Source: Massalongia carnosa (Eukaryota). From it: a stretch of 64,000 nucleotides of DNA. The stretch is taken from contig OZ287070.1 in the NCBI GenBank assembly GCA_965645245.1, positions 2,790,001-2,854,000 of the forward strand. The letters are read 5' to 3'. A program made the position numbers and the translations under genes. Shown one piece after another: positions 1-64,000 of this stretch (positions are counted from its first letter, which is position 1; each line of letters begins with the position of its first letter). The notes beneath the pieces were generated by a model, which saw only the letters and a program-made list of their open reading frames with translations, had not been told where the DNA came from and searched no databases.

Positions 1-136
1 CTTGGACCCTGTCTTTTTGGTATAATATTACTTAAGCATGTCAAATTTATCTTTCTCATAGATCAATACCTGAAATTACTAGACATTTCTACCTAATTTG
101 AGGTACCTTCCTATTATCTCTATACATACATTGATC

Positions 137-2643
137 ATGTCTCGACAATCTGGACATTCTGGCGGTCGACCGAAAAATGCATTGGTAGATGAGAATTTCG
201 TTGATGTCATCATTGAAGGAATGAAATACCCTCAGCATCGTTGTACGCATTGCGGATATCAGTCTGCCAAAGTTGCTACCAGGGGTCAGCAGCATTTGCA
301 GACATGCAATGCCTTTCAAGAAGTGCAAGAAAGAAGACAGCAAGAGACGTCTTCTAGGAGCAGCCAATCTTTGATTCAATTGCCCACCACCCCTTTGATT
401 CGTCCCTTAAATCAAGCCCAAGTTGCGCATGCTCATCGCGCTGCTGCAATGTCCGTCTTTATGACCAATCTTCCGTTTAACCACTTCGAAAATCCCTATG
501 TGATTGCTCATCATCAAGCACTGCATCCTGGATATAAACCTCCACATCATAAGCTCGTTGGCGGGAAATTATTGGACGACGCCTATGAGCCGGTTAAACT
601 GAAAGTAAATCAGCAGTTAGATGCCTGCAGTTATCTCAACTTCTTTACCGACGAAACGGCCAACATTAAGAAGGAACGAGTTATTAATCTCTGTTGTCAT
701 GTCCCTTCATCAGCTACCTCTCGAGGGGGGGGCTTTCATTTAAAAGCAATGGCCGGCATCGCTGAGACGATGACTGCAGCTGTTCAAGCTGAGTGGATGA
801 TAAAAGGCTGTAGAGAAGCGACCAATAATCAGCTCTGGAGAGTCAATTGTATAGGAACAGATACTTGCTCTACTATGAAGGCCATGTGGTCTGAAATTCG
901 AAAGTTTCCTGAGATGAGACACGTCTTTTTCGTTCCTTGCGACAGTCACGGTTTACAGCTTCTTTTGGGAGACATTTTGAAGCTTCCTTTTTTTGCAGCA
1001 TTGATCAGGGCAGAAGTCATCCTTTAGGAACATTCGTCAACGACTTCTCGTTTTGGAAAAAGCTGGCCATCGTACAGAAAATTCTTAATCCCATACATAA
1101 AGCACAATACATGTCCGAGGCAGAGGGGCATAAACTGTACGCGGTGACTGCCAATTGGAACAGGCTTCGATCTCACCTATATACAATGGCCAAAGAGGAT
1201 GAAGATTCTGAGATGGATTTGCATCACATTGCAGAGATAGTTTGGGAAGATCGATATCTCAGTCAAATAACTGAACTTCATGTGGTAGCAGCTCTGTTGG
1301 TTCCTCAGAATCATAACATTCAGGTGATTGGAGTATCCACGTCGCAGGCATTTTTCTCTATCATGCATAGATTCTTTGCTGAATATCTGAACGTTGAAGA
1401 AGCAAAGTCGGCAATGAAGCAATGGCTTTCTTTTCGAAATCAAGAAGACGGTTTTTATCCTGCCTCCGAATGCTGGACATATCAAACGGATTCGGAGCTG
1501 TTTTGGAACTTTTCCAGAAGCTTTGCTTTTGATCTCAGCAACATAGCTAGAAAGGTAATAATGCTGCCTGCTAATTCGGTGCTGGCAGAAAGAAATTGGT
1601 CGGTCATGAATTTGATCATGACCAAAAGTCGGAACTCTCTACATTCCATCAATGTCGATAAACTCATGTTTATTTACATGAATGAGCGTACTCTTAATTA
1701 CGCCGCGGAATGGGTTGGGTTGGGTTGGGTTCTCACGTAAAGAACCCAACCCAATGATAGGTTGGGTTCGGGTTGGGTTATTGTTGGGTTGGGTTGGGTT
1801 CGGGTTGGGTTTTCATTGGGTTACCCAAATCACATGCTTAGTAATGGTAATCAATAACCTTGACTTATCAACGTGGCGATCGGCGTTAGTATCTTATGTA
1901 TTCTCAACTATACCATCTACTTACCACCAGGCATACTCTTCCTGGTAGTTGTTTTTCTTATCGCACCAGTTCTGGCACCTGGTCCGGGTATTCTGTCCAT
2001 ATCTAAAAGCAAACAGGCAAGCAGACAGGTTATCAGTGGTCGCGCGTGGCAACTAGGTTAGGTTGGGTATGGTTAGGTTCAGTATGATTAGGTTGGGTTG
2101 GCTAGTTTAGGTGGAATATGTATGCATGCGTTATATTCGATAGAAGATAGCATATGAATTTGTGATAGTCTTTATGGTAGTTCGACCTCAACGAAATAAA
2201 TGTTTTATCTATAATCTACATTTTACTTTGTGATAGTCATTAAAATAAATCTACAATGATTGAAAATCCGGAAGGGGTGTGTCTAGGTAGCCGGAGAGGG
2301 TGTGTCTAGGTAGCGGATGGGGTGTCCATATGTATATCAGTACCCTTTTCTGTTGGGTAACCCAACGATAACCCAACCCAACCCAAAACCCATTGGGTTG
2401 GGTTCTCATTTTAATAACCCAACCCAACCCAACCCATTCCGCGGCGTACTCTTAATCGGCCAACAGATTTCAAAAGCAAGCTTCAGTTTGCTGGCATCGA
2501 CATCAATGAGACGGATCTTTGTGAGATGGAGGATAGACTACTGCAAGAAGAGATCTCTTTATCTGATACGTCCATGTCATCATCGAAAAGACCGGCGAGT
2601 CAAACGATATTTGGTGATGCGACGAGAGCTTGGATAAACACCT
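137..2643 (+). pseudogene. hAT-superfamily transposase (BED zinc finger, RNase-H core, C-terminal dimerisation domain); internally deleted/frameshifted near 1000 and interrupted by a MITE
   Basis: ORFs 98..1027 and 937..1740: BED-like CTHC...HLQTC, FFTDET, VPCDSHGLQLL (CxxH), LPANSVLAERNWSVMNLIMTKSRNSL...LMFIYMN. Removing 1699-2456 restores ...NERTLN-RPTDFKSKLQFAG...WINT* ending at 2643. Confidence 0.88.
1699..2448. mobile_element. Non-autonomous hAT-type MITE (750 bp) with (GGGTT)n subterminal repeats
   Basis: TIR TACGCCGCGGAATGGGTTGGGTTGGGTTGGG / CCCAACCCAACCCAACCCATTCCGCGGCGTA; 8-bp TSD CTCTTAAT at 1691-1698 and 2449-2456; no transposase inside. Confidence 0.92.
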
Positions 2644-3059
2644 AGCTAGTAGAGTAGGAGATACATAAAATTGTACGCAAATTGCTAACAAAATAAAGTA
2701 TCTTTTCCCCACTTTCTATCTTCCCGCTTCTTCCGCCCCCCCCCCTCCCCCCTTGTAGCTAATCCCTGTGTCTGTCAGTTGGGCCAACTGACACGTATTA
2801 AACACTTCCCGTGCAAGAGTCAGACCTGGCGATTATCAGACACCAGGCCTAGGGATATGTGACAATGTGAAGACACTAATGATTTGCTATACTAATATAC
2901 TAAAAGAAGTATGTAGGTAAAGCGGAAGACTAATCGTTGAAGATTGCATCTCCCTCGAGCAGCCTCCTTATATACCCGGACCGAAGCCCTTGACCCTCTG
3001 GGCCCTTGATACTGTAACTATCTTGACCGCCCATTACTCCTACCGGATAAGCCGGCTAA

Positions 3060-3150
3060 ACACTCTGCTGACTGCATCGTGGACACTGTGCTGACTGTAT
3101 CGTAGACACTGTGCTGACTGTATCGTGGACACTGTGCTGACTGTATCGTA
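3060..3150. repeat. 23-bp tandem repeat (GACACTGTGCTGACTGTATCGTR) x~4 inside the Gypsy LTR
   Basis: Head-to-tail copies with no spacers. Confidence 0.85.
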
Positions 3151-3804
3151 CCATCCGCTCACTAGTCGTACGAGCATCCTCGTATATCTCGATCGCTCGT
3201 ACTATACTCTCGGCAGTAGATACCAACCGCGTAACGCAGACCAACTGCTTTCCATATGACTAAGCCTAGCCGTAGAACTAAGCCCCGCTTAGTTAGCTTA
3301 GCCCTTATTCCTTCTATGCCCTGACAATTGCCTCCTCTCCTAATAGTGCTGGTCCTCCAGCACGTACAGTACTCGAACGCGGAAGGGAGTGTGTAGGGAC
3401 GTGATAGAAGATGTCGCGTAGATAGCAAGTTTGTTGTGTAGAAAGCGCGAATACCTGGCGCTTGACGTAGGTAGATGTAAATATCACTAGCTTCTCGGTA
3501 ATGCTGGGTCGCCGATGCCGCTCCGAGCGCTAGAAGTAGCGGAGAAGGGGACGATGGCGATTATCAGCAGAGATCCGAGCTCGGTAACGCTAGCGTTGGT
3601 GGTTTGTTGATTTAGGTGAAGACGGTGAGGAGTACGAGATTGTTGTCTCCGAAAGCTCCTCCAGCGAGAGTCTCAAGGAAGAAAAGGGTGATGAGGAGTC
3701 GGACGAGGAAGTAGAAGATACTGATGGTGATGATGAGGTGCCGGACGAGAAAGCAGAAGGTTCCGATGGTGATGAGATGGCGAATAAGAAGGGTTTCGCT
3801 GGAT

Positions 3805-5591
3805 TCAGCGAGTAACCTGTAGTTTCTTGATTCGCCTGCGCTTTGCTTTCGGCTTTGCATCGAAATCCTGCTTCAGTTCTAAGGCTCCATCCAGATCTTT
3901 CTCTGGTACCCACTCATCATATTCTTCAGGGTATCCTACCCATTTTACCTTATAGAATATTTCCCCTTTCTCAGACCTTCTACCTATAATTTCTTCCACT
4001 TCCCATTCCTGTTCATCGTTAATAATTTCAGGTGGGGGTAGAAACGGTATATGCTCTTGACCATCTCTTCGCTTGTAAGGTTCTAGGTAAGAGACATGAA
4101 AGACCGGGTGAATTCTATAAGTCGTAGGAAGAGCAAGACGATACGCCTGCTTGCCGACTGCTTCTAGAATGCGAAAAGGACCTAAAAACTTATGTGAAAG
4201 TTTCTTACTAGGCCTTTTTTGTTTTAGATTCTTGGCAGATAACATTACCAAGTCCCCTTCATTGAAATCTTTCTCAAGATGTTTCCTGTTGTAGTACTTG
4301 GCCTGCGCTTCGGATACGCTTTTCCAGCGTGCCTCTAAAGAATATCTGAACTCGTGTAATTGCTTTACTCGTTCTTTCGCAGCGGGCACCCTCTCCACAG
4401 CGATGTCGTCCCCGACTTCGTAGCGAATCTCCGGGTTATAGCCGTACATACAATAAAAGGGGCTGCACCCAAGCGTACTTTGATAACTGACTTGGTAGAC
4501 AAATTGTGCTAGGGGCAATAGTGCCACCCAGTTGGATTGATTGTCAGTGCAGTAAACTCTCAAATAGTGTTCAAGGGTCTGGTTTTGTCGTTCGGTTTGG
4601 CCATCAGTTTGAGGGTGAAAGGCCGTGTTAAGCCGGCGTTTCGTCTTTAAATGAAAACAAATTTCTGACCAGTACTCACTGGTAATGACCGACCCTCTAT
4701 CCGATACTATGCCCTCAGGAGCGCCGAACTGTAATACTACCGATTCAAACAGAATTTCTGCCAGGTCCACTGCATTGATTTTTTTCGTAACCGGGATGTA
4801 TAGCGCCATTTTGGTATATCTATCCACAATTACTAGGCACGAGTCATAAACCCGGCCGAAACGCTTGCTAGGTGGAAACCCAGTTATGAAATCCATAGTG
4901 ATTTCTTTCCAAGGACCGGAAGGACGTGGAAGCGATTGCATAACCCCGTAAGGTCGGTGCCTAGGCGCCTTCGTCCTTTGACAAATGTCGCAGGATTCCG
5001 TGTACTTCTTCACAGTCTTGTTAAGTCCTTTCCAATAGTATTTGCGGGTAAGCAACTCAGCTGTTTTCTCCGCACCAAAATGACCCGCGAGCTCGTCGTC
5101 ATGATGACGCCGCAACAGCTCCGCACGAATAGATTCTTCATCGGGACGTAAATTCTGCCACGATGATTGAGAAGATCATTGCTATCTATAGTCCAAATTG
5201 CTTCGGGGGAGCGACCACCCTTGCGCTTAAAAGACTTAGCAACGGTCTCTCGCCTGCTAGACACGAATGCGTCTTTCCCCTGTAGCGCCTTGATGAGTTC
5301 AAGCACTGACTTGGAAGCACTTTCCAAAGGCTTTTCTTCATCTGATAAGGCAACAGCTACAGCCCGGGGAATACATTGCGTCAAGCCGACTTCAAAAGTA
5401 TCACTCTCTTCGTCAAGAGAAGTAATTGATTTAGAGGTTTCACCCTCTAAATTCTCCAGGGGTTCAATCCCGGACGAAGCTATCTTTGAGCGAAGATCAT
5501 ACCTAACTGCGGCAAGCACCGTACGAATTCCCGGCGTATAACCTACGCATAAGGAATCTATTTTGCTCAGCTTCTTTTGAAGAGTAGGCAA
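3805..5591 (-). pseudogene. pol: Gypsy Pol C-terminal part: integrase (HHCC, DDE, GPF) plus chromodomain; frameshift near 5140
   Basis: HHDDELAGHFG...CDICQRTK, ITMDFITG, IVSDRG, HPQTDGQTERQN, GPFRIL, WEVEEIIGRR...YKVKWVGYPEEYDEWVPEKDL. Confidence 0.93.
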
Positions 5592-5592
5592 C

Positions 5593-6620
5593 TGTCAGCC
5601 AGTTTAGTGGTCAAGCAGTAAGCGATATGTAGCTCGGATACGGTAATCTATTAACCGAATCCCAACATTCTAGTAACTGAGAGAATGGGTGCAAAATCCT
5701 TTCAATGCAAGCAATCATCACCTCAATTCCAAGTGTCAATTTCAAGTGTCTATCTAAAACGTAAATCATTCTCCAATCACCAAGAGCTTAGATCAATAAA
5801 TCAAGCTCAATAGTTATGAGCCCGGTTGGTCAGCAGTGTTCCGTACACGTTCCGCTACCCTCATTTGATAGATAGAAAGAAGCCTTCCTTCACGATAGCT
5901 TGGCGGAAGCTATTGTGTCGTAAGCCATGTCATCCTTCTTATTCATCACATCAGCCAGATACAACCACGAAGCAGATACGGGTCGAATAAGCAGACACAA
6001 GCCAGAGCCGACACGGGCCAGAGCAGAAACGAGCTGACATCGAGGGACAACGAGCGGGGACGTCAAGCGGAAACGAGTCGGACACGAAGCAGAAACGAGC
6101 CATAGAGCAGAAACGAGCGGGACACGAGACAGAAACGAGCGAGATGTCGGGCAGAAACGAGACGATTACGATAAAGAAGAAGATGACACCACATCGAGCC
6201 TACGAAGGAGACGATCAATCAAAAAGCCCTTCGTGCAGGCCAGCATTTATGGCTTAGCATCCACAAAGTAGCTACACTTCGGCCCCATCGAGGGGTTCTC
6301 ACTAGCTCAGCCTGCGAAGGAGATTCAATCAAACAATCTTCAGCAAAAAGCCCTTCGTACAGGCCAACAGCAAAAAGCCCTATCTGCTACGTCCGCGGTA
6401 GGCAAATGTCCATAGTACTCTTCCCATCCACCCACGAGGTCTACGAATGAGTGCTGGTTGTGGGTTTAATGAGGCTACAAAGCAGGACAACATCGTCAAG
6501 GAAGAAACTACACAGTCAAGGGATGCTCAATGTCAAGGTGACAGCGAGGCCGACAGCAAGGTCCTTCGCTCGAAGGGGTGTGTCAAAGTGGCCATTACTA
6601 AGCGAGCTCGGCCCTCAGCC
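5593..6620 (+). mobile_element. Non-coding Copia-type (TRIM/LARD-like) element, 5' LTR plus internal domain; 3' LTR not found
   Basis: TGTCAG start; LTR ~5593-5810 followed by PBS TAGTTATGAGCCCGG (5811-5825); no gag/pol; internal blocks homologous to the TRIM at 48595-49485. Confidence 0.7.
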
Positions 6621-6699
6621 TTGTCACTCTGTATATAGTCATCTCCCTTTTCTGTAGTAGCAAGCAAGGTCTTCGCCCATCATCATCTATCTGACAGAA

Positions 6700-6790
6700 T
6701 GCTATAAAAGCAGGTAGATAGCCCACATAGATAATTACCTTCAATGACAATCATGCTACTATACCTACAAAGTGAATTTATATTTCATAT
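6700..6790 (+). repeat. Fragment of the LTR family also seen as the solo LTR at 52804-53108 (opposite orientation)
   Basis: ATAGCCCACATAGATAATTACCTTCAATGACAA...CTACAAAGTGAATTTATATTTCATAT is the reverse complement of ~52810-52885. Confidence 0.75.
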
Positions 6791-6796
6791 TTTTTT

Positions 6797-7899
6797 TGTT
6801 GCGAATGCCAAGCCAGCTGGATCATATCTGATGTAATATGCTAATGCCTTCGCGTATTTTACTGATATGGGAATAGCTATATCTGAGAATTTCTGGTATC
6901 TTCGATGCTTAGAAATTCAGGTCTACAGACATTCGAGGAGAATCTCGAATGTTCTGTGATGAATATGTACATAGTTTTGAACCTAGTGAGGTTCGTGAAT
7001 AGAGGTGAACTCTTGATAATATGAATGTCTAGAAGGAAAGCTCTGATTGATTGATTGATTGATTGATTTATTCTTATTCCGATATGACACCGGCCGAAGG
7101 CCGGCCCATGCGGGCTGTCTATGTTTATCATACAAGGAAAACCCTTCTTGGGAATAAAAACCCCGTAGACTACGCACTACCTCCGGAGCCTCGCTGGCAA
7201 CAGGCTGCTCTCTGTGATCGTTTTTCTTTAGAATCCTTGACGAAAATGAGAAGTTATATCTCGTATAACATTTGCGATGCTAGTGAGAACTGTGTTAACA
7301 AGTTTGCTTTTATTATCCATGCAGTTAGCTTTTTCAGCATTTTCGACGAACGCGTAATCGTCCGGTAGTCGTGGGTGCCCAATTGTCTGAGCAGCTCATA
7401 TCTGCCTTCGATTAGTCTGCAGTGTAATATGATGTGTTTGGCAGTCTGTTTCTGCCAGCCACACGAGCAAGCTGGAGTCATAGCTCCCGGAACCCGACGA
7501 TTGAACAGGAAGTTTGCCAAACCTATTTTCTCAGTGCGGATTTGCGTGGTTAGCGCGCTTTCCGCCTTCATCAAGTTGTCATGAATCTTCAATCTAGTTC
7601 TGTTGAGTGGTCCGAGCTGTGCCGAAGGAAAGCTCTATCTCAGTAACTAATATTACATTATGTGCGGCGAGCTAGCCCAAACTAGGCCTAATAAGGCCAT
7701 GCTATCCCTTAGGCCCCTGAGCCACCACCTAAGATCATCACATAGGTTCACACATAGTATATAGCATCACTCCTACGCATAGCCTAGAGATTAGTCGCAA
7801 TTATCTGAATTATTTCATTCATAGAAGTTCTGCACTATCCAGCGACTTCTGGCACTCTGCCACCTATTTTCTGTGAATTGGGTCCATCATTCTCCATCC
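6797..7899 (+). mobile_element. Solo LTR of the Copia-1 family (cf. 36241-36571), interrupted at ~6960-7750 by a small LTR-like insert that itself carries the LINE
   Basis: 6797-6960 and ~7755-7899 align with the 36241-36560 LTR, differing mostly by transitions. Confidence 0.85.
7045..7623 (-). mobile_element. 5'-truncated Tad1/I-group LINE (ORF2 C-terminus with CCHC knuckle, 3' UTR stem-loop, (AATC)n tail)
   Basis: ORF 7254..7592 TQIRTEKIGLANFLF...CSCGWQKQTAKHIILHC; (GATT)n at 7045-7068 on plus; hairpin CCGGCC-GAA-GGCCGG ~7090-7105; 13-bp TSD GAAGGAAAGCTCT at 7032-7044 and 7624-7636. Confidence 0.92.
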
Positions 7900-8230
7900 T
7901 GTTAAATGGTAAGGCTACCATCGGTTAAATGGTCAGACTACCACTAGTATAGGCATCCATCGTGAGCCTCGGGAGGTGCCTTGCAAAGTGCCTAAAAAAA
8001 AGCAGATATGGGAGTCAAGGTCTGATCGTCAGGGTGCCTAACAAGCAGCTAGTATTGCAAATTCTCTCCGCGGTCATGATATCTTGTTGGTCGAAGACTG
8101 ACCGAATTTTATAGTGAGCTCTTCTGCCCGTAATTTACGCCGACTGTGCTTCAACTTATTAGGCCTCCATCAATGATTATCTGGCTAATCTAGACCATCT
8201 TTACGTGACATTACCCGGTCCCTGCTGTCA
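7900..8230 (+). repeat. LTR-like remnant, partly related to the 52804-53108 solo LTR
   Basis: Starts TGTTAA; GGCATCCATCGTGAGCCTCGG...GTGCCTTGCAAAGTGCCTAAA...CAAGGTCTGA matches the reverse complement of ~52993-53066; right boundary uncertain. Confidence 0.55.
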
Positions 8231-9424
8231 ATGAACGCTGGCTTCCTTGCTATTGACGCACACTGAAGAGTGACAGCCTTAATGAATCAGGTCTATTTGA
8301 GCTTAACATAATCTCCCGGTTGTCACATTTTCCCGCCTGCATAGTTTTGAAATCGTCGAGTGTGAAACACGGCACCGGCGCTGGATTCTTATAAGTGGAA
8401 GCGCCACAGAAGTAGCTTGCTTCTTTCAAAGCGTATAAACCTACAGAATTAACTTTAAGAGTGTGTAGAAGTCTTACACGTAGGCATTGTTTCATTGATT
8501 ATAAAGTCTAAGGAAACCTAGATATTTCCATCGCGAGCATTATAAGTTAACAAGTCGAACATCATTGGCTCACAATGAACTTGTACATGAGTGGGGCAGT
8601 AATATCTCATTTTGCATTGTGGATTCGATCGATAAACTGACTCCAAGCCTGATTATCAAATGTACGAGACGTGGCTCAACATGAGCCAAAGGGGGCATGA
8701 AGAGCCGCTCAGGTGTTGGCTTTTGCGGTCGGCCACAGCGCGTTCCAGTACCATCTTTGTTGCCCAAGGACGCCAGGGCCCAAGGACGCCAGGAGACATT
8801 TCAGCGAGGTTTAATTATCGTGATCTACATTAGATCTCTTAAAGGGTGCTAATTTTAACACGAACAGTGCTCAGGCATGGTGGGACAACACAATGATATC
8901 TACTCTCGAAGACAAAATGCCTGACCGAGATTCGAACATCAGGAACAACTTTAGCGAAATCTAGAGTGGCGGGAATGAACGACTCATCAAACCCTCATGC
9001 AATGATAGTTGAGCCTGCGCTTATCCGGATTAGACAATCGACGAAGTAAGAGGATTTTAGACGAAGTCAACAGGTGATTAGCAAATGGAGGAGCAAAAAG
9101 AGAAGCGGTTAAGTTCGGAAATTTTTATCCAATGGATTAGTTACTGATGATTTAAGAGTTAATCTGGAGGGGATATGATGATGTGGGTATAGTGAGATGG
9201 TGCCATGGAGGTGTCAATAAAATTTACGGTGCCATGGAGGTGAGCCGAGAAGTTGTCTGATGAATGAGGTTGGATGGTCTTAAATAGGTGCAGGAGATGT
9301 GATGGTTCATACTACGAAGGATGTAGCGTCGCTACGTAAATCATCTAATCAGAAACGAGGAAAATTTCATTGTTATATCCCATTTGCATGTCACGATAGA
9401 CTTGACTCGTGCAAAACCCGCCCT

Positions 9425-12096
9425 TCATCGCACCGCCAAAATACTTCTCCCTCCATCTTCCGTCAACCTTTTCCTTACCCGAATTTTCACCCAGCCCACG
9501 CCTAATTTCTCCGGCAGGATTTCCGTTCTTGGCGTTGCCTCCGCATCCCACTCGTTCGCTCCCCCACTCGTGGCCGTTGATTTTATATTCAGCATCGCGG
9601 CCGGACTGAACAGCAGCGCCTCGCCCGTTTCGAGCTTCACGATCTCGGCGAATATTCTCGCCACATCTCGTTTGGCGTTTGGCTGGGCGGAGTCGGTCTC
9701 CGCCAGCGTGTTCACGCCGGCAAGATGATCGCGAAGCGTCCGAAACCATTCGGGAGAGGTGAAGCGGTGCACAATGGTCATGGTCGAGAGGTCAAGAAGT
9801 TTCGGAGAGATGGTGGGTTCTTGCGTCGCGATAACGACGCGGGTGGCTAAATGCCTCTGTTGACGGATTACTTGCAGTAATTTTTCCGTGAATATCGCCG
9901 CAGACGCACTGGATGTCATAAACTAATATGCGAATCCGCCGTTAGCAAACGCCCCGGCGTGAGAACAAGGACGGGTAGGAGGTTACTTTGTGTGCTTCAT
10001 CTAATGCCACAATTCGACTAACACTGCCCCTGCTTTCCAAAAACAACTCTAGGCATATAGAAAAAAGGGAACATGCAGCGCTGTCGCCAACAAAGGGACA
10101 ACTCAAATCGACTATCGTAAGTGCGCCGGGCTCAAAATCCCAAGCGCTGGCTAGGCTCTCTACTTCCGCTTTCTCCCGAGCTGATCGCTCAAGCCATAAC
10201 TTCTGGGCACACTTTCCAGCCTTCGTCTGTGTAAACTCGGGCGGTTTCTCAATTTGCCGAGCTTTGTGTGATCGGTCCATGAAACTTTCCAATAGCTCGA
10301 GGCGGAGCTTAAGGGGAGCATTCTGTTGACCGGTGAATGCTTCGGCATCAACCTTCTTTCGAAAAAAGTCGTAATCAAGACCAGGAGCGCCACGGCTTTC
10401 GACAGCCATTTCACGAAGAATACGAAGAATCACCTGCAATGGTAAGAATCAACACATGAAAGCCGAGTTAACGAGCGGTATACTTCCATGTATAATGGCA
10501 CGGGTCCTTCTTTATCATTAACAGCCATCATGCTCATCATCTTGGGAGCATCGAGCTGTTTGTCCTTAAACCTCATGGCAATAACCTTAGGCTTTCGGCT
10601 GTTTGAATGCAAATGTGGAAGATTTTCATATACTTGCTTCATTCTCCAATAGTTTGTTGGAGATACCAATACGTTTACAGGCACTCCAGAGGAACAGAGA
10701 TAGGCTGCCTCGCATGGTTGATTACCTCCATACGAGGTGAAAGCGTCATAATGAAATACTAGAGCAGTAAGTGGACTCGGAAGCTGACCGAGCTTCGATG
10801 GAATCAAGCAGTTCTCAAGAATGCATGACAGTGTATGACTCTTACCGGATCCCTGGGAGCCACAGATAAATGTAGACCAAGGTGTGTTTACATTAAGAAA
10901 AATTCGAGAATCACCTTTTGGTATTGAAAACCGTCTCTCAGCTTGGCTTGAAGGATCGCTGCGCGCAGCACTCATCACGTGTTGCGCAAGTAATCCATAC
11001 TGTTGGATCGTACATGATTTCGAACTATCCAGGACAGCTCCTGAGAACAGCGGCACTGTTCTCAGCTCCTCTTGGTATATAGTGAACTCCGAGCGGCCAT
11101 CACCGGACTTCCCCCCAGAGCCTGATAAGAATGCTAATTGATATTCAAGGGCCGATAAATCGTCGTCAACGGATGAATCTTGGATGCTTTGACAGGATTT
11201 TGGGTTAGCTGGTTTTTTGTGGGCAGTGTTAGAGTCATTCAAGGAGGCTGATAACTTGTCGTCAACGGATGACCCTCCAATGCTTTGAAAGAGTTTTTGT
11301 TCAGTTGGCTTTGCTAGGGCAACTAGTGGGTCATTCATGGCCGATGCTAACTTCCGGCTGAAGGACGACTCTCCTGTAGTTAAAAAGGAGTCTGGTTCCT
11401 CTGTCTTGGTTTGCGCAGTACATTGATCGTCCAGTAGAGCTGATAACTCCTCACTGAAGGATGACTCTCCGGTAATTTGAGAAAAGTCGGGCTCGTCAGC
11501 CTTAGATTGCACGGTATTTCGGTCATCCAAGAGGGTTGATAACCTTCTCGAAAAGGATGGCCCTCCATTATTTTTAGGGGTTTCAGATTTTTCTGATTTC
11601 GTATGCTCGAATTCTGATTCATTTAAATCCAGTGGCACTTTCGGGATCACAACGGGTACATCATATTCTTCAGTGTCTATGAGCGGCTGCTCTTTCATAG
11701 CTTGCTTAGGTAGGTTAATTGAGGAAACGTTGCTAGCCTTCTCGATCACTTCATTCTGGACCGGGGTCGGTAAGGAGCTTTTCTCGTATACTCCACGCGT
11801 ACTGTAAAAGGACTTTTTGGCCTTTTTCATATCTGTAGCTAATTCTTTCGCTTCTGGCGGTTTCCCAGTCTTCTTGATAACCTACACGTCATTCAACATG
11901 ATAATTCAACCATCTTGGAATCATATACCAATTGCCCATCTACCAGCTTGTATAACTTAGGAAGAACTTGGGTGAGATAAATCATCCCCGTCTCATCTAA
12001 TGGGGGATCTGTAATCACGCCAAAATGCCATTTTAGAGCCGCGTTCCGGGCTTTTTCGTAATTTTTTTCAAGTGCACTTTTCTTATTCTTTATCAT
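9425..12096 (-). CDS. Spliced P-loop NTPase of HerA/FtsK/VirB4-like type (~835 aa, 4 exons) with a long repeat-containing N-terminal linker
   Basis: Walker A FICGSQGSGKSHT, Walker B IVALDEAHK, RQQRHLATRVVIATQEP, TIVHRF. Phase-0 GT-AG introns at 11882-11928, 10434-10483 and 9923-9986 (the last with GCTAAC branch site) join ORFs 11893..12096, 10430..11830, 9942..10439 and 9425..9919 with no stops; start codon tentative. Confidence 0.85.
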
Positions 12097-12623
12097 CGTG
12101 AACTCTAGACTGATCCCTGAGTAAAAAGTTCAGAGCAGCGTGGAATAGTCCCGAATAATCAAAATCCGAGTCTCGAGTTTTGTTGCGTAGTTGATAGATT
12201 ATCACTCTACATATGCTAATTCAATAATTCAGCCTTCTTGGCTCTACTAGTTCATGTGACCTCGTATTGCTTCTATTTCTAAGGTTGGCGGAAACACAGC
12301 CATCTGCACCTCGCTGGCGCCTCTACCTAACACCCCTTTTCGGGCCTTGGTGCAGATCGCGGTGGATACTCCCTCTACCTCTGCGGCTGAGACCTGGAGT
12401 GGGTGGGCGCGTCAAAAACTACTATGCAGTGCTACCTCCGAATCCGAGATGATGAGGAGATGTAGGACTTCTTTGGCCCTCTATATAGCCTCCATCTCCC
12501 CCTATCACCCATCCTTCCCTATCCAATCCCTCGTCGTTATCCGAACTATCTCCTGGCGGATAACCGTGCAAAACGGACGAGGTTCGGATTTTGTATCACC
12601 TTTGTCACCGTCAGCGCGGAGAA

Positions 12624-12702
12624 CCGCTAGTAGCCGATCCGCTGGTAGCCGAATCCGCTGGTAGCCGAATCCGCTGGTAGCCGAATCCGCTGGTAGCCGA
12701 AT
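12624..12702. repeat. 16-bp tandem repeat CCGCTGGTAGCCGAAT x~5
   Basis: Directly visible head-to-tail copies. Confidence 0.9.
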
Positions 12703-12777
12703 AGCATCGGTCCCGCACTAGCTCTCGCCATAGACGAACTAACTAGTGTACGCGTATATCAATCGCGATTAATCCTT

Positions 12778-13012
12778 CGGCAAATTACTGAGATGACCCC
12801 CAAATAACCCCCATATTGTCTGGGGGTTACTTGGGGGTCAATTACCGTGAACTGTAATTAATTGAACGGCAAATTACTGAGATGACCCCCAAATAACACC
12901 CCATCTTGCCTGGGGGTTATTTGGGGGTCAATTACCGTAATATACTCGTAATTTTGCTTCTGGCGCTGTCACGATGACCCCCAAGAACTGTAATTAATTG
13001 AAGGGGGTCATT
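12778..13012. repeat. Duplicated palindromic units (TGACCCCCAAATAACCCCCA...TGGGGGTTAYTTGGGGGTCA), probable terminal/subterminal region of MULE-1
   Basis: Two ~71-bp copies at 12778-12848 and 12867-12938 and a shorter hairpin at ~12974-13010, just downstream of the MULE-1 stop codon (13284). Confidence 0.7.
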
Positions 13013-14486
13013 TGGAATATTGCGACCGCACGATTAAATGACAAGCACGAGGAAAAGCGACTAGATACCTATACAAAAATATACGGAAAACATCACAATG
13101 GAATATCATGATCTAATTTTCCATCCCTAGACTGTCATGTTTCGATGTCATTCCTTCACCAAAAAAATCGCCTCCGAAGAGGTGGCACATGAGACATAGC
13201 TAGCCGGCAGATGCTCTGTCACTTCATGACAGTAAACACGATTGCTTATCCTTTCTCTCTGTAAGGATAATCTCTAGACCCATCTATTGACTCGGCTTTG
13301 TCCCTCGCATTTGTCGTTTTCGAGGAAGTGACTTGTTTATTAAGTCAGTCAAAGACACTTCTCTAGAGCTTTCTAAAGCTGCCTTCGCTAAGTTGGCATG
13401 CTTTGTGTGTAAAGCTTCTTGCACTCTCACAGTAGGTTTCAATATCCGTCCAGTTCTAGATTTACGAGGTGAGATCAGTGCCCGGTCACGTTCTTTCTCT
13501 AGCATGCTCCAAATTTGCTCCTCCACTAGTATATTATCAGCTTCCTGTCGCTCTTCCGCTAGTGTATTCTCGACTTCCTCTCTCTCTTCCGATAATGCAT
13601 CGTCTTTTTCGTACGGAAAGTCATCAGAATCATAGCCCACTGGTGTTCTCTCCCCTTCCGAAAGTGGTGTTGGCTCTCCTAATGGAATGCGTAGAGGAAG
13701 AGGACATCGTCTTTGAGGATACGTCCATAATGGGCGGGTGAACAACTTTCTAAGAACTGAAGTATGCGACGATGGAGCTGGAGCTATATGCTCGAAATGA
13801 GGAACGATAATTTGATACTGTCGCTCTATCAGATATCTTCGACCCTGCTCTCAATGATTAGCCATGAATTAATCTTAAGGTGAGTACGTACCTGTTTAGC
13901 ATAAAGTATTCGTTTTTTGCGAGCATCTTCTTCGGCCGCCTCTGGAAAGCGACGTTTATAATTTCTATGTCCCTGTAGTGTTCCAGCAAACGTCTGATTC
14001 ATATCAAACCTTTGAAATTGTTGTAACTGTGCCTCGTCCATGTCTAACCATCCAATAGCCCAACGAGCATAGTTCTTCTGCTCTTCCTTAGTCTCTTCCG
14101 ATGAGTCTGTTACAATTGACGACGATTGAGATCGAGATGAGGAATTCATTTCACTCTGGAGGGTAATATTTTTGTCGCGATGAGATGTAAAACTCTTGTC
14201 GCTCTCGGTCGCAATATCTTCATCGTTTTGAGCCGAGAATCTGCGAGACCTAAAAACAAAAGAACGATCACTGAATCCATTCCAGTCACTTATGTCAGTA
14301 TGAACACTCATATTGTCGCTCTCGCCGTCATGATTGCTGTCGCTATTATTGTCATTAGAGTCATTGTCATTCTCTTTATCAACTTCATCTTCGTTGTGAC
14401 TAGATTGAGAGGAAGCAGTTTTGGATCTACTACTTGCAGTACTAGCAGAAACGTCACTCGCGGAAAGTCCCGAGTGATCACATGTA

Positions 14487-16655
14487 GAAGATTTCCCGAG
14501 GAAATGCCGCGCCCGGCGAAATGCCGCACTTTACAATTCGGCATTAGAATATTGTTTTCGTCGTTAATCAACAACTACAACGATTAATGGAATGTGTTTT
14601 AAATATAGTATAAATAGAAATTATGTACACGATATCCGACCCTAAAAACCTTACATAGCAAAACGCCCTGGGCGCTGGACTCTTCTTCCAGTCGAGGTAG
14701 TTAAAACCACCTCCTCTACCTCTTTAGCGATAATAACACGAGTAGGCGGCTTTACCTTCTTCTTTCGAGTCTTTTGAACTTTATTAGACCCTGTATACTG
14801 CTTCTGCTGCCCGAGCTGTCCCTTAGGATATCTGTTTGCTGCTTTACGTAACTCCTTCTGAGCCTGCTTCTCAGCGGCCTTTGCTACCTTTGCTTCTGCA
14901 GTCAATCGCCGCTTCTCTAGAGCGATTGCTACCTTTTCTAGCTTCACCTCTTGTTTCTGTAACCTTTTAGCAGTAGCTTGTCGTCGCTTCTCGCTAATAT
15001 CTAGCTGGCGTTGTGCTTCTTCTTCCTCTTTTGCTGCTTGAAATATCCTGGCAGCCTGTACTCGCCTAGGACTAAAGAATTGAGGGCCTGAGTCCTCTTC
15101 CCCAACTAAACTAAGCCGATTACCTCTCTTCCTCCTCTTCTTTTCGTCCTGAAGGGTATTGCAGAGCCCTTTGATCACGTGTTTGTTGATAGAGTCCTGG
15201 GCAGCAAGGCGTTCGTTAGCCCGGAAGAACTTTCCTAGTAATAACTTCGTAGGCGCAATATCGTACGCTCGCTGCGTACGGCGAATAGCACGGCTTGTCA
15301 TTGGTGTTTTTGGCGACTGAGAAGGAGCCTCGATTATCTGTGGTGTGATAACATTTAGTATAAGGCTCGGATTGTAAGGCCAAATACCGGTTTTTTCGAA
15401 GGCAGAAGTAATTTTTTCCTCCGAAAATACCTGCTGCCATGCAGGGAAGAAAACGCTCCAAAAGGCTCTTTTTGACATGTTTATCATGCCTAGACTATCG
15501 AACATTAGTCTATTCAGCCCATTGGTATAGAACGTTGCTAACGGCGCGAATAGATAAACGTCCAGAGGCTGTAAACGATGCGTAGAGTGCGAAGGTAGAA
15601 TCAGGAGAAGAATACGTAAGTTATCGCATTTATCGATAAACTTAAGATTCACGTGGCTAGAATGACCGTCTACTATCAGTAAACGTCTTCTATTTCTAGC
15701 CTTTTGCTTCGTATAACGCTGAAAAATCTGCTCTAGCCAATTCAGGCCAAGGATATCACAATTCCATCCTTTCGCCGATACTGCAAAGAACGCCTCGTCA
15801 TTAGGATTTACATCCTCAACCCATGTATCCTAGAGTATGCCAGAGTCGCCTTTATAGATCAAGGCAGGAGGTAAAGCGGTTCCGTCGGCCCCGATACAAG
15901 CAAGGAGGCTGATAAACTCCCTATTCCCGTCCTGGCTTGCATGTGTGATCCGTCCTGATTCGAGGGCCTCTAGCGACATGATACGTTGCGTGGCACTTGC
16001 TTGGCCAATCACAAAGCCCTTTTCGTCCCAAATGTAAAGGTTTTCCCCCGTGATATTGTATTTTTCGACACCGGCGACTAGCTAATAGAAACATTAGTTA
16101 TTTTCGATCATAATTAATATTCAATAAATAGGAATGGGTAGTTAACACGCTACCAAATCGTAGAATTACTTAAATAAAGGCGGATACTCAGATTTTATAC
16201 GCTGGCTATCCATATTTCGAAGATAAAGACTTTTAAGCCTATCCTTGTATCGGCGGACAAAATCCCCTGTCCAGTTCTTCCCTACAGGCCCTCCTATCAC
16301 CTCCTCCGCTAGGTTTCGTACAATTATAGCGGTTGGGGGCAGTCCACGATCGACAAGGCGATTGATTTGCTGAATTAAGGCCTCTTCCTGGGCCAAGGTA
16401 AGTCGTTGCTTGTATTTTGACGCGGCTGCCTTTTGGGACACCGTTTGGCCTTTCCAGCGCCTCCGGAGGGTACTTTCGACTAGGCTAAACTTTTTAGCTG
16501 TACCCCTGAGGTTAGGCTGATCTTGCTGATTCAGATCAGCAATTGCGAGCTCGATACGAGCGTTGAGGGTGGATTTATTCATGTTTGAAAGTAATGGTTG
16601 GAAAGTGAGAAGATGCGGCATTTCGTCAGGTGCGGCATTTCCTCGGGAAATCTTC
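14487..16655 (-). mobile_element. Tc1/mariner pogo-Fot1-type DNA transposon, full length
   Basis: TIR GAAGATTTCCCGAGGAAATGCCGC at both ends; TA TSD at 14485-14486 and 16656-16657. Confidence 0.93.
14651..16582 (-). pseudogene. Fot1/pogo DDD transposase (HTH-psq + CENP-B HTH + DDE_1) with one intron and two C->T-type stops
   Basis: LVESTLRRRWKG, LTLAQEEALIQQI, VGKNWTGDFVRR, WDEKGF, LLIVDGHSSH, HSTHRLQPLDV; stops at ~16167 (FK*FYDL) and 15830 (IL*DTW); intron ~16082-16153. Confidence 0.9.
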
Positions 16656-17482
16656 TACGCCTGTTATGCTTGAAACTCTTGCAGATTGAGCATCTCATCC
16701 TCTGCTTTGATAAATCAAATCGTTTTCTTCTCTCACATCTGATTTTTGGGCGACCAGCCTAGACTACAAATTCTGGTGGTTTCACATCGGCCGCTGCGAG
16801 AACATTGAGATCAATAGGATGTAAAAATGACTGGTATGTTGCCTTGTACTCAGCGATTGTAAAGATGGGACTGACAAAATCCTCTGGTTCTCTTTCTTGC
16901 TTCATACATAACGCAACGGCATGATCACATGGCATCTCATAATCCTGAAAATCATGACAAGTACACGTCCTGGCTTCCAGATGCACGATGTGATGACTTC
17001 CAGTACCAGTAATGACGATACCGCAGAAAGGACGAGAATTTTGAACAGTATACTCGGCCGATTTTTTCCGTCCATCTTGAATCCATCTCCGGGCATAAGC
17101 AGTGACTCCATCTGTCTTGTGTTCAAGCTTGTGCCGTTCATAAAGTTTGTCCATGCATTGGTTCCAAATCTGATGGAGACAAAGCAATGCGGGCATGTGA
17201 CGTGCCTCCAGCCAAATATTATTTTGCGACTCTTGAGCATTCTATGACCCTTATCGGTGCCGTTACCTTCGCTTGCGCTGGGGGGGGCTTTTAATTGGAT
17301 GAATTGATTTGAATGCTTGAATTTGATTGGGCATGGGAACGACACAGGTCAGCCCGGGCAGGCCTAGGCACGTGACTCGGGGTCGGTGCTGAGGTGAGAA
17401 CCTCATCTTCTAGGCCCGAGGCGTCTGCTGACGCTCAACGATCCGATAGATGATGCCCGACGGCAGTGCCCGACGCGATGAT

Positions 17483-18646
17483 CTAGATGGAGGTGCCCGG
17501 CGGCGCTCCGGATCGATGCCCTGGTTGACCTGTACGCCCAATGGAATGCCCAATTGAGTAGGGGTAGGAGTTTGTAGGATTCGTCTCGGCGACGACAGCA
17601 CGTGGGACTGCCAGAGGGATGCCTTTTTGAAAAGTGAGGTTCAAATTGAATAGTGAGGCCTGGGACGTCTGAAAGTATAGCTGAAACGCGTTTGATGACC
17701 ATCTTCCGAGTCTCTGAATACTCTCATCCAGCATCCCGTGGTCGGCGGCGTGTTGTGCTGCTTCTTTTCTGAAGCTGTGTCCCAAGTATGCCGAGTCGTT
17801 GATGCCGGCGGCTATCAGTCTCTTTTTCAGGGATGCTATGACGGAGGCTCTGGTGAATGCGGTGCCGAGACGAAAAAGCGGGGATGTAGATGGCTGAGGA
17901 TCATTTCTGAAAAGACGCCGTAGTGCTGTCACGGGGCAAGTGCTCTCATTGGTCGCTGCCAGCACTATCTGAACTCCTGAGTGACTTGTGTCTGTTTTGC
18001 TTCTTTTGAGACGTAATGTCGCGTATTGATCGTTCTCGGCGAATGAGATGTCACCTCGTGTAGGTTTCAATCTCTGAAAAGATGTCTTCTTACGATCGGC
18101 GACAGTGTAGGTGATTTCCCCGAGTCTGAGGAACCCTGCCCATGCAACTTTGAATGTCGCGTCGATGTTGAGGTCTTCGGCCGAATGAGCGGGAATACTG
18201 GTGATTTTTGTCAGTAATTCTTTTGAAATGGGTAGGCGTCTTCTTTTTGTCTGAGAAAAGATCCTTTTTCCCCCTTTCAGCATCAATTGAAGTCTCGGCC
18301 CCTCGAATGGGGTGAGACCGTATCCTCGGTCTACATGGTATGATCTGAGGCCGGCGAGGTAGCTCGCTGCCGTCTCTGGTTTTATCTTTCCCTGCTTGGG
18401 TGTGCCGCCCCCGTATAGTCGACCGGCTAGCCATTCCTCGAGGGACTCGGTTGTTGCAGGCCACGACGTGCGTCCCGTCGTCGCGCAGAATGCCTCGTAT
18501 GAGTCGATCGCCGTCCCGTACCCTTTTCTCGTGTCCGCCGAGTGTCCGTGCCAGACGAGGCGTTTTACCAGGGCTGACCCTGGTGTGGAGGATAGGTAGG
18601 TGGAGGGAGGTTCATCGAATTGTATGGGTTCTGCCAATGAGGGCAA
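17483..18646 (-). CDS. Ngaro-1 ORF3, tyrosine recombinase
   Basis: GFLRLGE (R), KRSKTD (K), GHSFRK (HxxR), LGRWSSNAFQLY (W, Y); overlaps the ORF2 end. Confidence 0.93.
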   Translation of the reverse strand: MPSLAEPIQFDEPPSTYLSSTPGSALVKRLVWHGHSADTRKGYGTAIDSYEAFCATTGRTSWPATTESLEEWLAGRLYGGGTPKQGKIKPETAASYLAGLRSYHVDRGYGLTPFEGPRLQLMLKGGKRIFSQTKRRRLPISKELLTKITSIPAHSAEDLNIDATFKVAWAGFLRLGEITYTVADRKKTSFQRLKPTRGDISFAENDQYATLRLKRSKTDTSHSGVQIVLAATNESTCPVTALRRLFRNDPQPSTSPLFRLGTAFTRASVIASLKKRLIAAGINDSAYLGHSFRKEAAQHAADHGMLDESIQRLGRWSSNAFQLYFQTSQASLFNLNLTFQKGIPLAVPRAVVAETNPTNSYPYSIGHSIGRTGQPGHRSGAPPGTSI

Positions 18647-20268
18647 AAGTTAGCCAATCTTTCATCATCAAAACGTGACAGGGCATCTGCTAGTCCATTG
18701 GAAGTGCCACTGATCCATTGACAACGTAGTACGATGTCCCACTTTGCAGCTATGGACAGTATTTCTCGTAGAGACGCGTTGGCCGGTCCCTTGAGGGTTA
18801 GATTCGTGAATCCTGTGTATGCTGTGTTGCTGTCGGTAAAGACAAGGATCTGTCGATGTCGCCATGTCGGCGCCCATTTCTGATGGATTAGAAGGATAGC
18901 CTCGACTTCTCGGACGTTTATGCTCGGTGATTCTTCCTGATTGAGGACTAGGACTCGGGCCCTACATGCGTTTTTTTGATTCACGAGCTCGTTGTCTTGT
19001 TGAAAATAGCCTCCGAGACCCGTGAGGCATGCATCCGTATGCACCTTGATCGTGTCTCGTGTTGACGTCTCGAAGAAGACAATACCGTTGAAGTCCACTA
19101 AAAGTTTGTTCCACCAGATGAGATCCTGTCTGACCCATGTGGGAATTCTTCTTTTGACCCGACGATGACTGCCCGAGGGAAATGAGGCTATAAAATTCCA
19201 GAATAATCGTAAGAAGACTCGGCCCAATTTGACTGCCTGTGCGCAGAAGCTTAGGAAGCCCGCTATTGACTGCATGTCGCCGAGGCTGATTGTCGTCTCG
19301 TTTAGTGCCTTTGTAGTGATGATTCTCGCTTTTTCCAGCTTGTCCGCTGGCAGACGAATAAGACTGTTGATGGTGTCGACCTCGAGTCCGAAGACTGTCG
19401 CTGTCGTTCCCTCGGCGTCTTTTGAGTCGTTTCTCGGGATGCCGAGAATGTCGGTGAGAATGTTGTAGGCTTTTGTTTCTTGGTGCAATCGTTCTGACGA
19501 TGTCTCGGATGGGAAAATTGCAACGAAGTCGTCTAGATAGTGATGTAATCTCCATTGTAGAAAGGATTCCAAAATCCAATGAAAGCCTTCCGCAAAAAGA
19601 TTGAAGATGAACGGGGCCGTCGACAGTCCGAACGAAAGGCATGTCTCGGTGTAGAATTCGTCATTCCATCCGAAACCCAGAAGCCATTGATGATGAGGTG
19701 CGACGGGAACGTTTCGAAAGGCGTCTTTGACGTCTCTTTTCACTATGACAGCACCTTTGCCCTCTGACAGAATCAATTGAATAATGTCATCGAGTCTGGC
19801 GTATTGTAATTTGGATGCCTCTTCTGGAATGTTGTCGTTGACTGATGTTTGATTGGGATGAGACAGACGATGAATGCGTCGCCATCCTCCGTCATGTTTC
19901 GGGACCAAGCCGAGGGGGGAGGCCACAAATGGCTGACTCGGGGCGGCTATTCGTCTGACTCGGCCCTTCCTGAGGTCCTCTTGAAGCTTATTCTCGATCG
20001 TTTCCGGGTCCTCATTCGCTGATGTCAGATTTTTTTCGATCCGAAGGATGTCTGTGGGGCCTTCGTATCCGATTTGTACTCCGAAACGAAAGATCATGGG
20101 CAGATGGACTCGGAGGGGGCCCGGATACTCTTGAAGTAGGGTTGCCCATGCGGACGGTACGAGGGGAGATGGGCTGTCTTTCAAACGCTGACGAGATGCG
20201 TCTACGAGTTGAAACGAAGGGATTGTATTTGGTCTGATTGGTGCAGGTAAGCAGGGATGGGACGTCAT
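18565..20268 (-). CDS. Ngaro-1 ORF2, reverse transcriptase + DIRS-type RNase H
   Basis: SPLGLVPKHDGGWRRIH, KRDVKDAFR, LSFGLSTAP, HYLDDF, HTDAC, FTDSNT, NGLADALSR. Confidence 0.95.
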   Translation of the reverse strand: MTSHPCLPAPIRPNTIPSFQLVDASRQRLKDSPSPLVPSAWATLLQEYPGPLRVHLPMIFRFGVQIGYEGPTDILRIEKNLTSANEDPETIENKLQEDLRKGRVRRIAAPSQPFVASPLGLVPKHDGGWRRIHRLSHPNQTSVNDNIPEEASKLQYARLDDIIQLILSEGKGAVIVKRDVKDAFRNVPVAPHHQWLLGFGWNDEFYTETCLSFGLSTAPFIFNLFAEGFHWILESFLQWRLHHYLDDFVAIFPSETSSERLHQETKAYNILTDILGIPRNDSKDAEGTTATVFGLEVDTINSLIRLPADKLEKARIITTKALNETTISLGDMQSIAGFLSFCAQAVKLGRVFLRLFWNFIASFPSGSHRRVKRRIPTWVRQDLIWWNKLLVDFNGIVFFETSTRDTIKVHTDACLTGLGGYFQQDNELVNQKNACRARVLVLNQEESPSINVREVEAILLIHQKWAPTWRHRQILVFTDSNTAYTGFTNLTLKGPANASLREILSIAAKWDIVLRCQWISGTSNGLADALSRFDDERLANFCPHWQNPYNSMNLPPPTYPPHQGQPW

Positions 20269-20313
20269 GAATTCAGCTATTGAAGCTATTCTACTGCCTC
20301 CTGCACCAACCCC

Positions 20314-21327
20314 CTATTTCTTCGTTGGGCATGTCTTCTGGCCATGCCCAGCCGCGCCGCACGATTTGCATTTGTGCTGTCGGTAGCACGACGGCCAGGT
20401 GCAGGTGCCGCTGTTGTACTTGTCGCAGATTTCCCCCGCTGCCTTCTCGGCCCTCTCGGCCCTGTCTCCTCTCGGGGTCGGTCGTCGGGACGGCGGGGAT
20501 CGTGAGCGGCGACGGCGTAGGACTGTGAGGGGGGTGCAGAATCGAGCTTGGAATTCGTCGGGCATTTTCCATTGGGATGCGTCGGATGGCTGAGACGCGA
20601 TGATGTGGGTGTGGGTTTCGATGGCGAGGGGGAGGACTGCTTCCTGCCACTCGTACACCTTGGCCAGCGTGAGGATTTTTCCGTGGAATGCCGACATGGT
20701 GGCGTGAAGCGGTTGACTCGATTTCCCGAAAAGACTGACCATGATCGAGGTGTAGTTGATGAAGCTCTCGGTCCAGACGTCATGAACTGTCTTTCCGAAA
20801 TCTTTGTAGGTCCCGGATGCCTTTCTCAACCTCAAGGCGCCGTCTTCGATGCCGATGCGGTCTTGATCCTTGTATGACTCGTATTGCATGCCGTGCATGT
20901 GTCGGAGGCGGGAGAGGTTGATGGCTTTGAATTTATTTGAAAAGATCTTGATGATCTCGTCCTGTGGTAGGCCCGCGAAACGGGGTGCTATGCTTCTTAC
21001 TTCGAGAGGGATCTCACCTAGGTCCTCGTCGTCATCGCCGACGACACGACTCGGCTTGCCAGCAGGAATGACGGCCGCTATTCGGGCGTCAGATTCTCGG
21101 CGCATGCAGTCGATTTCTAGCTGCATTTTTTCCACCTCCTTCTCGGCGACCAATGCCTTGGACTCGGCAATTCTAGCCTCAGCCTCGGCCGCCTTCGCTT
21201 CCGCCTCGGCTTTCTTCTTTTGTAGGGCGAAGATTTGATTGGATTGGGCCTGCGTCAATCCGACAATCTCCTGGGGGTCGGGGACTATGTCGTCCATCAA
21301 GGTGCTTTGGGAACGGGTGTTCGTCAT
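20314..21327 (-). CDS. Ngaro-1 ORF1, Gag-like with C-terminal CCCH + CCHC fingers
   Basis: ICDKYNSGTCTWPSCYRQHKCKSCGAAGHGQKTC; coiled-coil N-terminus; open frame. Confidence 0.85.
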   Translation of the reverse strand: MTNTRSQSTLMDDIVPDPQEIVGLTQAQSNQIFALQKKKAEAEAKAAEAEARIAESKALVAEKEVEKMQLEIDCMRRESDARIAAVIPAGKPSRVVGDDDEDLGEIPLEVRSIAPRFAGLPQDEIIKIFSNKFKAINLSRLRHMHGMQYESYKDQDRIGIEDGALRLRKASGTYKDFGKTVHDVWTESFINYTSIMVSLFGKSSQPLHATMSAFHGKILTLAKVYEWQEAVLPLAIETHTHIIASQPSDASQWKMPDEFQARFCTPLTVLRRRRSRSPPSRRPTPRGDRAERAEKAAGEICDKYNSGTCTWPSCYRQHKCKSCGAAGHGQKTCPTKK

Positions 21328-21330
21328 TGG

Positions 21331-21453
21331 GAGGTAGGGGCACCGAGACAACGTGAGGTCGACGACGAGTCAGTGAGATTGGAAAAGCAGCAAGCACTGA
21401 CAGCGAGGTAGGGGCACCGAGACAACGTGGGGTCGACGACGAGTCAGTGAGAT
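21331..21453. repeat. 49-bp direct repeat x2 in the Ngaro-1 5' leader
   Basis: GAGGTAGGGGCACCGAGACAACGTGRGGTCGACGACGAGTCAGTGAGAT at 21331-21379 and 21405-21453. Confidence 0.88.
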
Positions 21454-22029
21454 GGATGAGGCCGAGTGAGAAGAAGTGAATGAGGAAAGAATTTTCAGAG
21501 GGTGATTCTTAATTTACTTTGACTCAGGGGCCTCACGTGACATAGAACCATCTCATTTACACGCACCGTCACCGGGTAATGACTAATAACTTTAATCTGA
21601 CCAATCAGATTTACTGCATTTTCCATTTCTGACGATAATGGGTACAACACCTCAATTACCCCTCATGATCTATGTAAAATGTCCCAACATGCTTCCTTTT
21701 TGCAGCAAGGCCCACAGCTCTTACATTGCGGCTTTTGTTTCGCGTAATGTTGCCTTTTACTTTAAGTTAGCTTGCATAATCAAGGATTTAGGCCGCGTTT
21801 GGATACGCCGTAGATGGCTGTTGGGAATTTGTCGCCGCATAGCCTGATAAAGTAATATCCTACTTTTTCGCCTCCGTGAGGCCATTCCCAGTGTACTCAA
21901 TAACGCAACTGTTTTTAAAAAGTCTCAAGGGCGCGGAAGACAAAAAGGTCATTATAAAGGCTATGATGACTTCAATAACTTCTATAGATCTATAATATAT
22001 CCAAATCCTCCCCCGCAAACACCACATCC

Positions 22030-22355
22030 ACGTAGTCCCCCATGCTCTCTGCCATTTCATCCCGTAGTCTGCCCATCCTTGTTGACGTAGATCCTTCTCT
22101 TGTAGCCTCTTGACCCTCGTGTGCGCCAAGGTCAAGTTCCTCCGCGCCCAGCTCAGTCTCCAGCGCCTCCTGCCCAGCTTCCTCCGTATATAGTTGTGTA
22201 TTGCGGTCAGAGCGTAGATTAGGTGAACCTGAGACCGTATTGGGTACTCAGGCGCGCTCCGTAGAATCTTCAACCTCCTCTTAAAGATCCCAAAGATCCG
22301 TTCGACGACGTTGTGGAGAAAGGAGTGGCGGAGATTGAACAGCTCCTTGGACGAT
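22030..22355 (-). pseudogene. PIF/Harbinger DDE transposase, C-terminal fragment (continues at 38309-38597)
   Basis: ELFNLRHSFLHNVVERIFGIFKRRLKILRSAPEYPIRSQVHLIYALTAIHNYIR. Confidence 0.85.
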
Positions 22356-23350
22356 CGAGGTGCTTATGGACAGTCCCCCCCCCGACCGTCCCCCCTGTGT
22401 AAATATTTGCTAGTAAACAGCCATTTCACTGCTTATCGCGTACAAGCTAGTAATGCAAGTGCCAACAGCACATTAAACTCTTTTCGGTTTGTTGCGAATG
22501 CTAAGCCAGCTAGATCATATCTGACGTAATATGCGAATGCCCTCGCGTATTTTACTGATACAGTCGACTGCAAAAGGTTGGTCGCGACCCTGAATTTGGG
22601 ACCACACATCAAATATTTACGCGCTAGTTCGTGTCAATCTCGTTATATTGCTACTAAGTATGTTTGGGCTATTGCTCACAGCCCCCGGCCTCGAGAGGGG
22701 GACTCGATAAGGGCCTTGCTGTCTACTAATGTAAGACCCTCTCGCAGGCCTTGGGCTGTGAACAGACTCCCTCTATCTAAGCGACAGAAGAACTGGAGTG
22801 GGTGGGTGGGAAAGAAAACGTTGCAAACAGTGCTATCAAAATGCTATGCTTTTTGATTGTCTTGAGATGTGAGATGATGAGGGATACCGTCTGGGACCTC
22901 CTCTTTATATATCTTCTTCCTATTCTCCTTGTCCTACTCTACCATCCCAGTATGCCCCATCAACGCGGCCCATAGCAAGGCATACACAAATCCGAAACCT
23001 AACTGTCGTCCGAAGGATCGATGCGGTGCTAAGATCTCTATGCCGTGCTGAGACATCCTTATGGTGCTGAGACATCTATGCCGTCCGAGAGATCCATGCG
23101 GTGCCGAAATCAAAGCGGGAGCTGTCTCGATTAACGACGCACTAGCTCTCAGCATAGCCGAACTAGCTAGTTCGTGTCAATCTCGTTATATTGCTACTAA
23201 GTATGTTTGGGCTATTGCTCACAGCCCCCGGCCTCGAGAGGGGGACTCGATAAGGGCCTTGCTGTCTACTAATGTAAGACCCTCTCGCAGGCCTTGGGCT
23301 GTGAACAGACTCCCAATCCCCAACATGGAACGACCCGCTTGCGGTGTTGT

Positions 23351-24400
23351 TCAGGACCTAGTGACTGGATTGTGAGGTTCCGTGGGTAATGTTTGAAGGC
23401 GTTTTGAGGCGTTAAGAAGGTAAGTGGGGTGGGTTTGTATGTAAAGCTTGTATGCGTCTGACTTCCATCTTCCTAGCATCTGAATCTCGTCTTCGGTGAG
23501 TCCTGCCCGTCGCGCTGTTGTTGCCGCACCTCTTCTGAACGAGTGGCCAGAGAAATTTCCTATATAGCCCAAGTTCCTTAAGGTGGATTTCATCGCTGTT
23601 GTAATGTAGTCTCGAGTGAAGGACTGACCGTTTTTAAAGAGTGGTGCGGCCGGAGAACTTGGGAATCGCCTATATAAATTTGTAAGAGAAGCTAGTGCAC
23701 AAGCAACATCGTTGGTAGCCGCAATTGTCAGTGTTATGCCTCGGCGAAAGGGATCGGTTTTGGAGACTGGTAGAGAGAGCTGTAGGTGATCTGCTTCGAA
23801 CCTAATAGATTTTCTGGTGAGGTGCCATTGATCAAAGCTTGGGTCTAGTACATCTTGCGTTGTGTAAGTAAATTCTCCGGCTCGTAAGAAGCCTGCAAAC
23901 GCTAAGCAGTACGCCGCATGTAAATTTGCGCCTTTCTCTTTCGTTTGATCAAGACGACTTAGCAATTTGATTAAGATCTCTCTAGTAATTGGTAACCTTT
24001 CACGTTTCTCGGCTTCACCGTTCTTTCGCTTTATGCCAGTAAGGATGCGATCTAACACCGGGTGATGAAATACGTCGAGATTACCGAGGCCCATATCTAT
24101 CTGGCATGATCTTATGCCCGTCAAGTAGCTCTTAATAGTTTTTGGTTGCAGGCGTCGTTCACCCAACGCTGCGATCCACGAAGACAGCGTCCGGATGTTG
24201 GCTGGAAATGGTGGCGCGTTGAGGTTTACCCTACAGTAAAGAACGTATCCCTTTCTTGCCGTTGTGTATAAAGATCTTGTCTTAGTGGCCAGGCCCCACC
24301 AGAGGTATCGTGCTGCGATTTCGTCTAGAGGTACCTCACTGTACCAAGATGGGGGTGGATCGCGTCCTATATTGCTGAGGGTAGAGCCTGAAACTGAGGG
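23351..24400 (-). CDS. Ngaro-2 ORF3, tyrosine recombinase (frame extends upstream of the listed 24166 start; exact start unknown)
   Basis: GFLRAGE, SKTDPF, GHSFRRGAAT, LGRWKSDAYKLY; upstream in-frame RYLWWGLATKTRSLYTTA. Confidence 0.93.
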   Translation of the reverse strand, partial: PSVSGSTLSNIGRDPPPSWYSEVPLDEIAARYLWWGLATKTRSLYTTARKGYVLYCRVNLNAPPFPANIRTLSSWIAALGERRLQPKTIKSYLTGIRSCQIDMGLGNLDVFHHPVLDRILTGIKRKNGEAEKRERLPITREILIKLLSRLDQTKEKGANLHAAYCLAFAGFLRAGEFTYTTQDVLDPSFDQWHLTRKSIRFEADHLQLSLPVSKTDPFRRGITLTIAATNDVACALASLTNLYRRFPSSPAAPLFKNGQSFTRDYITTAMKSTLRNLGYIGNFSGHSFRRGAATTARRAGLTEDEIQMLGRWKSDAYKLYIQTHPTYLLNASKRLQTLPTEPHNPVTRS

Positions 24401-25938
24401 ATTTTGTCAGCCAGTTTCTTCAAAAGTCCTCTAGACAAGAGATCAGCAATATAATTTTCTTTGGATGATATCCATCGCGCTTCTATCTGGATATCATGTA
24501 ATGCAGCTAGCATTGTAATTGCCCGCAGGGCATGCATTGCTTGGCCTCGTATAGAGGTTTTATTCACTCCTTTCGTGACAGCGTAGCTATCACAATAGAG
24601 GATTAAATGACTACCCTTGCATATAGGTAGCCACTTTTTCATAGCTTGAAGAATTGCTGTCATTTCTTTGACGTTGATATGCTTTGCCCTAAGGCGCGTA
24701 GTAAAGCGTGTGCTAAAAGCCTGCCGGGCTGCTTGTATATTATGCAAATTTTGATCCTCGCTGAGGATAAAGCCGCCCATACCATATGAGCCGGACGCAT
24801 CTGTCCATATTCTCATAGTATGTCTAGTACGGTTGAGCAGATGTATGCCATTCCATTTAGGTAGGAAATGATGCCACCATAGAAGATCAGCCCTCATGTC
24901 CTTGTTAAGATGGATTAGTTTAGAGGTTACGCTTGCCGTAGCATTGAAAAGACGGCGTAGAAAGGCTCTTCCTGGTTTTACCACTCTGGCTGCAAAGCAT
25001 AAGAATCCTAGAAGAGAGTCGAGTTCCTTCCTGGGTATGGCTTTTTTATTCAAAGCTGCCGATACTAGGGTCTTTGCTTTTAGTAACTTTTCGGAAGGCA
25101 AGCGTGCTTCCATGAGCGCGGTATCGATTTCAATGCCGAGGAAATCGCAAGTCGTTCCAGTTCTGTTCTTTTCGAGCTTGATTTTCATGCCAAGATCTTT
25201 ACAAATGTTGTGGAAAACTTGATCAAACTTTTCAGCATCTGGTCCGGTGCTGACTATTATTAAAAAATCATCCAAGTAATGAATAGCGTCTTTCCAACCA
25301 CAGTTGTACAATATCCAGTTGATACCCTTCGCGAACAGATCAAAAAGGAACGGCGACGTTCTCAGCCCAAAGGGTAAGTATTTATCCATCCAAAAGGAAT
25401 CCTGCCACTTGAAACCTAGTAACCACCAATCGCTTTTTGCTACTGGTATGTGGCGAAAAGCGTCCGCAAAGTCTCTTTTAATAAGAATACACCCTGGCCC
25501 GCGTTGCTCAATCAACCTAATGGCTTCGTCGAAGCTGGTATATTCCAGGGAGCCCCAGTCTTCCGGTATGTGGTCGTTGACTGAGCTACTCTCCGGATAC
25601 GATAGATGATGGATTCGCCGCCAACCACCGTTAGCCTTTGGTACAAGGCCTAATGGGGAACATATAAAGCAAGAAGGAATGTTGTTGACTTTCTCCAACC
25701 GATTACTAGCTATTTGTTCTTCGAGGTCATTGGTAAGAACTTCCGGTGCCTCATTTGCAGAGGCAAGATTATCGCTAATAATGAGTTGATGTGGTCCTGT
25801 ATAACCAACTTTGGCACCGTAGGTGATGATATCGATAATTGTTTGTGTGTAAGTGCGATCCGGGTGATTGGCCAAATGTTTCTCCCAGCCTTCTTTCTTC
25901 AATGGGCCCGGTGGGATCTTTGTTAGATTGTCCGTCAA
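24367..25938 (-). CDS. Ngaro-2 ORF2, reverse transcriptase + RNase H
   Basis: SPLGLVPKANGGWRRIHHLS, KRDFADAFRH, LPFGLRTSP, HYLDDF, WTDASG, YCDS, ENYIADLLSR. Confidence 0.95.
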   Translation of the reverse strand: MTDNLTKIPPGPLKKEGWEKHLANHPDRTYTQTIIDIITYGAKVGYTGPHQLIISDNLASANEAPEVLTNDLEEQIASNRLEKVNNIPSCFICSPLGLVPKANGGWRRIHHLSYPESSSVNDHIPEDWGSLEYTSFDEAIRLIEQRGPGCILIKRDFADAFRHIPVAKSDWWLLGFKWQDSFWMDKYLPFGLRTSPFLFDLFAKGINWILYNCGWKDAIHYLDDFLIIVSTGPDAEKFDQVFHNICKDLGMKIKLEKNRTGTTCDFLGIEIDTALMEARLPSEKLLKAKTLVSAALNKKAIPRKELDSLLGFLCFAARVVKPGRAFLRRLFNATASVTSKLIHLNKDMRADLLWWHHFLPKWNGIHLLNRTRHTMRIWTDASGSYGMGGFILSEDQNLHNIQAARQAFSTRFTTRLRAKHINVKEMTAILQAMKKWLPICKGSHLILYCDSYAVTKGVNKTSIRGQAMHALRAITMLAALHDIQIEARWISSKENYIADLLSRGLLKKLADKIPQFQALPSAI

Positions 25939-25983
25939 GGTGTATGGAAAGGACTCCGCGATGGATAAGAATGGGGCGGTTAG

Positions 25984-27138
25984 TCATTGCCTTGATGGGA
26001 GAGGCATCGAATTTGGGTTAGAGGGTTGATTTTTTCCATTTGTACAGTCCATCGCCCGATGTTGCTTTCCACATTTCTCACACACATGTTGGAATCTACA
26101 ATATACGGGACAGTCTTTGCCATAGTTGTATTTCTTACAGATAATCTTTTCGCCTGAGGTTTTGAAAGCCGTAGAATTATCGTCCGGTTTTGCAAAGTAA
26201 GCGGACGGTTTCCGCACAAGATGCCTTTCCAAGGAATGGTCCATTTCTTTCCATCCATCCGGGTTGTCAATCCCGCGAAAGGCTCGAGATTTGTGGAAAT
26301 TCAAATGAAAGATGCGAACCGAGTCCCAGGTGTAGAAGGCGTATAATGATAGAAGATGGTCCTGATAAGCCATGAAGGCTCTCATCAGGTTTATCTGGAG
26401 ACCGGGGTGTGCAAAGTGTAGTAGTATCATCCAATATACCCCGAGACATCGTATCAAATGAACTATCCCTTTGATATCTTTTAAGGAGCCATCTTCTTCT
26501 CTCGTGGCGATTTCCAGACCTTCTCCGAGTTTGACGTATCTAGAGTTGGTTTGAACTCCGTCGATGTCGGTACATAGCTTGGTAATGTTGATTGGGTCAA
26601 ACGTATTCTCGGAGATTTGCTTTATCCATATGGGCTTGATAGTGGGATATTCGTTCATAAGAGAAACAAAACGAGGATCCATACCTTCTGTATACAATGA
26701 GTTTGGTCGATGCGGTGGAAATGATGTCGGAAATAATAGGGAAGGCTGTTGAGCTGAGGCTACTGGCCCAGGGACCACGTCTCGGGCACGTGCTTGTTGG
26801 GTTTCGATATCCCGCCTAAGACTTACTCTTTCTCTTTCCTCGGCTTCCCTGCGGGACATTTCGCGTTGTGCTCTAAGTTCAATAATGTCATCAGGGGTGC
26901 GAGAACGGGTTTCCGGTATAACAGGCCCTTGTGAGGAGGAATTAAACGCTGAAGATGGAAGAGGAGAAGGTTGAGGATGGCTTTGAAGGGTTGCCGTGCT
27001 GTCTTGTGAGTCGGGTACTTCGACGTCTGGGTTGGAGTTGGCTAGATTTGCCCTAGCTCTAGTTCTAGTACGGGCTAGAGTGCTGCCTTGTGTGCGGGAG
27101 GTAGGCTTGGTGATTCTGTTGGAGATGCGGGTGGCCAT
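25984..27138 (-). CDS. Ngaro-2 ORF1, Gag-like with CCCH + CCHC fingers
   Basis: ICKKYNYGKDCPVYCRFQHVCEKCGKQHRAMDC; YTWDSVRIFHLNFH; open frame. Confidence 0.85.
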   Translation of the reverse strand: MATRISNRITKPTSRTQGSTLARTRTRARANLANSNPDVEVPDSQDSTATLQSHPQPSPLPSSAFNSSSQGPVIPETRSRTPDDIIELRAQREMSRREAEERERVSLRRDIETQQARARDVVPGPVASAQQPSLLFPTSFPPHRPNSLYTEGMDPRFVSLMNEYPTIKPIWIKQISENTFDPINITKLCTDIDGVQTNSRYVKLGEGLEIATREEDGSLKDIKGIVHLIRCLGVYWMILLHFAHPGLQINLMRAFMAYQDHLLSLYAFYTWDSVRIFHLNFHKSRAFRGIDNPDGWKEMDHSLERHLVRKPSAYFAKPDDNSTAFKTSGEKIICKKYNYGKDCPVYCRFQHVCEKCGKQHRAMDCTNGKNQPSNPNSMPLPSRQ

Positions 27139-27720
27139 TTTTGGAGGAGAGGGATTTGAATAGAGTAAATTTAAGTGTAGTGGTTGTATAAATTTGAATT
27201 GGGTGAAAAGAAAACGTTGCAAACAGTGCTATCAAAATGCTATGCTTTTTGATTGTCTTGAGATGTGAGATGATGAGGGATACCGTCTGGGACCTCCTCT
27301 TTATATATCTTCTTCCTATTCTCCTTGTCCTACTCTACCATCCCAGTATGCCCCATCAACGCGGCCCATAGCAAGGCATACACAAATCCGAAACCTAACT
27401 GTCGTCCGAAGGATCGATGCGGTGCTAAGATCTCTATGCCGTGCTGAGACATCCTTATGGTGCTGAGACATCTATGCCGTCCGAGAGATCCATGCGGTGC
27501 CGAAATCAAAGCGGGAGCTGTCTCGATTAACGACGCACTAGCTCTCAGCATAGCCGAACTAGAAAATGGCAAAATGCCGGCAAAAATCCGAATAACTACC
27601 CTCACCGCCTACATGCCAATGAAGTCGTACTACTGGTCAGTATTGAAGCGACTTGTAGATTAGTATATGTAGATGCCATTCCCCGTCTTTTTTCCCTCTC
27701 TCCTCTGCCATTTTCCCAAA

Positions 27721-28765
27721 ATGCCCCCCCCTCTCAGTGAGACCCTTCGTGAGACAATCACGCTTCGTTTTGTACGAGGTGACAGCAATAAGACAATTGC
27801 ATCTGTCACTGGTGTTGGCATCAGACAGATTCAACGAATGAGACGTAATTGGACTCATTTTGGAGATGTGGTTCTACCTCAATTGTCAATTGGACATCGC
27901 CCTCGTAAACTCAGTCAATTTCATGAGATTGAACTTCTGAAATATCTGGAGCAACGTCCGCATGCCTATCTGGATGAAATGTGCTGGTTCATTTGGGACG
28001 AATTTCAGATCTCTGCAGATGAGACCACCGTTGGTCGTGCCCTAAAAAGGCTTGGTTGGAATCGAAAGAAGGTGATCAAACAAGCAGCTCAAAGAAATCA
28101 AGGCCTTCGAGATGGATGGATGCAGAGACTCGGAGAATGGACTGCAGAGCAATTGATCTTTTTGGACGAAAGTGCAGCTTGCGAAAGAACCGGTTATTTC
28201 CTATCTCATCTTTCATCCCATCTTCGTCATTTTTCTGACTTTCTGACTAGGTGACCGACGATACGGATGGGCTCAGGCAGGCGTCCCTCCAATCATGATT
28301 CAGGATTTGAAAAGGTCAAAGAGATGGAGCATTCTTCCTGCATTTACCGTCGATGGATATATAGCTTGGGAGGTGCATCAGGGCTCCATAACTGCCGAAA
28401 TTTTCAACGACTTCGTTCGAAATCAGGTTCTTCCTCAGACGACTGCCAATGGAGGTCCTAGATCTGTTTTAGTACTAGATAATGCCAGCATTCATTGGAA
28501 TCAGGAGCTTATTCAGATGTGCGAGACAGCCAACGTCACCTTGGCACGACTACCTCCTTATTCTCCAGATTTCAATCCAATTGAAACGTTGTTTGCATTG
28601 CTAAAGGCATGGATTCGACGGAATGGAGAAATGAGTCTTTCGTACACGGAGGGGTATGGGGGATTCGGACAATTTCTTCGGGATGCAGTCAAAGATCTGA
28701 GAATGGGAGACCCGGGAAATTTATTTAGATTGGCTGGCATTCAGTATCCCACCATTTCAATCTGA
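27721..28765 (+). CDS. Tc1-like DD34E transposase, apparently intact (328 aa, intron 28193-28250)
   Basis: HTH IASVTGVGIRQIQRMRRNW, ADETTVGRALKRLGW; FLDES; spliced ERTG-DRRYGW; VLDNASIH-x-LPPYSPDFNPIE with 34 residues between D and E. Confidence 0.93.
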
Positions 28766-28780
28766 TTAGATACATAGTAT

Positions 28781-30948
28781 CTAATCCTCATCCTCATCTT
28801 TGGCATAATCGTATTCTAGACTATGCGTCTCATCTTCCTCAATTGTATCTCTCACTCCAGATCCTACCTCCCCGCCCCCGTCCACCTCCCCATCCTCCAT
28901 CCCCTTATCCACCCGAGTGACTGCCTGAGTGACCGCCTGAGTGGCCATTTGCGATGTCGGTAAATGGCGTTGACGCCGAGGGGGAGGCGGGGGCATTTGC
29001 TGAGATATCTGTCGAGACATTTGTCGAGACATTTGCAAAGGCATTTGCAAAGGCATTTGCCGAGACATTTCTCTTCCAAATTTACTGACGTCTCGCGCCA
29101 GTTGAATCCCGATTCCCGGAGGAATTCCTAGTTCCTGCCAGAACGTCTGATGCTCGATGCCTTTCAAGGATTGAACGGTCATCAGATCGTACCCACCTTC
29201 CATCAATCGATCGCAGGCGTTGGTGAGCACTCCTTTCAAATGAGGCTTCATTTGAACGAGCCAACTGACATAGTCTTCCAGATCTTCTTCCACTGGACTG
29301 CTGCGGGCGACGGAGGGGAGAGGGAGAAATCGACTCACGCTTCGACTGCTTCTGGATGATCTCGAATCTCTCCAATCCAACGGCGTTTCCTCACGGGCTC
29401 GTCTCGAGTCAGGTAATGTAGAAGGAGCATACTGAGAAGGATAAAATGCCGAGGGGGGAAATGCCGAGTGAGGAAATGCCGAGGGGAATGCCGAGGGAAA
29501 TGTCGAGGGGAATGCCAATGACGAGGGGGGAAATGTCGAGTGGGGGTTTTGGTACGAGTGGTGTTGATACATGGGATGTTGATAAATGGAATGCCCACCT
29601 CCAAAGGGCATTTCCTGAGACGAGGTTTCAGTCTTTTTCTTACCTTTATTCAGGGAGAATAAATTCTCTCTGATCTTCGGTGGAGGTGTTCGAGAATCAA
29701 CGCCTGAAATTCCATCATCTAGTGCTTTATTCCAGGTCACGAAATGAGCACTGTTGAGAGGATAATGCTGATTCTTCGTCTCATCATTCCAACAGTACTG
29801 TCCGAAATTCCTACATGCGCGTTTTTCACAGAGATGCAGACTTTGCAATTCGGACATTCTTTCGGCCGTCATGCCTTGCAACATGGCTCGTTCCTCCATC
29901 TCTTTTTGCAGCTTCATGGTCGCGGTTCCCAATTTCTTGGTGGCGACAGCTGTGGCAGCAGCAATAGGATCATCGGGAGGAATGACGCCATCTTTGGTAC
30001 GACTGAAGTTGAAAATAAGATCAACCGCGAAGCTTTTCTTTCGAATGCTGCTGTCTTCTAAATGAATTAGAACCTCCTCAATGGGCTGCCAGGATTCGAT
30101 CAACATGAGAGCTGATTTTTCATGCGGTTTGATTCCATTCCATAACACGGTCGCTTTGATATCAACCAAATGACAAGCATACATTTTGGAATTCGCATAC
30201 GTCTCGGCTTTCAAACTCATGTCCCCGGTGTAGCTTCTCAAAAAGAATCTTTTCGACGTAGTTGAATTGACTTCGTATGGAATCACCGTCTCGAAAACGA
30301 CGTGCTTCTCATACGACATCTTCACATTTAGTAGATATTTGATTACCATCGGAGGCAGTGGCGAAGGGGATAAACGGGAGGGTTCCTTTCTTCTTGGTTT
30401 TCTAGACTTCTTACTGACAATCGAGTTACTAGGCACATTGAGATCTTCGACATCATCTTCGGCATCATCTTCGGAATCATCTTCGGCATCATCTTCGGCA
30501 TCATCTTCGGCATCTACAGCTTTCATCGCGTTCTCCTTTCTCCACTGACCCTGCCACCTCTGCTTCTCGTCTTCATCCGTCCAGTCGTCGGAGGAATCCT
30601 CCGTAATGACAAGGGGACTATAATAATTCGATTCGAAAGTCTTTGACTGCTGAGGCTGGACCTTTGACTTGGGAGGGGCCTTTGGCTTGGGAGGGACCTT
30701 TAGCTTGGGAGGGGCCTTTGGCTTGAGGGGGGCCTTTGGCTTGAAGGGGGGCTTTGACTTGAGGGGAGGCTTTGGCTTGGGAGGGGCCGACGTCGATTCC
30801 GGCGAGGCTTCATCGATGCCGGCGGCGACAATGGCTCTGCTCTCGGCCCTCCCAAAGTCAGTTTGATCCTCTTACCTTTGAAAGGCTCTTTTCCAGCCGG
30901 GGGGGGGCCGGAATTTGATCTTTTTGCTCTCGGTTCACGAAGTTTCAT
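28781..30948 (-). CDS. Accessory ORF2 of the Tc1-like element, unknown function (~720 aa; one frameshift or unrecognised intron near 30845-30875)
   Basis: 581-aa ORF 28781..30526 is open upstream to ~30870 (KPKAPP repeats); probable ATG 30948 (MKLREPRAKR) just inside the right TIR; Cys/His motif HLCEKRACRNFGQYCW...HYPL...W; C-terminal helical FWQELGIPPGIGIQL. Confidence 0.78.
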
Positions 30949-31488
30949 ATCTGAGATAAAAAATGGGGAATGGCAGAGGGGGGAGGGAAAAAAGACGGGG
31001 AATGGCATCTACATATACTAATCTACAAATCGCTTCAATACTGACCAGTAGTATGACTTCATTGGCACGTAGGCGGTGAGGGTAGTTTTCAGATTTTTGC
31101 TTGATGTGTGGTCCCAAATTCAGGGTCGCGACCAACCTTTTGCAGTCGATTGTATGGGAATGGTTACATCTGAGAATTTCTGGTATCTTCGATGCTTAGA
31201 AATTCAGGTCTATAGACGTTCGAGGAGAATCTCGAATATTCTGTGATCATGTGTATATAACATCACTCCTACGCATAGCTTAGAGATCAGTCGCAATAAT
31301 CTGAATTATTTCATTCATAGAAGTTCTGTACTATCCAGAGACTTCTGGCACTCTGCCACCTATTTTCTGTGCATTGGGTCCATCATTCTCCATCCATCCC
31401 TCCTATTTTAAACAGGTTATGAGCCCGGTTAGCCTATAGTGCTGCCGAGTGATTTTCTTGTGTCGGTTTCGAGGTTATACATAACGAG

Positions 31489-34400
31489 ATGGCGGACCAA
31501 CGCGACTCCACAGACCCTAATACACCAGCAAGTATGACCAGCCCTTCCCCTCCTTCCTCTTCATCTTCTGGCCCCGATGGGCAGTATACAAAAGCGGTAA
31601 GGAAAGGGGATATAAAGGTAGAGCCCAAGCTAGGTGCCGATAATTATTTAACCTGGGCGGAAGAGATGTGGATTCAGCTTAAATCTATGAGAGTCCTCAA
31701 GTTAGTAGAAGGAAAAACCCCTCAACCAGATACAGTAACCCGACCAAAAGACTTTGACGAATGGGACCACGATGATACCAACACATTGAAATGGATACGG
31801 GCCAACTGTGAGAAAAGCCAATTGACTCACCTTCGAAACAAAACAACATCCAAAGCCGCCTGGGACGCTCTAAAGAAGGTCCATGGAGTCCACGCCAGAG
31901 GAAGAATCAACTATTTATTGAAGCGATTCTATACCTACAAGGCTGGATCCAGCGACTCTATCGATGATATAGCAGGGGCCCTTGAGACCTTACGAGTCCA
32001 GATTGCGGACATAAAATCGGAGTTTGAGCCTCACGATGCGTTGATGGCCATAGCCCTGATGAGTGCCGTGGAGGACCCTGCATTTGATACAACAAAGCTT
32101 TTATTGGAACGGGAACCCGAGCTTACCTTGGAAGCAACTAAGGAGGCCTTGAAAGCGACGGAGCAGCGACTAAAATTCGAAAAGGATGACTCTGTCGAGG
32201 ATGCCCATCGAGCGGATGCAAAAAAGGGTAAAGGGCCACCAAAGAAGTGCGACCATTGCGGGAAACTTGGACATATCCGAATCTATTGCTGGAGCTGGCT
32301 CGATGACACCGACGAAGGCCAGGAATGGGAATGCACCCATCCTGAGCAACGGAGGAAACCGAAGTCCAAATCCGAAACATCAAAACCTGTACCCAAATTG
32401 AAATCACGGAGTACCACTAGGCCTACCTCCACGAGCAATACCAGTTCTTCCAACTTCAGTGGCCGAAGCAAAGGCACTGCCCGGCCGGCCAATGAAGAGG
32501 ACTTTGACGATGGTGCCAGTGAGGATGAGGGGTGGATGGCCGTGGATATAAAAGAGGAGGTTATTGATGAGAAAGTTGAAAAATTAGAAGAAATTTTTGA
32601 AGTCCGTGAAGGTGCAGAGGATAAAACTAGTGGCTGGATGCTAGACTCTGGTGCTTCACGTCATATGACCTATATGCGAAATATCTTCACGAAATTCGAA
32701 TACCACCGCACCCCAATTCGAATTGCTAATGGCCAGAGGCTTTGGAGCAAGGGTAAGGGTGATATTTCTGTGGATATCGATGGTGTTGCCATTCGCATGA
32801 CCGACGTTTTATACGTACCCCAACTGGATGCAAATCTACTGTCTATTTCGGCATTAAACAAAAAGGGGTTAAATGTCTTGTTTCATGGAGAAGGTGTGGA
32901 GATCCTGCGGAAGGGTACCTCAGTGGCCAGCGGTTTTCTTAGAGGACGTACGTATTTCTTGCGGACCTCTCAGGTTGCCTTACAGGCATTCGCGGAAATC
33001 AGCGAAAATATCGAGGAAGCCAACCCCGAAGATCCTAAATCGTCGAACAAGCCTACAATAACAGCAAGAGATTGCACGCGAGAAAAATCGGTATCACCTG
33101 TAGGTCAAGAAAGGCCAGAAGAGCGTGAATACAGGCTGTGGCACGCCCGAATGGGTCACCCCAGCCCAAAACGACTCCAGGATTTATACCGCTATGCGTC
33201 TGGAATAACTTCCTTTTCACCAACTGTTACACAACTTTCATGTTCTATCTGCAACTTTACCAAGTTAACTCGAGTGGTCAGTCACGAGCCGTTTTCGAAA
33301 ACAGTCCGGCCATTGGCCAGGATTCACACGGATATCTGGGGCCCCTATCGTACGGCTAGCCTCGGAGGCCATTCGTACTTTATTTCATTGATTGATGACT
33401 TTACACGGAAGTCCTGGCTAATTCTCCTTAAAAACCGACGAACCATTTATGGAGCTATCAAAGAGTGGATCAATGTCGTTGAAAGAGAAAAGAATCAGCA
33501 GGTAATCAAATTCCGATGCGACAATGCTAAGGAGTACAAGAAATTCATGGAACTTATTCGACCCGATGGCATTCGCGCTGAACCCACTACACCGTATACT
33601 CCAGAACAGAATGGAGTTGCGGAACGATATAACCGAACAATCGTTCAAATGATTAGGTCCATGCTCGTATGGGCGAAATTGCCTCATTCCTTCTGGGGAG
33701 AAGCAGAAATGACTGCTAACTATCTCAGAAACCTCCTCCCTACCGCCAAAGTTAATCAGTCACCCGAAGAAAAATGGACGCAGCAAAACCGGCATCAGCC
33801 ATCTACGCACCTTTGGCTGCTTGGTTCACGTTCATATCCCGAAGGAAAATCGATCCAAGCTGGATAAAGTATCCTGGCAAGGAATTTTCGTCGGATATCA
33901 TCTTCAAACCAATATCGCATTTATAATCCAAAAACGAGCAAGGTAGAATGGCATACTTCAATTAAGTTCCTAGAAAATACACCCGGCGGGATCATTCTAG
34001 GAGGAGCAAAACCAAATGAGGATCGCGAGTTATTCGTACAGTCCGGCGTCACTAATGATGCTGACGACAATAGTACTGATAACGAGGATGACACAAATAA
34101 ACCTGATTCTGATCAAGTGGGAGCGCCTAAGGGTGTTCAAAATCAGGTTAGAGACGAAAATTCAGGAGGGGATTCAGGATCAAATCCTGAAAATCAGCAA
34201 GTTATCACTGATTCATCCCCTAATGCTTATCAGCGACCAGATGGTTCAACATTCCGGTCGCAAAATCATAATCGAAACTCTTCCACCCCTACGAACCCTT
34301 CCACTTCCGTATCTTCATCAACCATCAAGTCTTCTTCTTCCACTATACAAACCTCTGCTAATAAGCCTACTCGTCGATCAACGCGGGAGCGAAAGCCATT

Positions 34401-36060
34401 CGATAAGTACGGCTTCGATAAAGCACACGGGCATATAGCTCGGAAAGCAGACATGGACACAAACCTAGACCAGAGTGGTCACAAGCAAGTTTATCAAACC
34501 CCCAAGCTATCCGAACCCCGCTCCTATAAAGAAGCCATCAAATGCATTGACTGGCGTAAATGGCTAATAGCAATAGACGAGGAGCTTTGTGCCCTCATTG
34601 CTAATGGCACATGGGAGTATTGTAAACGGCCGCATGGCAGAAATATCGTGACGTCCAAATGGGTATTCAAGATAAAATATACGGTCAACAATTTCATAGA
34701 CCGCTACAAGGCCCGCCTAGTTGCACGAGGATATACACAAATATTCGGCCTAGATTACGAGGAGACCTTTTCACCCACACTCCGTCAGGAATCTTTGCGG
34801 ATGCTTTTGTCGCTCGCAGCATATTTCGGGTTTGAAATCGAGAAAATGGATGTTCCGAATGCCTATCTTAAAGCGGATCTAGAAGAAATTATTTACATGG
34901 AGATGCCCGAAGGCCTCATGCCACCACCAGGCTATGAAGACTGCGTATTACGACTACGGAAGGGCCTTTACGGATTGAAGCAATCCGGACGAGAGTGGAA
35001 CAAAAGAATATCTAAATTCCTACGTTCTATTGGCTATAAGACCCTCACAGGCGATAATTGCGTCTTTGTCAACCAAACCTCGCACGTAATCATCGCGTTG
35101 TACGTAGATGATTTACTAATTTTCTCAAAGAGCAAGACAGCGATCAAAGATGTCAAAAAGCTATTAAATCGTGAGTACAAAATGAAAGACCTAGGGCCAG
35201 CACAGTACGTGTTGGGTATTCGCATTCGACGTGAAGGAAAACGGGTTTTCCTCGATCAATCCAACTACATCAAGAACTTCCTTCGCGATTACCAGATGGA
35301 TAATGCCAATCCAGTACTAACACCATTAGACGGGAAAGAAAGCCTTACACCTGCAACGGCTGACGAGCCCAGAACCAATCAATTAGAATATCAGAAGCGT
35401 ATTGGCTGTGTCATGTACGCTATGGTAAGCACGAGGCCAGACCTCGCTTTTGCAGTTGGAAAACTCAGTCAGTACACGCATGATCCAGCCACGAGGCATC
35501 GAACAGCCCCTGACCGAGTCCTCAAATATCTCAAAGGGACAGCCGACCTAGCCCTCGTATACGACCATAACCGTAACGGTGATCTCATTAGCTTTGCGGA
35601 TGCCGCATACGGCGATGACGTCAATGACCGCAAGTCAACCTACGGGCATACAATGTTATTGGGCAATGGGGCAGTGATTTGGGCAAGCAAGAAGCAACGA
35701 TCAGTGGTTACGTCAACAATGGAGGCGGAATATTCATCCATGTGCCAAGCAGGCAAGGATATCGTATGGGTGACAAGGTGGATGAATGAATTGGGATTTG
35801 GCAAGCATATGAACTTCCCAATCAAGCTGAACGGTGATAATCAGGGAACCCTCGACTTGATCAGAAACCCCGAGCATCATAGCCGATCAAAACACATAGA
35901 CATCCAACTCCATTACCTTCGCGAAGTCATTAACGATGGCTATGCTTCAACTGGTCACGTATCCACACACGAGATGATAGCTGATATATTCACCAAGCCC
36001 TTGGGAGCAACCATGTTCAAAGAACTACGAGCCAAGCTTGGTGTGCAAGAGGTGGAATAA
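31489..36060 (+). pseudogene. Copia-1 Gag-Pol (Gag CCHC, protease, GAG-pre-integrase, integrase, RT, RNase H) with frameshifts near 33790-33900
   Basis: CDHCGKLGHIRIYC, WMLDSGASRHM, LWHARMGH, HTDIWGP, FRCDNAKEY, PEQNGVAER, YKARLVARG, LYVDDLL, FADAAY, SKHIDI, ADIFTK. Confidence 0.95.
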
Positions 36061-36706
36061 GAAAAGGGGAACACAGGCTCAGTGGGAGCTAATGGACCAA
36101 ATCAGATTGCACAAAACAGGTCCAACCCAAATTCAAATTGCATACGGAAGGTGAATTGACATAGATTGATAAACGGTTTAGGAGTTAGGGATATAGGTAT
36201 TTTTTCTGTTAAAATTTCTCAGCTGACTTTGCAGTGGGAGTGTTGCGAATGCCAAGCCAGCTAGATCATATCTGACGTAATATGCGAATGCCCTCGCGTA
36301 TTTTACTGATATGGGAATGGTTACATCTGAGAATTTCTGGTATCTTCGATGCTTAGAAATTCAGGTCTATAGACGTTCGAGGAGAATCTCGAATATTCTG
36401 TGATCATGTGTATATAACATCACTCCTACGCATAGCTTAGAGATCAGTCGCAATAATCTGAATTATTTCATTCATAGAAGTTCTGTACTATCCAGAGACT
36501 TCTGGCACTCTGCCACCTATTTTCTGTGCATTGGATCCATCATTCTCCATCCATCCCTCCTATTTTAAACACGGTTTAAATCGTATGACGTGTTATTGCT
36601 ACTAATAATTACCCTACTCGGTCTGATAAAGCATACCCTCACCCTCACCCTCTCTTACCATTTGCCCTTGCCTATAAGACAATCAGTGTAGAAAATATGT
36701 GATGAG

Positions 36707-38116
36707 GTGCGGAAAAAACAATTATATCAGGAGATTTTGTGCAATCAACAGCGAATACGCAATCCTAGATTGATCGATAGGAATGCTTTTACGTTACTCA
36801 TTGGGAAAATTACGCATCATGCCATTGGCCTCGTTTCAAGAGAACTCGATGCCGCCAAATCATTAGCTGAACGAATCCTCTCTATTGTCCCTGATGGTGG
36901 AAGCTGTGTTTATGGTTGTGAGTTGCCTTTAAGGTACGGTCTCCCATGCAAATGCTGGTTGTATAAATGCATCATCGACTCGGTCCCTACTCCCGTTTCC
37001 CTCATCCACCCCCGCTGCCTTTTTGATGGCCCACCTTATGCGGTCTCTTGGCAAATGACCTTCGATTTCGCTCGCGGCTCGGAGCCCGAGGTCGAAAAGA
37101 TCGTCGATGAGGTCGAAGGGACGGGAGAGATTGAGGCGGATAAGGATGAGGTCGAGCTCGAAGAAGGCGTGTTGAGTGAGGATAGATTTCGCCGCGGGGG
37201 CCTTGATTTGCTACATTCTGTGGCATATCAATCTATTGACCTGCATCAATCAATAGAAGATTCTCATCGAATGGAGGAGTACGCTCGCGAGCATGCTCAC
37301 ATCGTTGAAAAGTTCAATAAGAAATGGCAAAAGAAGGAGTTGGTAAGACCTCTCATCCCCACCACATTCCCCAACGAAATTCGGCCCAAAGAAAACCTCA
37401 TGTATAAGAAAGGAGGGAGTCGTCGACGTGCCTACACTGGTCGCGAGGCAGCTGAGGCTAGAGAAACTGAACAGCGACGTACTAGGCGAAGGGACTCTAT
37501 TGAACAAGGGAGGAGGCTTAGATATAATAGATTGCGTGCTGGGGGCGACGATGAGGTTGAAGGTGAAACAGAAGGTAATATTCACGATGTTGCAAAGTTA
37601 TTGCGCTCGGGTCGGCTAATATTGGGTACAATAGGTTTAGGAGAAAACTTAGTTATGGAGAGAATCGAAAACGCGTCTATCGTCTCCGACGACGATGACG
37701 AGGTGCAGTATATAAGCACTCAGCCCATTCTCGGTCGTTCTATGGATCCTATGCTTCCTTCGGATGACGAAAATGATATTATTCTTACATCAGAAGCCTC
37801 GTCGGATTCGCTCGAAGATATTGACGATGTGCTTGCCAAGCATAGTCAAAAAGCCCTACCTCAGACAGCGCTAGCTCCATCTCTTTATAGTCTTAGCCAA
37901 AACGTGCGCGTCAGTCAAATTCTCCCTACTTCCTCTGCAACAACGCGAAGGTCTCGGGGTGTGGCGAAGAAATCAAAGGCTCAGTTGGAGTTGGAATCTC
38001 AGCAAAGAGTCGAGAAATCAGTCAAACAGGCTAGTGCTCAAGCGAGAAAGGAAACGGCGATGAGAAGCCTAGAAAAGATGATGTATCGCAATTGGCTGAC
38101 GAGTTTTTGGAGTTGA
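36707..38116 (+). pseudogene. MULE-2 transposase C-terminal part (SWIM-like finger plus low-complexity tail); catalytic N-terminal half deleted
   Basis: LIGKITHHAIGLV, CVYGCELPLRYGLPCKCWL, SLIHPRCLF; lies between the MULE-2 TIRs. Confidence 0.72.
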
Positions 38117-38308
38117 AGTAATCGCAATCGGTAGATTTGTAGGTGTGGAATACACTTAGTCAGTAACAGCAACATTATTAATACGTGGTGTAACTGCTAG
38201 CTTGTACGCACCCTGGATGAGTAGTAAAAAGGCTGTTTACTAGTAAAGATTTACACAGGGGGGGGGGGGGGGGGGACGGTCGGGGGGGGACTGTCCCTAA
38301 GCATCTCG

Positions 38309-38597
38309 TTGGACGATTGGGGCCTATAGACTATTAGCACTATTCATATAGACTGTAGATCTTACCTTTCTCCAGCCAGCCTCTGCTCCTTGAGATGATA
38401 CCTAGTGCCCCGAAACGGCACCAAGGTGTGCTCCGTATTAGAGTATCCAGCGTCCGCAAGGAGGTACTTCTCTGGAGGGAGCCTCAATCCATGATAGGAG
38501 ACGGCATCCTTAAGGACTAGCGCATCATGCGCAGAGCCCTCCCATTCAGCAAGAATGTAGCTGAACTGTAGGTCGAACGTAGAGACAGCGAAGATGT
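38309..38597 (-). pseudogene. PIF/Harbinger DDE transposase, middle fragment
   Basis: FDLQFSYILAEWEGSAHDALVLKDA...KYLLADAGYSNTEHTLVPFRGTRYHLKE then a GT-AG intron ~38325-38365; joins the 22030-22355 piece across TSD TTGGACGAT. Confidence 0.85.
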
Positions 38598-39124
38598 CGT
38601 TTCGCGATCCATGCGAAGGTTGTCGTAGATCGATTCATATGGCGCTGATCGAGCAGTTGCTCCATCCATTACTCGCCGTAGAGACTTGACCCATTGCGCC
38701 GATTCCTTGAATTGAACTGTGTCAAATGTCAGCTATACTGGCATTAACCAACATTGGTCAACGGGCCCGTCACATGCCCGTCACATGACATTGCCACCGC
38801 GGCACAGGTAAAAATTCTTCATCCCCCACATTCTTTCTTCCTTCGGAGACATCTCTTGATCTATCCCCTGGCGGCATACCTAGCTAGAAAATCATCTATA
38901 GATCAATGCCATTCATTTCACCTCATCTGGTCAAGACGTAAATCATCTCAACTGATCATCAGGGCAAAAAGCCTCAGAGTTATGAGCCCGGATTCTCGCT
39001 TCCATCGTCTTGACCACTTCTTGAAGCTTTAAAAAAGCCACCTTTTGGCACTTATTCAGAAGCCATCACTTGGCACCTTCAGCATTTTTCGAAATCAGCC
39101 CTTTTTCGAAATACAATATCAGCA

Positions 39125-42100
39125 ATGTCGGCATCGCCCAGAAAAATCGTCTTGGCAAAATCGGCCGACTGGAGAACATGGTTTTCCTTCATCCAGATAA
39201 AGGCAGAAAGTCTAGAAATTTGGGATGAGGTTAACCCGAATGAGCCATTTGAGGAGTCGTTAAAACGGCCAGAGATACCAAATTTTCCAATCTCGGAAAA
39301 TGATGATGATGAAGTTGAGGCAGGAAAGTATCAAATGCTTCAACTGAAAACTCAGCTATACAGATTAAAATGGGACGAATACAAAGTTCGAAAAGCAGCA
39401 CTAACTGAGCTGACATCCAACATTCTAGAAAGTCTGTCGACCGAAGACGGCGTTTATTTGGAAGACATAAACCGAAAAAGAGGACATCCATGGAAAATAC
39501 TGACGGCACTGAAGCAAAGAATTGCTCCATCTGATGCCGCCCAAATTCGGGACATTGAGACCAAATACGAGAAGCTCAAAAAGGGACCAGGAAATCAAAA
39601 TTTGGAGACATACATCGAGCAGTGGCAGAGGACATACACTGACGCCATCAATAATAAGCTTTTTTAGGCAGAGGGGCAACGAGCTCATCGACACTTTCTC
39701 ATGGCCATTCGGAAAAGGAGACTAACTTTGCCGATACCATGCTGATCAATCTAAATAGGGAGCCGGACATGGACTTCTATAAATTGCTGGAAGAATTCCG
39801 ACAATTCGTCCGGTATCAAAAAGCTGAAAAAGGGGAGTCCCATTCCGCCTTTTCTGCTAATTCCAACCAGTCTTCCTCATCTAATCAGGGACCTACATTC
39901 AATGGTCAGCGACCGGCTAGACCACCTTGCATTTGCGGCAAAGATCATGCCCTCGGTCATTGCTGGCACCTAGTGCCTGACCATCCCCGCCGACCGCACA
40001 ATTTCAAAACGAGTCCCGAAATCCAATCCCGAATCGATGACGCTATGAAGAATAAGGCATTCCGGGAGAAGGTGGAAAAATCCATACAAACCTGCAAAGA
40101 AAAAGCTAGGACTAGTCAGAATAATCAGGGGCAAAAGAATCAGGATCAGAAAGGGCAGAAAAATAACACGATACCGGAGGGTGGAAATGCCACCTTTGCA
40201 GCTTTTTGCAGCACTTCCTTTTCAGCGGCAAATAGCTTAGTCATCAAGGGGTCATGGATTCTAGATAATGGATCCAATCGGCACATTTGCAATGAGACCA
40301 TGAAATCGCGTATAGTGAAGACGCGAGATGCATCAAAAGATGACTATTTGGCAGCCGGTGCCAACTACCTAAAAATTGAATTCTACGGAACCATCAGAAT
40401 CAACATTCCTGCCCCATCTGGACCATGGATAATTACATTAGTCGACGTCGCCTACGTCCCTAGATTCATGACAAATGTCGTCGCTCAGTATTTATTCAAT
40501 GTAAAAGGGGTACACTTTGACGATTGGAAAATGCACCTGCATAGGGAAGGAAAGACTGTCGCATGGGTTAAACCACTAAATGGGCACTTCTTACTGGAAG
40601 ACAACACTGAGGGGGTGTTCAATCAGTCATTTGCAACAGGGCAAAATTCTGCTGCAGCTAAAGAGAAAGAAAATGCCAAATCTGCACCTTCCTATCAATG
40701 GCATCAGATGTTGGCACATGCGTCAAATGACGCCATTCAGCATTTACAGGCATCAGCTGAGGGGGTAAAGATTGCTGATTCAGCAGCTGCCCCTACAATT
40801 CCCAAAACCAATGAGTGCGAAACATACGCACTTTCAAAAATGCACCGAATCATCTCTAGGTCAGCGGAAAATGCCGAAACGGCAGCCCTACCTTTTCATC
40901 GAATCACATACGACTTAATCCCATTGAACCCTGCCTATAACAAAGATGAATGGGTCTCTCATTTCGCCTGCCATTGGACCGATTTTAACATGGTTTTTAC
41001 TCATCCAAAGAAATCAGATGCGACGCGGATAGTAAAAGAGGCACTTAATTTGATCGAGACTAGATTCAATGGAAAAGTAGTCTTCTTTCGGACTGACGGC
41101 GAGAAATCTTTGGGAGGTGATTTTCGAGAATTACTTATAGAAAAGGGGATTACTTACGAACCATCTGCACCTCATTCGCCGGAGCAGAATGGGCACTCAG
41201 AAAGAAAAGGGGGAATTTTGACCCTAAAAGCACGTGCTATGCGGATGGATGCAAATCTTCCTACATTTCTTTGGCCGGAAATTTTTCGGACTGCCGGCTA
41301 TATAGCAAATCGGACTCCTATGGGAAAACATCAATGGAAAACGCCATAACAGATGGTCCACAAGACCCGTCCAAACTTAGCACATTTACATGTTTATGGC
41401 TGCAAAGCTTATGCCTTAAATAAGAAAATTTCGAGGAAGGAAAAGTTGAAAGAAAGAGCTCACATCGGACATTTGGTTGATTATGATGCTCGCAACATTT
41501 TTCGCATTTGGATACCATCTCAGCGGAAGGTAATTCGGACTAGAGACGTTATTTTCGATGACAGCACTAGATACGATCCTCATGACATAGATGTCATGCA
41601 GGCAATTTCCGAGCCAATGCTGCCATTACCAGAGACGTTTGAAATTCCGAATCTTCTTACTGATTTGGCGCGAATTACCGAGGTGGAATCAGATTTAGAA
41701 GATGAGATAAATCTGCATGCGGAGCAAAACCAGCAATCTATAGAAAAAGGGCAAATGCCAGCATCTGGCAATTCCCCAAATGACTCCGCAAATGACTCCG
41801 CATCACATGACTCAGTAAAAGGCAAAACATTCGAATATTTGCCATCTCCCTTACCATCTGAAGCAACCCCGCCACCTGACCCTAAACCATCTCAAAAAGA
41901 GAAGAAAGTGATTGGTCTAGAATTGGACCAGGCAAATATCTTGCCTGAGGGGGTGAGACGGGAAAGAAAAGGCAGAAAACAGGCTTATTTCGCTGCCTTG
42001 AAAGATGCCGAAAATGGAGAAGTTATCTCCTTTAATTCCTCATTTGCAGCATTTGCAAAATCATCATTCTTTACTAAATTTTCTCAGCATCGCCTACATA

Positions 42101-43349
42101 GAGATTCCCTACCTGCGGAACCAAAGCATTTCGGTCAAATGCTGAAACATTCTCATTCCACCGGATTTCAGGAAGCAATCAAACCGGAAATAAAAGCTTT
42201 GGAAGTAAAGGGCACTTGGAAGGAAATTCCTACAAATGAGGTTATTTCGAAAGATAATGTCATCATTCCTACTATGTGGATTTTCAAATATAAATTCGAC
42301 GAAGAGGGATATTTGACCAAATACAAAGCTCGCTTAGTGGCTAGGGGTGATTTTCAGAAGACTGACCAAGACACCTACGCCGCCACTTTGGCAGCTCGCA
42401 TTTTCCGAGCATTAATGGCAATTGTAGCAACATTCGATTTGGAGACGCGACAGTATGACGCCATAAATGCATTTGCCAATAGTCCTATAGATGAGCCCAT
42501 CTATTGTAAGCCACCTGAGGGATGGCCAAAAGATAGCGGCATTTTGCTGCTTCTACAAAGGGCTCTGTATGGACTAAAACAATCTCCAGCCTTATGGTAT
42601 CGTCTTTATTCGGAAGCACTAATCGGAATGAATTTTGAGCCGATACCAGGAGCAGATTGTCTCTTCATCAGTCGGGACAAGCATTTGCTTCTTTTCTTCT
42701 TCGTAGATGACATCGTTCTTCTATACGATCGTCGTTGGACCAATCAAGCTGACGTTTTTCAGACGCAGCTATTTGACCGTTTTGAAATGCGACATTTAGG
42801 AGAATTAGAATGATTCCTAGGAATTCAGATCTCTAGGAAACGCGAAACCGGACTTTTATGGCTGTCTCAGCAGTCCTACATTGAAAAGATAATTTCAAAA
42901 TTCAATGTCAGCATTAATCTAGAAAATAAGGGACCGGCGACACCTTTACCATACGGATCAGGAATGCAATTGGTCAGAAATTCTGGTCGGGCAACAAATC
43001 AGGAAATCCATGCCTACCAGCAAAATAGTTGGATCCATCAATTTCGCCGCAGTAATAACCCGCCCGGACGTCGCATTTGCAGCTTCCAAACTGTCGGAAT
43101 TTCTAACCAACCCATCTAAATGCCATTCGGAAGCTGCCATTCGGACCCTGAAATATTTAGGGCATTCCAAAACATTGACCATTTGGTTTAACTCTTCTGA
43201 TTTTTTCGGAAACTCTGACCATTCTTCTTCTGACCAAACCATCTTTTTAGCAAGCAGCGACGCCTCATTTGCCGATGACCCCGCGACCAGATATAGTTCC
43301 CAGGGATACGGATTCAAGCTATTTAGTGGAATGATAGATTGGAAGGCGT
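39125..43349 (+). pseudogene. Copia-2 Gag-Pol, 5' part (stops at 39665, 41347, 42811; frameshift ~42960)
   Basis: CICGKDHALGHC, WILDNGSNRHIC, WHQMLAH, FRTDGE, PEQNGHSER, YKARLVARGD, FFVDDIV, SDASFADD...MIDWKA. Confidence 0.93.
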
Positions 43350-43754
43350 TGTGGAAGGAGGAACTGGGTGGTGTGCGTGGTCCACTACTGCTAGGAGTGC
43401 AAGAGAACAAACAAACAAGAGAAGAACAGAACAATAGAATAAGAGCAATAGCTAGACTGATCACTGTAAGTCTCGCGCCTCGTGCCTGATGCCTCGTGCC
43501 TGTGAACTGTATGTGTTGATGCTATGTGTTGTAGCTATTGCTACGAGCATGCTTGCTCTAAAAGGAAAAGAACTATCTATAACTAAACTAAAAGAAAACT
43601 GTCACCTGACTTCCCCGCTACTTTTACCGAGTATCAGCCGAAAAGAACCAACTCCCGAACCGCTAGCAATTTGAATTTAGAGTATCACCGCTCCACCCCC
43701 CTACATAGTTCCCCTCTCTCTTTAGGTGTCGACCCCTGACACCTATCACTGTTC

Positions 43755-44270
43755 CTACTCCAGCGTTCGCTTCATTCCGGCCTCAGCAAACACTAACTCC
43801 TCCTCATCCAGCTCGGGTCCCGGAGTCGTATCACTGTCATCAGAGATGTGAGGAATAGGCCTGCCATGTGACTCTCGCTTTAACCGAAAAGATGACCTAG
43901 TCCCAAAGTCCTCTTCCTCTGCTTTCTTCACATGCTGAAACATAATAATGGCCTCCTTTAGTGTCCGATTCCTCCATTCTCCAACTGCCCGTGACAGTTG
44001 GGCCATATCCACCTCCTCAATAACATCTTCTCGTTGAGCTTTGAACTCTTCTTCTTTCATCACCGAGGCCCAGGCATCATTCTGTATGACATAGTCATAA
44101 TAGTCCACTATGCTATCCCCTAGCATATGCTGGAACTCTATTAGCTGCGATTCTATGGTCCTCTGTCCCTCGTATCGGTCTGCTGGGGTCAATGTCTCAA
44201 GAAAAGCTAGTGCGTCTGTCATGTGGTGGAAGCGGTCATTTCCTAGGACAATGACTAATTGGAAAGACAT
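43755..44270 (-). CDS. Gypsy-2 additional ORF3 (171 aa, acidic, unknown function) between pol and the PPT
   Basis: ATG-initiated open frame, same strand as pol, ending ~30 bp before the PPT; no known motif recognised. Confidence 0.55.
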   Translation of the reverse strand: MSFQLVIVLGNDRFHHMTDALAFLETLTPADRYEGQRTIESQLIEFQHMLGDSIVDYYDYVIQNDAWASVMKEEEFKAQREDVIEEVDMAQLSRAVGEWRNRTLKEAIIMFQHVKKAEEEDFGTRSSFRLKRESHGRPIPHISDDSDTTPGPELDEEELVFAEAGMKRTLE

Positions 44271-44627
44271 GCCAAAAGATGTAAGGCAAGTAAGGTAAGA
44301 TAAATTGTTCCAAGTTATCGAGTAGCTTGCTGACTTTCGCTTAGATAAGAAGTTGAGCTTAGCAGAGATGTTTGCTGATAGGAAGATAGTATATGTGCTG
44401 ATCAGGTAGGTAGTAAAAGCTAGATAATTTGCTGAGTTCTGGTAGTATGGAAAAGGTAAAACATGGAGGTGAGGATTCGGAAGATGGCAATTTCGACTAA
44501 GGTTGGTGAAGTTTTCGGTGAATTTTGGTAAGTCTGAAATGAAACTATTCCGAAGGTTCGTGTGCTTCCTCCGCTGACAATATGCATTTTACTAAGGAAA
44601 TTCGTTCGATATAGGTAGTCGGATATG

Positions 44628-47600
44628 TCAATTTTCTACCGTCTCCATCGCATCAGCACGTCTGCTAGGAATCACTACTGCCATTGGCCAGCCAGGTGGA
44701 ATCATGGACTGTCGGTCGTCCTCGTCCCCCCCATGGTTTATAGTCGGCCCCTGACTATTACGTTGCTCAGGTTCTTCTATCGGAGGTAAGTTAATATTTT
44801 GCCGAGCATGAAATGGTTTCAGTCGATTTCCTGCAAAGGTTCCAGCTAATAGGGTGCCGTCTAGTTCACATAGTTTGTAAGTTCCCTTATCAACAATTGT
44901 TTGTTGAATTTTATATGGTCCTAACCACCTGAAAGTTAGTTTGCCTGTGTGCTGATTGTCTAATTTAGTGTCGTGCAAAAGAATTAATTGACCCTCGGTG
45001 AGTTCAATTGATCTCAGATTGTTCAGAGTGTCAAAGGTCTCTTTGCCTTCCATTCTTTGTCTTTGCAGGAATAAAGCTGTCTCTTCCATGTCTTCATCCC
45101 TTCGCTGTATTTGTCTCGCACGCATAGCTAGCAATTCGTCTGTTGTATGAACTTCATTCCATGGTAATATTCTCCATGTTGGAATTTCCAGTTCAATTGG
45201 TAGAACAGCCTCATTGCCGCTATTCAGATAGAAAGGTGTGTTGCCGGTGCTAGCACGAACTGTTGTCCGGTCGGCCCATAGTACTGCAGGAAGATTATCA
45301 ACCCATTTGCCCATGCCTCCATTTGTCATTTTGGATAATGCTTGAACAACTGGCCGATGTCCCCGTTCTATCATGCCATTGGCTTGCGGATGATAGGCAG
45401 AAACAACTACTCTTTTGATACCATATCGATTTGCTAATTCGATAACAGCATCTTTGTTTTCTGGTCCACCATCAAAAATCAGTTTTCCGAAGCACCCATG
45501 TCTGCATATAACGTCTTCCCACAAGAATCTCGCGACATTCTGAGCGGTAGCTTTTCCTAGTGCTCTACCCTCGACCCATCCGGAAAAGTCATCTTTGGCC
45601 ATAACAATATAGTGCTTGCCTCGACAAGCTGGCATGTGTACCACGTCTAAGCCAACCTTCTGCCACATGAAGGTAACCCATGTCGGATGAAGTGCTTCCT
45701 CGAGCCTAGTGGGGTCACGTTTCTGACATTCCTCGCAGGACCGAACATAGCCTTTTACATCATCGTGCAATTGTTCCCACCAGTACCTGTCTGCTATGCG
45801 TCTGTATGTGCCCTCTCTGCCTCTATGTCCACTTTCGTCATGTAGCTGTTTCAATATTTCCAACTTCCGCTCATCAGAGTCTATCACTCGCCTGGAAGGT
45901 ACGTTCTTGCTGTTTCGTCTATAAAGATGGCCATCTTGTACTCGATAGCGCAAGGCCTCGCTCTTAAACGCCCTAAAGTCTTTGGGGTTTAGTCCAACCG
46001 GCTTTTGTAGTGATGTTAGAAATGCAGCGATTCTCTCGGACTTATCACTATATCCGGCCTTTAGCACTTTTTCGTCTGGCACCTCGTCTGCGGAGTTAAC
46101 GGAAATTGGACAGGCCCTTAGTGAATTCAGTTCGGCATCTATGAAGTCGTCTATGTCTTGCTCCTGCTGTTCGGCCCGAATTTCTTCCTCAGTATGAGGT
46201 CGTCTAGACAGTCCATCTGCTGCCGTATGTTTTCGGCCAGCAACATGTTTGACCTCGAAGTCAAACAGTCGTATCCATGCTATCCATCGGACTATCAGAG
46301 CACCAGGCAAATCGGTACAAGCTCCATTCAATTGCGCCACTAGGACGTTGGCATCTGTCTCCAACACAAAGTGAACTCCATATAGCCAGTGCCTTGTCTT
46401 TTTCAATGCCTTTAGAACGCCTCGACACTCTCGCTTGGTTGCATCATATCGCTGTTCCACCTCGCTCCATACTCCGCTTTCGTACCGAATGGGGTGACGC
46501 TTGCCATCAAAGATTTGCATCAGTACAGCGCCCCATCCTTTCAAACTCGCATCCACAGCCAATATTGTTGTAATGTGCAAAGTCACCCGGCTGATGCCTA
46601 GTAAAGTGTTCAGAGTCACATAGTACCGCATTGGGATTAGTGCGTTGGTAAGAACATTAGGCAACACATAACGACCTCGAGAAGCACCGCAAAACTTCTA
46701 TGAACATTCCCATCGAGTCATAAATTGGATATGAGTCAATCACCAATCTTAGATTTCTAGGAAGCAGGAAGGTGAGTCATAGGGAGAACGGTTTTCGGCA
46801 TGTTTTTCTATCTATATAAACACGGTCCTTAGATAGGTAGATAAAAAAATCAATCGTTTCAAAAGTGAGCTTTTTACTATGCCAGCAGAGCTTCAATTAC
46901 AATAAATATGATAAGTCCAGCTAGCTCGCTATAGTCAATGGTCTTTAGTGCTGGCGGAGATGTCAGAGCTATCTTCAGCAAGTCCATTGCCTCGGTTTGT
47001 TCCATGCCCCATACAAAAGCAGTATCTTTCTTCAGCAGACGATATATTGGTTCAGCAACAATGGCAAAGTCCAATATCCATATGCGATAGTACACACACA
47101 CACCTATAAAAGCACGAGCGGAAGAAGCGTCGGTGCATATCGGCCACTCTAGAATTTTGATAACCTTAGCGGTGTCCGGATGTCTACCATCGGAGTCGGT
47201 CACAAATCCTACTATCTTCAGACCGGCCATGCAAAATTGCGACTTTTCTCCGGAGATAGTGCATCCAGCCCTTTCTATGTCCGCGAGTACCCCATCTAGC
47301 CACATGAGATGTTCAAGCACGTACTTTCTGATGCCCGGTGCCACTTCTTCACCACCATAATCAGTCTTCGGCCCCTTCACTCCGATGTCATCAAGGAAAG
47401 GTTTAGCACGGTTCGGAATGTGGTCCTGCAGTATCTTTGTCACTACCCGTACGAACTGTGCAACCGAATTGGTAGCTCCCATTGGTATAGATGTCATTCG
47501 CAATAGTCCTATTGGTGTCATGAAGGCGGTCATGTCTCGACTATGAACATCGAGTTCCATTTGGTTATATCCTGAAAACAAGTCGATCAAGGAAGCGATG

Positions 47601-48550
47601 TGGCAGCCAGCAAAGTCCTCTGAGAATTCGTCTACCGAAGGTGGCAGATTTGCGTCTCGGATGGTCACTTTGTTCATGTCTAGGGCCGCATTAATTAATC
47701 GGTACTTATTTTTCTCTTTCTTCTTCACTATGAACCATGGATTTCGATAGGGACCATGACAAGGTTCCAACGTTCCTCGCTGCAGTCGGTCCTTCAGCAT
47801 CTCTATCACCATCGGTACCAGGGCCCTTGGCAATGGGAATGATGGGGTCTGCCATGCCTCATGTGGAATGGTGTTGATTTTACATGGTGGAGACACCTCA
47901 GGTTTGACTCTGCCCATCTCGGAAAACTCCCATGACAGCGCTGCTTCTCGGTTGTATAACATCTGGGTCAACACTTCTTTCTCAGCAGACGTCATACTGT
48001 CGCCCACTGTCATTCGCTGCAGCCGTTCCGGTGTCAATCGTGAACCTTTGAATATTGTCGAGAACTTTGGAATCAGCCAATCAGGAAACTTTTCTGACTT
48101 TGGTAGACCTCTCTCTTTCTCTAGCGCCTTCGCTTTCCAATCTGCCATTCCACCAGGTATGGTGCCATCCGACTGGTCAGAATTCACTGGTCGAACTTTT
48201 ACCGCTTTCCGCTTATACGCCGTGTCAACTCTCACCGTACTCCGCTTGCCGAACACTCTGTTTTGATTGATTGTATATATGTCGAATTTTCGAGAGAACC
48301 TTAGAGAGGAAAGTCCGACCGAGCCAATTGAACGCGACGGTGTAAAGGCGCGAATATAGTGATCCATCGCTGCCACTTCCGCAATAGTCGCTGAGGGAGT
48401 TAGGGCTATTTGATTTAACAGGCCGGGCCTGTTAAATGGAACGGAAGAACCACTTTCCGGAAGTCCCACCCTAACACTCGCTCTCTCCAGGTTTTTACCA
48501 CCACTACCAACCATGGACCTGTTCTGCACATGGTGGTTGGTCAGTTTAAA
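44628..48550 (-). pseudogene. pol: Gypsy-2 Pol: RT, RNase H, integrase; interrupted by solo LTR 46566-46904
   Basis: LIDLFSGYNQ, PMGATNS, FLDDIGV, LAVDASLKGWG, HTAADGLSR, LHDESGHRG...CEECQ, GLDVVHM, FDGGPEN, GMIERGH, WLGPY. Confidence 0.95.
46566..46904. mobile_element. Solo LTR (339 bp) in Gypsy-2 pol
   Basis: TGTTGTAAT...ATTACAATA ends; TSD AATAT at 46561-46565 and 46905-46909; pol frame restored on removal. Confidence 0.9.
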
Positions 48551-51500
48551 TTCTCCTCTCGGCCCTCCGGAAACAGGTCCTCTGCAGTACGATTTGTTAA
48601 ATGAACAGTTGACGGCATAATGTTGAAATTACTACGGAGATGACTGCTTATAGCAGTCATGGCAGCCTGCAGGGCTGAGCTAGATCTAATGGGGCTAAGC
48701 GAGTATTCCAACACTCCCCTTCGAGCGTGGCTCCCCTTTCGCCTCCAAAATTGAAACTATCCAGCTTTTATCACTCCCCTTGCGAAGTGATTCATCCAGC
48801 TGTATCCGATTCGCTCCCCTTGCGGAACGAATCTAGCTCCCTCTGACTCCATTTTCCCTAAGCACGTAGTTCTTTCTTATGTCTTTTGTTGTCCTGCTTT
48901 GTAGCCTCATTAAACCCATAACCATCTCTCGAAACGTAGCTTTTGTGAGTGTATGGGTGGATGGGAAGAGTACTATGGACGTGTTTTGTTGATGGCCTGA
49001 GCAGGGCTTTTCTCGATGTCTCTGTTAGACATTTTCCCGCAGACCATTGACGTTGGTGGCCTGATCGCAGGGCTTTTATCTCCCCTTGCTGATCTGACCA
49101 GTAATGCAAGATGTGAAGTCTTCGAGGCACCGCCCATTGTAGATGTCCTCCTCAGCACGTTTCGTACGTACACCACTTTCGATGACGTTTCCGCTTCGTT
49201 TCCGCTTCGTTTCTCATCCCTTTCGATGTCGTTTCCGCTTCGTTTTCGCGCTTTCCACGTCTGAACTTTCACCTCATCATCTTCTTGATACGACATGATA
49301 GTACGTAGTCTATGCATGAAGGATGCCGTCGGAGGGGCGCAAAGCACAAACCCGGGACTCATAACCTGTTAAATAAACAGTTGACGGCATAATGTTGAAA
49401 TTACTACGGAGATGACTGCTTATAGCAGTCATGGCAGCCTGCAGGGCTGAGCTAGATCTAATGGGGCTAAGCGAGTATTCCAACACGATTTTTACTAGTT
49501 GAGTCAGAAGTTGCGGTGAATTTGGCAGCTCGGTTTCCCTCCTCCGCATGTATAGTACATTCCACCTCGTTATTCTGATAATCCATATCGACACGCATCT
49601 GATGAAGGTAAGGTTGGCCCAACACTAATTGATGATCCGCAGCGTCGATGACAAATATGTGATTGACCGACACTATTCCGCCAATATTAACCTCAACGTC
49701 CTCACATACACCTAGGAATTCTTTCCGGTCTCCAGTATGAGAAATAAGATTGATATTGGGACAGGGTCGCATAGCTAGGCCTTCACGCTTGGCCACGTTG
49801 TACGTCATCACATTCACTTCAGCGCCGGAGTCTAGGAGAGACTTGTACCTGTTGCCATCGCCGATCTGCACTTTGGCCTTTGGTGTCGACCTCGTGTAGG
49901 CCCTGCGAAGTCGCGGGTCCCGAATGCCAATTGAACTAATTTTTACCGTTGGACCCTCTGCCTTTTCCGGTTCGGCATTCCGTGTCATCTTATTGACCAC
50001 CGGTTTAAACATAGGCATCATGGCCATCAGATTTCCATAGGTCAGTCCTCCAGCACCAGGCAAAGGTATTTGCAAACAACGACTCTGTATTAGGTCTATG
50101 TTGAACTCATGTTTCGCGATCCGTAGAAACTCTTCGGTGCCCATCTGTTCTATCGCAGACCGAACCTCCTTTCGGATGGGGCCTGTCGGAACCCCGACCC
50201 CATGTTTCTTTCCTTTGCCGCCGCCGCTGCTGCTGCGGAGGTGGCTAGCTGGGCCCGCCTCCGTCATGGTCACATCTTCTTCCAAAGGGTCGGCGAATGT
50301 AACACGAGGTTCAGTCGCATGAGATTTATCAGTTACAATTGAGCTAGGTGGCCTTGATTGGTCAGAGTTGTCACTCCGACGTTCTACCGAGGCAGGAACC
50401 GGGTTCCAACTGCCATATCTGGGTGCTTTCGGTACTGCGAACTTGTCCTCGCGTTCAGCCCTGCGTTTCAGAATTCGCTTAGCTGGCTCCCTCCAGCTCT
50501 CCTCGACAGGCTTCTGTTGTTCCGTTCTAGCTGAATTGACAGAGGTGGTGTCGATGATGGTCACCTCAGGGTCCCATTCTTCATCAGATGAATATTCGTC
50601 CGCGCTATCCTCGCCAATTCGAACTGAGTGGACATCAGCACTTTGGTCCGCATGACTGAATTGATTGGCCAGCATTTTTGCGCGCCTAATGGACTCCTTC
50701 TGTGTCACCCCGGGCACATGCCGAATGGGATTGGAATATGTGCCCATCGGTCCTAGACATAACAAACCTCGCTCATTCAGATGAATAACACCATTCCGCT
50801 GGTCGGCATCAAACTCCGGGCAGTTCCTCCGCCTATCATGGGTCTCCTTCTCTCCACAGTATGTGCAGGAATCCTCCCCTCCATACTGACGGTCATTCGG
50901 TTTCTGGCCATCATAAGGTGCCTGTCTACCAGGTGACTGTGAACGGTTCCGAGTCTGCTGACTGTTCTGATTGGCTGGACGGGCCTGAGTTCCCGCCATC
51001 AGGACCAGCGCATCAAACCTTTCGGTTAAACCGGCAATAGCCTTCTCCGTGGACTTCGACAAACTAACGGTCGAACTGTCTGCAACTGGTGGGGTAAGTG
51101 ACTTCATGATATTTTCATGACCATCCAGCACTATCTTCCTATCAAATTGATCGGCTAGGGCACTATATTTGTCAGTAACACTCTTCTCAGTCCGCATCAC
51201 CTCTTTATATTTGAGCCTCGCCTCCACTAGTCCCAATGTCTTCTTCACCAATCCATCAAAGTCCTTCATCACATTATCGTCAAAATCAACACCTCGGCGG
51301 AAGAACAACTCCTCGCGTACGTCCTTGGGAAGGCCCTGTAGGAACCACTGATTGCGTGTATAAATATCTAGCTTTTCCTGACCAATTAGGACTTTGGATA
51401 TGGCCCCGAACTTTCGGCAAAAGTTTCGCACGTCATCTTCACTAGTACGTTCCTTGTCCTTGTATGACTCCAAAAACGCTCGAGAATTCACCTGCTGAAT

Positions 51501-52253
51501 ACTATCACCAGCCTTATACTCCTTCTTCATCACCTTACATAGCTGAGCCCATCTTCTTTCCACAAAGTCAGGTAGTGACTCCACCGTCTGTCCAATTAGC
51601 ATGTCACAATAGCGGGGTAACCTACGAATCTTTTCATTGTTCCCGACGTGGTAGTCTTCGCACATGTCTTCATACCTACTCAAGAACTCCGACACATTTT
51701 TACCTTGAAAGAATGGGGTCCCGGGAGTCCCTGGCTGAGGCATGGTCATCACAAACCCGAAGGGCCCTGCAGACATAGCAGGTCTATTCCCAGAGTACTC
51801 GGGACTAGTCGTAGATGGAGTAGCCATGTCGCTGATTGTTGCACCACTAGACTGATTTTCGCTTGTAGATATGGTAGCCGACGATGAACTCTCACACTCA
51901 GGTCGAGTCGGTGGGCTAGTTCGGACAGCAGTCTCAGTAGCAGGTTCAGTATGCTTGCAGGTAGTAGTAGCAAGTCGCTCAAGTATAGGTAGGAGGTGTG
52001 TAACGATTTTCGAAAGAAGAGCTGTTGTTGTTTCCTTGTCCTCTCTATTCGACTGACAACAGTAGTGATGACAGTGCGGGCTAGTAGGATGAATGTATGG
52101 TGGAGGTAGGTCCGAAGGCCTGTTATGCTGATATGCTTTGTGCTCGACACTGTCTGAACAGGATGAATAAGGTGAAAAAGATGGATGAAATGATCTGTTG
52201 AAGATGGGCAGTGAGGCAGCTTTTATGCCTCCTCGGTGCCGTTCGGTCGCCAT
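48541..52253 (-). pseudogene. gag: Gypsy-2 ORF1: Gag + aspartic protease, interrupted near its end by the TRIM
   Basis: PFFQGKNVSEFLSRYEDMC, CTYCGEKETHDRRRNC, LLDSGAEVNVM, LVLGQPY; after TRIM removal ends ...SKNRTAEDLFPEGREENLN*. Confidence 0.9.
48595..49485 (-). mobile_element. Complete TRIM (891 bp, non-autonomous Copia-type) with 119-bp LTRs
   Basis: LTRs 48595-48713 and 49367-49485 (one visible mismatch); TSD CGATT at 48590-48594 and 49486-49490; PBS GGTTATGAGTCCCGGG; PPT AAGGGGAG; no gag/pol. Confidence 0.95.
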
Positions 52254-52689
52254 GGTCTCGATTCCGGATGGCCTTCGAGCAGGAATGCGGTACTTTCCGA
52301 ACCCTATGTTTCTGGTGGGTCCTTCTGTTCACATTGTCAAATCGACGTCGTCGCTCAGTCCTCGAGGCTGCTCGCTTATTCTCACGATCTTCTCAAACAG
52401 GATTAGCTTGCCACCGAGACGGAATTCGAGCTCGCTGATTGGTTCGGGTCAAATCGGCCACCTATCTCCCGCCTATCGGAATCGTGATGTCGCTACGTTA
52501 GACTCTCGACCGTCTCCACCGTGTCGCAGACTATTCGAGTCCGTCTCTTCCCCTATAATCAATTCCGCCCGTTCAGGTGAGGTCTGTTCGCATCGCCACC
52601 CTCTGTCAGGGTCAAATTGATGCCCCCGTTCTTTCTGTCTTCCTCCGGTCGCTGTATGTCGTTTTCCCACTATCTCTAGATCTCTGTAC

Positions 52690-52790
52690 GCTGTCGCTGC
52701 TTCTAGATCGCTGTTTCCTGTCGCTGTCGCCTGTCGCTATTTCCTGTCGCTGTTTCCTGTCGCTGTCGCCTGTCGCTGTCGCTGTCGCTG
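52690..52790. repeat. (CTGTCG)n-type simple repeat in the Gypsy-2 leader
   Basis: Degenerate CGCTGT/CCTGT tandem units. Confidence 0.8.
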
Positions 52791-52803
52791 TAAGTCTACT
52801 GTC

Positions 52804-53108
52804 TGTCTCATATGAAATATAAATTCACTTTGTAGGTATAGTAGCATGTTTGTCATTGAAGGTAATTATCTATGTGGGCTATTTGTCTGCTTTATATAGC
52901 AGTTACAAAACAGTCACATCTAGGAGGTCAGACCTTGTCCCCCTGACGGTCAGACCTTGTCCTCCTGACGGTCAGACCTTGTCCCCCTGACGGTCAGACC
53001 TTGTCTCCCATCTCTGCTTGTTTAGGCACTTTGCAAGGCACTTTCCGAGGCTCATGATGGATGCCCATGATGATGGTGGCCTCATCATCTAACATCCAAC
53101 ATCTCACA
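52804..53108. mobile_element. Solo LTR (305 bp) in the Gypsy-2 5' leader, with 22-bp tandem repeat GGTCAGACCTTGTCCCCCTGAC
   Basis: TG...CA ends; TSD TGTC at 52800-52803 and 53109-53112; related fragments at 6700-6790 and 7950-8030. Confidence 0.8.
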
Positions 53109-53519
53109 TGTCTATCTAGACTCGTCGTTTGATTCCTGCTCCCGGTCAAATAGAGATCGCACCGTGGTCGCCAAATATGGAAGGAGGAAATGGGTGGTGT
53201 GCGTGGTCCACTACTGCTAGGAGTGCAAGAGAACAAACAAACAAGAGAAGAACAGAACAATAGAATAAGAAAAATAGCTAGACTGATCACTGTAAGCCTC
53301 GCGCCTCGTGCCTGATGCCTCGTGCCTGTGAACTGTATGTGTTGTAGCTATTGCTACGAGTATGCTTGCTCTAAAAGGAAAAGAACTATCTATAACTAAA
53401 CTAAAAGAAAGACTGTCACCTGACTTCCCCGCTACCTTTACCGAGTATCAGCCGAAAAGAACCAACTCCCGAACCGCTAGCAATTTGAATTTAGAGTATC
53501 ACCGCTCCACCCCCCTACA

Positions 53520-53909
53520 GCGTCAAAGCAGAAGACGGTCACCACTAGCAGTACGGAAGCGGAATTGCTCGCCATCTCATCGGCAGGAAAGGAGCTCATC
53601 TGGTGGACGCGTCTTTTTCAAGAGATAAATCTAGATTTGCAGATGACGCCAAACATTCAACGCGACAATCGGCAGACAATCAGAGCACTGACGGAAAATA
53701 AACTGGTGACCAAGCTTCGCCATGTCGATATTCATAAACAATGGCTCCGCCAAGAAATTGCAAAGGATCGAATCAAAATTCAATGGGTGCACACTGCCAC
53801 AATTATGGCAGATGGATTGACGAAGGCATTGCCGCCTCAAAAGCATGCTTCATTTGTCAAATTACTAGGCCTGAAAGGGCAACATCATGAAGATATAAAA
53901 GACGGATGA
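53520..53909 (+). pseudogene. Copia-2 RNase H C-terminus
   Basis: Resumes (WK)ASKQKTVTTSSTEAELLA...LRHVDI...MADGLTKAL after Gypsy-2. Confidence 0.93.
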
Positions 53910-54082
53910 TAAAGATCATTGCAGATGATCTTCATCAAGGGGGTGTGTCAAATGTCAGCTATACTGGCATTAACCAACATTGGTCAACGGGCCCGTCACA
54001 TGCCCGTCACATGACATTGCCACCGCGGCACAGGTAAAAATTCTTCATACCGCACATTCTTTCTTCCTTTAGAGACATCTCT

Positions 54083-54611
54083 TATAAGAGGGATAGTAGA
54101 CACTAGTCCTTATGGGTTATAATGCTCAGTGTGACTGCTAATAGATTGGTAGGTGCTAAAGCTAAAAGCTGATTCCCTGAAGATGGGAATCGAGCTTTCT
54201 ATATACCCCTTGGGGTCCTATTTACTAACTACTTGTCTGGTTACCTGTCTGCCTTGTTGCCTTCAGCTGAGGTCTAGCAGATAGCCTTGCTGCCTTCAGC
54301 TGAGGTCTAGCAGATAACCTTGTTGCCTTCAGCTGAGGTCTAGCAGATAGCCTTGTTGCCTTCAGCTGAGGTCTAGCAGATAGCCTTGTTGCCTTTAGCT
54401 GAGGTCTCCTAGGCGTCCCAGGCCTCCCATGAGATCGAGGCTTATCTGAATAGCTTCAGTTGCTGCCTAACAAACTGGTAAGGCTGATTGCTGATGGCTT
54501 AGTATTGCTATCCGCCTTATCATGACTAAGCATCCGGATTATCAGTCACCCGGTCTTCTTGGGTGAGTCATCCCAGGAGCTAGCGCAGTCCTGTATTGCC
54601 GCGCTATTACA
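54083..54611. mobile_element. Solo LTR (529 bp) in the Copia-2 3' LTR, with 33-bp tandem repeat x~5 (54251-54407)
   Basis: TATAA (for TGTAA)...TTACA ends; TSD TCTCT at 54078-54082 and 54612-54616; absent from the 5' LTR; unit GCCTTGTTGCCTTCAGCTGAGGTCTAGCAGATA. Confidence 0.88.
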
Positions 54612-54693
54612 TCTCTTGATCTATCCCCTGGCGGCATACCTAGCTAGAAAATCATCTATAGATCAATGCAATTCATTTCACCTCATCTGGTCA

Positions 54694-54990
54694 TGTAATA
54701 GGGTAGGCCTAGTATGCGTTCGTTGAACGTAAGACTAGCCTATGTGACTATGTGGGATACGTACAGCCAAAACAACCACCAAGACAATAAGGTCCCGCCT
54801 AACCCAGTTAGGCATAGTGTGGGGACTTAACTTATTATGGAGGTGTTTTCGTAGTACACGAAGTATCCCCTCGCTTCGCCTCACCTCCCCTAGCTCACCT
54901 GCCTAGTCTTATCTACCCGTGTCTTTCGGTGTCCGAAGTATTTCGGAGTCCGAAAATACTAGGTAGTATGGGCAAGGTATGGAAGAAGAG
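54694..54990. repeat. Truncated LTR-like segment
   Basis: Starts TGTAATA exactly where the Copia-2 3' LTR breaks off; no closing end found. Confidence 0.5.
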
Positions 54991-55239
54991 TGTCAGGCGA
55001 TTAGGGGTCACATGACCCGCCATGGGTCACATGACCCACGAACCCCTATGAGATATCCCTCAGTTAGCTAGCCTAGACCTCCCATAGATCAATACACACC
55101 ACTCCTTTTCACTCATATTCCACATTAGCCCATACAGCTTGATAGTTATGAGCCCGGAGAGAATGGAAGCTTTAATTCCTACTCATTGATCTAGTTGAAT
55201 AAAACCCTCTTCCCAAAACGATCCAACAAATCGATCAAA

Positions 55240-58200
55240 ATGGAGGAGACCAACAAAGCAACGATGATCACCCTAACTCCCAAGAATTATCATCTATGGA
55301 TTAGGGAATTACAAGGAATATCCGAGAAAGCGAAGGTATGGCAATATGTGGACCCCAATGGTTCAAAACCGGAGCCCGAAGAGGGAGAATATCCGGAAGT
55401 TTCACAATATCAAGTCCCTATTCAAGCACAGCCAGCAGGTGGAATTGTGTCGATATTAATAGACCGTGGTTCAAGCCAATTCCCGAACTAAGATCCTGTT
55501 GAAGGAAAAGCACGTGATTTCGGACTAATAACCGAGGCTTCGATCTTTTAGATGCTATTTCTTTCTATGCCATATATCTGATTTCTAATACTCAATGATT
55601 TCAAAGCATTGTACCTCGCATGCGTTCCGGATCACTAATGATTTATTAGTAAATAGAAGTGGCTGGAAGATATCTAGATTATCAAAGAATGTGGCGAAAT
55701 GGTCTATATAGCTAGCTAGAATTTCCAGTTTAGATAGACAAGGAGAACATCATTTTCCAGATCAATAAGAACGGTCCGACAAATTGCTTACCTCATTATA
55801 GAAGGTAGTGTTGTAATAGCCACCAAATCGGCTGAGAAATACGGCGATTTATCGGCTGAGCAAAAGGAGGACTATAAAATGGAGATATCAGCCTATAAGA
55901 TGAAGGAAAAACAGGTGGAGAAGGTCGCCCAAGGACTCAGAATAGTGGACAATGCACTAAAGAGCTCCGCACGAGCATACATCCCCCCCAATAAGATGGC
56001 TTCATCGGTTAGGGAAATAGTGAAAATTCTGGCTGCAAGATATAAGCGGTCAGATGACCAAGTCATAGAGCAATTGCATGAGCAATTTCTAGCCCTAAAA
56101 ACCCCGCCTATTAAAGGTAAAATAGAGGCATGGGTAGCTGATTGGGAGAATATTAAGGGACAAATTGTAGAGCTCAATGTAACGGGCCTATTTGGCTCCG
56201 AGACCATATTCATCAATGAATTTCTCCAATCAGGGAAGAAATGGGCGCCCAATTTCTGTGAAAACTGGGTAATGCAGCATAGGGCTGCTAAGACGACGGT
56301 TGAATTTTACGAGACAACCAGGGAATATCGTTTAGCCGTGGAATCATTCCTGAATGAGGCACAATCAACGTCTAGAAATCAAGCTAATGCAGCCTCGCTT
56401 CAGGGGCAAATGCAAGACGAAAATAAAGGTCCGGGGCCTAGCCAATCAAGTCAATAGAATGGTCAATCAAAAGAGGCCAGATTCAAGGATAGAAAGTGCG
56501 TATGTGGGAAAATACACCTGTTTAGGCTATGCCCATATATCGTCAAATCAGCTCGCCCCCCTGTATGGAAGGAAGATAAAACCGTACGCAATGAAATGCG
56601 TCAGAAAATTCAGTCAAACATTCGGTTTTTCATGGCCATTAAGAAGGTCACCGATACCAACATACTAGACGGAATAACTGAGGAGTCAGTCAAAAAGAGC
56701 TCCCAAAAAGCAGAGAATAATCAACATAATCAGGGCAATCACATTGAATCGCCTGATCAATCCTTCTCGTTTGCGAACGTTACATCTAGGGCAAATAACC
56801 CCTTGCATAAAAGCGTCATATTTGACTCCGGATGCGATAACCCTCTGACCTATGATAAATCACGGTTTATAGGAGAAATAACCCCAACTTCGTCAGACAT
56901 GTGAGTGGACACCCCCGACGGGGAGATGAAAATCCATTGTCATGGCACAATGAGGGTAAATGGCCTATTGAATGGCCAGAAAAGGGAGCTATTATTCGAA
57001 GGAACAGCTTATATTCCTGATTCATCATTGACGTTGGTTTCGGCCAATAAGTTGAAAAAACGAGGCTTTTTCTGGGATATGTTCACTGATACCCTTATAG
57101 TTAAGGAGACAGGGCAACAAATATGTGAAATAAAGGAGCACTATGGGCTCTCAATCATAGAATATAACCCTGAATCCATAGATATAGGGTTTGCTAACTC
57201 AGTGCAGCCACGCGATACGTCAAAAGCAACTCCATGGAAATGGCATCTTCGGCTCGGTCATTGCCGGCCAGAGGTGATTGACCAGCTAAAGAAGATCGAT
57301 GAAGTGACAGTTTCAAAAGGCGTAGGGGGTGAAAACGCACCTAGGACCATTCAATGCGAAACGTGTGCAGTCTCCAAAATGCATAGAGTCATCAATAAAG
57401 CTCCGTCAGGGCGTGCCATCAAGCCATATCAGGTGCTTCATTTTGACCTAAACATCAATGATAAGGGGTTCGATGGAACGAGCTGTATAGCTCATTTTAC
57501 GGACGAATTTACCTCATATGTATGTGTTTATCCATTGAATGATCATAAGGAAAAGACCCTATTGCCCATCTTCAAAAGCTTGATTAATCAATGCGATAGA
57601 GCTGGCATTTCCATTAATTCAATGGTAACCACGATTCGCACGGGGCAAGAAACATCAATAGGAAAAGCCCTAGAAGCATGGATCAGTCAGCAAGGCATAG
57701 AATGGTCATGGTCAGCAAAGAATACCCCTGAGCAAAATGGCGTTTCGGAGCGTTTCGGAGCCCTATTAACTGAAAAAGCTCGATGCATCAGGGAATATGC
57801 AAAAATGCCAGAAGACCTGTATCCGGAGTGCTATTTAGCTGCAGCCCATCTGATGAATCGAACCCCTAATAAAGCTCTGGAATGGGACTCCCCATTGGTC
57901 AAATTGCAGAAACTGACCAATCCGGGTCAATCAGTCAGATACGAGCTGGCTCATCTAAAAGTGTTTGGTTGCAAGGCGTATCCATTGCTAAAAGGGGCCG
58001 ATGCTCCTCCCAAAAGCAATAAGTTGAAACCTAGGGCATTTGTTGGCTATTTGGTTGGCTATGATTCAACCAATATCTTCAGGATATGGAATCCAGAAAA
58101 GGGAGATGTCAGCGGTTATAGAGACGTCATATTCAACGAAGATGAGCTTTATAGCGCCTATACGTCGAATAAGGAGCTATTGCTAAAGGAGACTGAAAAA

Positions 58201-60384
58201 GCGAGCTTTATAGAGTTTCATGTAGTTGAACCACGCCCGGCATTTCAGGAGATAGATAGTGAGGAAGAAGAATGGCTAGACTTATCAGTCAATAAGCGTA
58301 TAGAGCAATTGACCATAGAAGATAACTCACCTAGTCAGGACGAAATACAGGAGAAAATAACTCCCTCATCAACGCCCATGCAACTGGAAACGCCAATAGA
58401 AACACCTGAACCAGATATCAGCCCTAATGTCTCCATAGATAAAAGAAGGGCCAAAAAGGTGAGGGCATCAACAATTGACCCTCCACAACTCCCGCAAACG
58501 GGCCGAACGCCCCTCAATGTGACGGAAATAGAGCAATCATCAGGAAAAAGGAGCGATAGGATAAATGAGGCAAACGTTATGGAGGGAAAACGTACTAGGA
58601 AACCAAACCCTAGATACGCTGCAAATGGAGCTTGGTCAGCAGAAGAAATGTCGAAATTCCCTCAATTTCATACAGCGTTTATGGCGGGGACGGCGAGAAT
58701 GACTAATCAGCTCCGAACTGATGATTTGCCCGACCCCCCATCTCATTGGCGAGCTCTGCTAAGGCATCCCTATGCAGATGAGTTCATGAAAGCAGCTAAC
58801 GTTGAATGGGAGGCACTTTTCCACAAAGAAACATGGGAAATAGTTGATCAAGATGAGGCTATACAGCCAATATTGCCCCTCAAAGGGGTTTTCACCTATA
58901 AGACTGATTCGGACGGCTATTTGGCAAAGTTCAAAGCACGTCTAGTGGTTAGAGGTGACCTACAGCAAGATAATGCTCAAGATGTTTATGCAGCTACATT
59001 AGCCTTCAAGGTGTTTAGGGCATTAATGGTATTAGTTGCTGCATTCGGGCTGAAAACGAGGCAGTTGGACGCTATTAACGCCTTTCTAAACGCTCACAAT
59101 GACGAGCCTATTTACTGCTTTTTGCCTGATGGTTTTAAGCTTAGAAAGAAGGTGCTAAAAGTGAAAAAAGCGCTATATGGTCAAAGAAAATCACCCCTTC
59201 TATGGCTACGAATGTTAATAGGCAAATGCATAGAACTAGGTTTAAAACAGGTGCCAGGCGAACCATGCCTATTCTATACGGAGGGAATCATACTATTCTT
59301 CTATGTGGACGACATAGTAATGGCGTATCGGCCCGAAAAAGAAGCCGAAGTCGAGGAATATGTGCAACGTTTCATGAAGATGATCGAAATACGGGATATG
59401 GGTCCATTAACCTATTTTCTAGGCGTACGGGTCATTCATAACATAGAAGAAAAGACGATCCACTTGATTCAGGACTCCTATATGAACAAATTAGCCAAGG
59501 AGTATGACATAGATGAAAAGTCGGAGGCTAAAACACCTCTAACGCCCATATTCAATGAAGAACTGGCGCCATATGAGGGGGAGGTTGATCCGGCCAGAAT
59601 GCATCTATATAGGAAGAAAGTTGGATCAATATGCTACCCAGCTATTATGACTCGGCCAGATATAGCAAAATCAGCTTCAAAATTAGCTGAATATCTGACC
59701 ATCCCGGGACCTAGTCATATGAGGGCTGTAGACCATTGCCTACGTTATCTATATGGGACGAAATATCTGGGAATCCAGTACTCGGCCAAAGGGGGCGGTG
59801 AAATCACTACTATGGCAAATCATGGACCGGTTCCGGCTAATAAGCAGGTTTTTGAGGCAACGGCTGATGCATCCTATGCAAATAACCCAGATAGGAAAAG
59901 CTCCGAGGGCTATACATTCAAGCTATTTGGTGGGATGATTGACTGGGCCGCTAGGAAGCAACTGACCGTGACCACGTCAACCACTGAGGCCGAGTTATTG
60001 TCTATGCTTCATGCGGGTAAAGAGCTCATATGGTGGATACATCTATTTGAAAAGCTACAATTTAACCCGGATTAAGATATAGTTATCTATAACGATAACC
60101 TACAGACAATTCGCATTTTAACCTCCGAAATGGGAAAAACTGATACTAAATTGAGGCATATAGACGTCGCCCAATGCTGGCTTAGGCAATCTGTGCAAAG
60201 GGGGGAATTATGTGTTGACTATGTGCCGACCAATCAGATGGTCGCAGATGGTTTAACCAAGATCCTACCTCCTCAAAAGCATCAAAATTTCGTCAAGCTA
60301 TTAGGGCTAGTCAATGCCATGGACCTGGTCAACAATCAGAAGAAATTGGCCAATCAGAAGAAGGGAAATACGGCCACAAATTGA
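55240..60384 (+). pseudogene. Copia-3 Gag-Pol, single frame broken by a solo LTR and stops at 56455, 56902, 60073
   Basis: CVCGKIHLFRLCPY, IFDSGC, WHLRLGH, PEQNGVSER, FKARLVVRGD, FYVDDIV, ADASYAN, LRHIDV, VADGLTK. Confidence 0.94.
55448..55781. mobile_element. Solo LTR (334 bp) in Copia-3 gag
   Basis: TGTCG...CGACA ends; TSD AATTG at 55443-55447 and 55782-55786; gag frame restored on removal. Confidence 0.92.
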
Positions 60385-61202
60385 ATCGGCCAAAAGCACT
60401 AGAAATCAAGGTAAAACATGGAAATTTTCACCTAATATAGGTTTTTCGGTCATGGCAGCTTTGGTCAAAGCTGGGGGGGTGTGTCAGGCGATTAGGGGTC
60501 ACATGACCCGCCATGGGTCACATGACCCACGAACCCCTATGAGATATGCCTCAGTTAGCTAGCCTAGACCTCCTATAGATCAATACACACCACTCCTTTT
60601 CACTCATATTCCACATTAGCCCATACAGCTTGATACTTATGTCAGGCTAGGACCCTGACAATGTAGGACTGATTGATTGACTTGTCGAAAATCATTTTCT
60701 GTTTTTTACTGTAGCATTGTATCTATATTGTACTGAAGTTCCCCTGCTACTTTGGGCAACACTACCTTATTCGGTTAGATTGAACCCGAAAAGGGAACGG
60801 CTTGAGGAACAGTACTGAATTATCAAATAATGCGGGGAGGACCTCCATGCGGACAGGACCAAAAATTCCCCTCTTGCCTCGACCGTACCGGACCGTTTCA
60901 CTTCGTCAAACTTCGGAGATCAACTGATCCTGTTGATATCAGTCCGTATCGCGAAAACTACGTTCTTTTACGTTCGTTGTGGGCCGCGAGAGGTGGTCGT
61001 TGTTCGCGTTTTTCATGTTTTAATGTTCCTGAAAACTGCGCTAAACCCGTCCGTTCAATGAACCTGCGAAAACCCTCGCTTCGGTTTAACGTAGTTTTAA
61101 TTGGGTTTACGATAATATTTATACCAACGCGTTATTTCATTTCGTGTCTGTATTCATTTACAATTATCTGATCTCGTCACAACAACAGCAACGACTACCG
61201 CT

Positions 61203-63647
61203 ATGTCTTTGCCGCCTAACTCTTCTCCGCGAGAAATCGTTTCTCGACTTCCCATTCCGTTACGACAATTGGGTTCTCCCCGTAGACCGCATAATAAAGT
61301 GAATTCTCCGGAAAATCCTTCCGCAAAACGCGTTCGTCTTATCTTACGACCACCGAAACGTCCTGTTCGTCTTTTCCTGCGTCCGCCTGCTCCTCCAAGA
61401 AGTTCGATTGTATCTTCTGTCACTCTTCCGTCTTTGCAGAGTTCGCCTGACAGTTCAATGACGAATTCCGTTTCTCCCGTATCGTCGGCTTTCCATTCGC
61501 CAAGCCCGCCAAATCGAAATGATTTGAAGTTAGAAATTCCGAACATTTGGGAAGAAATGCTGCTCAACGAAGCAGAAGCGGGTCAGAACCACCACAACCG
61601 AGCTCGCGGTTCCGTAAGGTTGAGTTTCGGACGTATTTCTCAATCCGTTGCGAGTTCCAGACCTGTTTCTCTACTTGTTAATCATCGTGAGTCACGAGGA
61701 AATCGTCGAACACGTCGTCGCGAGCGTACTGTTGTAGCCTGTGACTATGCGGCTGTAATTCGTGACTTTCCTGACGCATTCAAAAGTCAGTACACTTTGG
61801 AATCCACGATACAACGAATTCAACACATGACAGATCATTGCAGACACTACGGTGCGTGGCATTGAGAAACGGAAGCTGTTCAGAGTGAAAGAAGACGAGA
61901 TCGAGTATACGAATCCTGTTGCAAGCGAGGTGATTTCGTGTTGCCACCGTTTCAGTCTCCTCCTGCTTATTTACGGCAACTATTAATTGTTGACGAATGT
62001 TAGAACCCGCACATTTCGCAAAAACCTCCGAAAATATAATTCCGCGTTGACGTTCACCTCCGTAACTACAAACCTGATCGCTGACTTCCTCGCAATGGTC
62101 GTGGACCAATGTGTTTTCAAATTCACGGAGAATTGTATTACTGTAATGGGCTACGAGACCAGTAAGCTTATCACGAGCGACACTGATCTCGAAAGGGGAA
62201 ATGCTCAGCGTGAGAGGAGGAAGATAGCTACTACGTGCTAGTCTCCGAGAGTATACGTGATCCAAAGAACTAATGGATGTGGAAGTGCTTAGACCAAGAG
62301 ATCTCGTCCGAGACCCAAACGTAGGTTGTTCATAGAATAAAGACTAATTGCTAACGAATACTACAAGATTCGTTCTGATATTTATCCTACTCACCCCAAG
62401 GCCTATAGCCTTGGGAGCCTTGGAACCTTAGGAGCCTTGCAAGCCTTGGGAGTCTTGCGAGCATTACAGCCTTGCAATCCACATCCGACTTTATCGCATT
62501 ACATCCAACCATCCCTCAGGATCCATCCACGAACTCGGCGTTCGCTGGATCATCTAGTCAGCCTCGAGCAGCCTTCTAGATCTTCCCTTGCAAGGTAGAA
62601 CAATTCTACCCCCGGCTAGATCCCTCACTACATGCCTCAGGCTATGTAGCTTCATTTCGCCGTCACCACCACCTAGTGATGGAAGGTTACCTCCGACTGA
62701 ATACCTCGCTACACTGCGGACCTGCCTCTAGACACAAGGTCTAGACAACGAGGTCATGTAGGTTCATTCAGCCGACATCACTACCAACGTAGTAATAAAG
62801 GTTGAAGCTGAAGTTTACACCAGGGAGCCTAGCTCAAGCTGCGTCCAGCGAGCCGTGCCTCCTGCTACCTCTCCTGATCCATCAAGAGATCCAGTAGCTC
62901 CGAGTAGGCCAGTAGATCCCATATAGAGTTCCTTGGCGTCTCCACAGGAGTCCGCCTTACACTCCATGGCAATCTACCACCACGGCCTCGACAGGTGTTT
63001 GATCTGTAAGTAGTCAAGAACGTGATAACAATAACTCCGAAGTTTCGGGGCAAGATGGCAGTGTGTCAGCCTCGACGGCTTATGCGACTTCGTACTACGG
63101 CATGGTCCACGCTAGTTAATCCCGCAACCGCCATAGGCGATCACGTATCCCTCTAGCGCCATCCGTATTACAATTACCTGCAAGGTTCTTTGCATCCCGT
63201 TGACGATTCTCCTCGCTTTGCTCAACTGTTTTTTTACGATCCCGACGAAGCAACCGCGATTCGTACTCGACAACATACAGAATTAGATCCCGACATTGTA
63301 CGACGTTTAACAGAGATGTTGCACAATATGAATCCCTTTATCAGGCATTACAAAACCGCCAGCGAGGCTTTGCGGGAGAATGCGGCCACAACCGATGATC
63401 GTCGTGTTACGGATCCTACGGCCTTATGGAATCGATACGCAAATGATATCTGTGACGATTTACCGCATCGATTACGATCAATGACTGATGTTTCTAACGA
63501 TTTAATGAGTCCGCATTTAGATTACGGGCTTTATTTGTTAAACGGAGTTCTTTCAGATTTGGGAAAACGATTAGAGGATTATAATATGCCGCTGTTTACA
63601 AACGATTGGGGTCGGAGTACTGGAAATCCGTTGATCGCAAATGAAAT
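61203..63647 (+). pseudogene. Helitron Rep/Helicase N-terminal remnant, internally deleted, interrupted by an LTR and truncated before the helicase
   Basis: CRHYGAWH, CCKRGDFVLP, NLRKYNSALTFTS, FQIHGELY|YLQGSLHP...PRFAQLFFYDP, LHNMNPFIRHYKTA, then a jump to DPTALWNRYANDICDDL...GKRLEDYNMP. Confidence 0.85.
62142..63172. mobile_element. LTR-type insertion (1031 bp, solo LTR) in the Helitron
   Basis: TGTAAT...ATTACA ends; TSD ATTAC at 62137-62141 and 63173-63177; Helitron frame restored on removal. Confidence 0.88.
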
Positions 63648-63762
63648 TGTGACGAAGCGAGAAGTGAATAGATTTCTACCATTGCGCCACCTGTCCTCCC
63701 GACCAAAACGCACAATACTTAGTCCGCAGACCAAGCTCTATTCTACTATAACTGGGACTCCT

Positions 63763-64000
63763 TGTCAAACCTGAATGTGGTCGATTCTCATCGCCGATCC
63801 TCGACCCCCTGTCGCGGCAGATGCCGCTAAGCTACGCCATTTCTTCCACACCTTTACCCCTCAATTTGCCGGGGTTGATATCGTTGCTGCCATGACCCCT
63901 TTTCCTTTCTATATAAGTAGCTAGATGTGGGCATTTCCCACATACAGAATACAGCCTTTTTCATCCTTCCTGAATTCATGTGAAAGGTTGACAGTTATGA
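63763..64000 (+). mobile_element. 5' LTR (63763-63993) and start of PBS of a further Copia-type element running out of the window
   Basis: TGTCAAACCT...AGGTTGACA ends followed by GTTATGA. Confidence 0.75.

Follow-up and report, generated by a model that had tools for sequence, protein, structure and literature searches.

A Tc1-Like DD34E Transposon with a Second, Convergent Gene between Long Terminal Inverted Repeats

In the window (the whole stretch of 64,000 nucleotides analysed), we identified a Tc1-like transposon (22561–31152) that begins with CAGT, closes with ATTG and is flanked on both sides by a TA duplication, and in which two convergent genes, one for a transposase and a larger one, ORF2, lie between long terminal inverted repeats (TIRs). 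Tc1/mariner elements, on which tools such as Sleeping Beauty are based, are the textbook case of a minimal transposon, with one gene between two repeats; in this class, where one gene is the rule, a second is unusual. We give a probability of roughly 0.55 to the reading that the element belongs to an autonomous Tc1-like DD34E lineage with two convergent genes in long TIRs, in which ORF2 would specify a non-catalytic nuclear accessory protein. ORF2 itself is, judging from the sequence comparisons, highly likely to be a genuine gene of the element.

Boundaries, insertion site and transposase

The TA dinucleotides at 22559–22560 and 31153–31154, as read from the sequence, bracket the element (CAGT...ATTG), and the window contains exactly two copies of its terminal 30-mer, in opposite orientation, at 22560 and 31153 (none expected; 100 shuffles). 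A young copia-like retrotransposon received the element at a TA of its 5′ LTR, and its 3′ LTR, which is intact, provides the empty site (...TTTTACTGA-TA-TGGGAATGG). Since this empty LTR carries a single TA, the whole block is one insertion that duplicated the TA. The insertion is recent because the copia-like LTRs are near-identical (262 identical nt plus one mismatch in the left part). The window copy jumped into this LTR as one piece, and the recipient copia-like element is itself very young. A single TA-flanked element at 22561–31152 had been proposed in the initial annotation and is borne out by the inverted 30-mer, the TA on both sides and the single-TA empty site; the accompanying claim that no flanking DNA was captured also holds, as ORF2 sits within one TA-duplicating insertion and has copies on other contigs. 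The window copy is free of RIP (repeat-induced point mutation) degradation.

The left TIR is split by a nested Ngaro/PAT-like tyrosine-recombinase retroelement of 4.9 kb on the minus strand (22623–27561), with split direct repeats of 300 nt (27207–27506 and 22811–23110) and 149 nt (23166–23314 and 22623–22771), the minus-strand ORFs of which match RVT_1, RT_RNaseH and, weakly, Phage_integrase (Pfam). In the contigs of four out of four runs (X1, X2, X3 and X6), the outer TIR is followed by 10 nt and then directly by position 27562, and the insert is absent. The retroelement is a later insertion and no part of the transposon, which measures about 3.65 kb without it; the contig joints move its limits from approximately 22613–27577, as initially proposed, to those given above. 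The window as a whole is crowded with nested transposons.

The left TIR consists of an outer part (22561–22622, plus strand; it starts with CAGTCGACTG and includes the 55-nt inverted repeat I2, 98%) and an inner part (27562–27712, plus strand; 130-nt inverted repeat I1, 92%), and both were aligned to the right TIR (30969–31152, minus strand, 184 nt). Of 186 aligned positions, 179 are identical between the arms; a further 29 columns are gapped, mostly owing to 28 nt that the right arm lacks but the left arm and copy P0026 have. The N-terminal residues of P0026 correspond to translated TIR including this 28-nt stretch (compared by eye). The TIRs, with the termini CAGTCGAC / CAATCGAC, are thus 184 (right arm) to 213 nt (reconstructed left arm) in length. 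The long TIRs first reported, of about 190 bp, are real, within the revised limits. Of the two start codons said to lie within about 15 bp of a TIR, that of the transposase (27721) is 8 bp inside, and that of ORF2 (30948) is 20 bp inside. The stops (transposase TGA, 28763–28765; ORF2 TAG, 28781–28783) are separated by a 15-bp spacer (28766–28780), exactly as first noted.

The transposase gene of the window copy is intact and consists of two exons on the plus strand (27721–28192 and 28251–28765). Removal of its one intron (28193–28250; 58 nt, GT...AG) yields a single frame of 328 codons plus the TGA stop, with no internal stop. Exon 1 covers the putative HTH DNA-binding part and the first catalytic residue, D149, while exon 2 specifies D234 and E269, the spacing from the second D to the E being 34 (DD34E). 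The 328-aa protein matches DDE_3 (PF13358) with E 5.2e-27 and HTH_33 with E 6.1e-6, the latter at 26.2 bits, barely over the cut-off of 25; HTH_32 and HTH_23 scored under theirs. In the search for transposase relatives, 887 of the 945 candidates that were scored reached E ≤ 1e-3. The element thus has the TA duplication, the TIRs and the DDE_3 domain with 34-residue D–E spacing of the Tc1 family (DD34E), and departs from the one-gene organisation that is typical of the family, though not strictly defining, by the second convergent gene inside the TIRs.

The ORF2 reading frame and its copies

ORF2 is located on the minus strand. Its body (28781–30871) is open over 696 codons, from the first ATG of which (30526) a 581-aa protein can be read, while its 5′ end (30700–30948) begins with the start codon of the family, ATG 30948 (MKLREPRAKR...KRIKLTLGGPRA), and is put off-frame by a 1-nt deletion at 30838/30839. 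In the window copy, the frame from ATG 30948 hits a stop after 82 codons and the 581-aa body is in a different frame, the deletion separating the first 37 ORF2 codons from the remainder. Runs X1, X2 and X3 have one additional G behind 30838, uniting both frames, and copies P0279, P0299 and P0026 read continuously across the window copy's break. In read-through copies, ORF2 would encode about 722 aa; the ORF2 of about 720 aa in the initial annotation is not present as such in the window copy, which is frameshifted into an 82-codon start and a 581-aa ORF. An intron linking ATG 30948 to the body was considered and rejected: the sole GT...AG candidate found by eye is 27 nt long and leaves the frame unchanged, the break being accounted for by a 1-nt indel. 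Copy P0001 has lost the ORF2 stop, and its frame extends five codons into the 15-bp spacer (decoded by eye). Later damage has disabled the window copy twice, by the retroelement in the left TIR and by the 1-nt ORF2 deletion.

ORF2 pieces 82–99% identical to the window copy occur on at least 15 contigs of 0.23–3.8 Mb, two pieces each on contigs 3628741, 2436195 and 2300223, and the clusters examined contain 23 distinct ORFs for ORF2 3′ halves versus 25 for transposase exon 2. In P0279 and P0026, the reading frame passes from translated TIR straight into ORF2. The longest ORF2s in the window subfamily are of 536 and 475 aa, and none was seen at full length. A second ORF2 subfamily with eight members is 50% identical and includes P0284, with a matching MKLR.PR.KR start; relative to the window ORF2, its C-terminal domain is 77% identical and its acidic stretch 25%. 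The contention that ORF2 is a dedicated element gene, and no single-copy host gene, agrees with its repetition across contigs and with a start kept at 50% identity. On this evidence, ORF2 was amplified together with the element and kept in two subfamilies.

The family comprises 130 representative clusters at E ≤ 1e-3, and 10 full-length members have in common the invariant residues C, C, C, H, W, SSP, W and G. Elsewhere, the relatives occur in multiple copies, as fragments or with RIP-like mutations, the amino-acid changes being directional (27 forward, 0 reverse and 3 other; 39 forward, 2 reverse and 21 other). The window itself has 302 open frames of 60 codons or more, and of these the A1 HMM matched ORF2 alone; scans of viral contigs and genome contigs yielded no relative. 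Profile A1 in the word-indexed database was dominated by low-complexity words (four matches among 8,000 candidates). Metagenome locus L001, found with query A2 (33 residues, E 5e-4), was discarded as spurious, 0 of 284 proteins matching it by tblastn.

As to the linkage between the two genes, five of the five named contigs of an 88%-identical transposase cluster also carry the second ORF2 subfamily, a co-occurrence that may be insignificant, as the contigs possibly stem from two assemblies whose chromosomes pair up in size. Record 2 of the X1 contigs (2,511 nt, from another sample) covers 27669–30170, from the TIR end through the transposase into ORF2. Beyond the window locus, both genes are adjacent in one Logan contig only, which may represent this very locus from a different strain, and the remaining linkage is deduced from equal contig sizes and copy counts. 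The ORF2 relative P0028 and the transposase relative P0172 are both on one ENA contig of 8,756 nt. In X1–X3, the ORF2 contig has the same depth as the adjacent copia interior, and therefore, this ORF2 variant is not high-copy in those runs. The contigs of X6 and X1 leave parts of the stretch uncovered.

Predicted modules and proposed role of ORF2

Neither the window ORF2 nor its 130 relatives match a Pfam family, SAM_1 turning up in one of the 130 members at E 0.0044, and Pfam gave no IS630, homeodomain, DDE, transposase or Myb/SANT signal for ORF2. The protein family appears to be undescribed. The predicted structure comprises a PB1-like beta-grasp, a Cys3His knuckle and a SAM/HhH-like end. 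The model of residues 62–177 (581-aa numbering) resembles PB1 (4mjs_A, Z 6.9, rmsd 3.1, 85 aligned; 2npt_A, Z 6.3) and that of residues 410–491 a SAM or RAD51C N-terminal domain (3k1r_B, 5jti_A and 8faz_C, Z 6.2; 1u9l_B, Z 5.5), all fold matches of ORF2 being at Z < 8, where scores can reflect a common arrangement. For residues 62–177, Foldseek gave a best E of 0.0096, to other beta-grasp proteins, and Pfam no PB1 match; against PDB and BFVD, Foldseek returned nothing at E ≤ 0.001. PDB sequence searches with A1 and A7 gave nothing below E 0.0066, an Atlas search with residues 55–300 no usable match among named clusters, and the zinc-knuckle model no fold match (best Z 4.9). The Atlas SAM cluster score of ORF2 is 0.78, and the C-terminal SAM-like domain conserves a GIxPGIGxxLA motif, which we take to be a helix-hairpin-helix-type signature. 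In the wider family, the basic N-terminal motif [RK][LIFV]x[LIV]..P occurs 11 times versus 0.57 expected. ORF2 has a Pro/Tyr-rich linker, and its linkers are long, disordered and fast-evolving.

We infer that ORF2 is not an enzyme. It would be a nuclear accessory protein assembled from interaction modules that self-associates, binds DNA or chromatin and aids the transposase, either by bridging or loading the two long TIRs or by tethering the complex to its target. A role as a self-associating, DNA- or chromatin-binding transposition cofactor is suggested by the structural models, and we hold it tentatively, at somewhat less than even odds. The fullest version, a widespread fungal two-component Tc1-like lineage in which a polymer-forming, zinc/DNA-binding ORF2 with PB1-like and SAM-like modules is the obligatory partner of the transposase, assembling on the TIRs for the synaptic complex or steering insertion into repeats as safe havens, is rather unlikely as a whole. 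If it were true, ORF2 would be a transposon-encoded factor for targeting or assembly, a type that is not known among IS630-Tc1-mariner elements, with a zinc-knuckle module that has no solved counterpart.

A role in transposition has to be weighed against the possibility that ORF2 is a passenger, a host gene of a PB1-like/zinc-knuckle/SAM-like family that an ancestral element captured and that now hitch-hikes, any constraint on it stemming from a former function in the host or from some selfish advantage on the side. Most ORF2 copies seen are broken, P0299 and P0295 having a frameshift in common, and the family spread regardless; ORF2 has also diverged far beyond the transposase between the presumed subfamilies (50% versus 88%). 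The ORF2 of the window copy and that of the runs' copy differ by six synonymous and six non-synonymous changes, three of the differences adjoining an indel, which is in the direction of a passenger but too few for dN/dS. Moreover, the Atlas look-alikes of ORF2 form large “hypothetical protein” clusters, and host genes could be among these. Against this, ORF2 fits exactly between the TIR on one side and the transposase stop on the other (margins of 20 and 15 bp), the start codon and the N-terminal motif are kept in both subfamilies, and conservation is domain-wise (77% versus 25%). Its relatives are multi-copy, fragmentary or RIP-like mutated, as transposon genes would be, and none of them resembled a plain host gene, as judged without genomic context. 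We regard a captured passenger as rather unlikely.

Less probable again is an anti-silencing or copy-number-control factor, e.g., a decoy or chromatin-modulating scaffold, that would be directed at the host and not at the chemistry of transposition: interaction modules, long, disordered and fast-evolving linkers, and quick evolution relative to the transposase would suit such a protein, but Pfam, Foldseek and fold comparison revealed no similarity to known silencing suppressors. That ORF2 is a separate element or gene lodged by chance inside the transposon, or a chance open frame, is very improbable, even in a window this dense with nested transposons, as there are no repeats or target duplication around ORF2 alone, other copies have the identical TIR-to-ORF2 junction, and 130 homologous clusters, invariant Cys/His and confident domain models speak against a chance frame.

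To return to the accessory-protein reading, a larger second gene kept through subfamily divergence suggests that, in these fungal genomes, the transposase does not suffice by itself; most probably, the element needs help with TIR pairing, chromatin access or target choice, or has to cope with genome defence. The window copy is unusually readable, with no RIP decay, a recent insertion and the empty site in the same window, and can therefore provide clean gene models for annotating the “hypothetical proteins” of the family.

Comparison with known systems

Canonical Tc1-family (DD34E) elements encode a transposase alone; long-TIR members include Sleeping Beauty, Minos, Tc3 and fungal impala. The element shares with them the TA duplication, the CAGT termini, TIRs about 200 nt long and a DDE_3 transposase of DD34E spacing, with a putative HTH part, but about 60% of its length belongs to an additional convergent gene, larger than that of the transposase. 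Element-encoded non-catalytic second proteins are known from PIF/Harbinger (Myb-like), MuDR (mudrA/mudrB) and En/Spm (TnpA), and the action of ORF2 would, by analogy, resemble theirs. In MuDR, the genes are convergent and each begins beside a TIR, a layout shared by the element described here and used as a working analogy only, since these three systems have other transposase superfamilies and other target duplications. PIF/Harbinger elements have a Myb/SANT-like second protein and a 3-bp TAA/TTA duplication, whereas our element has a TA duplication and no Pfam domain in ORF2 or its 130 relatives.

The ciliate TBE1/Tec elements have a DD34E transposase, extra ORFs, one of them on the opposite strand, and long TIRs (PMC7325037), all of which recur here when compared by description. 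They differ by their ciliate hosts, by Tec TIRs of about 700 bp and by extra ORFs, among which are one for a site-specific recombinase and one for a zinc-finger protein (PMC7325037). A fungal Tc1 element with an ORF2-like gene is not described in the portions consulted of PMC7325037, PMC5751038, PMC4112212, PMC10512250 and PMC7386202, nor in those covered by the full-text literature search.

The initial annotation had suggested an undescribed two-component fungal Tc1 family. Multi-gene fungal elements of the IS630-Tc1-mariner (ITm) superfamily were, however, published in 2026, which weakens the word undescribed; these are Dici1 and Dici2 of the yeast Diutina catenulata, the closest published case, the authors of which call more than one coding sequence unusual for the superfamily (PMC13469147). 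Dici elements carry three CDSs (an orphan of 143–146 aa, a central transposase of 473–477 aa and a 347–398-aa transposase relic with a homeodomain) between TIRs of 8 or 33 bp, and Dici-family transposases are 432–478 aa in length, in a clade beside Gambol and Hiker (PMC13469147). The fungal host, the TA duplication, DD34E and more than one CDS are shared, the Dici termini starting with CAGTCGGT and those of our element with CAGTCGAC. By length, our 328-aa transposase falls outside the Dici range. The extra genes, as far as described there, differ too: instead of three CDSs with an orphan CDS1 and a relic CDS3, the element described here has two convergent genes only, between TIRs of 184–213 nt, and its ORF2 is without transposase or homeodomain signal.

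A mobile unit with two convergent genes

The stretch 22561–31152 is a Tc1-like DD34E transposon, a mobile unit with two convergent genes. Its terminal 30-mer occurs twice in the 64-kb window, in inverted orientation (22560 and 31153; zero occurrences expected by chance), and the sequence reads TA-CAGTCGACTG...CAGTCGATTG-TA, with a TA target-site duplication on both flanks (22559–60 and 31153–54). The element is hosted in the 5′ LTR of a copia-like LTR retrotransposon (22490–36571) with 331-bp LTRs (TG...CA), ORFs matching Retrotran_gag_2, rve and RVT_2, and, judged by eye, a 5-bp target duplication, CGGTT, at both ends. The LTR start TGTTGCGAATGC is located at 22490 and 36241 (the motif has a third occurrence at 6797), and 31153–31414 and 36310–36571 form a 262-nt direct repeat of 100% identity. 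Aligned with the split 5′ LTR, the intact 3′ LTR reads ...GTATTTTACTGA-TA-TGGGAATGG and represents a paralogous empty site; since it holds a single TA, 22561–31152 arrived as one insertion that duplicated the TA. The two LTRs differ by one mismatch in the left part and by none in the 262-nt right part, so that both the copia-like and the Tc1-like insertion are recent. The window is a transposon nest: outside the element, all 16 of the long ORFs that matched Pfam belong to transposons (gypsy, copia, RT, chromo-integrase), bar one DUF659 match that is below the Pfam cut-off and may be hAT-associated, and no ordinary host gene was seen among the long ORFs scanned there against Pfam.

The transposase gene consists of exon 1 (27721–28192, plus strand; HTH_33 match) and exon 2 (28251–28765, plus strand; DDE_3, E 5.2e-27). 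Splicing out the predicted 58-nt GT...AG intron gives 328 codons free of internal stops, with the triad D149, D234 and E269 (DD34E); 887 of 945 scored candidates were exon-2 relatives at E ≤ 1e-3. The stop codons of the transposase and of the second gene, ORF2, are 15 bp apart. By eye, in another copy, P0001, the ORF2 stop is lost (28766–28783 region) and five further codons (YILCI) abut the transposase stop.

The left TIR is interrupted by a 4.9-kb tyrosine-recombinase retroelement (22623–27561, minus strand) with a gag-like ORF, RVT_1 and RT_RNaseH matches, and a match to Phage_integrase that is weak (E 1.7e-4) and falls short of the Pfam cut-off. Its direct repeats, one of 300 nt and one of 149 nt, are split and follow the order A1-ORFs-B1-A2-B2, which we take to be the layout of Ngaro/PAT-like elements. 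In contigs of all four sequencing runs compared (X1, X2, X3 and X6), the outer TIR is followed by 10 other letters and then directly by 27562, which sets the insert limits at 22623–27561, 10–17 bp away from those of the initial annotation. In X2 and X3, the contig depth over the retroelement end at 27207–27561 is five to six times that of the Tc1 element, and contigs continue from 27562 into sequence like that of the retroelement's opposite end, pointing to tandem or circular junctions.

The left TIR thus comprises 22561–22622 plus 27562–27712, and the right TIR 30969–31152 (184 nt). With the insert removed, the arms are identical at 179 of 186 aligned positions, with 29 gapped columns, chiefly one 28-nt stretch missing from the right arm. 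The ORF2 relative P0026, from another copy, begins with a translated TIR in which, on the ORF2 side, this stretch is present (compared by eye), implying a deletion in the right arm of the window copy. Each TIR also contains an ATG (27673 and 31008) coding for an identical peptide (MPFPVFFPS...). In the window copy, the left one shares the frame of the transposase and the right one that of the ORF2 start; the frame into ORF2 is kept in P0279, another relative, and lost in P0026. These ATGs could be due to chance or serve as alternative starts.

Reading frame and predicted structure of ORF2

The body of ORF2 is a 581-aa ORF on the minus strand, from ATG 30526 to TAG 28781–83, its frame being open back to 30871. 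The initial annotation had ORF2 start at ATG 30948, which lies in a different frame and meets a stop after 82 codons. X1, X2 and X3, from three studies, have one extra G behind 30838, by which the two frames are joined; moreover, P0279, P0299 and P0026, all from other copies, read ...LGGPRARAIVAAGIDE... unbroken, and P0284, from a diverged subfamily, starts with MKLRGPRSKRANTGPP...KIKLTLAGPKG, which matches MKLREPRAKRSNSGPP...KRIKLTLGGPRA in the window. The extra G, the unbroken copies and the matching P0284 start together identify ATG 30948, 20 bp inside the TIR, as the family start. The annotated start therefore holds for the family, with the window copy frameshifted, apparently by a 1-nt deletion or possibly by an assembly error. 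The intact protein is predicted to be about 722 aa long.

ORF2 includes three in-frame tandem arrays (28992–29085, 30431–30526 and 30640–30806; periods of 12, 12 and 18 nt) that encode SRQM-, DAED- and PKPKAP-like repeats. Repeat copy number differs between copies, with 12-nt indels at 29030 and 30476 in the runs, where a 21-nt insertion also occurs near 29616–29626.

The predicted model of the 581-aa ORF2 (mean pLDDT 71) has three confident parts. Residues about 55–180 (pLDDT 85–97) resemble beta-grasp domains, PB1 among them (4mjs_A: Z 6.9, rmsd 3.1, 85 aligned; 2npt_A: Z 6.3) and residues about 410–490 (pLDDT 96–98) SAM and SAM-like HhH domains (3k1r_B, 5jti_A and the BCDX2 complex chain 8faz_C, each Z 6.2; the RAD51C N-terminal domain, 8gj9_B, Z 5.9; NusA, 1u9l_B, Z 5.5), every match having a Z below 8, a value that can mean merely a common arrangement. 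Between them lies a zinc-knuckle part (about 220–300; pLDDT 93–97), which, modelled alone (pLDDT 89), gave no fold match (best Z 4.9, Foldseek E above 1). The motif GIxPGIGxxLA, which resembles the helix-hairpin-helix consensus, is conserved in the ORF2 family. No catalytic domain is apparent.

Copies and relatives of ORF2

ORF2 lies within the single inserted unit that duplicated the TA, and it is not confined to this copy. Cluster look-ups yielded ORF2 pieces, 82–99% identical to the window copy, on at least 15 contigs (of 3767895, 3628741 (two distinct pieces), 2849552, 2812471, 2436195 (two), 2300223 (two), 2260588, 2110715, 2104751, 1893471, 1685442, 1633228, 1303322, 1271358 and 232205 nt). 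The majority are partial ORFs of 39–536 aa, and one frameshift is common to P0299 and P0295, a pattern that fits decaying transposon copies. A second ORF2 subfamily, 50–54% identical, has eight members on eight contigs, and the 3767895-nt contig carries both subfamilies. Transposase exon-2 ORFs at 86–99% identity fall into six clusters, which comprise 25 distinct sequences from contigs of 18 lengths; with 23 distinct ORF2 3′ halves among the clusters examined, the two genes appear to have comparable copy numbers. The ends of two ORF2-related proteins from other copies, P0255 and P0029, match other window transposons at 83–95% (46546–46668, 48595–48711 and 49367–49483); at other sites, ORF2 copies have apparently been hit by insertions of these same retroelements.

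Physical linkage outside the window is seen directly in one instance, X1 record 2 (2,511 nt, 13 other letters), which spans 27669–30170, and the junction from TIR to ORF2 is present in two further copies (P0279 and P0026). The second subfamily is found on all five named contigs of an 88%-identical transposase cluster, a weak sign of linkage: the contig sizes are nearly paired, and if this reflects a mixture of two assemblies, the co-occurrence would be far from significant.

When 1.84 billion representatives were scanned in full, 130 clusters of ORF2 relatives emerged at E ≤ 1e-3, 48 at 1e-10 and five at 1e-30; no Pfam family common to more than one member was found among the 130. Ten full-length members (438–806 aa, 23–54% identical) keep C-x4-C-x6-C-x8-H, followed by W, SSP and a C-terminal W...G. 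The N-terminal pattern [RK][LIFV]x[LIV]..P, picked after viewing the sequences, was counted 11 times, in nine of 13 members, within their first 150 residues, against an expectation of 0.57 (500 shuffles, maximum 4). Identity between the subfamilies falls from 77% in the C-terminal domain to 58% in the middle part, 43% in the linker and 25% in the acidic stretch, consistent with domain-wise constraint.

Repeat-induced point mutation targets repeated DNA, and its signature is discernible in some relatives, whose differences from their nearest intact relative are nearly all explicable by C-to-T or G-to-A transitions: 27 forward, no reverse and three other changes from P0010 to P0053, and 39, two and 21, respectively, from P0002 to P0008. 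Several distant full-length members reside on contigs of 3.4–4.1 kb, near the element's own size, which is no more than suggestive. P0028, of 619 aa, sits on an ENA contig of 8,756 nt, as does P0172, a transposase relative at 57% identity; rough reasoning rather than a test puts the odds of coincidence between about 1 in 50 and 1 in 100. The source of P0020 names it a hypothetical protein from a lichen-fungus MAG, and one run carrying the element is a lichen metagenome. Atlas look-alikes of ORF2 (basidiomycete clusters, scores 0.90–0.91) are leads only.

Putative role of ORF2 and known systems

The initial annotation, largely right apart from insert boundaries and the window frameshift, had proposed a dedicated element gene in a two-component Tc1 family. 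For the window subfamily this gains support from the inserted unit, the repeated pieces and the TIR–ORF2 junctions; for the wider family it is plausible. In the copies compared, ORF2 has been amplified with the transposon and conserved domain by domain. We favour a reading of ORF2 as a cofactor that acts in the nucleus, associates with itself and binds DNA or chromatin; it might work in the manner of the second protein of Harbinger, En/Spm or MuDR, and could form a bridge between the long TIRs or serve to tether the transposition complex. That it is a captured gene hitch-hiking with the transposase is less likely, at roughly one chance in four, and a factor acting on host defence is less probable still. 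The 12 substitutions classified in ORF2, six synonymous and six non-synonymous, do not separate these readings.

Full-text literature searches did not find a description of the ORF2 family. DNA transposons may carry additional ORFs, and the multi-ORF DD34E cases named in the part of the source available are the ciliate TBE and Tec elements (PMC7325037). Amongst fungal ITm elements, Dici1 and Dici2 of Diutina catenulata, with a TA duplication and CAGTCGGT termini, have three CDSs, termed unusual by the authors: besides a transposase of 473–477 aa, they encode one small orphan and one relic of a transposase, between TIRs of 8 or 33 bp (PMC13469147). The Dici elements differ from the window element in gene number, layout, transposase size and TIR length, and the extra protein of the latter is of a different nature.

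Follow-up and report, generated by a model that had tools for sequence, protein, structure and literature searches.

The locus raises the question of why two short sequence blocks should remain almost unchanged inside two small retroelements that have otherwise diverged. It lies in a 64,000-nt stretch of the Massalongia carnosa genome (contig OZ287070.1, positions 2,790,001 to 2,854,000; hereafter the window), in which positions 48595-49485 of the minus strand are a complete TRIM of 891 bp, a real and recently mobile fungal element. A direct-repeat search paired 48595-48714 with 49367-49486 (120 nt, 99%), and base-by-base reading trimmed the LTRs to 119 nt. The LTR pair, this reading, and the joint of an empty site all agree with the first-pass annotation, made from the sequence alone, in describing a complete 891-bp TRIM. 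The element and its site consist of the following parts.

49486-49490, minus strand: target-site duplication AATCG, upstream copy, from the sequence read and the empty-site joint
49367-49485, minus strand: 5′ LTR, 119 nt, TGTTGG...TTTAACA
49351-49366, minus strand: PBS GGTTATGAGTCCCGGG, tRNA-iMet anticodon-loop type, from a motif search
48714-48722, minus strand: PPT GAAGGGGAG, from the sequence read
48595-48713, minus strand: 3′ LTR, 119 nt, matching the 5′ LTR at 118/119 positions
48590-48594, minus strand: target-site duplication AATCG, downstream copy, from the sequence read and the empty-site joint
43352-53519, minus strand: host Gypsy element, in which the inserted TRIM separates protease from RT

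The insertion is proven by a public contig (run X1, 1 contig, 1620 nt) that connects position 48588 to 49485: the 896 nt that it omits equal 891 + 5, and it therefore represents the empty site. The LTR termini are TG..CA, and the longest ORF of the 653-nt interior (131 aa) belongs to no Pfam family and corresponds to a stop-broken frame in element 2, the relative described below. Short LTRs with TG..CA termini, a small non-coding interior, a PBS with a PPT, and a target-site duplication with its insertion are thus all present. The element is like TRIMs generally in its 119-nt LTRs, its size below 1 kb, its PBS, PPT, and target-site duplication, its lack of coding sequence, and its presumed mobilization in trans; nothing essential differs, the present family being fungal with a Copia-type anticodon-loop PBS. 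It is also multicopy: ORF cluster P0006 comprises 19 member sequences at 97% identity, with variants P0007 and P0008, and the LTR borders carry loose ends with differing flanks in public runs X1, X2, and X6; contig depth in these data does not equal copy number and was left out of account.

The PBS motif occurs five times in the window (0.23 expected), in three autonomous Copias, the TRIM, and element 2, and it directly follows the 5′ LTR in all three of those Copias. The TRIM LTR end and PBS match Copia A at 24/26 positions, and the PBS, the 5-bp target-site duplication, and the LTR termini common to the autonomous Copias were all found in the TRIM. Because of its PPT, TG..CA ends, and 5-bp target duplication, the TRIM, itself without coding capacity, would be copied in trans by Copia Gag, RT, and integrase. 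Section 3.6 of PMC10886601 describes tRNA-iMet anticodon-loop PBSs and 5-bp target-site duplications in fungal TRIMs and Copias, and the Helenus TRIMs and Copia-9_PGr/LTR-1_PTrit are presented in that paper as likewise fungal, with the same PBS type, 5-bp duplications, and inferred Copia helpers. Internal regions common to elements with dissimilar LTRs are documented there too (Kojima 2024, PMC10886601). By the same account, what defines the Helenus group is a tRNA-like stretch within the LTR, and the shared interior of Copia-9_PGr/LTR-1_PTrit derives from the autonomous Copia (PMC10886601). In the present TRIM no such stretch was found, and the conserved block described below is absent from the Copias of the window. 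ARAGORN found 0 tRNA genes in the window, and neither a tRNA-like nor a 5S-like Pol III promoter of the Helenus/TRIMp3 kind was found.

The TRIM interior had been reported to carry three modules that recur in a common order in a second element, and this is borne out at 5593-6796. On the TRIM side, the internal features are as follows.

49186-49249, minus strand: GAAACGA-type tandem repeats, 11-nt unit, 5.8 copies
49057-49077, minus strand: AAAAGCCCT-N-CAGGCCA unit, copy 1, from a motif search
48993-49011, minus strand: AAAAGCCCT-N-CAGGCCA unit, copy 2, from a motif search
48954-48980, minus strand: conserved block 1, 27 nt, 27/27 identical with 6408-6434 (plus strand)
48925-48953, minus strand: variable spacer, 29 nt, against 20 nt in element 2
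48888-48924, minus strand: conserved block 2, 37 nt, 36/37 identical with 6455-6491 (plus strand)
48766-48838, minus strand: two tandem hairpins, 8-10 bp, loop GCAAGG, bearing the PPT-like AAGGGGAG

The counterparts in element 2 are these.

5593-6796, plus strand: element 2, a non-autonomous relative with no matched LTR pair
5812-5826, plus strand: PBS AGTTATGAGCCCGGT, from a motif search
5990-6161: GAAACGA-type tandem repeats
6408-6434, 6435-6454, and 6455-6491, plus strand: block 1, spacer, and block 2
6572-6580, plus strand: PPT GAAGGGGTG
6581-6796, plus strand: 3′ LTR

The window holds four AAAAGCCCT-N-CAGGCCA units, two in each element. Public run X7, of small share, contains 153 nt of the GAAACGA-repeat region only, the block not included.

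Two parts of the original description of element 2 had to be revised. Its modules had been placed behind a different, longer LTR, but its 5′ region compared with its own 3′ LTR gives z 1.1, and no matched pair exists. The LTRs of the two elements had been called unrelated, but the TRIM LTR aligns with the element 2 3′ LTR at a local score of 37 (shuffles 19.7 ± 3.4, maximum 31; z 5.1), and by this comparison the two are distantly related. Positions 5713-5890 of element 2 align with Copia B 38890-39044 (z 4.1), and the last 92 nt of its 3′ LTR are 95% identical to 52810-52901 of a solo LTR (52810-53100), the upstream parts of the two LTRs being different. Element 2 appears to be a chimera in which the 5′ part resembles Copia B and the 3′ LTR resembles the TRIM LTR.

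Within this patchwork the two-part block is conspicuously conserved. With up to 3 mismatches allowed, block 1 had two matches in the window (TRIM and element 2; 0 expected); the core of block 2 matched at 48891-48917 (minus strand) and 6462-6488 (plus strand), and BLASTN of the TRIM against the rest of the window returned 6408-6492 as the sole match. The blocks are identical at 63/64 positions, against 240/491 aligned columns across the whole 3′ half of the two elements, whereas the spacers of 29 and 20 nt are about half identical. The PPT region is identical at 12/12 positions, and a further island of identity is the PBS, which is less conserved than the block. A third copy came from a public assembly as a spurious ORF, P0003, in which VHSTLP.H and G.GFNEATKQD are invariant and the spacer is altered. 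Conservation is judged from two copies in DNA and a third in translation, and in all three lineages the pattern first reported, near-identical blocks around a diverged spacer, is present. A simple recombination tract is disfavored because a divergent spacer sits between the identical blocks, and the conservation fits selection better than chance or such a patch. On these alignments the block looks selected and seems to mark a family of Copia-dependent parasites.

Searches for further copies were made more widely. An nhmmer search with the two-copy profile found just those two copies significant, the third match being 21856-21900 (E 3.1), and block searches returned 0 and 0 matches in viral contigs and 0 and 0 in prokaryote genome contigs. 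A metagenome scan for the two-block pattern, with at least two loci, produced chance matches without similarity beyond the pattern, and these were rejected. An X1 contig with spacer deletions of 1 + 8 nt was likewise set aside as an independent copy, being probably the element 2 locus itself.

The explanation that we tentatively prefer, with somewhat less than even confidence, is that this is a young, multicopy, Copia-dependent TRIM in which the two-part block is a cis-acting recognition sequence for trans-mobilization. The TRIM interior would belong to a non-autonomous family that keeps a common set of short internal modules while trading LTRs and leaders with various Copia lineages; the TRIM ends resemble Copia A, and the element 2 5′ end resembles Copia B. 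The 27 + 37 nt block would be the most constrained of these modules, and we infer that its conservation reflects selection, that the block operates as a signal at the RNA level, on the genomic RNA of the element, and that its role is most likely capture or dimerization for packaging into Copia particles. The flanks of the block fold strongly: 48985-49100 has a z of -3.35 and 48705-48850 a z of -4.52, each with 0/200 shuffles equal, and the tandem hairpins at 48766-48838 have z values of -3.93 and -4.42 (0/200 shuffles equal each). The block would be exposed, mostly unpaired, between two domains that fold strongly, with at most a helix of 6-7 bp from the inner block ends closing the variable spacer as a loop.

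48914-48958, minus strand: candidate small hairpin around the spacer, ACCCAUA (48952-48958) with UAUGGGU (48914-48920)

The 7-bp helix is retained in element 2 through a U-A to C-G plus an A-U to G-U change (columns 27-33 with 65-71) and is compatible with the P0003 residues; it is not formed in the TRIM full-length fold, and its single compensatory change has about 1 in 4 odds of accidental compatibility. Possible partners for the block were sought among other parts of the elements. Its pairing with the TRIM LTR did not stand out (30/300 shuffles equal), nor did pairing with the element 2 LTRs (94/300 and 39/300) or with the 5′ leaders, where one nominal match (7/300) was confined to element 2.

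A more specific version, which we regard as possible but doubtful, makes the block an RNA module peculiar to the parasites, in which conserved single-stranded shoulders border a small hairpin and folded domains lie on either side. It would get the RNA of a family of miniature elements that differ in LTRs and leaders into Copia particles, or would pair with helper RNA. The helpers would lack the module, which would have evolved in the non-autonomous lineage and not have been inherited from a helper. When the block was sought in the 5′ and 3′ untranslated regions of the three window Copias, the best z was about 2.6, below the shuffle maximum; such absence would be surprising in a sequence that imitates the packaging signal of the helper itself. 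Against the sense RNAs of Copias A, B, and C, the best pairing was that of block 2 with Copia A (3/60), not significant over 8 tests.

It is unlikely, in our judgment, that the block is instead a site for host factors or one acting at the DNA level, such as a transcription-factor site, enhancer, insulator, internal promoter, or RNA export or stability element. Such a site would benefit the parasite only and so would be absent from helper Copias, as the block is from 3/3 autonomous Copias, and the block context is conserved in sequence and weakly folded. TRIM-specific acquired modules have precedents in the cases treated in PMC10886601, where Pol III promoters of 5S and tRNA origin are described. 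Here, however, ARAGORN found no tRNA-like gene and Rfam no small-RNA family, and the blocks, as judged by eye, misfit the A-box/B-box consensus.

Rather improbable is a recent patch laid down by template switching or gene conversion between copackaged RNAs, in which the block would be functionless and its identity would merely reflect youth. The modular, chimeric character of the family, with its Copia B-like 5′ end and TRIM-like 3′ LTR in element 2, agrees with such an origin, as does the 95% match of the element 2 3′ LTR to the solo LTR over the last 92 nt next to upstream parts that are unlike; and the better conservation of the block (63/64) than of the PBS could point to recent exchange, not old constraint. 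A transferred tract should nevertheless include the spacer, yet the spacers differ in length (29 versus 20 nt) and are only about half identical, the combination of kept blocks and a changed spacer recurs in P0003, and the other islands of identity fall on the PBS and on the PPT region (12/12), both of them established cis sites.

The first-pass annotation had drawn the two blocks as a long bulged stem and proposed that an RNA structure is under selection here, as a packaging or dimerization hairpin or as an unknown ribozyme, a model to which we give little credence. A stem whose loop is free to vary would indeed look like two blocks around a variable spacer, and the outer helix GUCC/GGAC is present in both local minimum-energy folds. 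RNAalifold on the two-copy alignment gave 18 consensus pairs, 1 of them compensatory and 1 one-sided, and the lone variable base of block 2 (A/G) faces the first spacer base (U/C) with the pair retained. The consensus reaches just -14.98 kcal/mol, however, and the local fold has a z of -0.64 in both the TRIM and element 2, whose minimum-energy structures differ. Although the listed pairings are possible on paper, their strength does not exceed that expected by chance: the duplex of block 1 with block 2 (-16.5 and -17.6 kcal/mol; shuffles -14.2 and -14.8) is equaled by 57/300 and 44/300 shuffles, and in full-length folds the expected number of base pairs between the blocks is 0.08 in the TRIM and 4.1 in element 2, the blocks pairing elsewhere. 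A fold more stable than shuffles and common to both copies, as expected of a structured RNA generally, was therefore not found. An Infernal-type search of Rfam had also been proposed; it returned 0 matches in the window at gathering score, and even at E ≤ 10 no match covered the block, leaving the ribozyme or known-family reading without a family, hammerhead, or other ribozyme behind it. The folds and searches do not support reading the block as a folded RNA or a ribozyme.

A coding origin, as a relic or still-used protein piece in sense frame 2 (VHSTLPIHP...GYGFNEATKQDN), is very improbable and already close to refuted: this frame alone, of six, stays open through both copies, and the difference in spacer length, 9 nt, is divisible by three, but an in-frame difference arises accidentally 1 time in 3, a start codon with a conserved upstream ORF is missing from both copies, a stop immediately precedes the block in element 2, the TRIM frame-2 ORF has no Met, no match of similar length, and no Pfam family, and the AAAAGCCCT units occupy three different frames. 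Among 1.84 billion representatives, phmmer found four proteins at E ≤ 0.001, of which P0003 alone spans the block, and it runs through the PPT into an LTR and so is not a real protein; P0001, P0002, and P0004 are repeat-rich proteins matching outside the block and were rejected as homologs. The blocks could also have been fragments of a Copia coding region, an origin that the earlier annotation had named as telling against its own proposal, but no polyprotein match was seen among these representatives, and TBLASTX against the Copia and Gypsy genes of the window gave no match at E < 0.01.

Other non-autonomous LTR elements likewise carry an extra RNA module, a 5S-derived one in the LTR of Cassandra and hammerheads in the LTRs of retrozymes, whereas here the module is internal. 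No 5S match and no hammerhead was found, either in the window at gathering score or in both elements at E ≤ 10. Retroviruses and Ty1 use cis RNA signals, comprising packaging and dimerization sites, 5′-3′ cyclization sequences, and 3′ transport elements, which are short conserved untranslated-region sequences that non-autonomous derivatives must retain. The known packaging signals are situated in the 5′ leader and occur in the helper as well, whereas the present block, 166-266 nt upstream of the 3′ LTR, is absent from the candidate helpers.

How helpers package and copy non-autonomous LTR elements with which they have neither LTRs nor interiors in common is poorly understood. If the block were a young recombination patch, the locus would be an ordinary region of nested transposons. 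As 64 near-invariant bases amid replaced or diverged surroundings, LTRs included, it is a compact candidate mobilization signal in fungi, and if it is a parasite-specific module, it would be a hijacking signal born in the non-autonomous lineage itself.

Base-by-base reading of the sequence delimited an 891-bp miniature LTR retrotransposon (TRIM), with the following parts.

48595-49485, minus strand, TRIM, 891 bp
49367-49485, minus strand, TRIM 5′ LTR, 119 nt, TGTTGG...TTTAACA
48595-48713, minus strand, TRIM 3′ LTR, 119 nt, TGTTGG...TTTAACA
49486-49490 and 48590-48594, copies of AATCG on either side of the TRIM

GGTTATGAGTCCCGGG lies immediately 3′ of the 5′ LTR and GAAGGGGAG immediately 5′ of the 3′ LTR. 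The first-pass annotation had called this TRIM complete, and that is borne out by an LTR pair identical at 118 of 119 positions (a repeat finder gives 120 nt at 99%, as one flanking G matches too), by AATCG on both sides, and by public contigs confirming the insertion, including a 1620-nt contig of sequencing run X1 that links 48588 to 49485 and omits 896 nt (891 + 5); a 710-nt contig of run X6 spans the entire interior with seven differences and one gap. The TRIM is multi-copy. Its LTR borders are the end points of contigs with dissimilar flanks in runs X1, X2, and X6. P0006, a spurious database ORF beginning near the TRIM PBS, stands for 19 sequences clustered at 97% identity, with P0007 (76%) and P0008 as more distant ORF variants, and TRIM words are present in 10 runs from 7 studies, one labelled lichen metagenome. 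One variant TRIM contig in X2 has 19 other letters in place of 48785-48843.

The window is a transposon nest. The TRIM has inserted into a Gypsy element of the same orientation, separating its protease from its RT, and the Gypsy splits the autonomous Copia B within its RNase H region, giving three-deep nesting at 38718-54693.

43352-53519, host Gypsy, LTRs 43352-43705 and 53178-53519, 97% identical
38718-54693, Copia B, 5′ LTR from 38718, 3′ LTR region 53944-54693
about 31084-36571, Copia A
about 54990-60641, Copia C

The Copia B 3′ LTR region is also interrupted, and the pairs 38718-38857/53944-54083 and 38849-38933/54609-54693 are spaced 525 nt more widely on the right side. Copia A has LTRs identical over 262 nt (31153-31414 versus 36310-36571, 100%), a 5′ LTR without the first 69 nt that the 3′ LTR has, and gag-protease-integrase (31453-33867) and RT (33868-36060) ORFs in one frame with a single stop codon between them. 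A second Gypsy copy, in X1, compared with the host Gypsy over 48300-48560 and 49600-49800, shows 30 C>T and 22 G>A among 109 variant places, an excess in the direction expected for repeat-induced point mutation in fungi. DNA transposons are represented by fragments at 913-1740 and 14651-15829, one bearing a hAT dimerisation domain (E 2.8e-7), the other a DDE_1 endonuclease (E 3.1e-18). Perfect direct repeats (22811-23110/27207-27506, 300 nt, 100%; 22623-22771/23166-23314, 149 nt, 100%) enclose an RT/RNase H ORF (24367-25983), and 22623-27506 probably represents a further LTR element, very young and with one LTR segment duplicated.

The Copia dependence of the TRIM is solid, as is its anatomy. 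The TTATGAGYCCSGG motif, with at most one mismatch, occurs at exactly five sites in 64 kb versus 0.23 expected by chance, directly 3′ of the 5′ LTR in Copia A, B, and C, the TRIM, and a second, non-autonomous relative (element 2). Copia A matches the TRIM LTR end and PBS at 24 of 26 positions, and Kojima 2024 (PMC10886601) describes the same situation in fungi, including Copia-dependent TRIMs with such a PBS type. Together, the shared motif, this account, and the match to Copia A led us to class the TRIM as Copia-dependent. ARAGORN found no tRNA-like gene, and the Rfam search that the first-pass annotation had proposed returned no match at gathering score anywhere in the window. By these results the TRIM is not a Helenus, Cassandra, or retrozyme.

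The interior of the TRIM is shared with element 2.

5593-6796, plus strand, element 2
5812-5826, plus strand, element 2 PBS
6572-6580, plus strand, element 2 PPT, GAAGGGGTG
from 6581, plus strand, element 2 3′ LTR, begins TGTCAAAG
49186-49249 (TRIM) and 5990-6161 (element 2), GAAACGA-type tandem repeats

Three modules had been reported in identical order in both elements, and all are present: GAAACGA-type repeats, then AAAAGCCCT-N-CAGGCCA units (two in each element, the only four in the window), then a two-part block consisting of block 1 (27 nt), a variable spacer, and block 2 (37 nt). Global alignment of the 3′ halves gave 240 identical columns of 491, with identity clustered in the units, the block (27/27 and 36/37), and CGCTCGAAGGGG at the PPT (12/12), and separately at the PBS; the spacer, 29 nt versus 20 nt, is about half identical. 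Neither a search allowing up to three mismatches nor a profile search detected other copies of block 1 or block 2 in the window, and the two-part block is absent from the untranslated regions of Copia A, B, and C.

The LTRs of the TRIM and element 2, described as unrelated in the first-pass annotation, are, as judged by alignment, distantly related: the TRIM LTR scores 37 against the element 2 3′ LTR versus 19.7 ± 3.4 for shuffles (maximum 31, z 5.1), a significant similarity. Between its own two ends element 2 shows no match (z 1.1); 5713-5890 aligns to Copia B over its LTR end, PBS, and leader (score 38, shuffle maximum 36, z 4.1), and a solo LTR at 52810-53100 shares 95% identity with the final 92 nt of the element 2 3′ LTR. 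The Copia B-like 5′ part, TRIM-like 3′ LTR, and solo-LTR match thus indicate a modular, chimeric family. The solo LTR (minus strand) lies within the 5′ leader of the Gypsy and is apparently bordered by TGAGA on either side; its upstream part is unlike element 2, with four tandem ~23-nt units (GGGGGACAAGGTCTGACCGTCAG-like), and the comparison looks like a swapped upstream part and a retained downstream part. Directly after element 2, 6797-6973 is a Copia A-type LTR piece (92% to 36241-36416), 7657-7918, about 700 nt further, matches the remainder of that LTR type at 62%, and 7924-8034 is similar to the beginning of the solo LTR (53093-52985, 83%), LTR fragments thus forming a mosaic here.

Of the possible frames, only sense frame 2 is open across both block copies, and its 97-aa translation was searched against 1.84 billion representative proteins. 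Four proteins were detected at E ≤ 0.001, three of them repeat proteins matching outside the block. The other, P0003 (231 aa, E 2.6e-4, from a public-run assembly), matches precisely the block region. It spans a AAAAGCCCT unit (KPFVQASITGLAS; compare element 2), the block, and a PPT before running into an element 2-like LTR (SKGCVSKHTWPLSSELSP), and is therefore a spurious ORF across a third element. VHSTLP.H and G.GFNEATKQD are invariant among the TRIM, element 2, and P0003, the spacer is different again, and P0003 implies at least three nucleotide changes, giving I to V and P to S where block 1 meets the spacer and N to S just beyond block 2. P0005, a fourth element, terminates ...YTRP-stop at a TAG within block 1. 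Among the 1.84 billion representatives, the block had no match to a Copia polyprotein or to any other genuine protein. Searches confined to proteins similar in length to the frame-2 ORF were empty, and tblastx of the block against the window's coding regions was empty at E < 0.01. Since, in addition, the AAAAGCCCT units occupy three different frames, a coding origin is very unlikely, and the block does not appear to be a plain Copia coding fragment.

For the long bulged stem and ribozyme earlier proposed for the block, drawable pairs are the sole support. Folded locally, the block scores z −0.64 in the TRIM and in element 2 alike (matched by 48/200 and 50/200 shuffles), and the two copies have different minimum-energy structures. 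The best block 1-block 2 duplex, −16.5 kcal/mol in the TRIM and −17.6 in element 2, is no better than shuffles (means −14.2 and −14.8; matched by 57/300 and 44/300), and whole-element partition-function folds give 0.08 and 4.1 expected pairs between the blocks, respectively. Rfam hits at E ≤ 10 were just weak snoRNA-like noise outside the block. RNAalifold on the two copies gave 18 pairs at −14.98 kcal/mol, the most coherent part being a 7-bp helix from the inner ends of the blocks (ACCCAUA/UAUGGGU in the TRIM, ACCCACG/UGUGGGU in element 2). Between the two, one U-A pair is replaced by C-G, a compensatory change, and one A-U pair by G-U. As judged from translation only, the P0003 residues also allow the helix, with C changed to U opposite a G. 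We estimate that the two changed positions would be compatible by accident about 1 in 4 times, and one compensatory pair is no test. No pairing of the block with its own LTR, the 5′ leader, or the three Copia RNAs held up against shuffled sequences once multiple testing was taken into account.

The TRIM flanks of the block fold well, both in the unit region 48985-49100 (z −3.35) and at 48705-48850 (z −4.52), each with 0/200 shuffles as good; the latter also has a hairpin spanning the PPT/LTR junction. These folds are not shared with element 2, whose corresponding regions have z +0.75 and −1.77.

48766-48838, minus strand, two tandem hairpins, stems 8-10 bp, loop GCAAGG, each with a PPT-like AAGGGGAG (z −3.93 and −4.42)

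Both hairpins precede the true PPT, and stem differences on both sides preserve pairing.

The two-part block is real. Three lineages have kept the two blocks while leaving the spacer free, a pattern that a simple recombination tract does not explain and that chance certainly fails to explain. We therefore regard the block as a cis-acting sequence under constraint in this non-autonomous element family. It would act as an RNA signal in trans-mobilisation, most likely for packaging or dimerisation, and may be displayed mostly single-stranded, with a short hairpin at most. The main weakness is that the window's candidate helpers lack the block, which leaves room for a function peculiar to the parasite (export, stability, or transcription, for instance), for a helper lineage outside the window, and for a young patch.

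PMC10886601 already describes TRIMs, Copia-dependent TRIMs of fungi with such a PBS, and interiors shared despite dissimilar LTRs. In literature searches on fungal TRIMs, lichen LTR retrotransposons (including PMC12542154), and non-autonomous LTR packaging signals, we found no description of the two-part block, a result that says nothing of repeat libraries. The conserved module of the block, in our reading a constrained cis-acting sequence, is an unexplained feature in an otherwise known element type.
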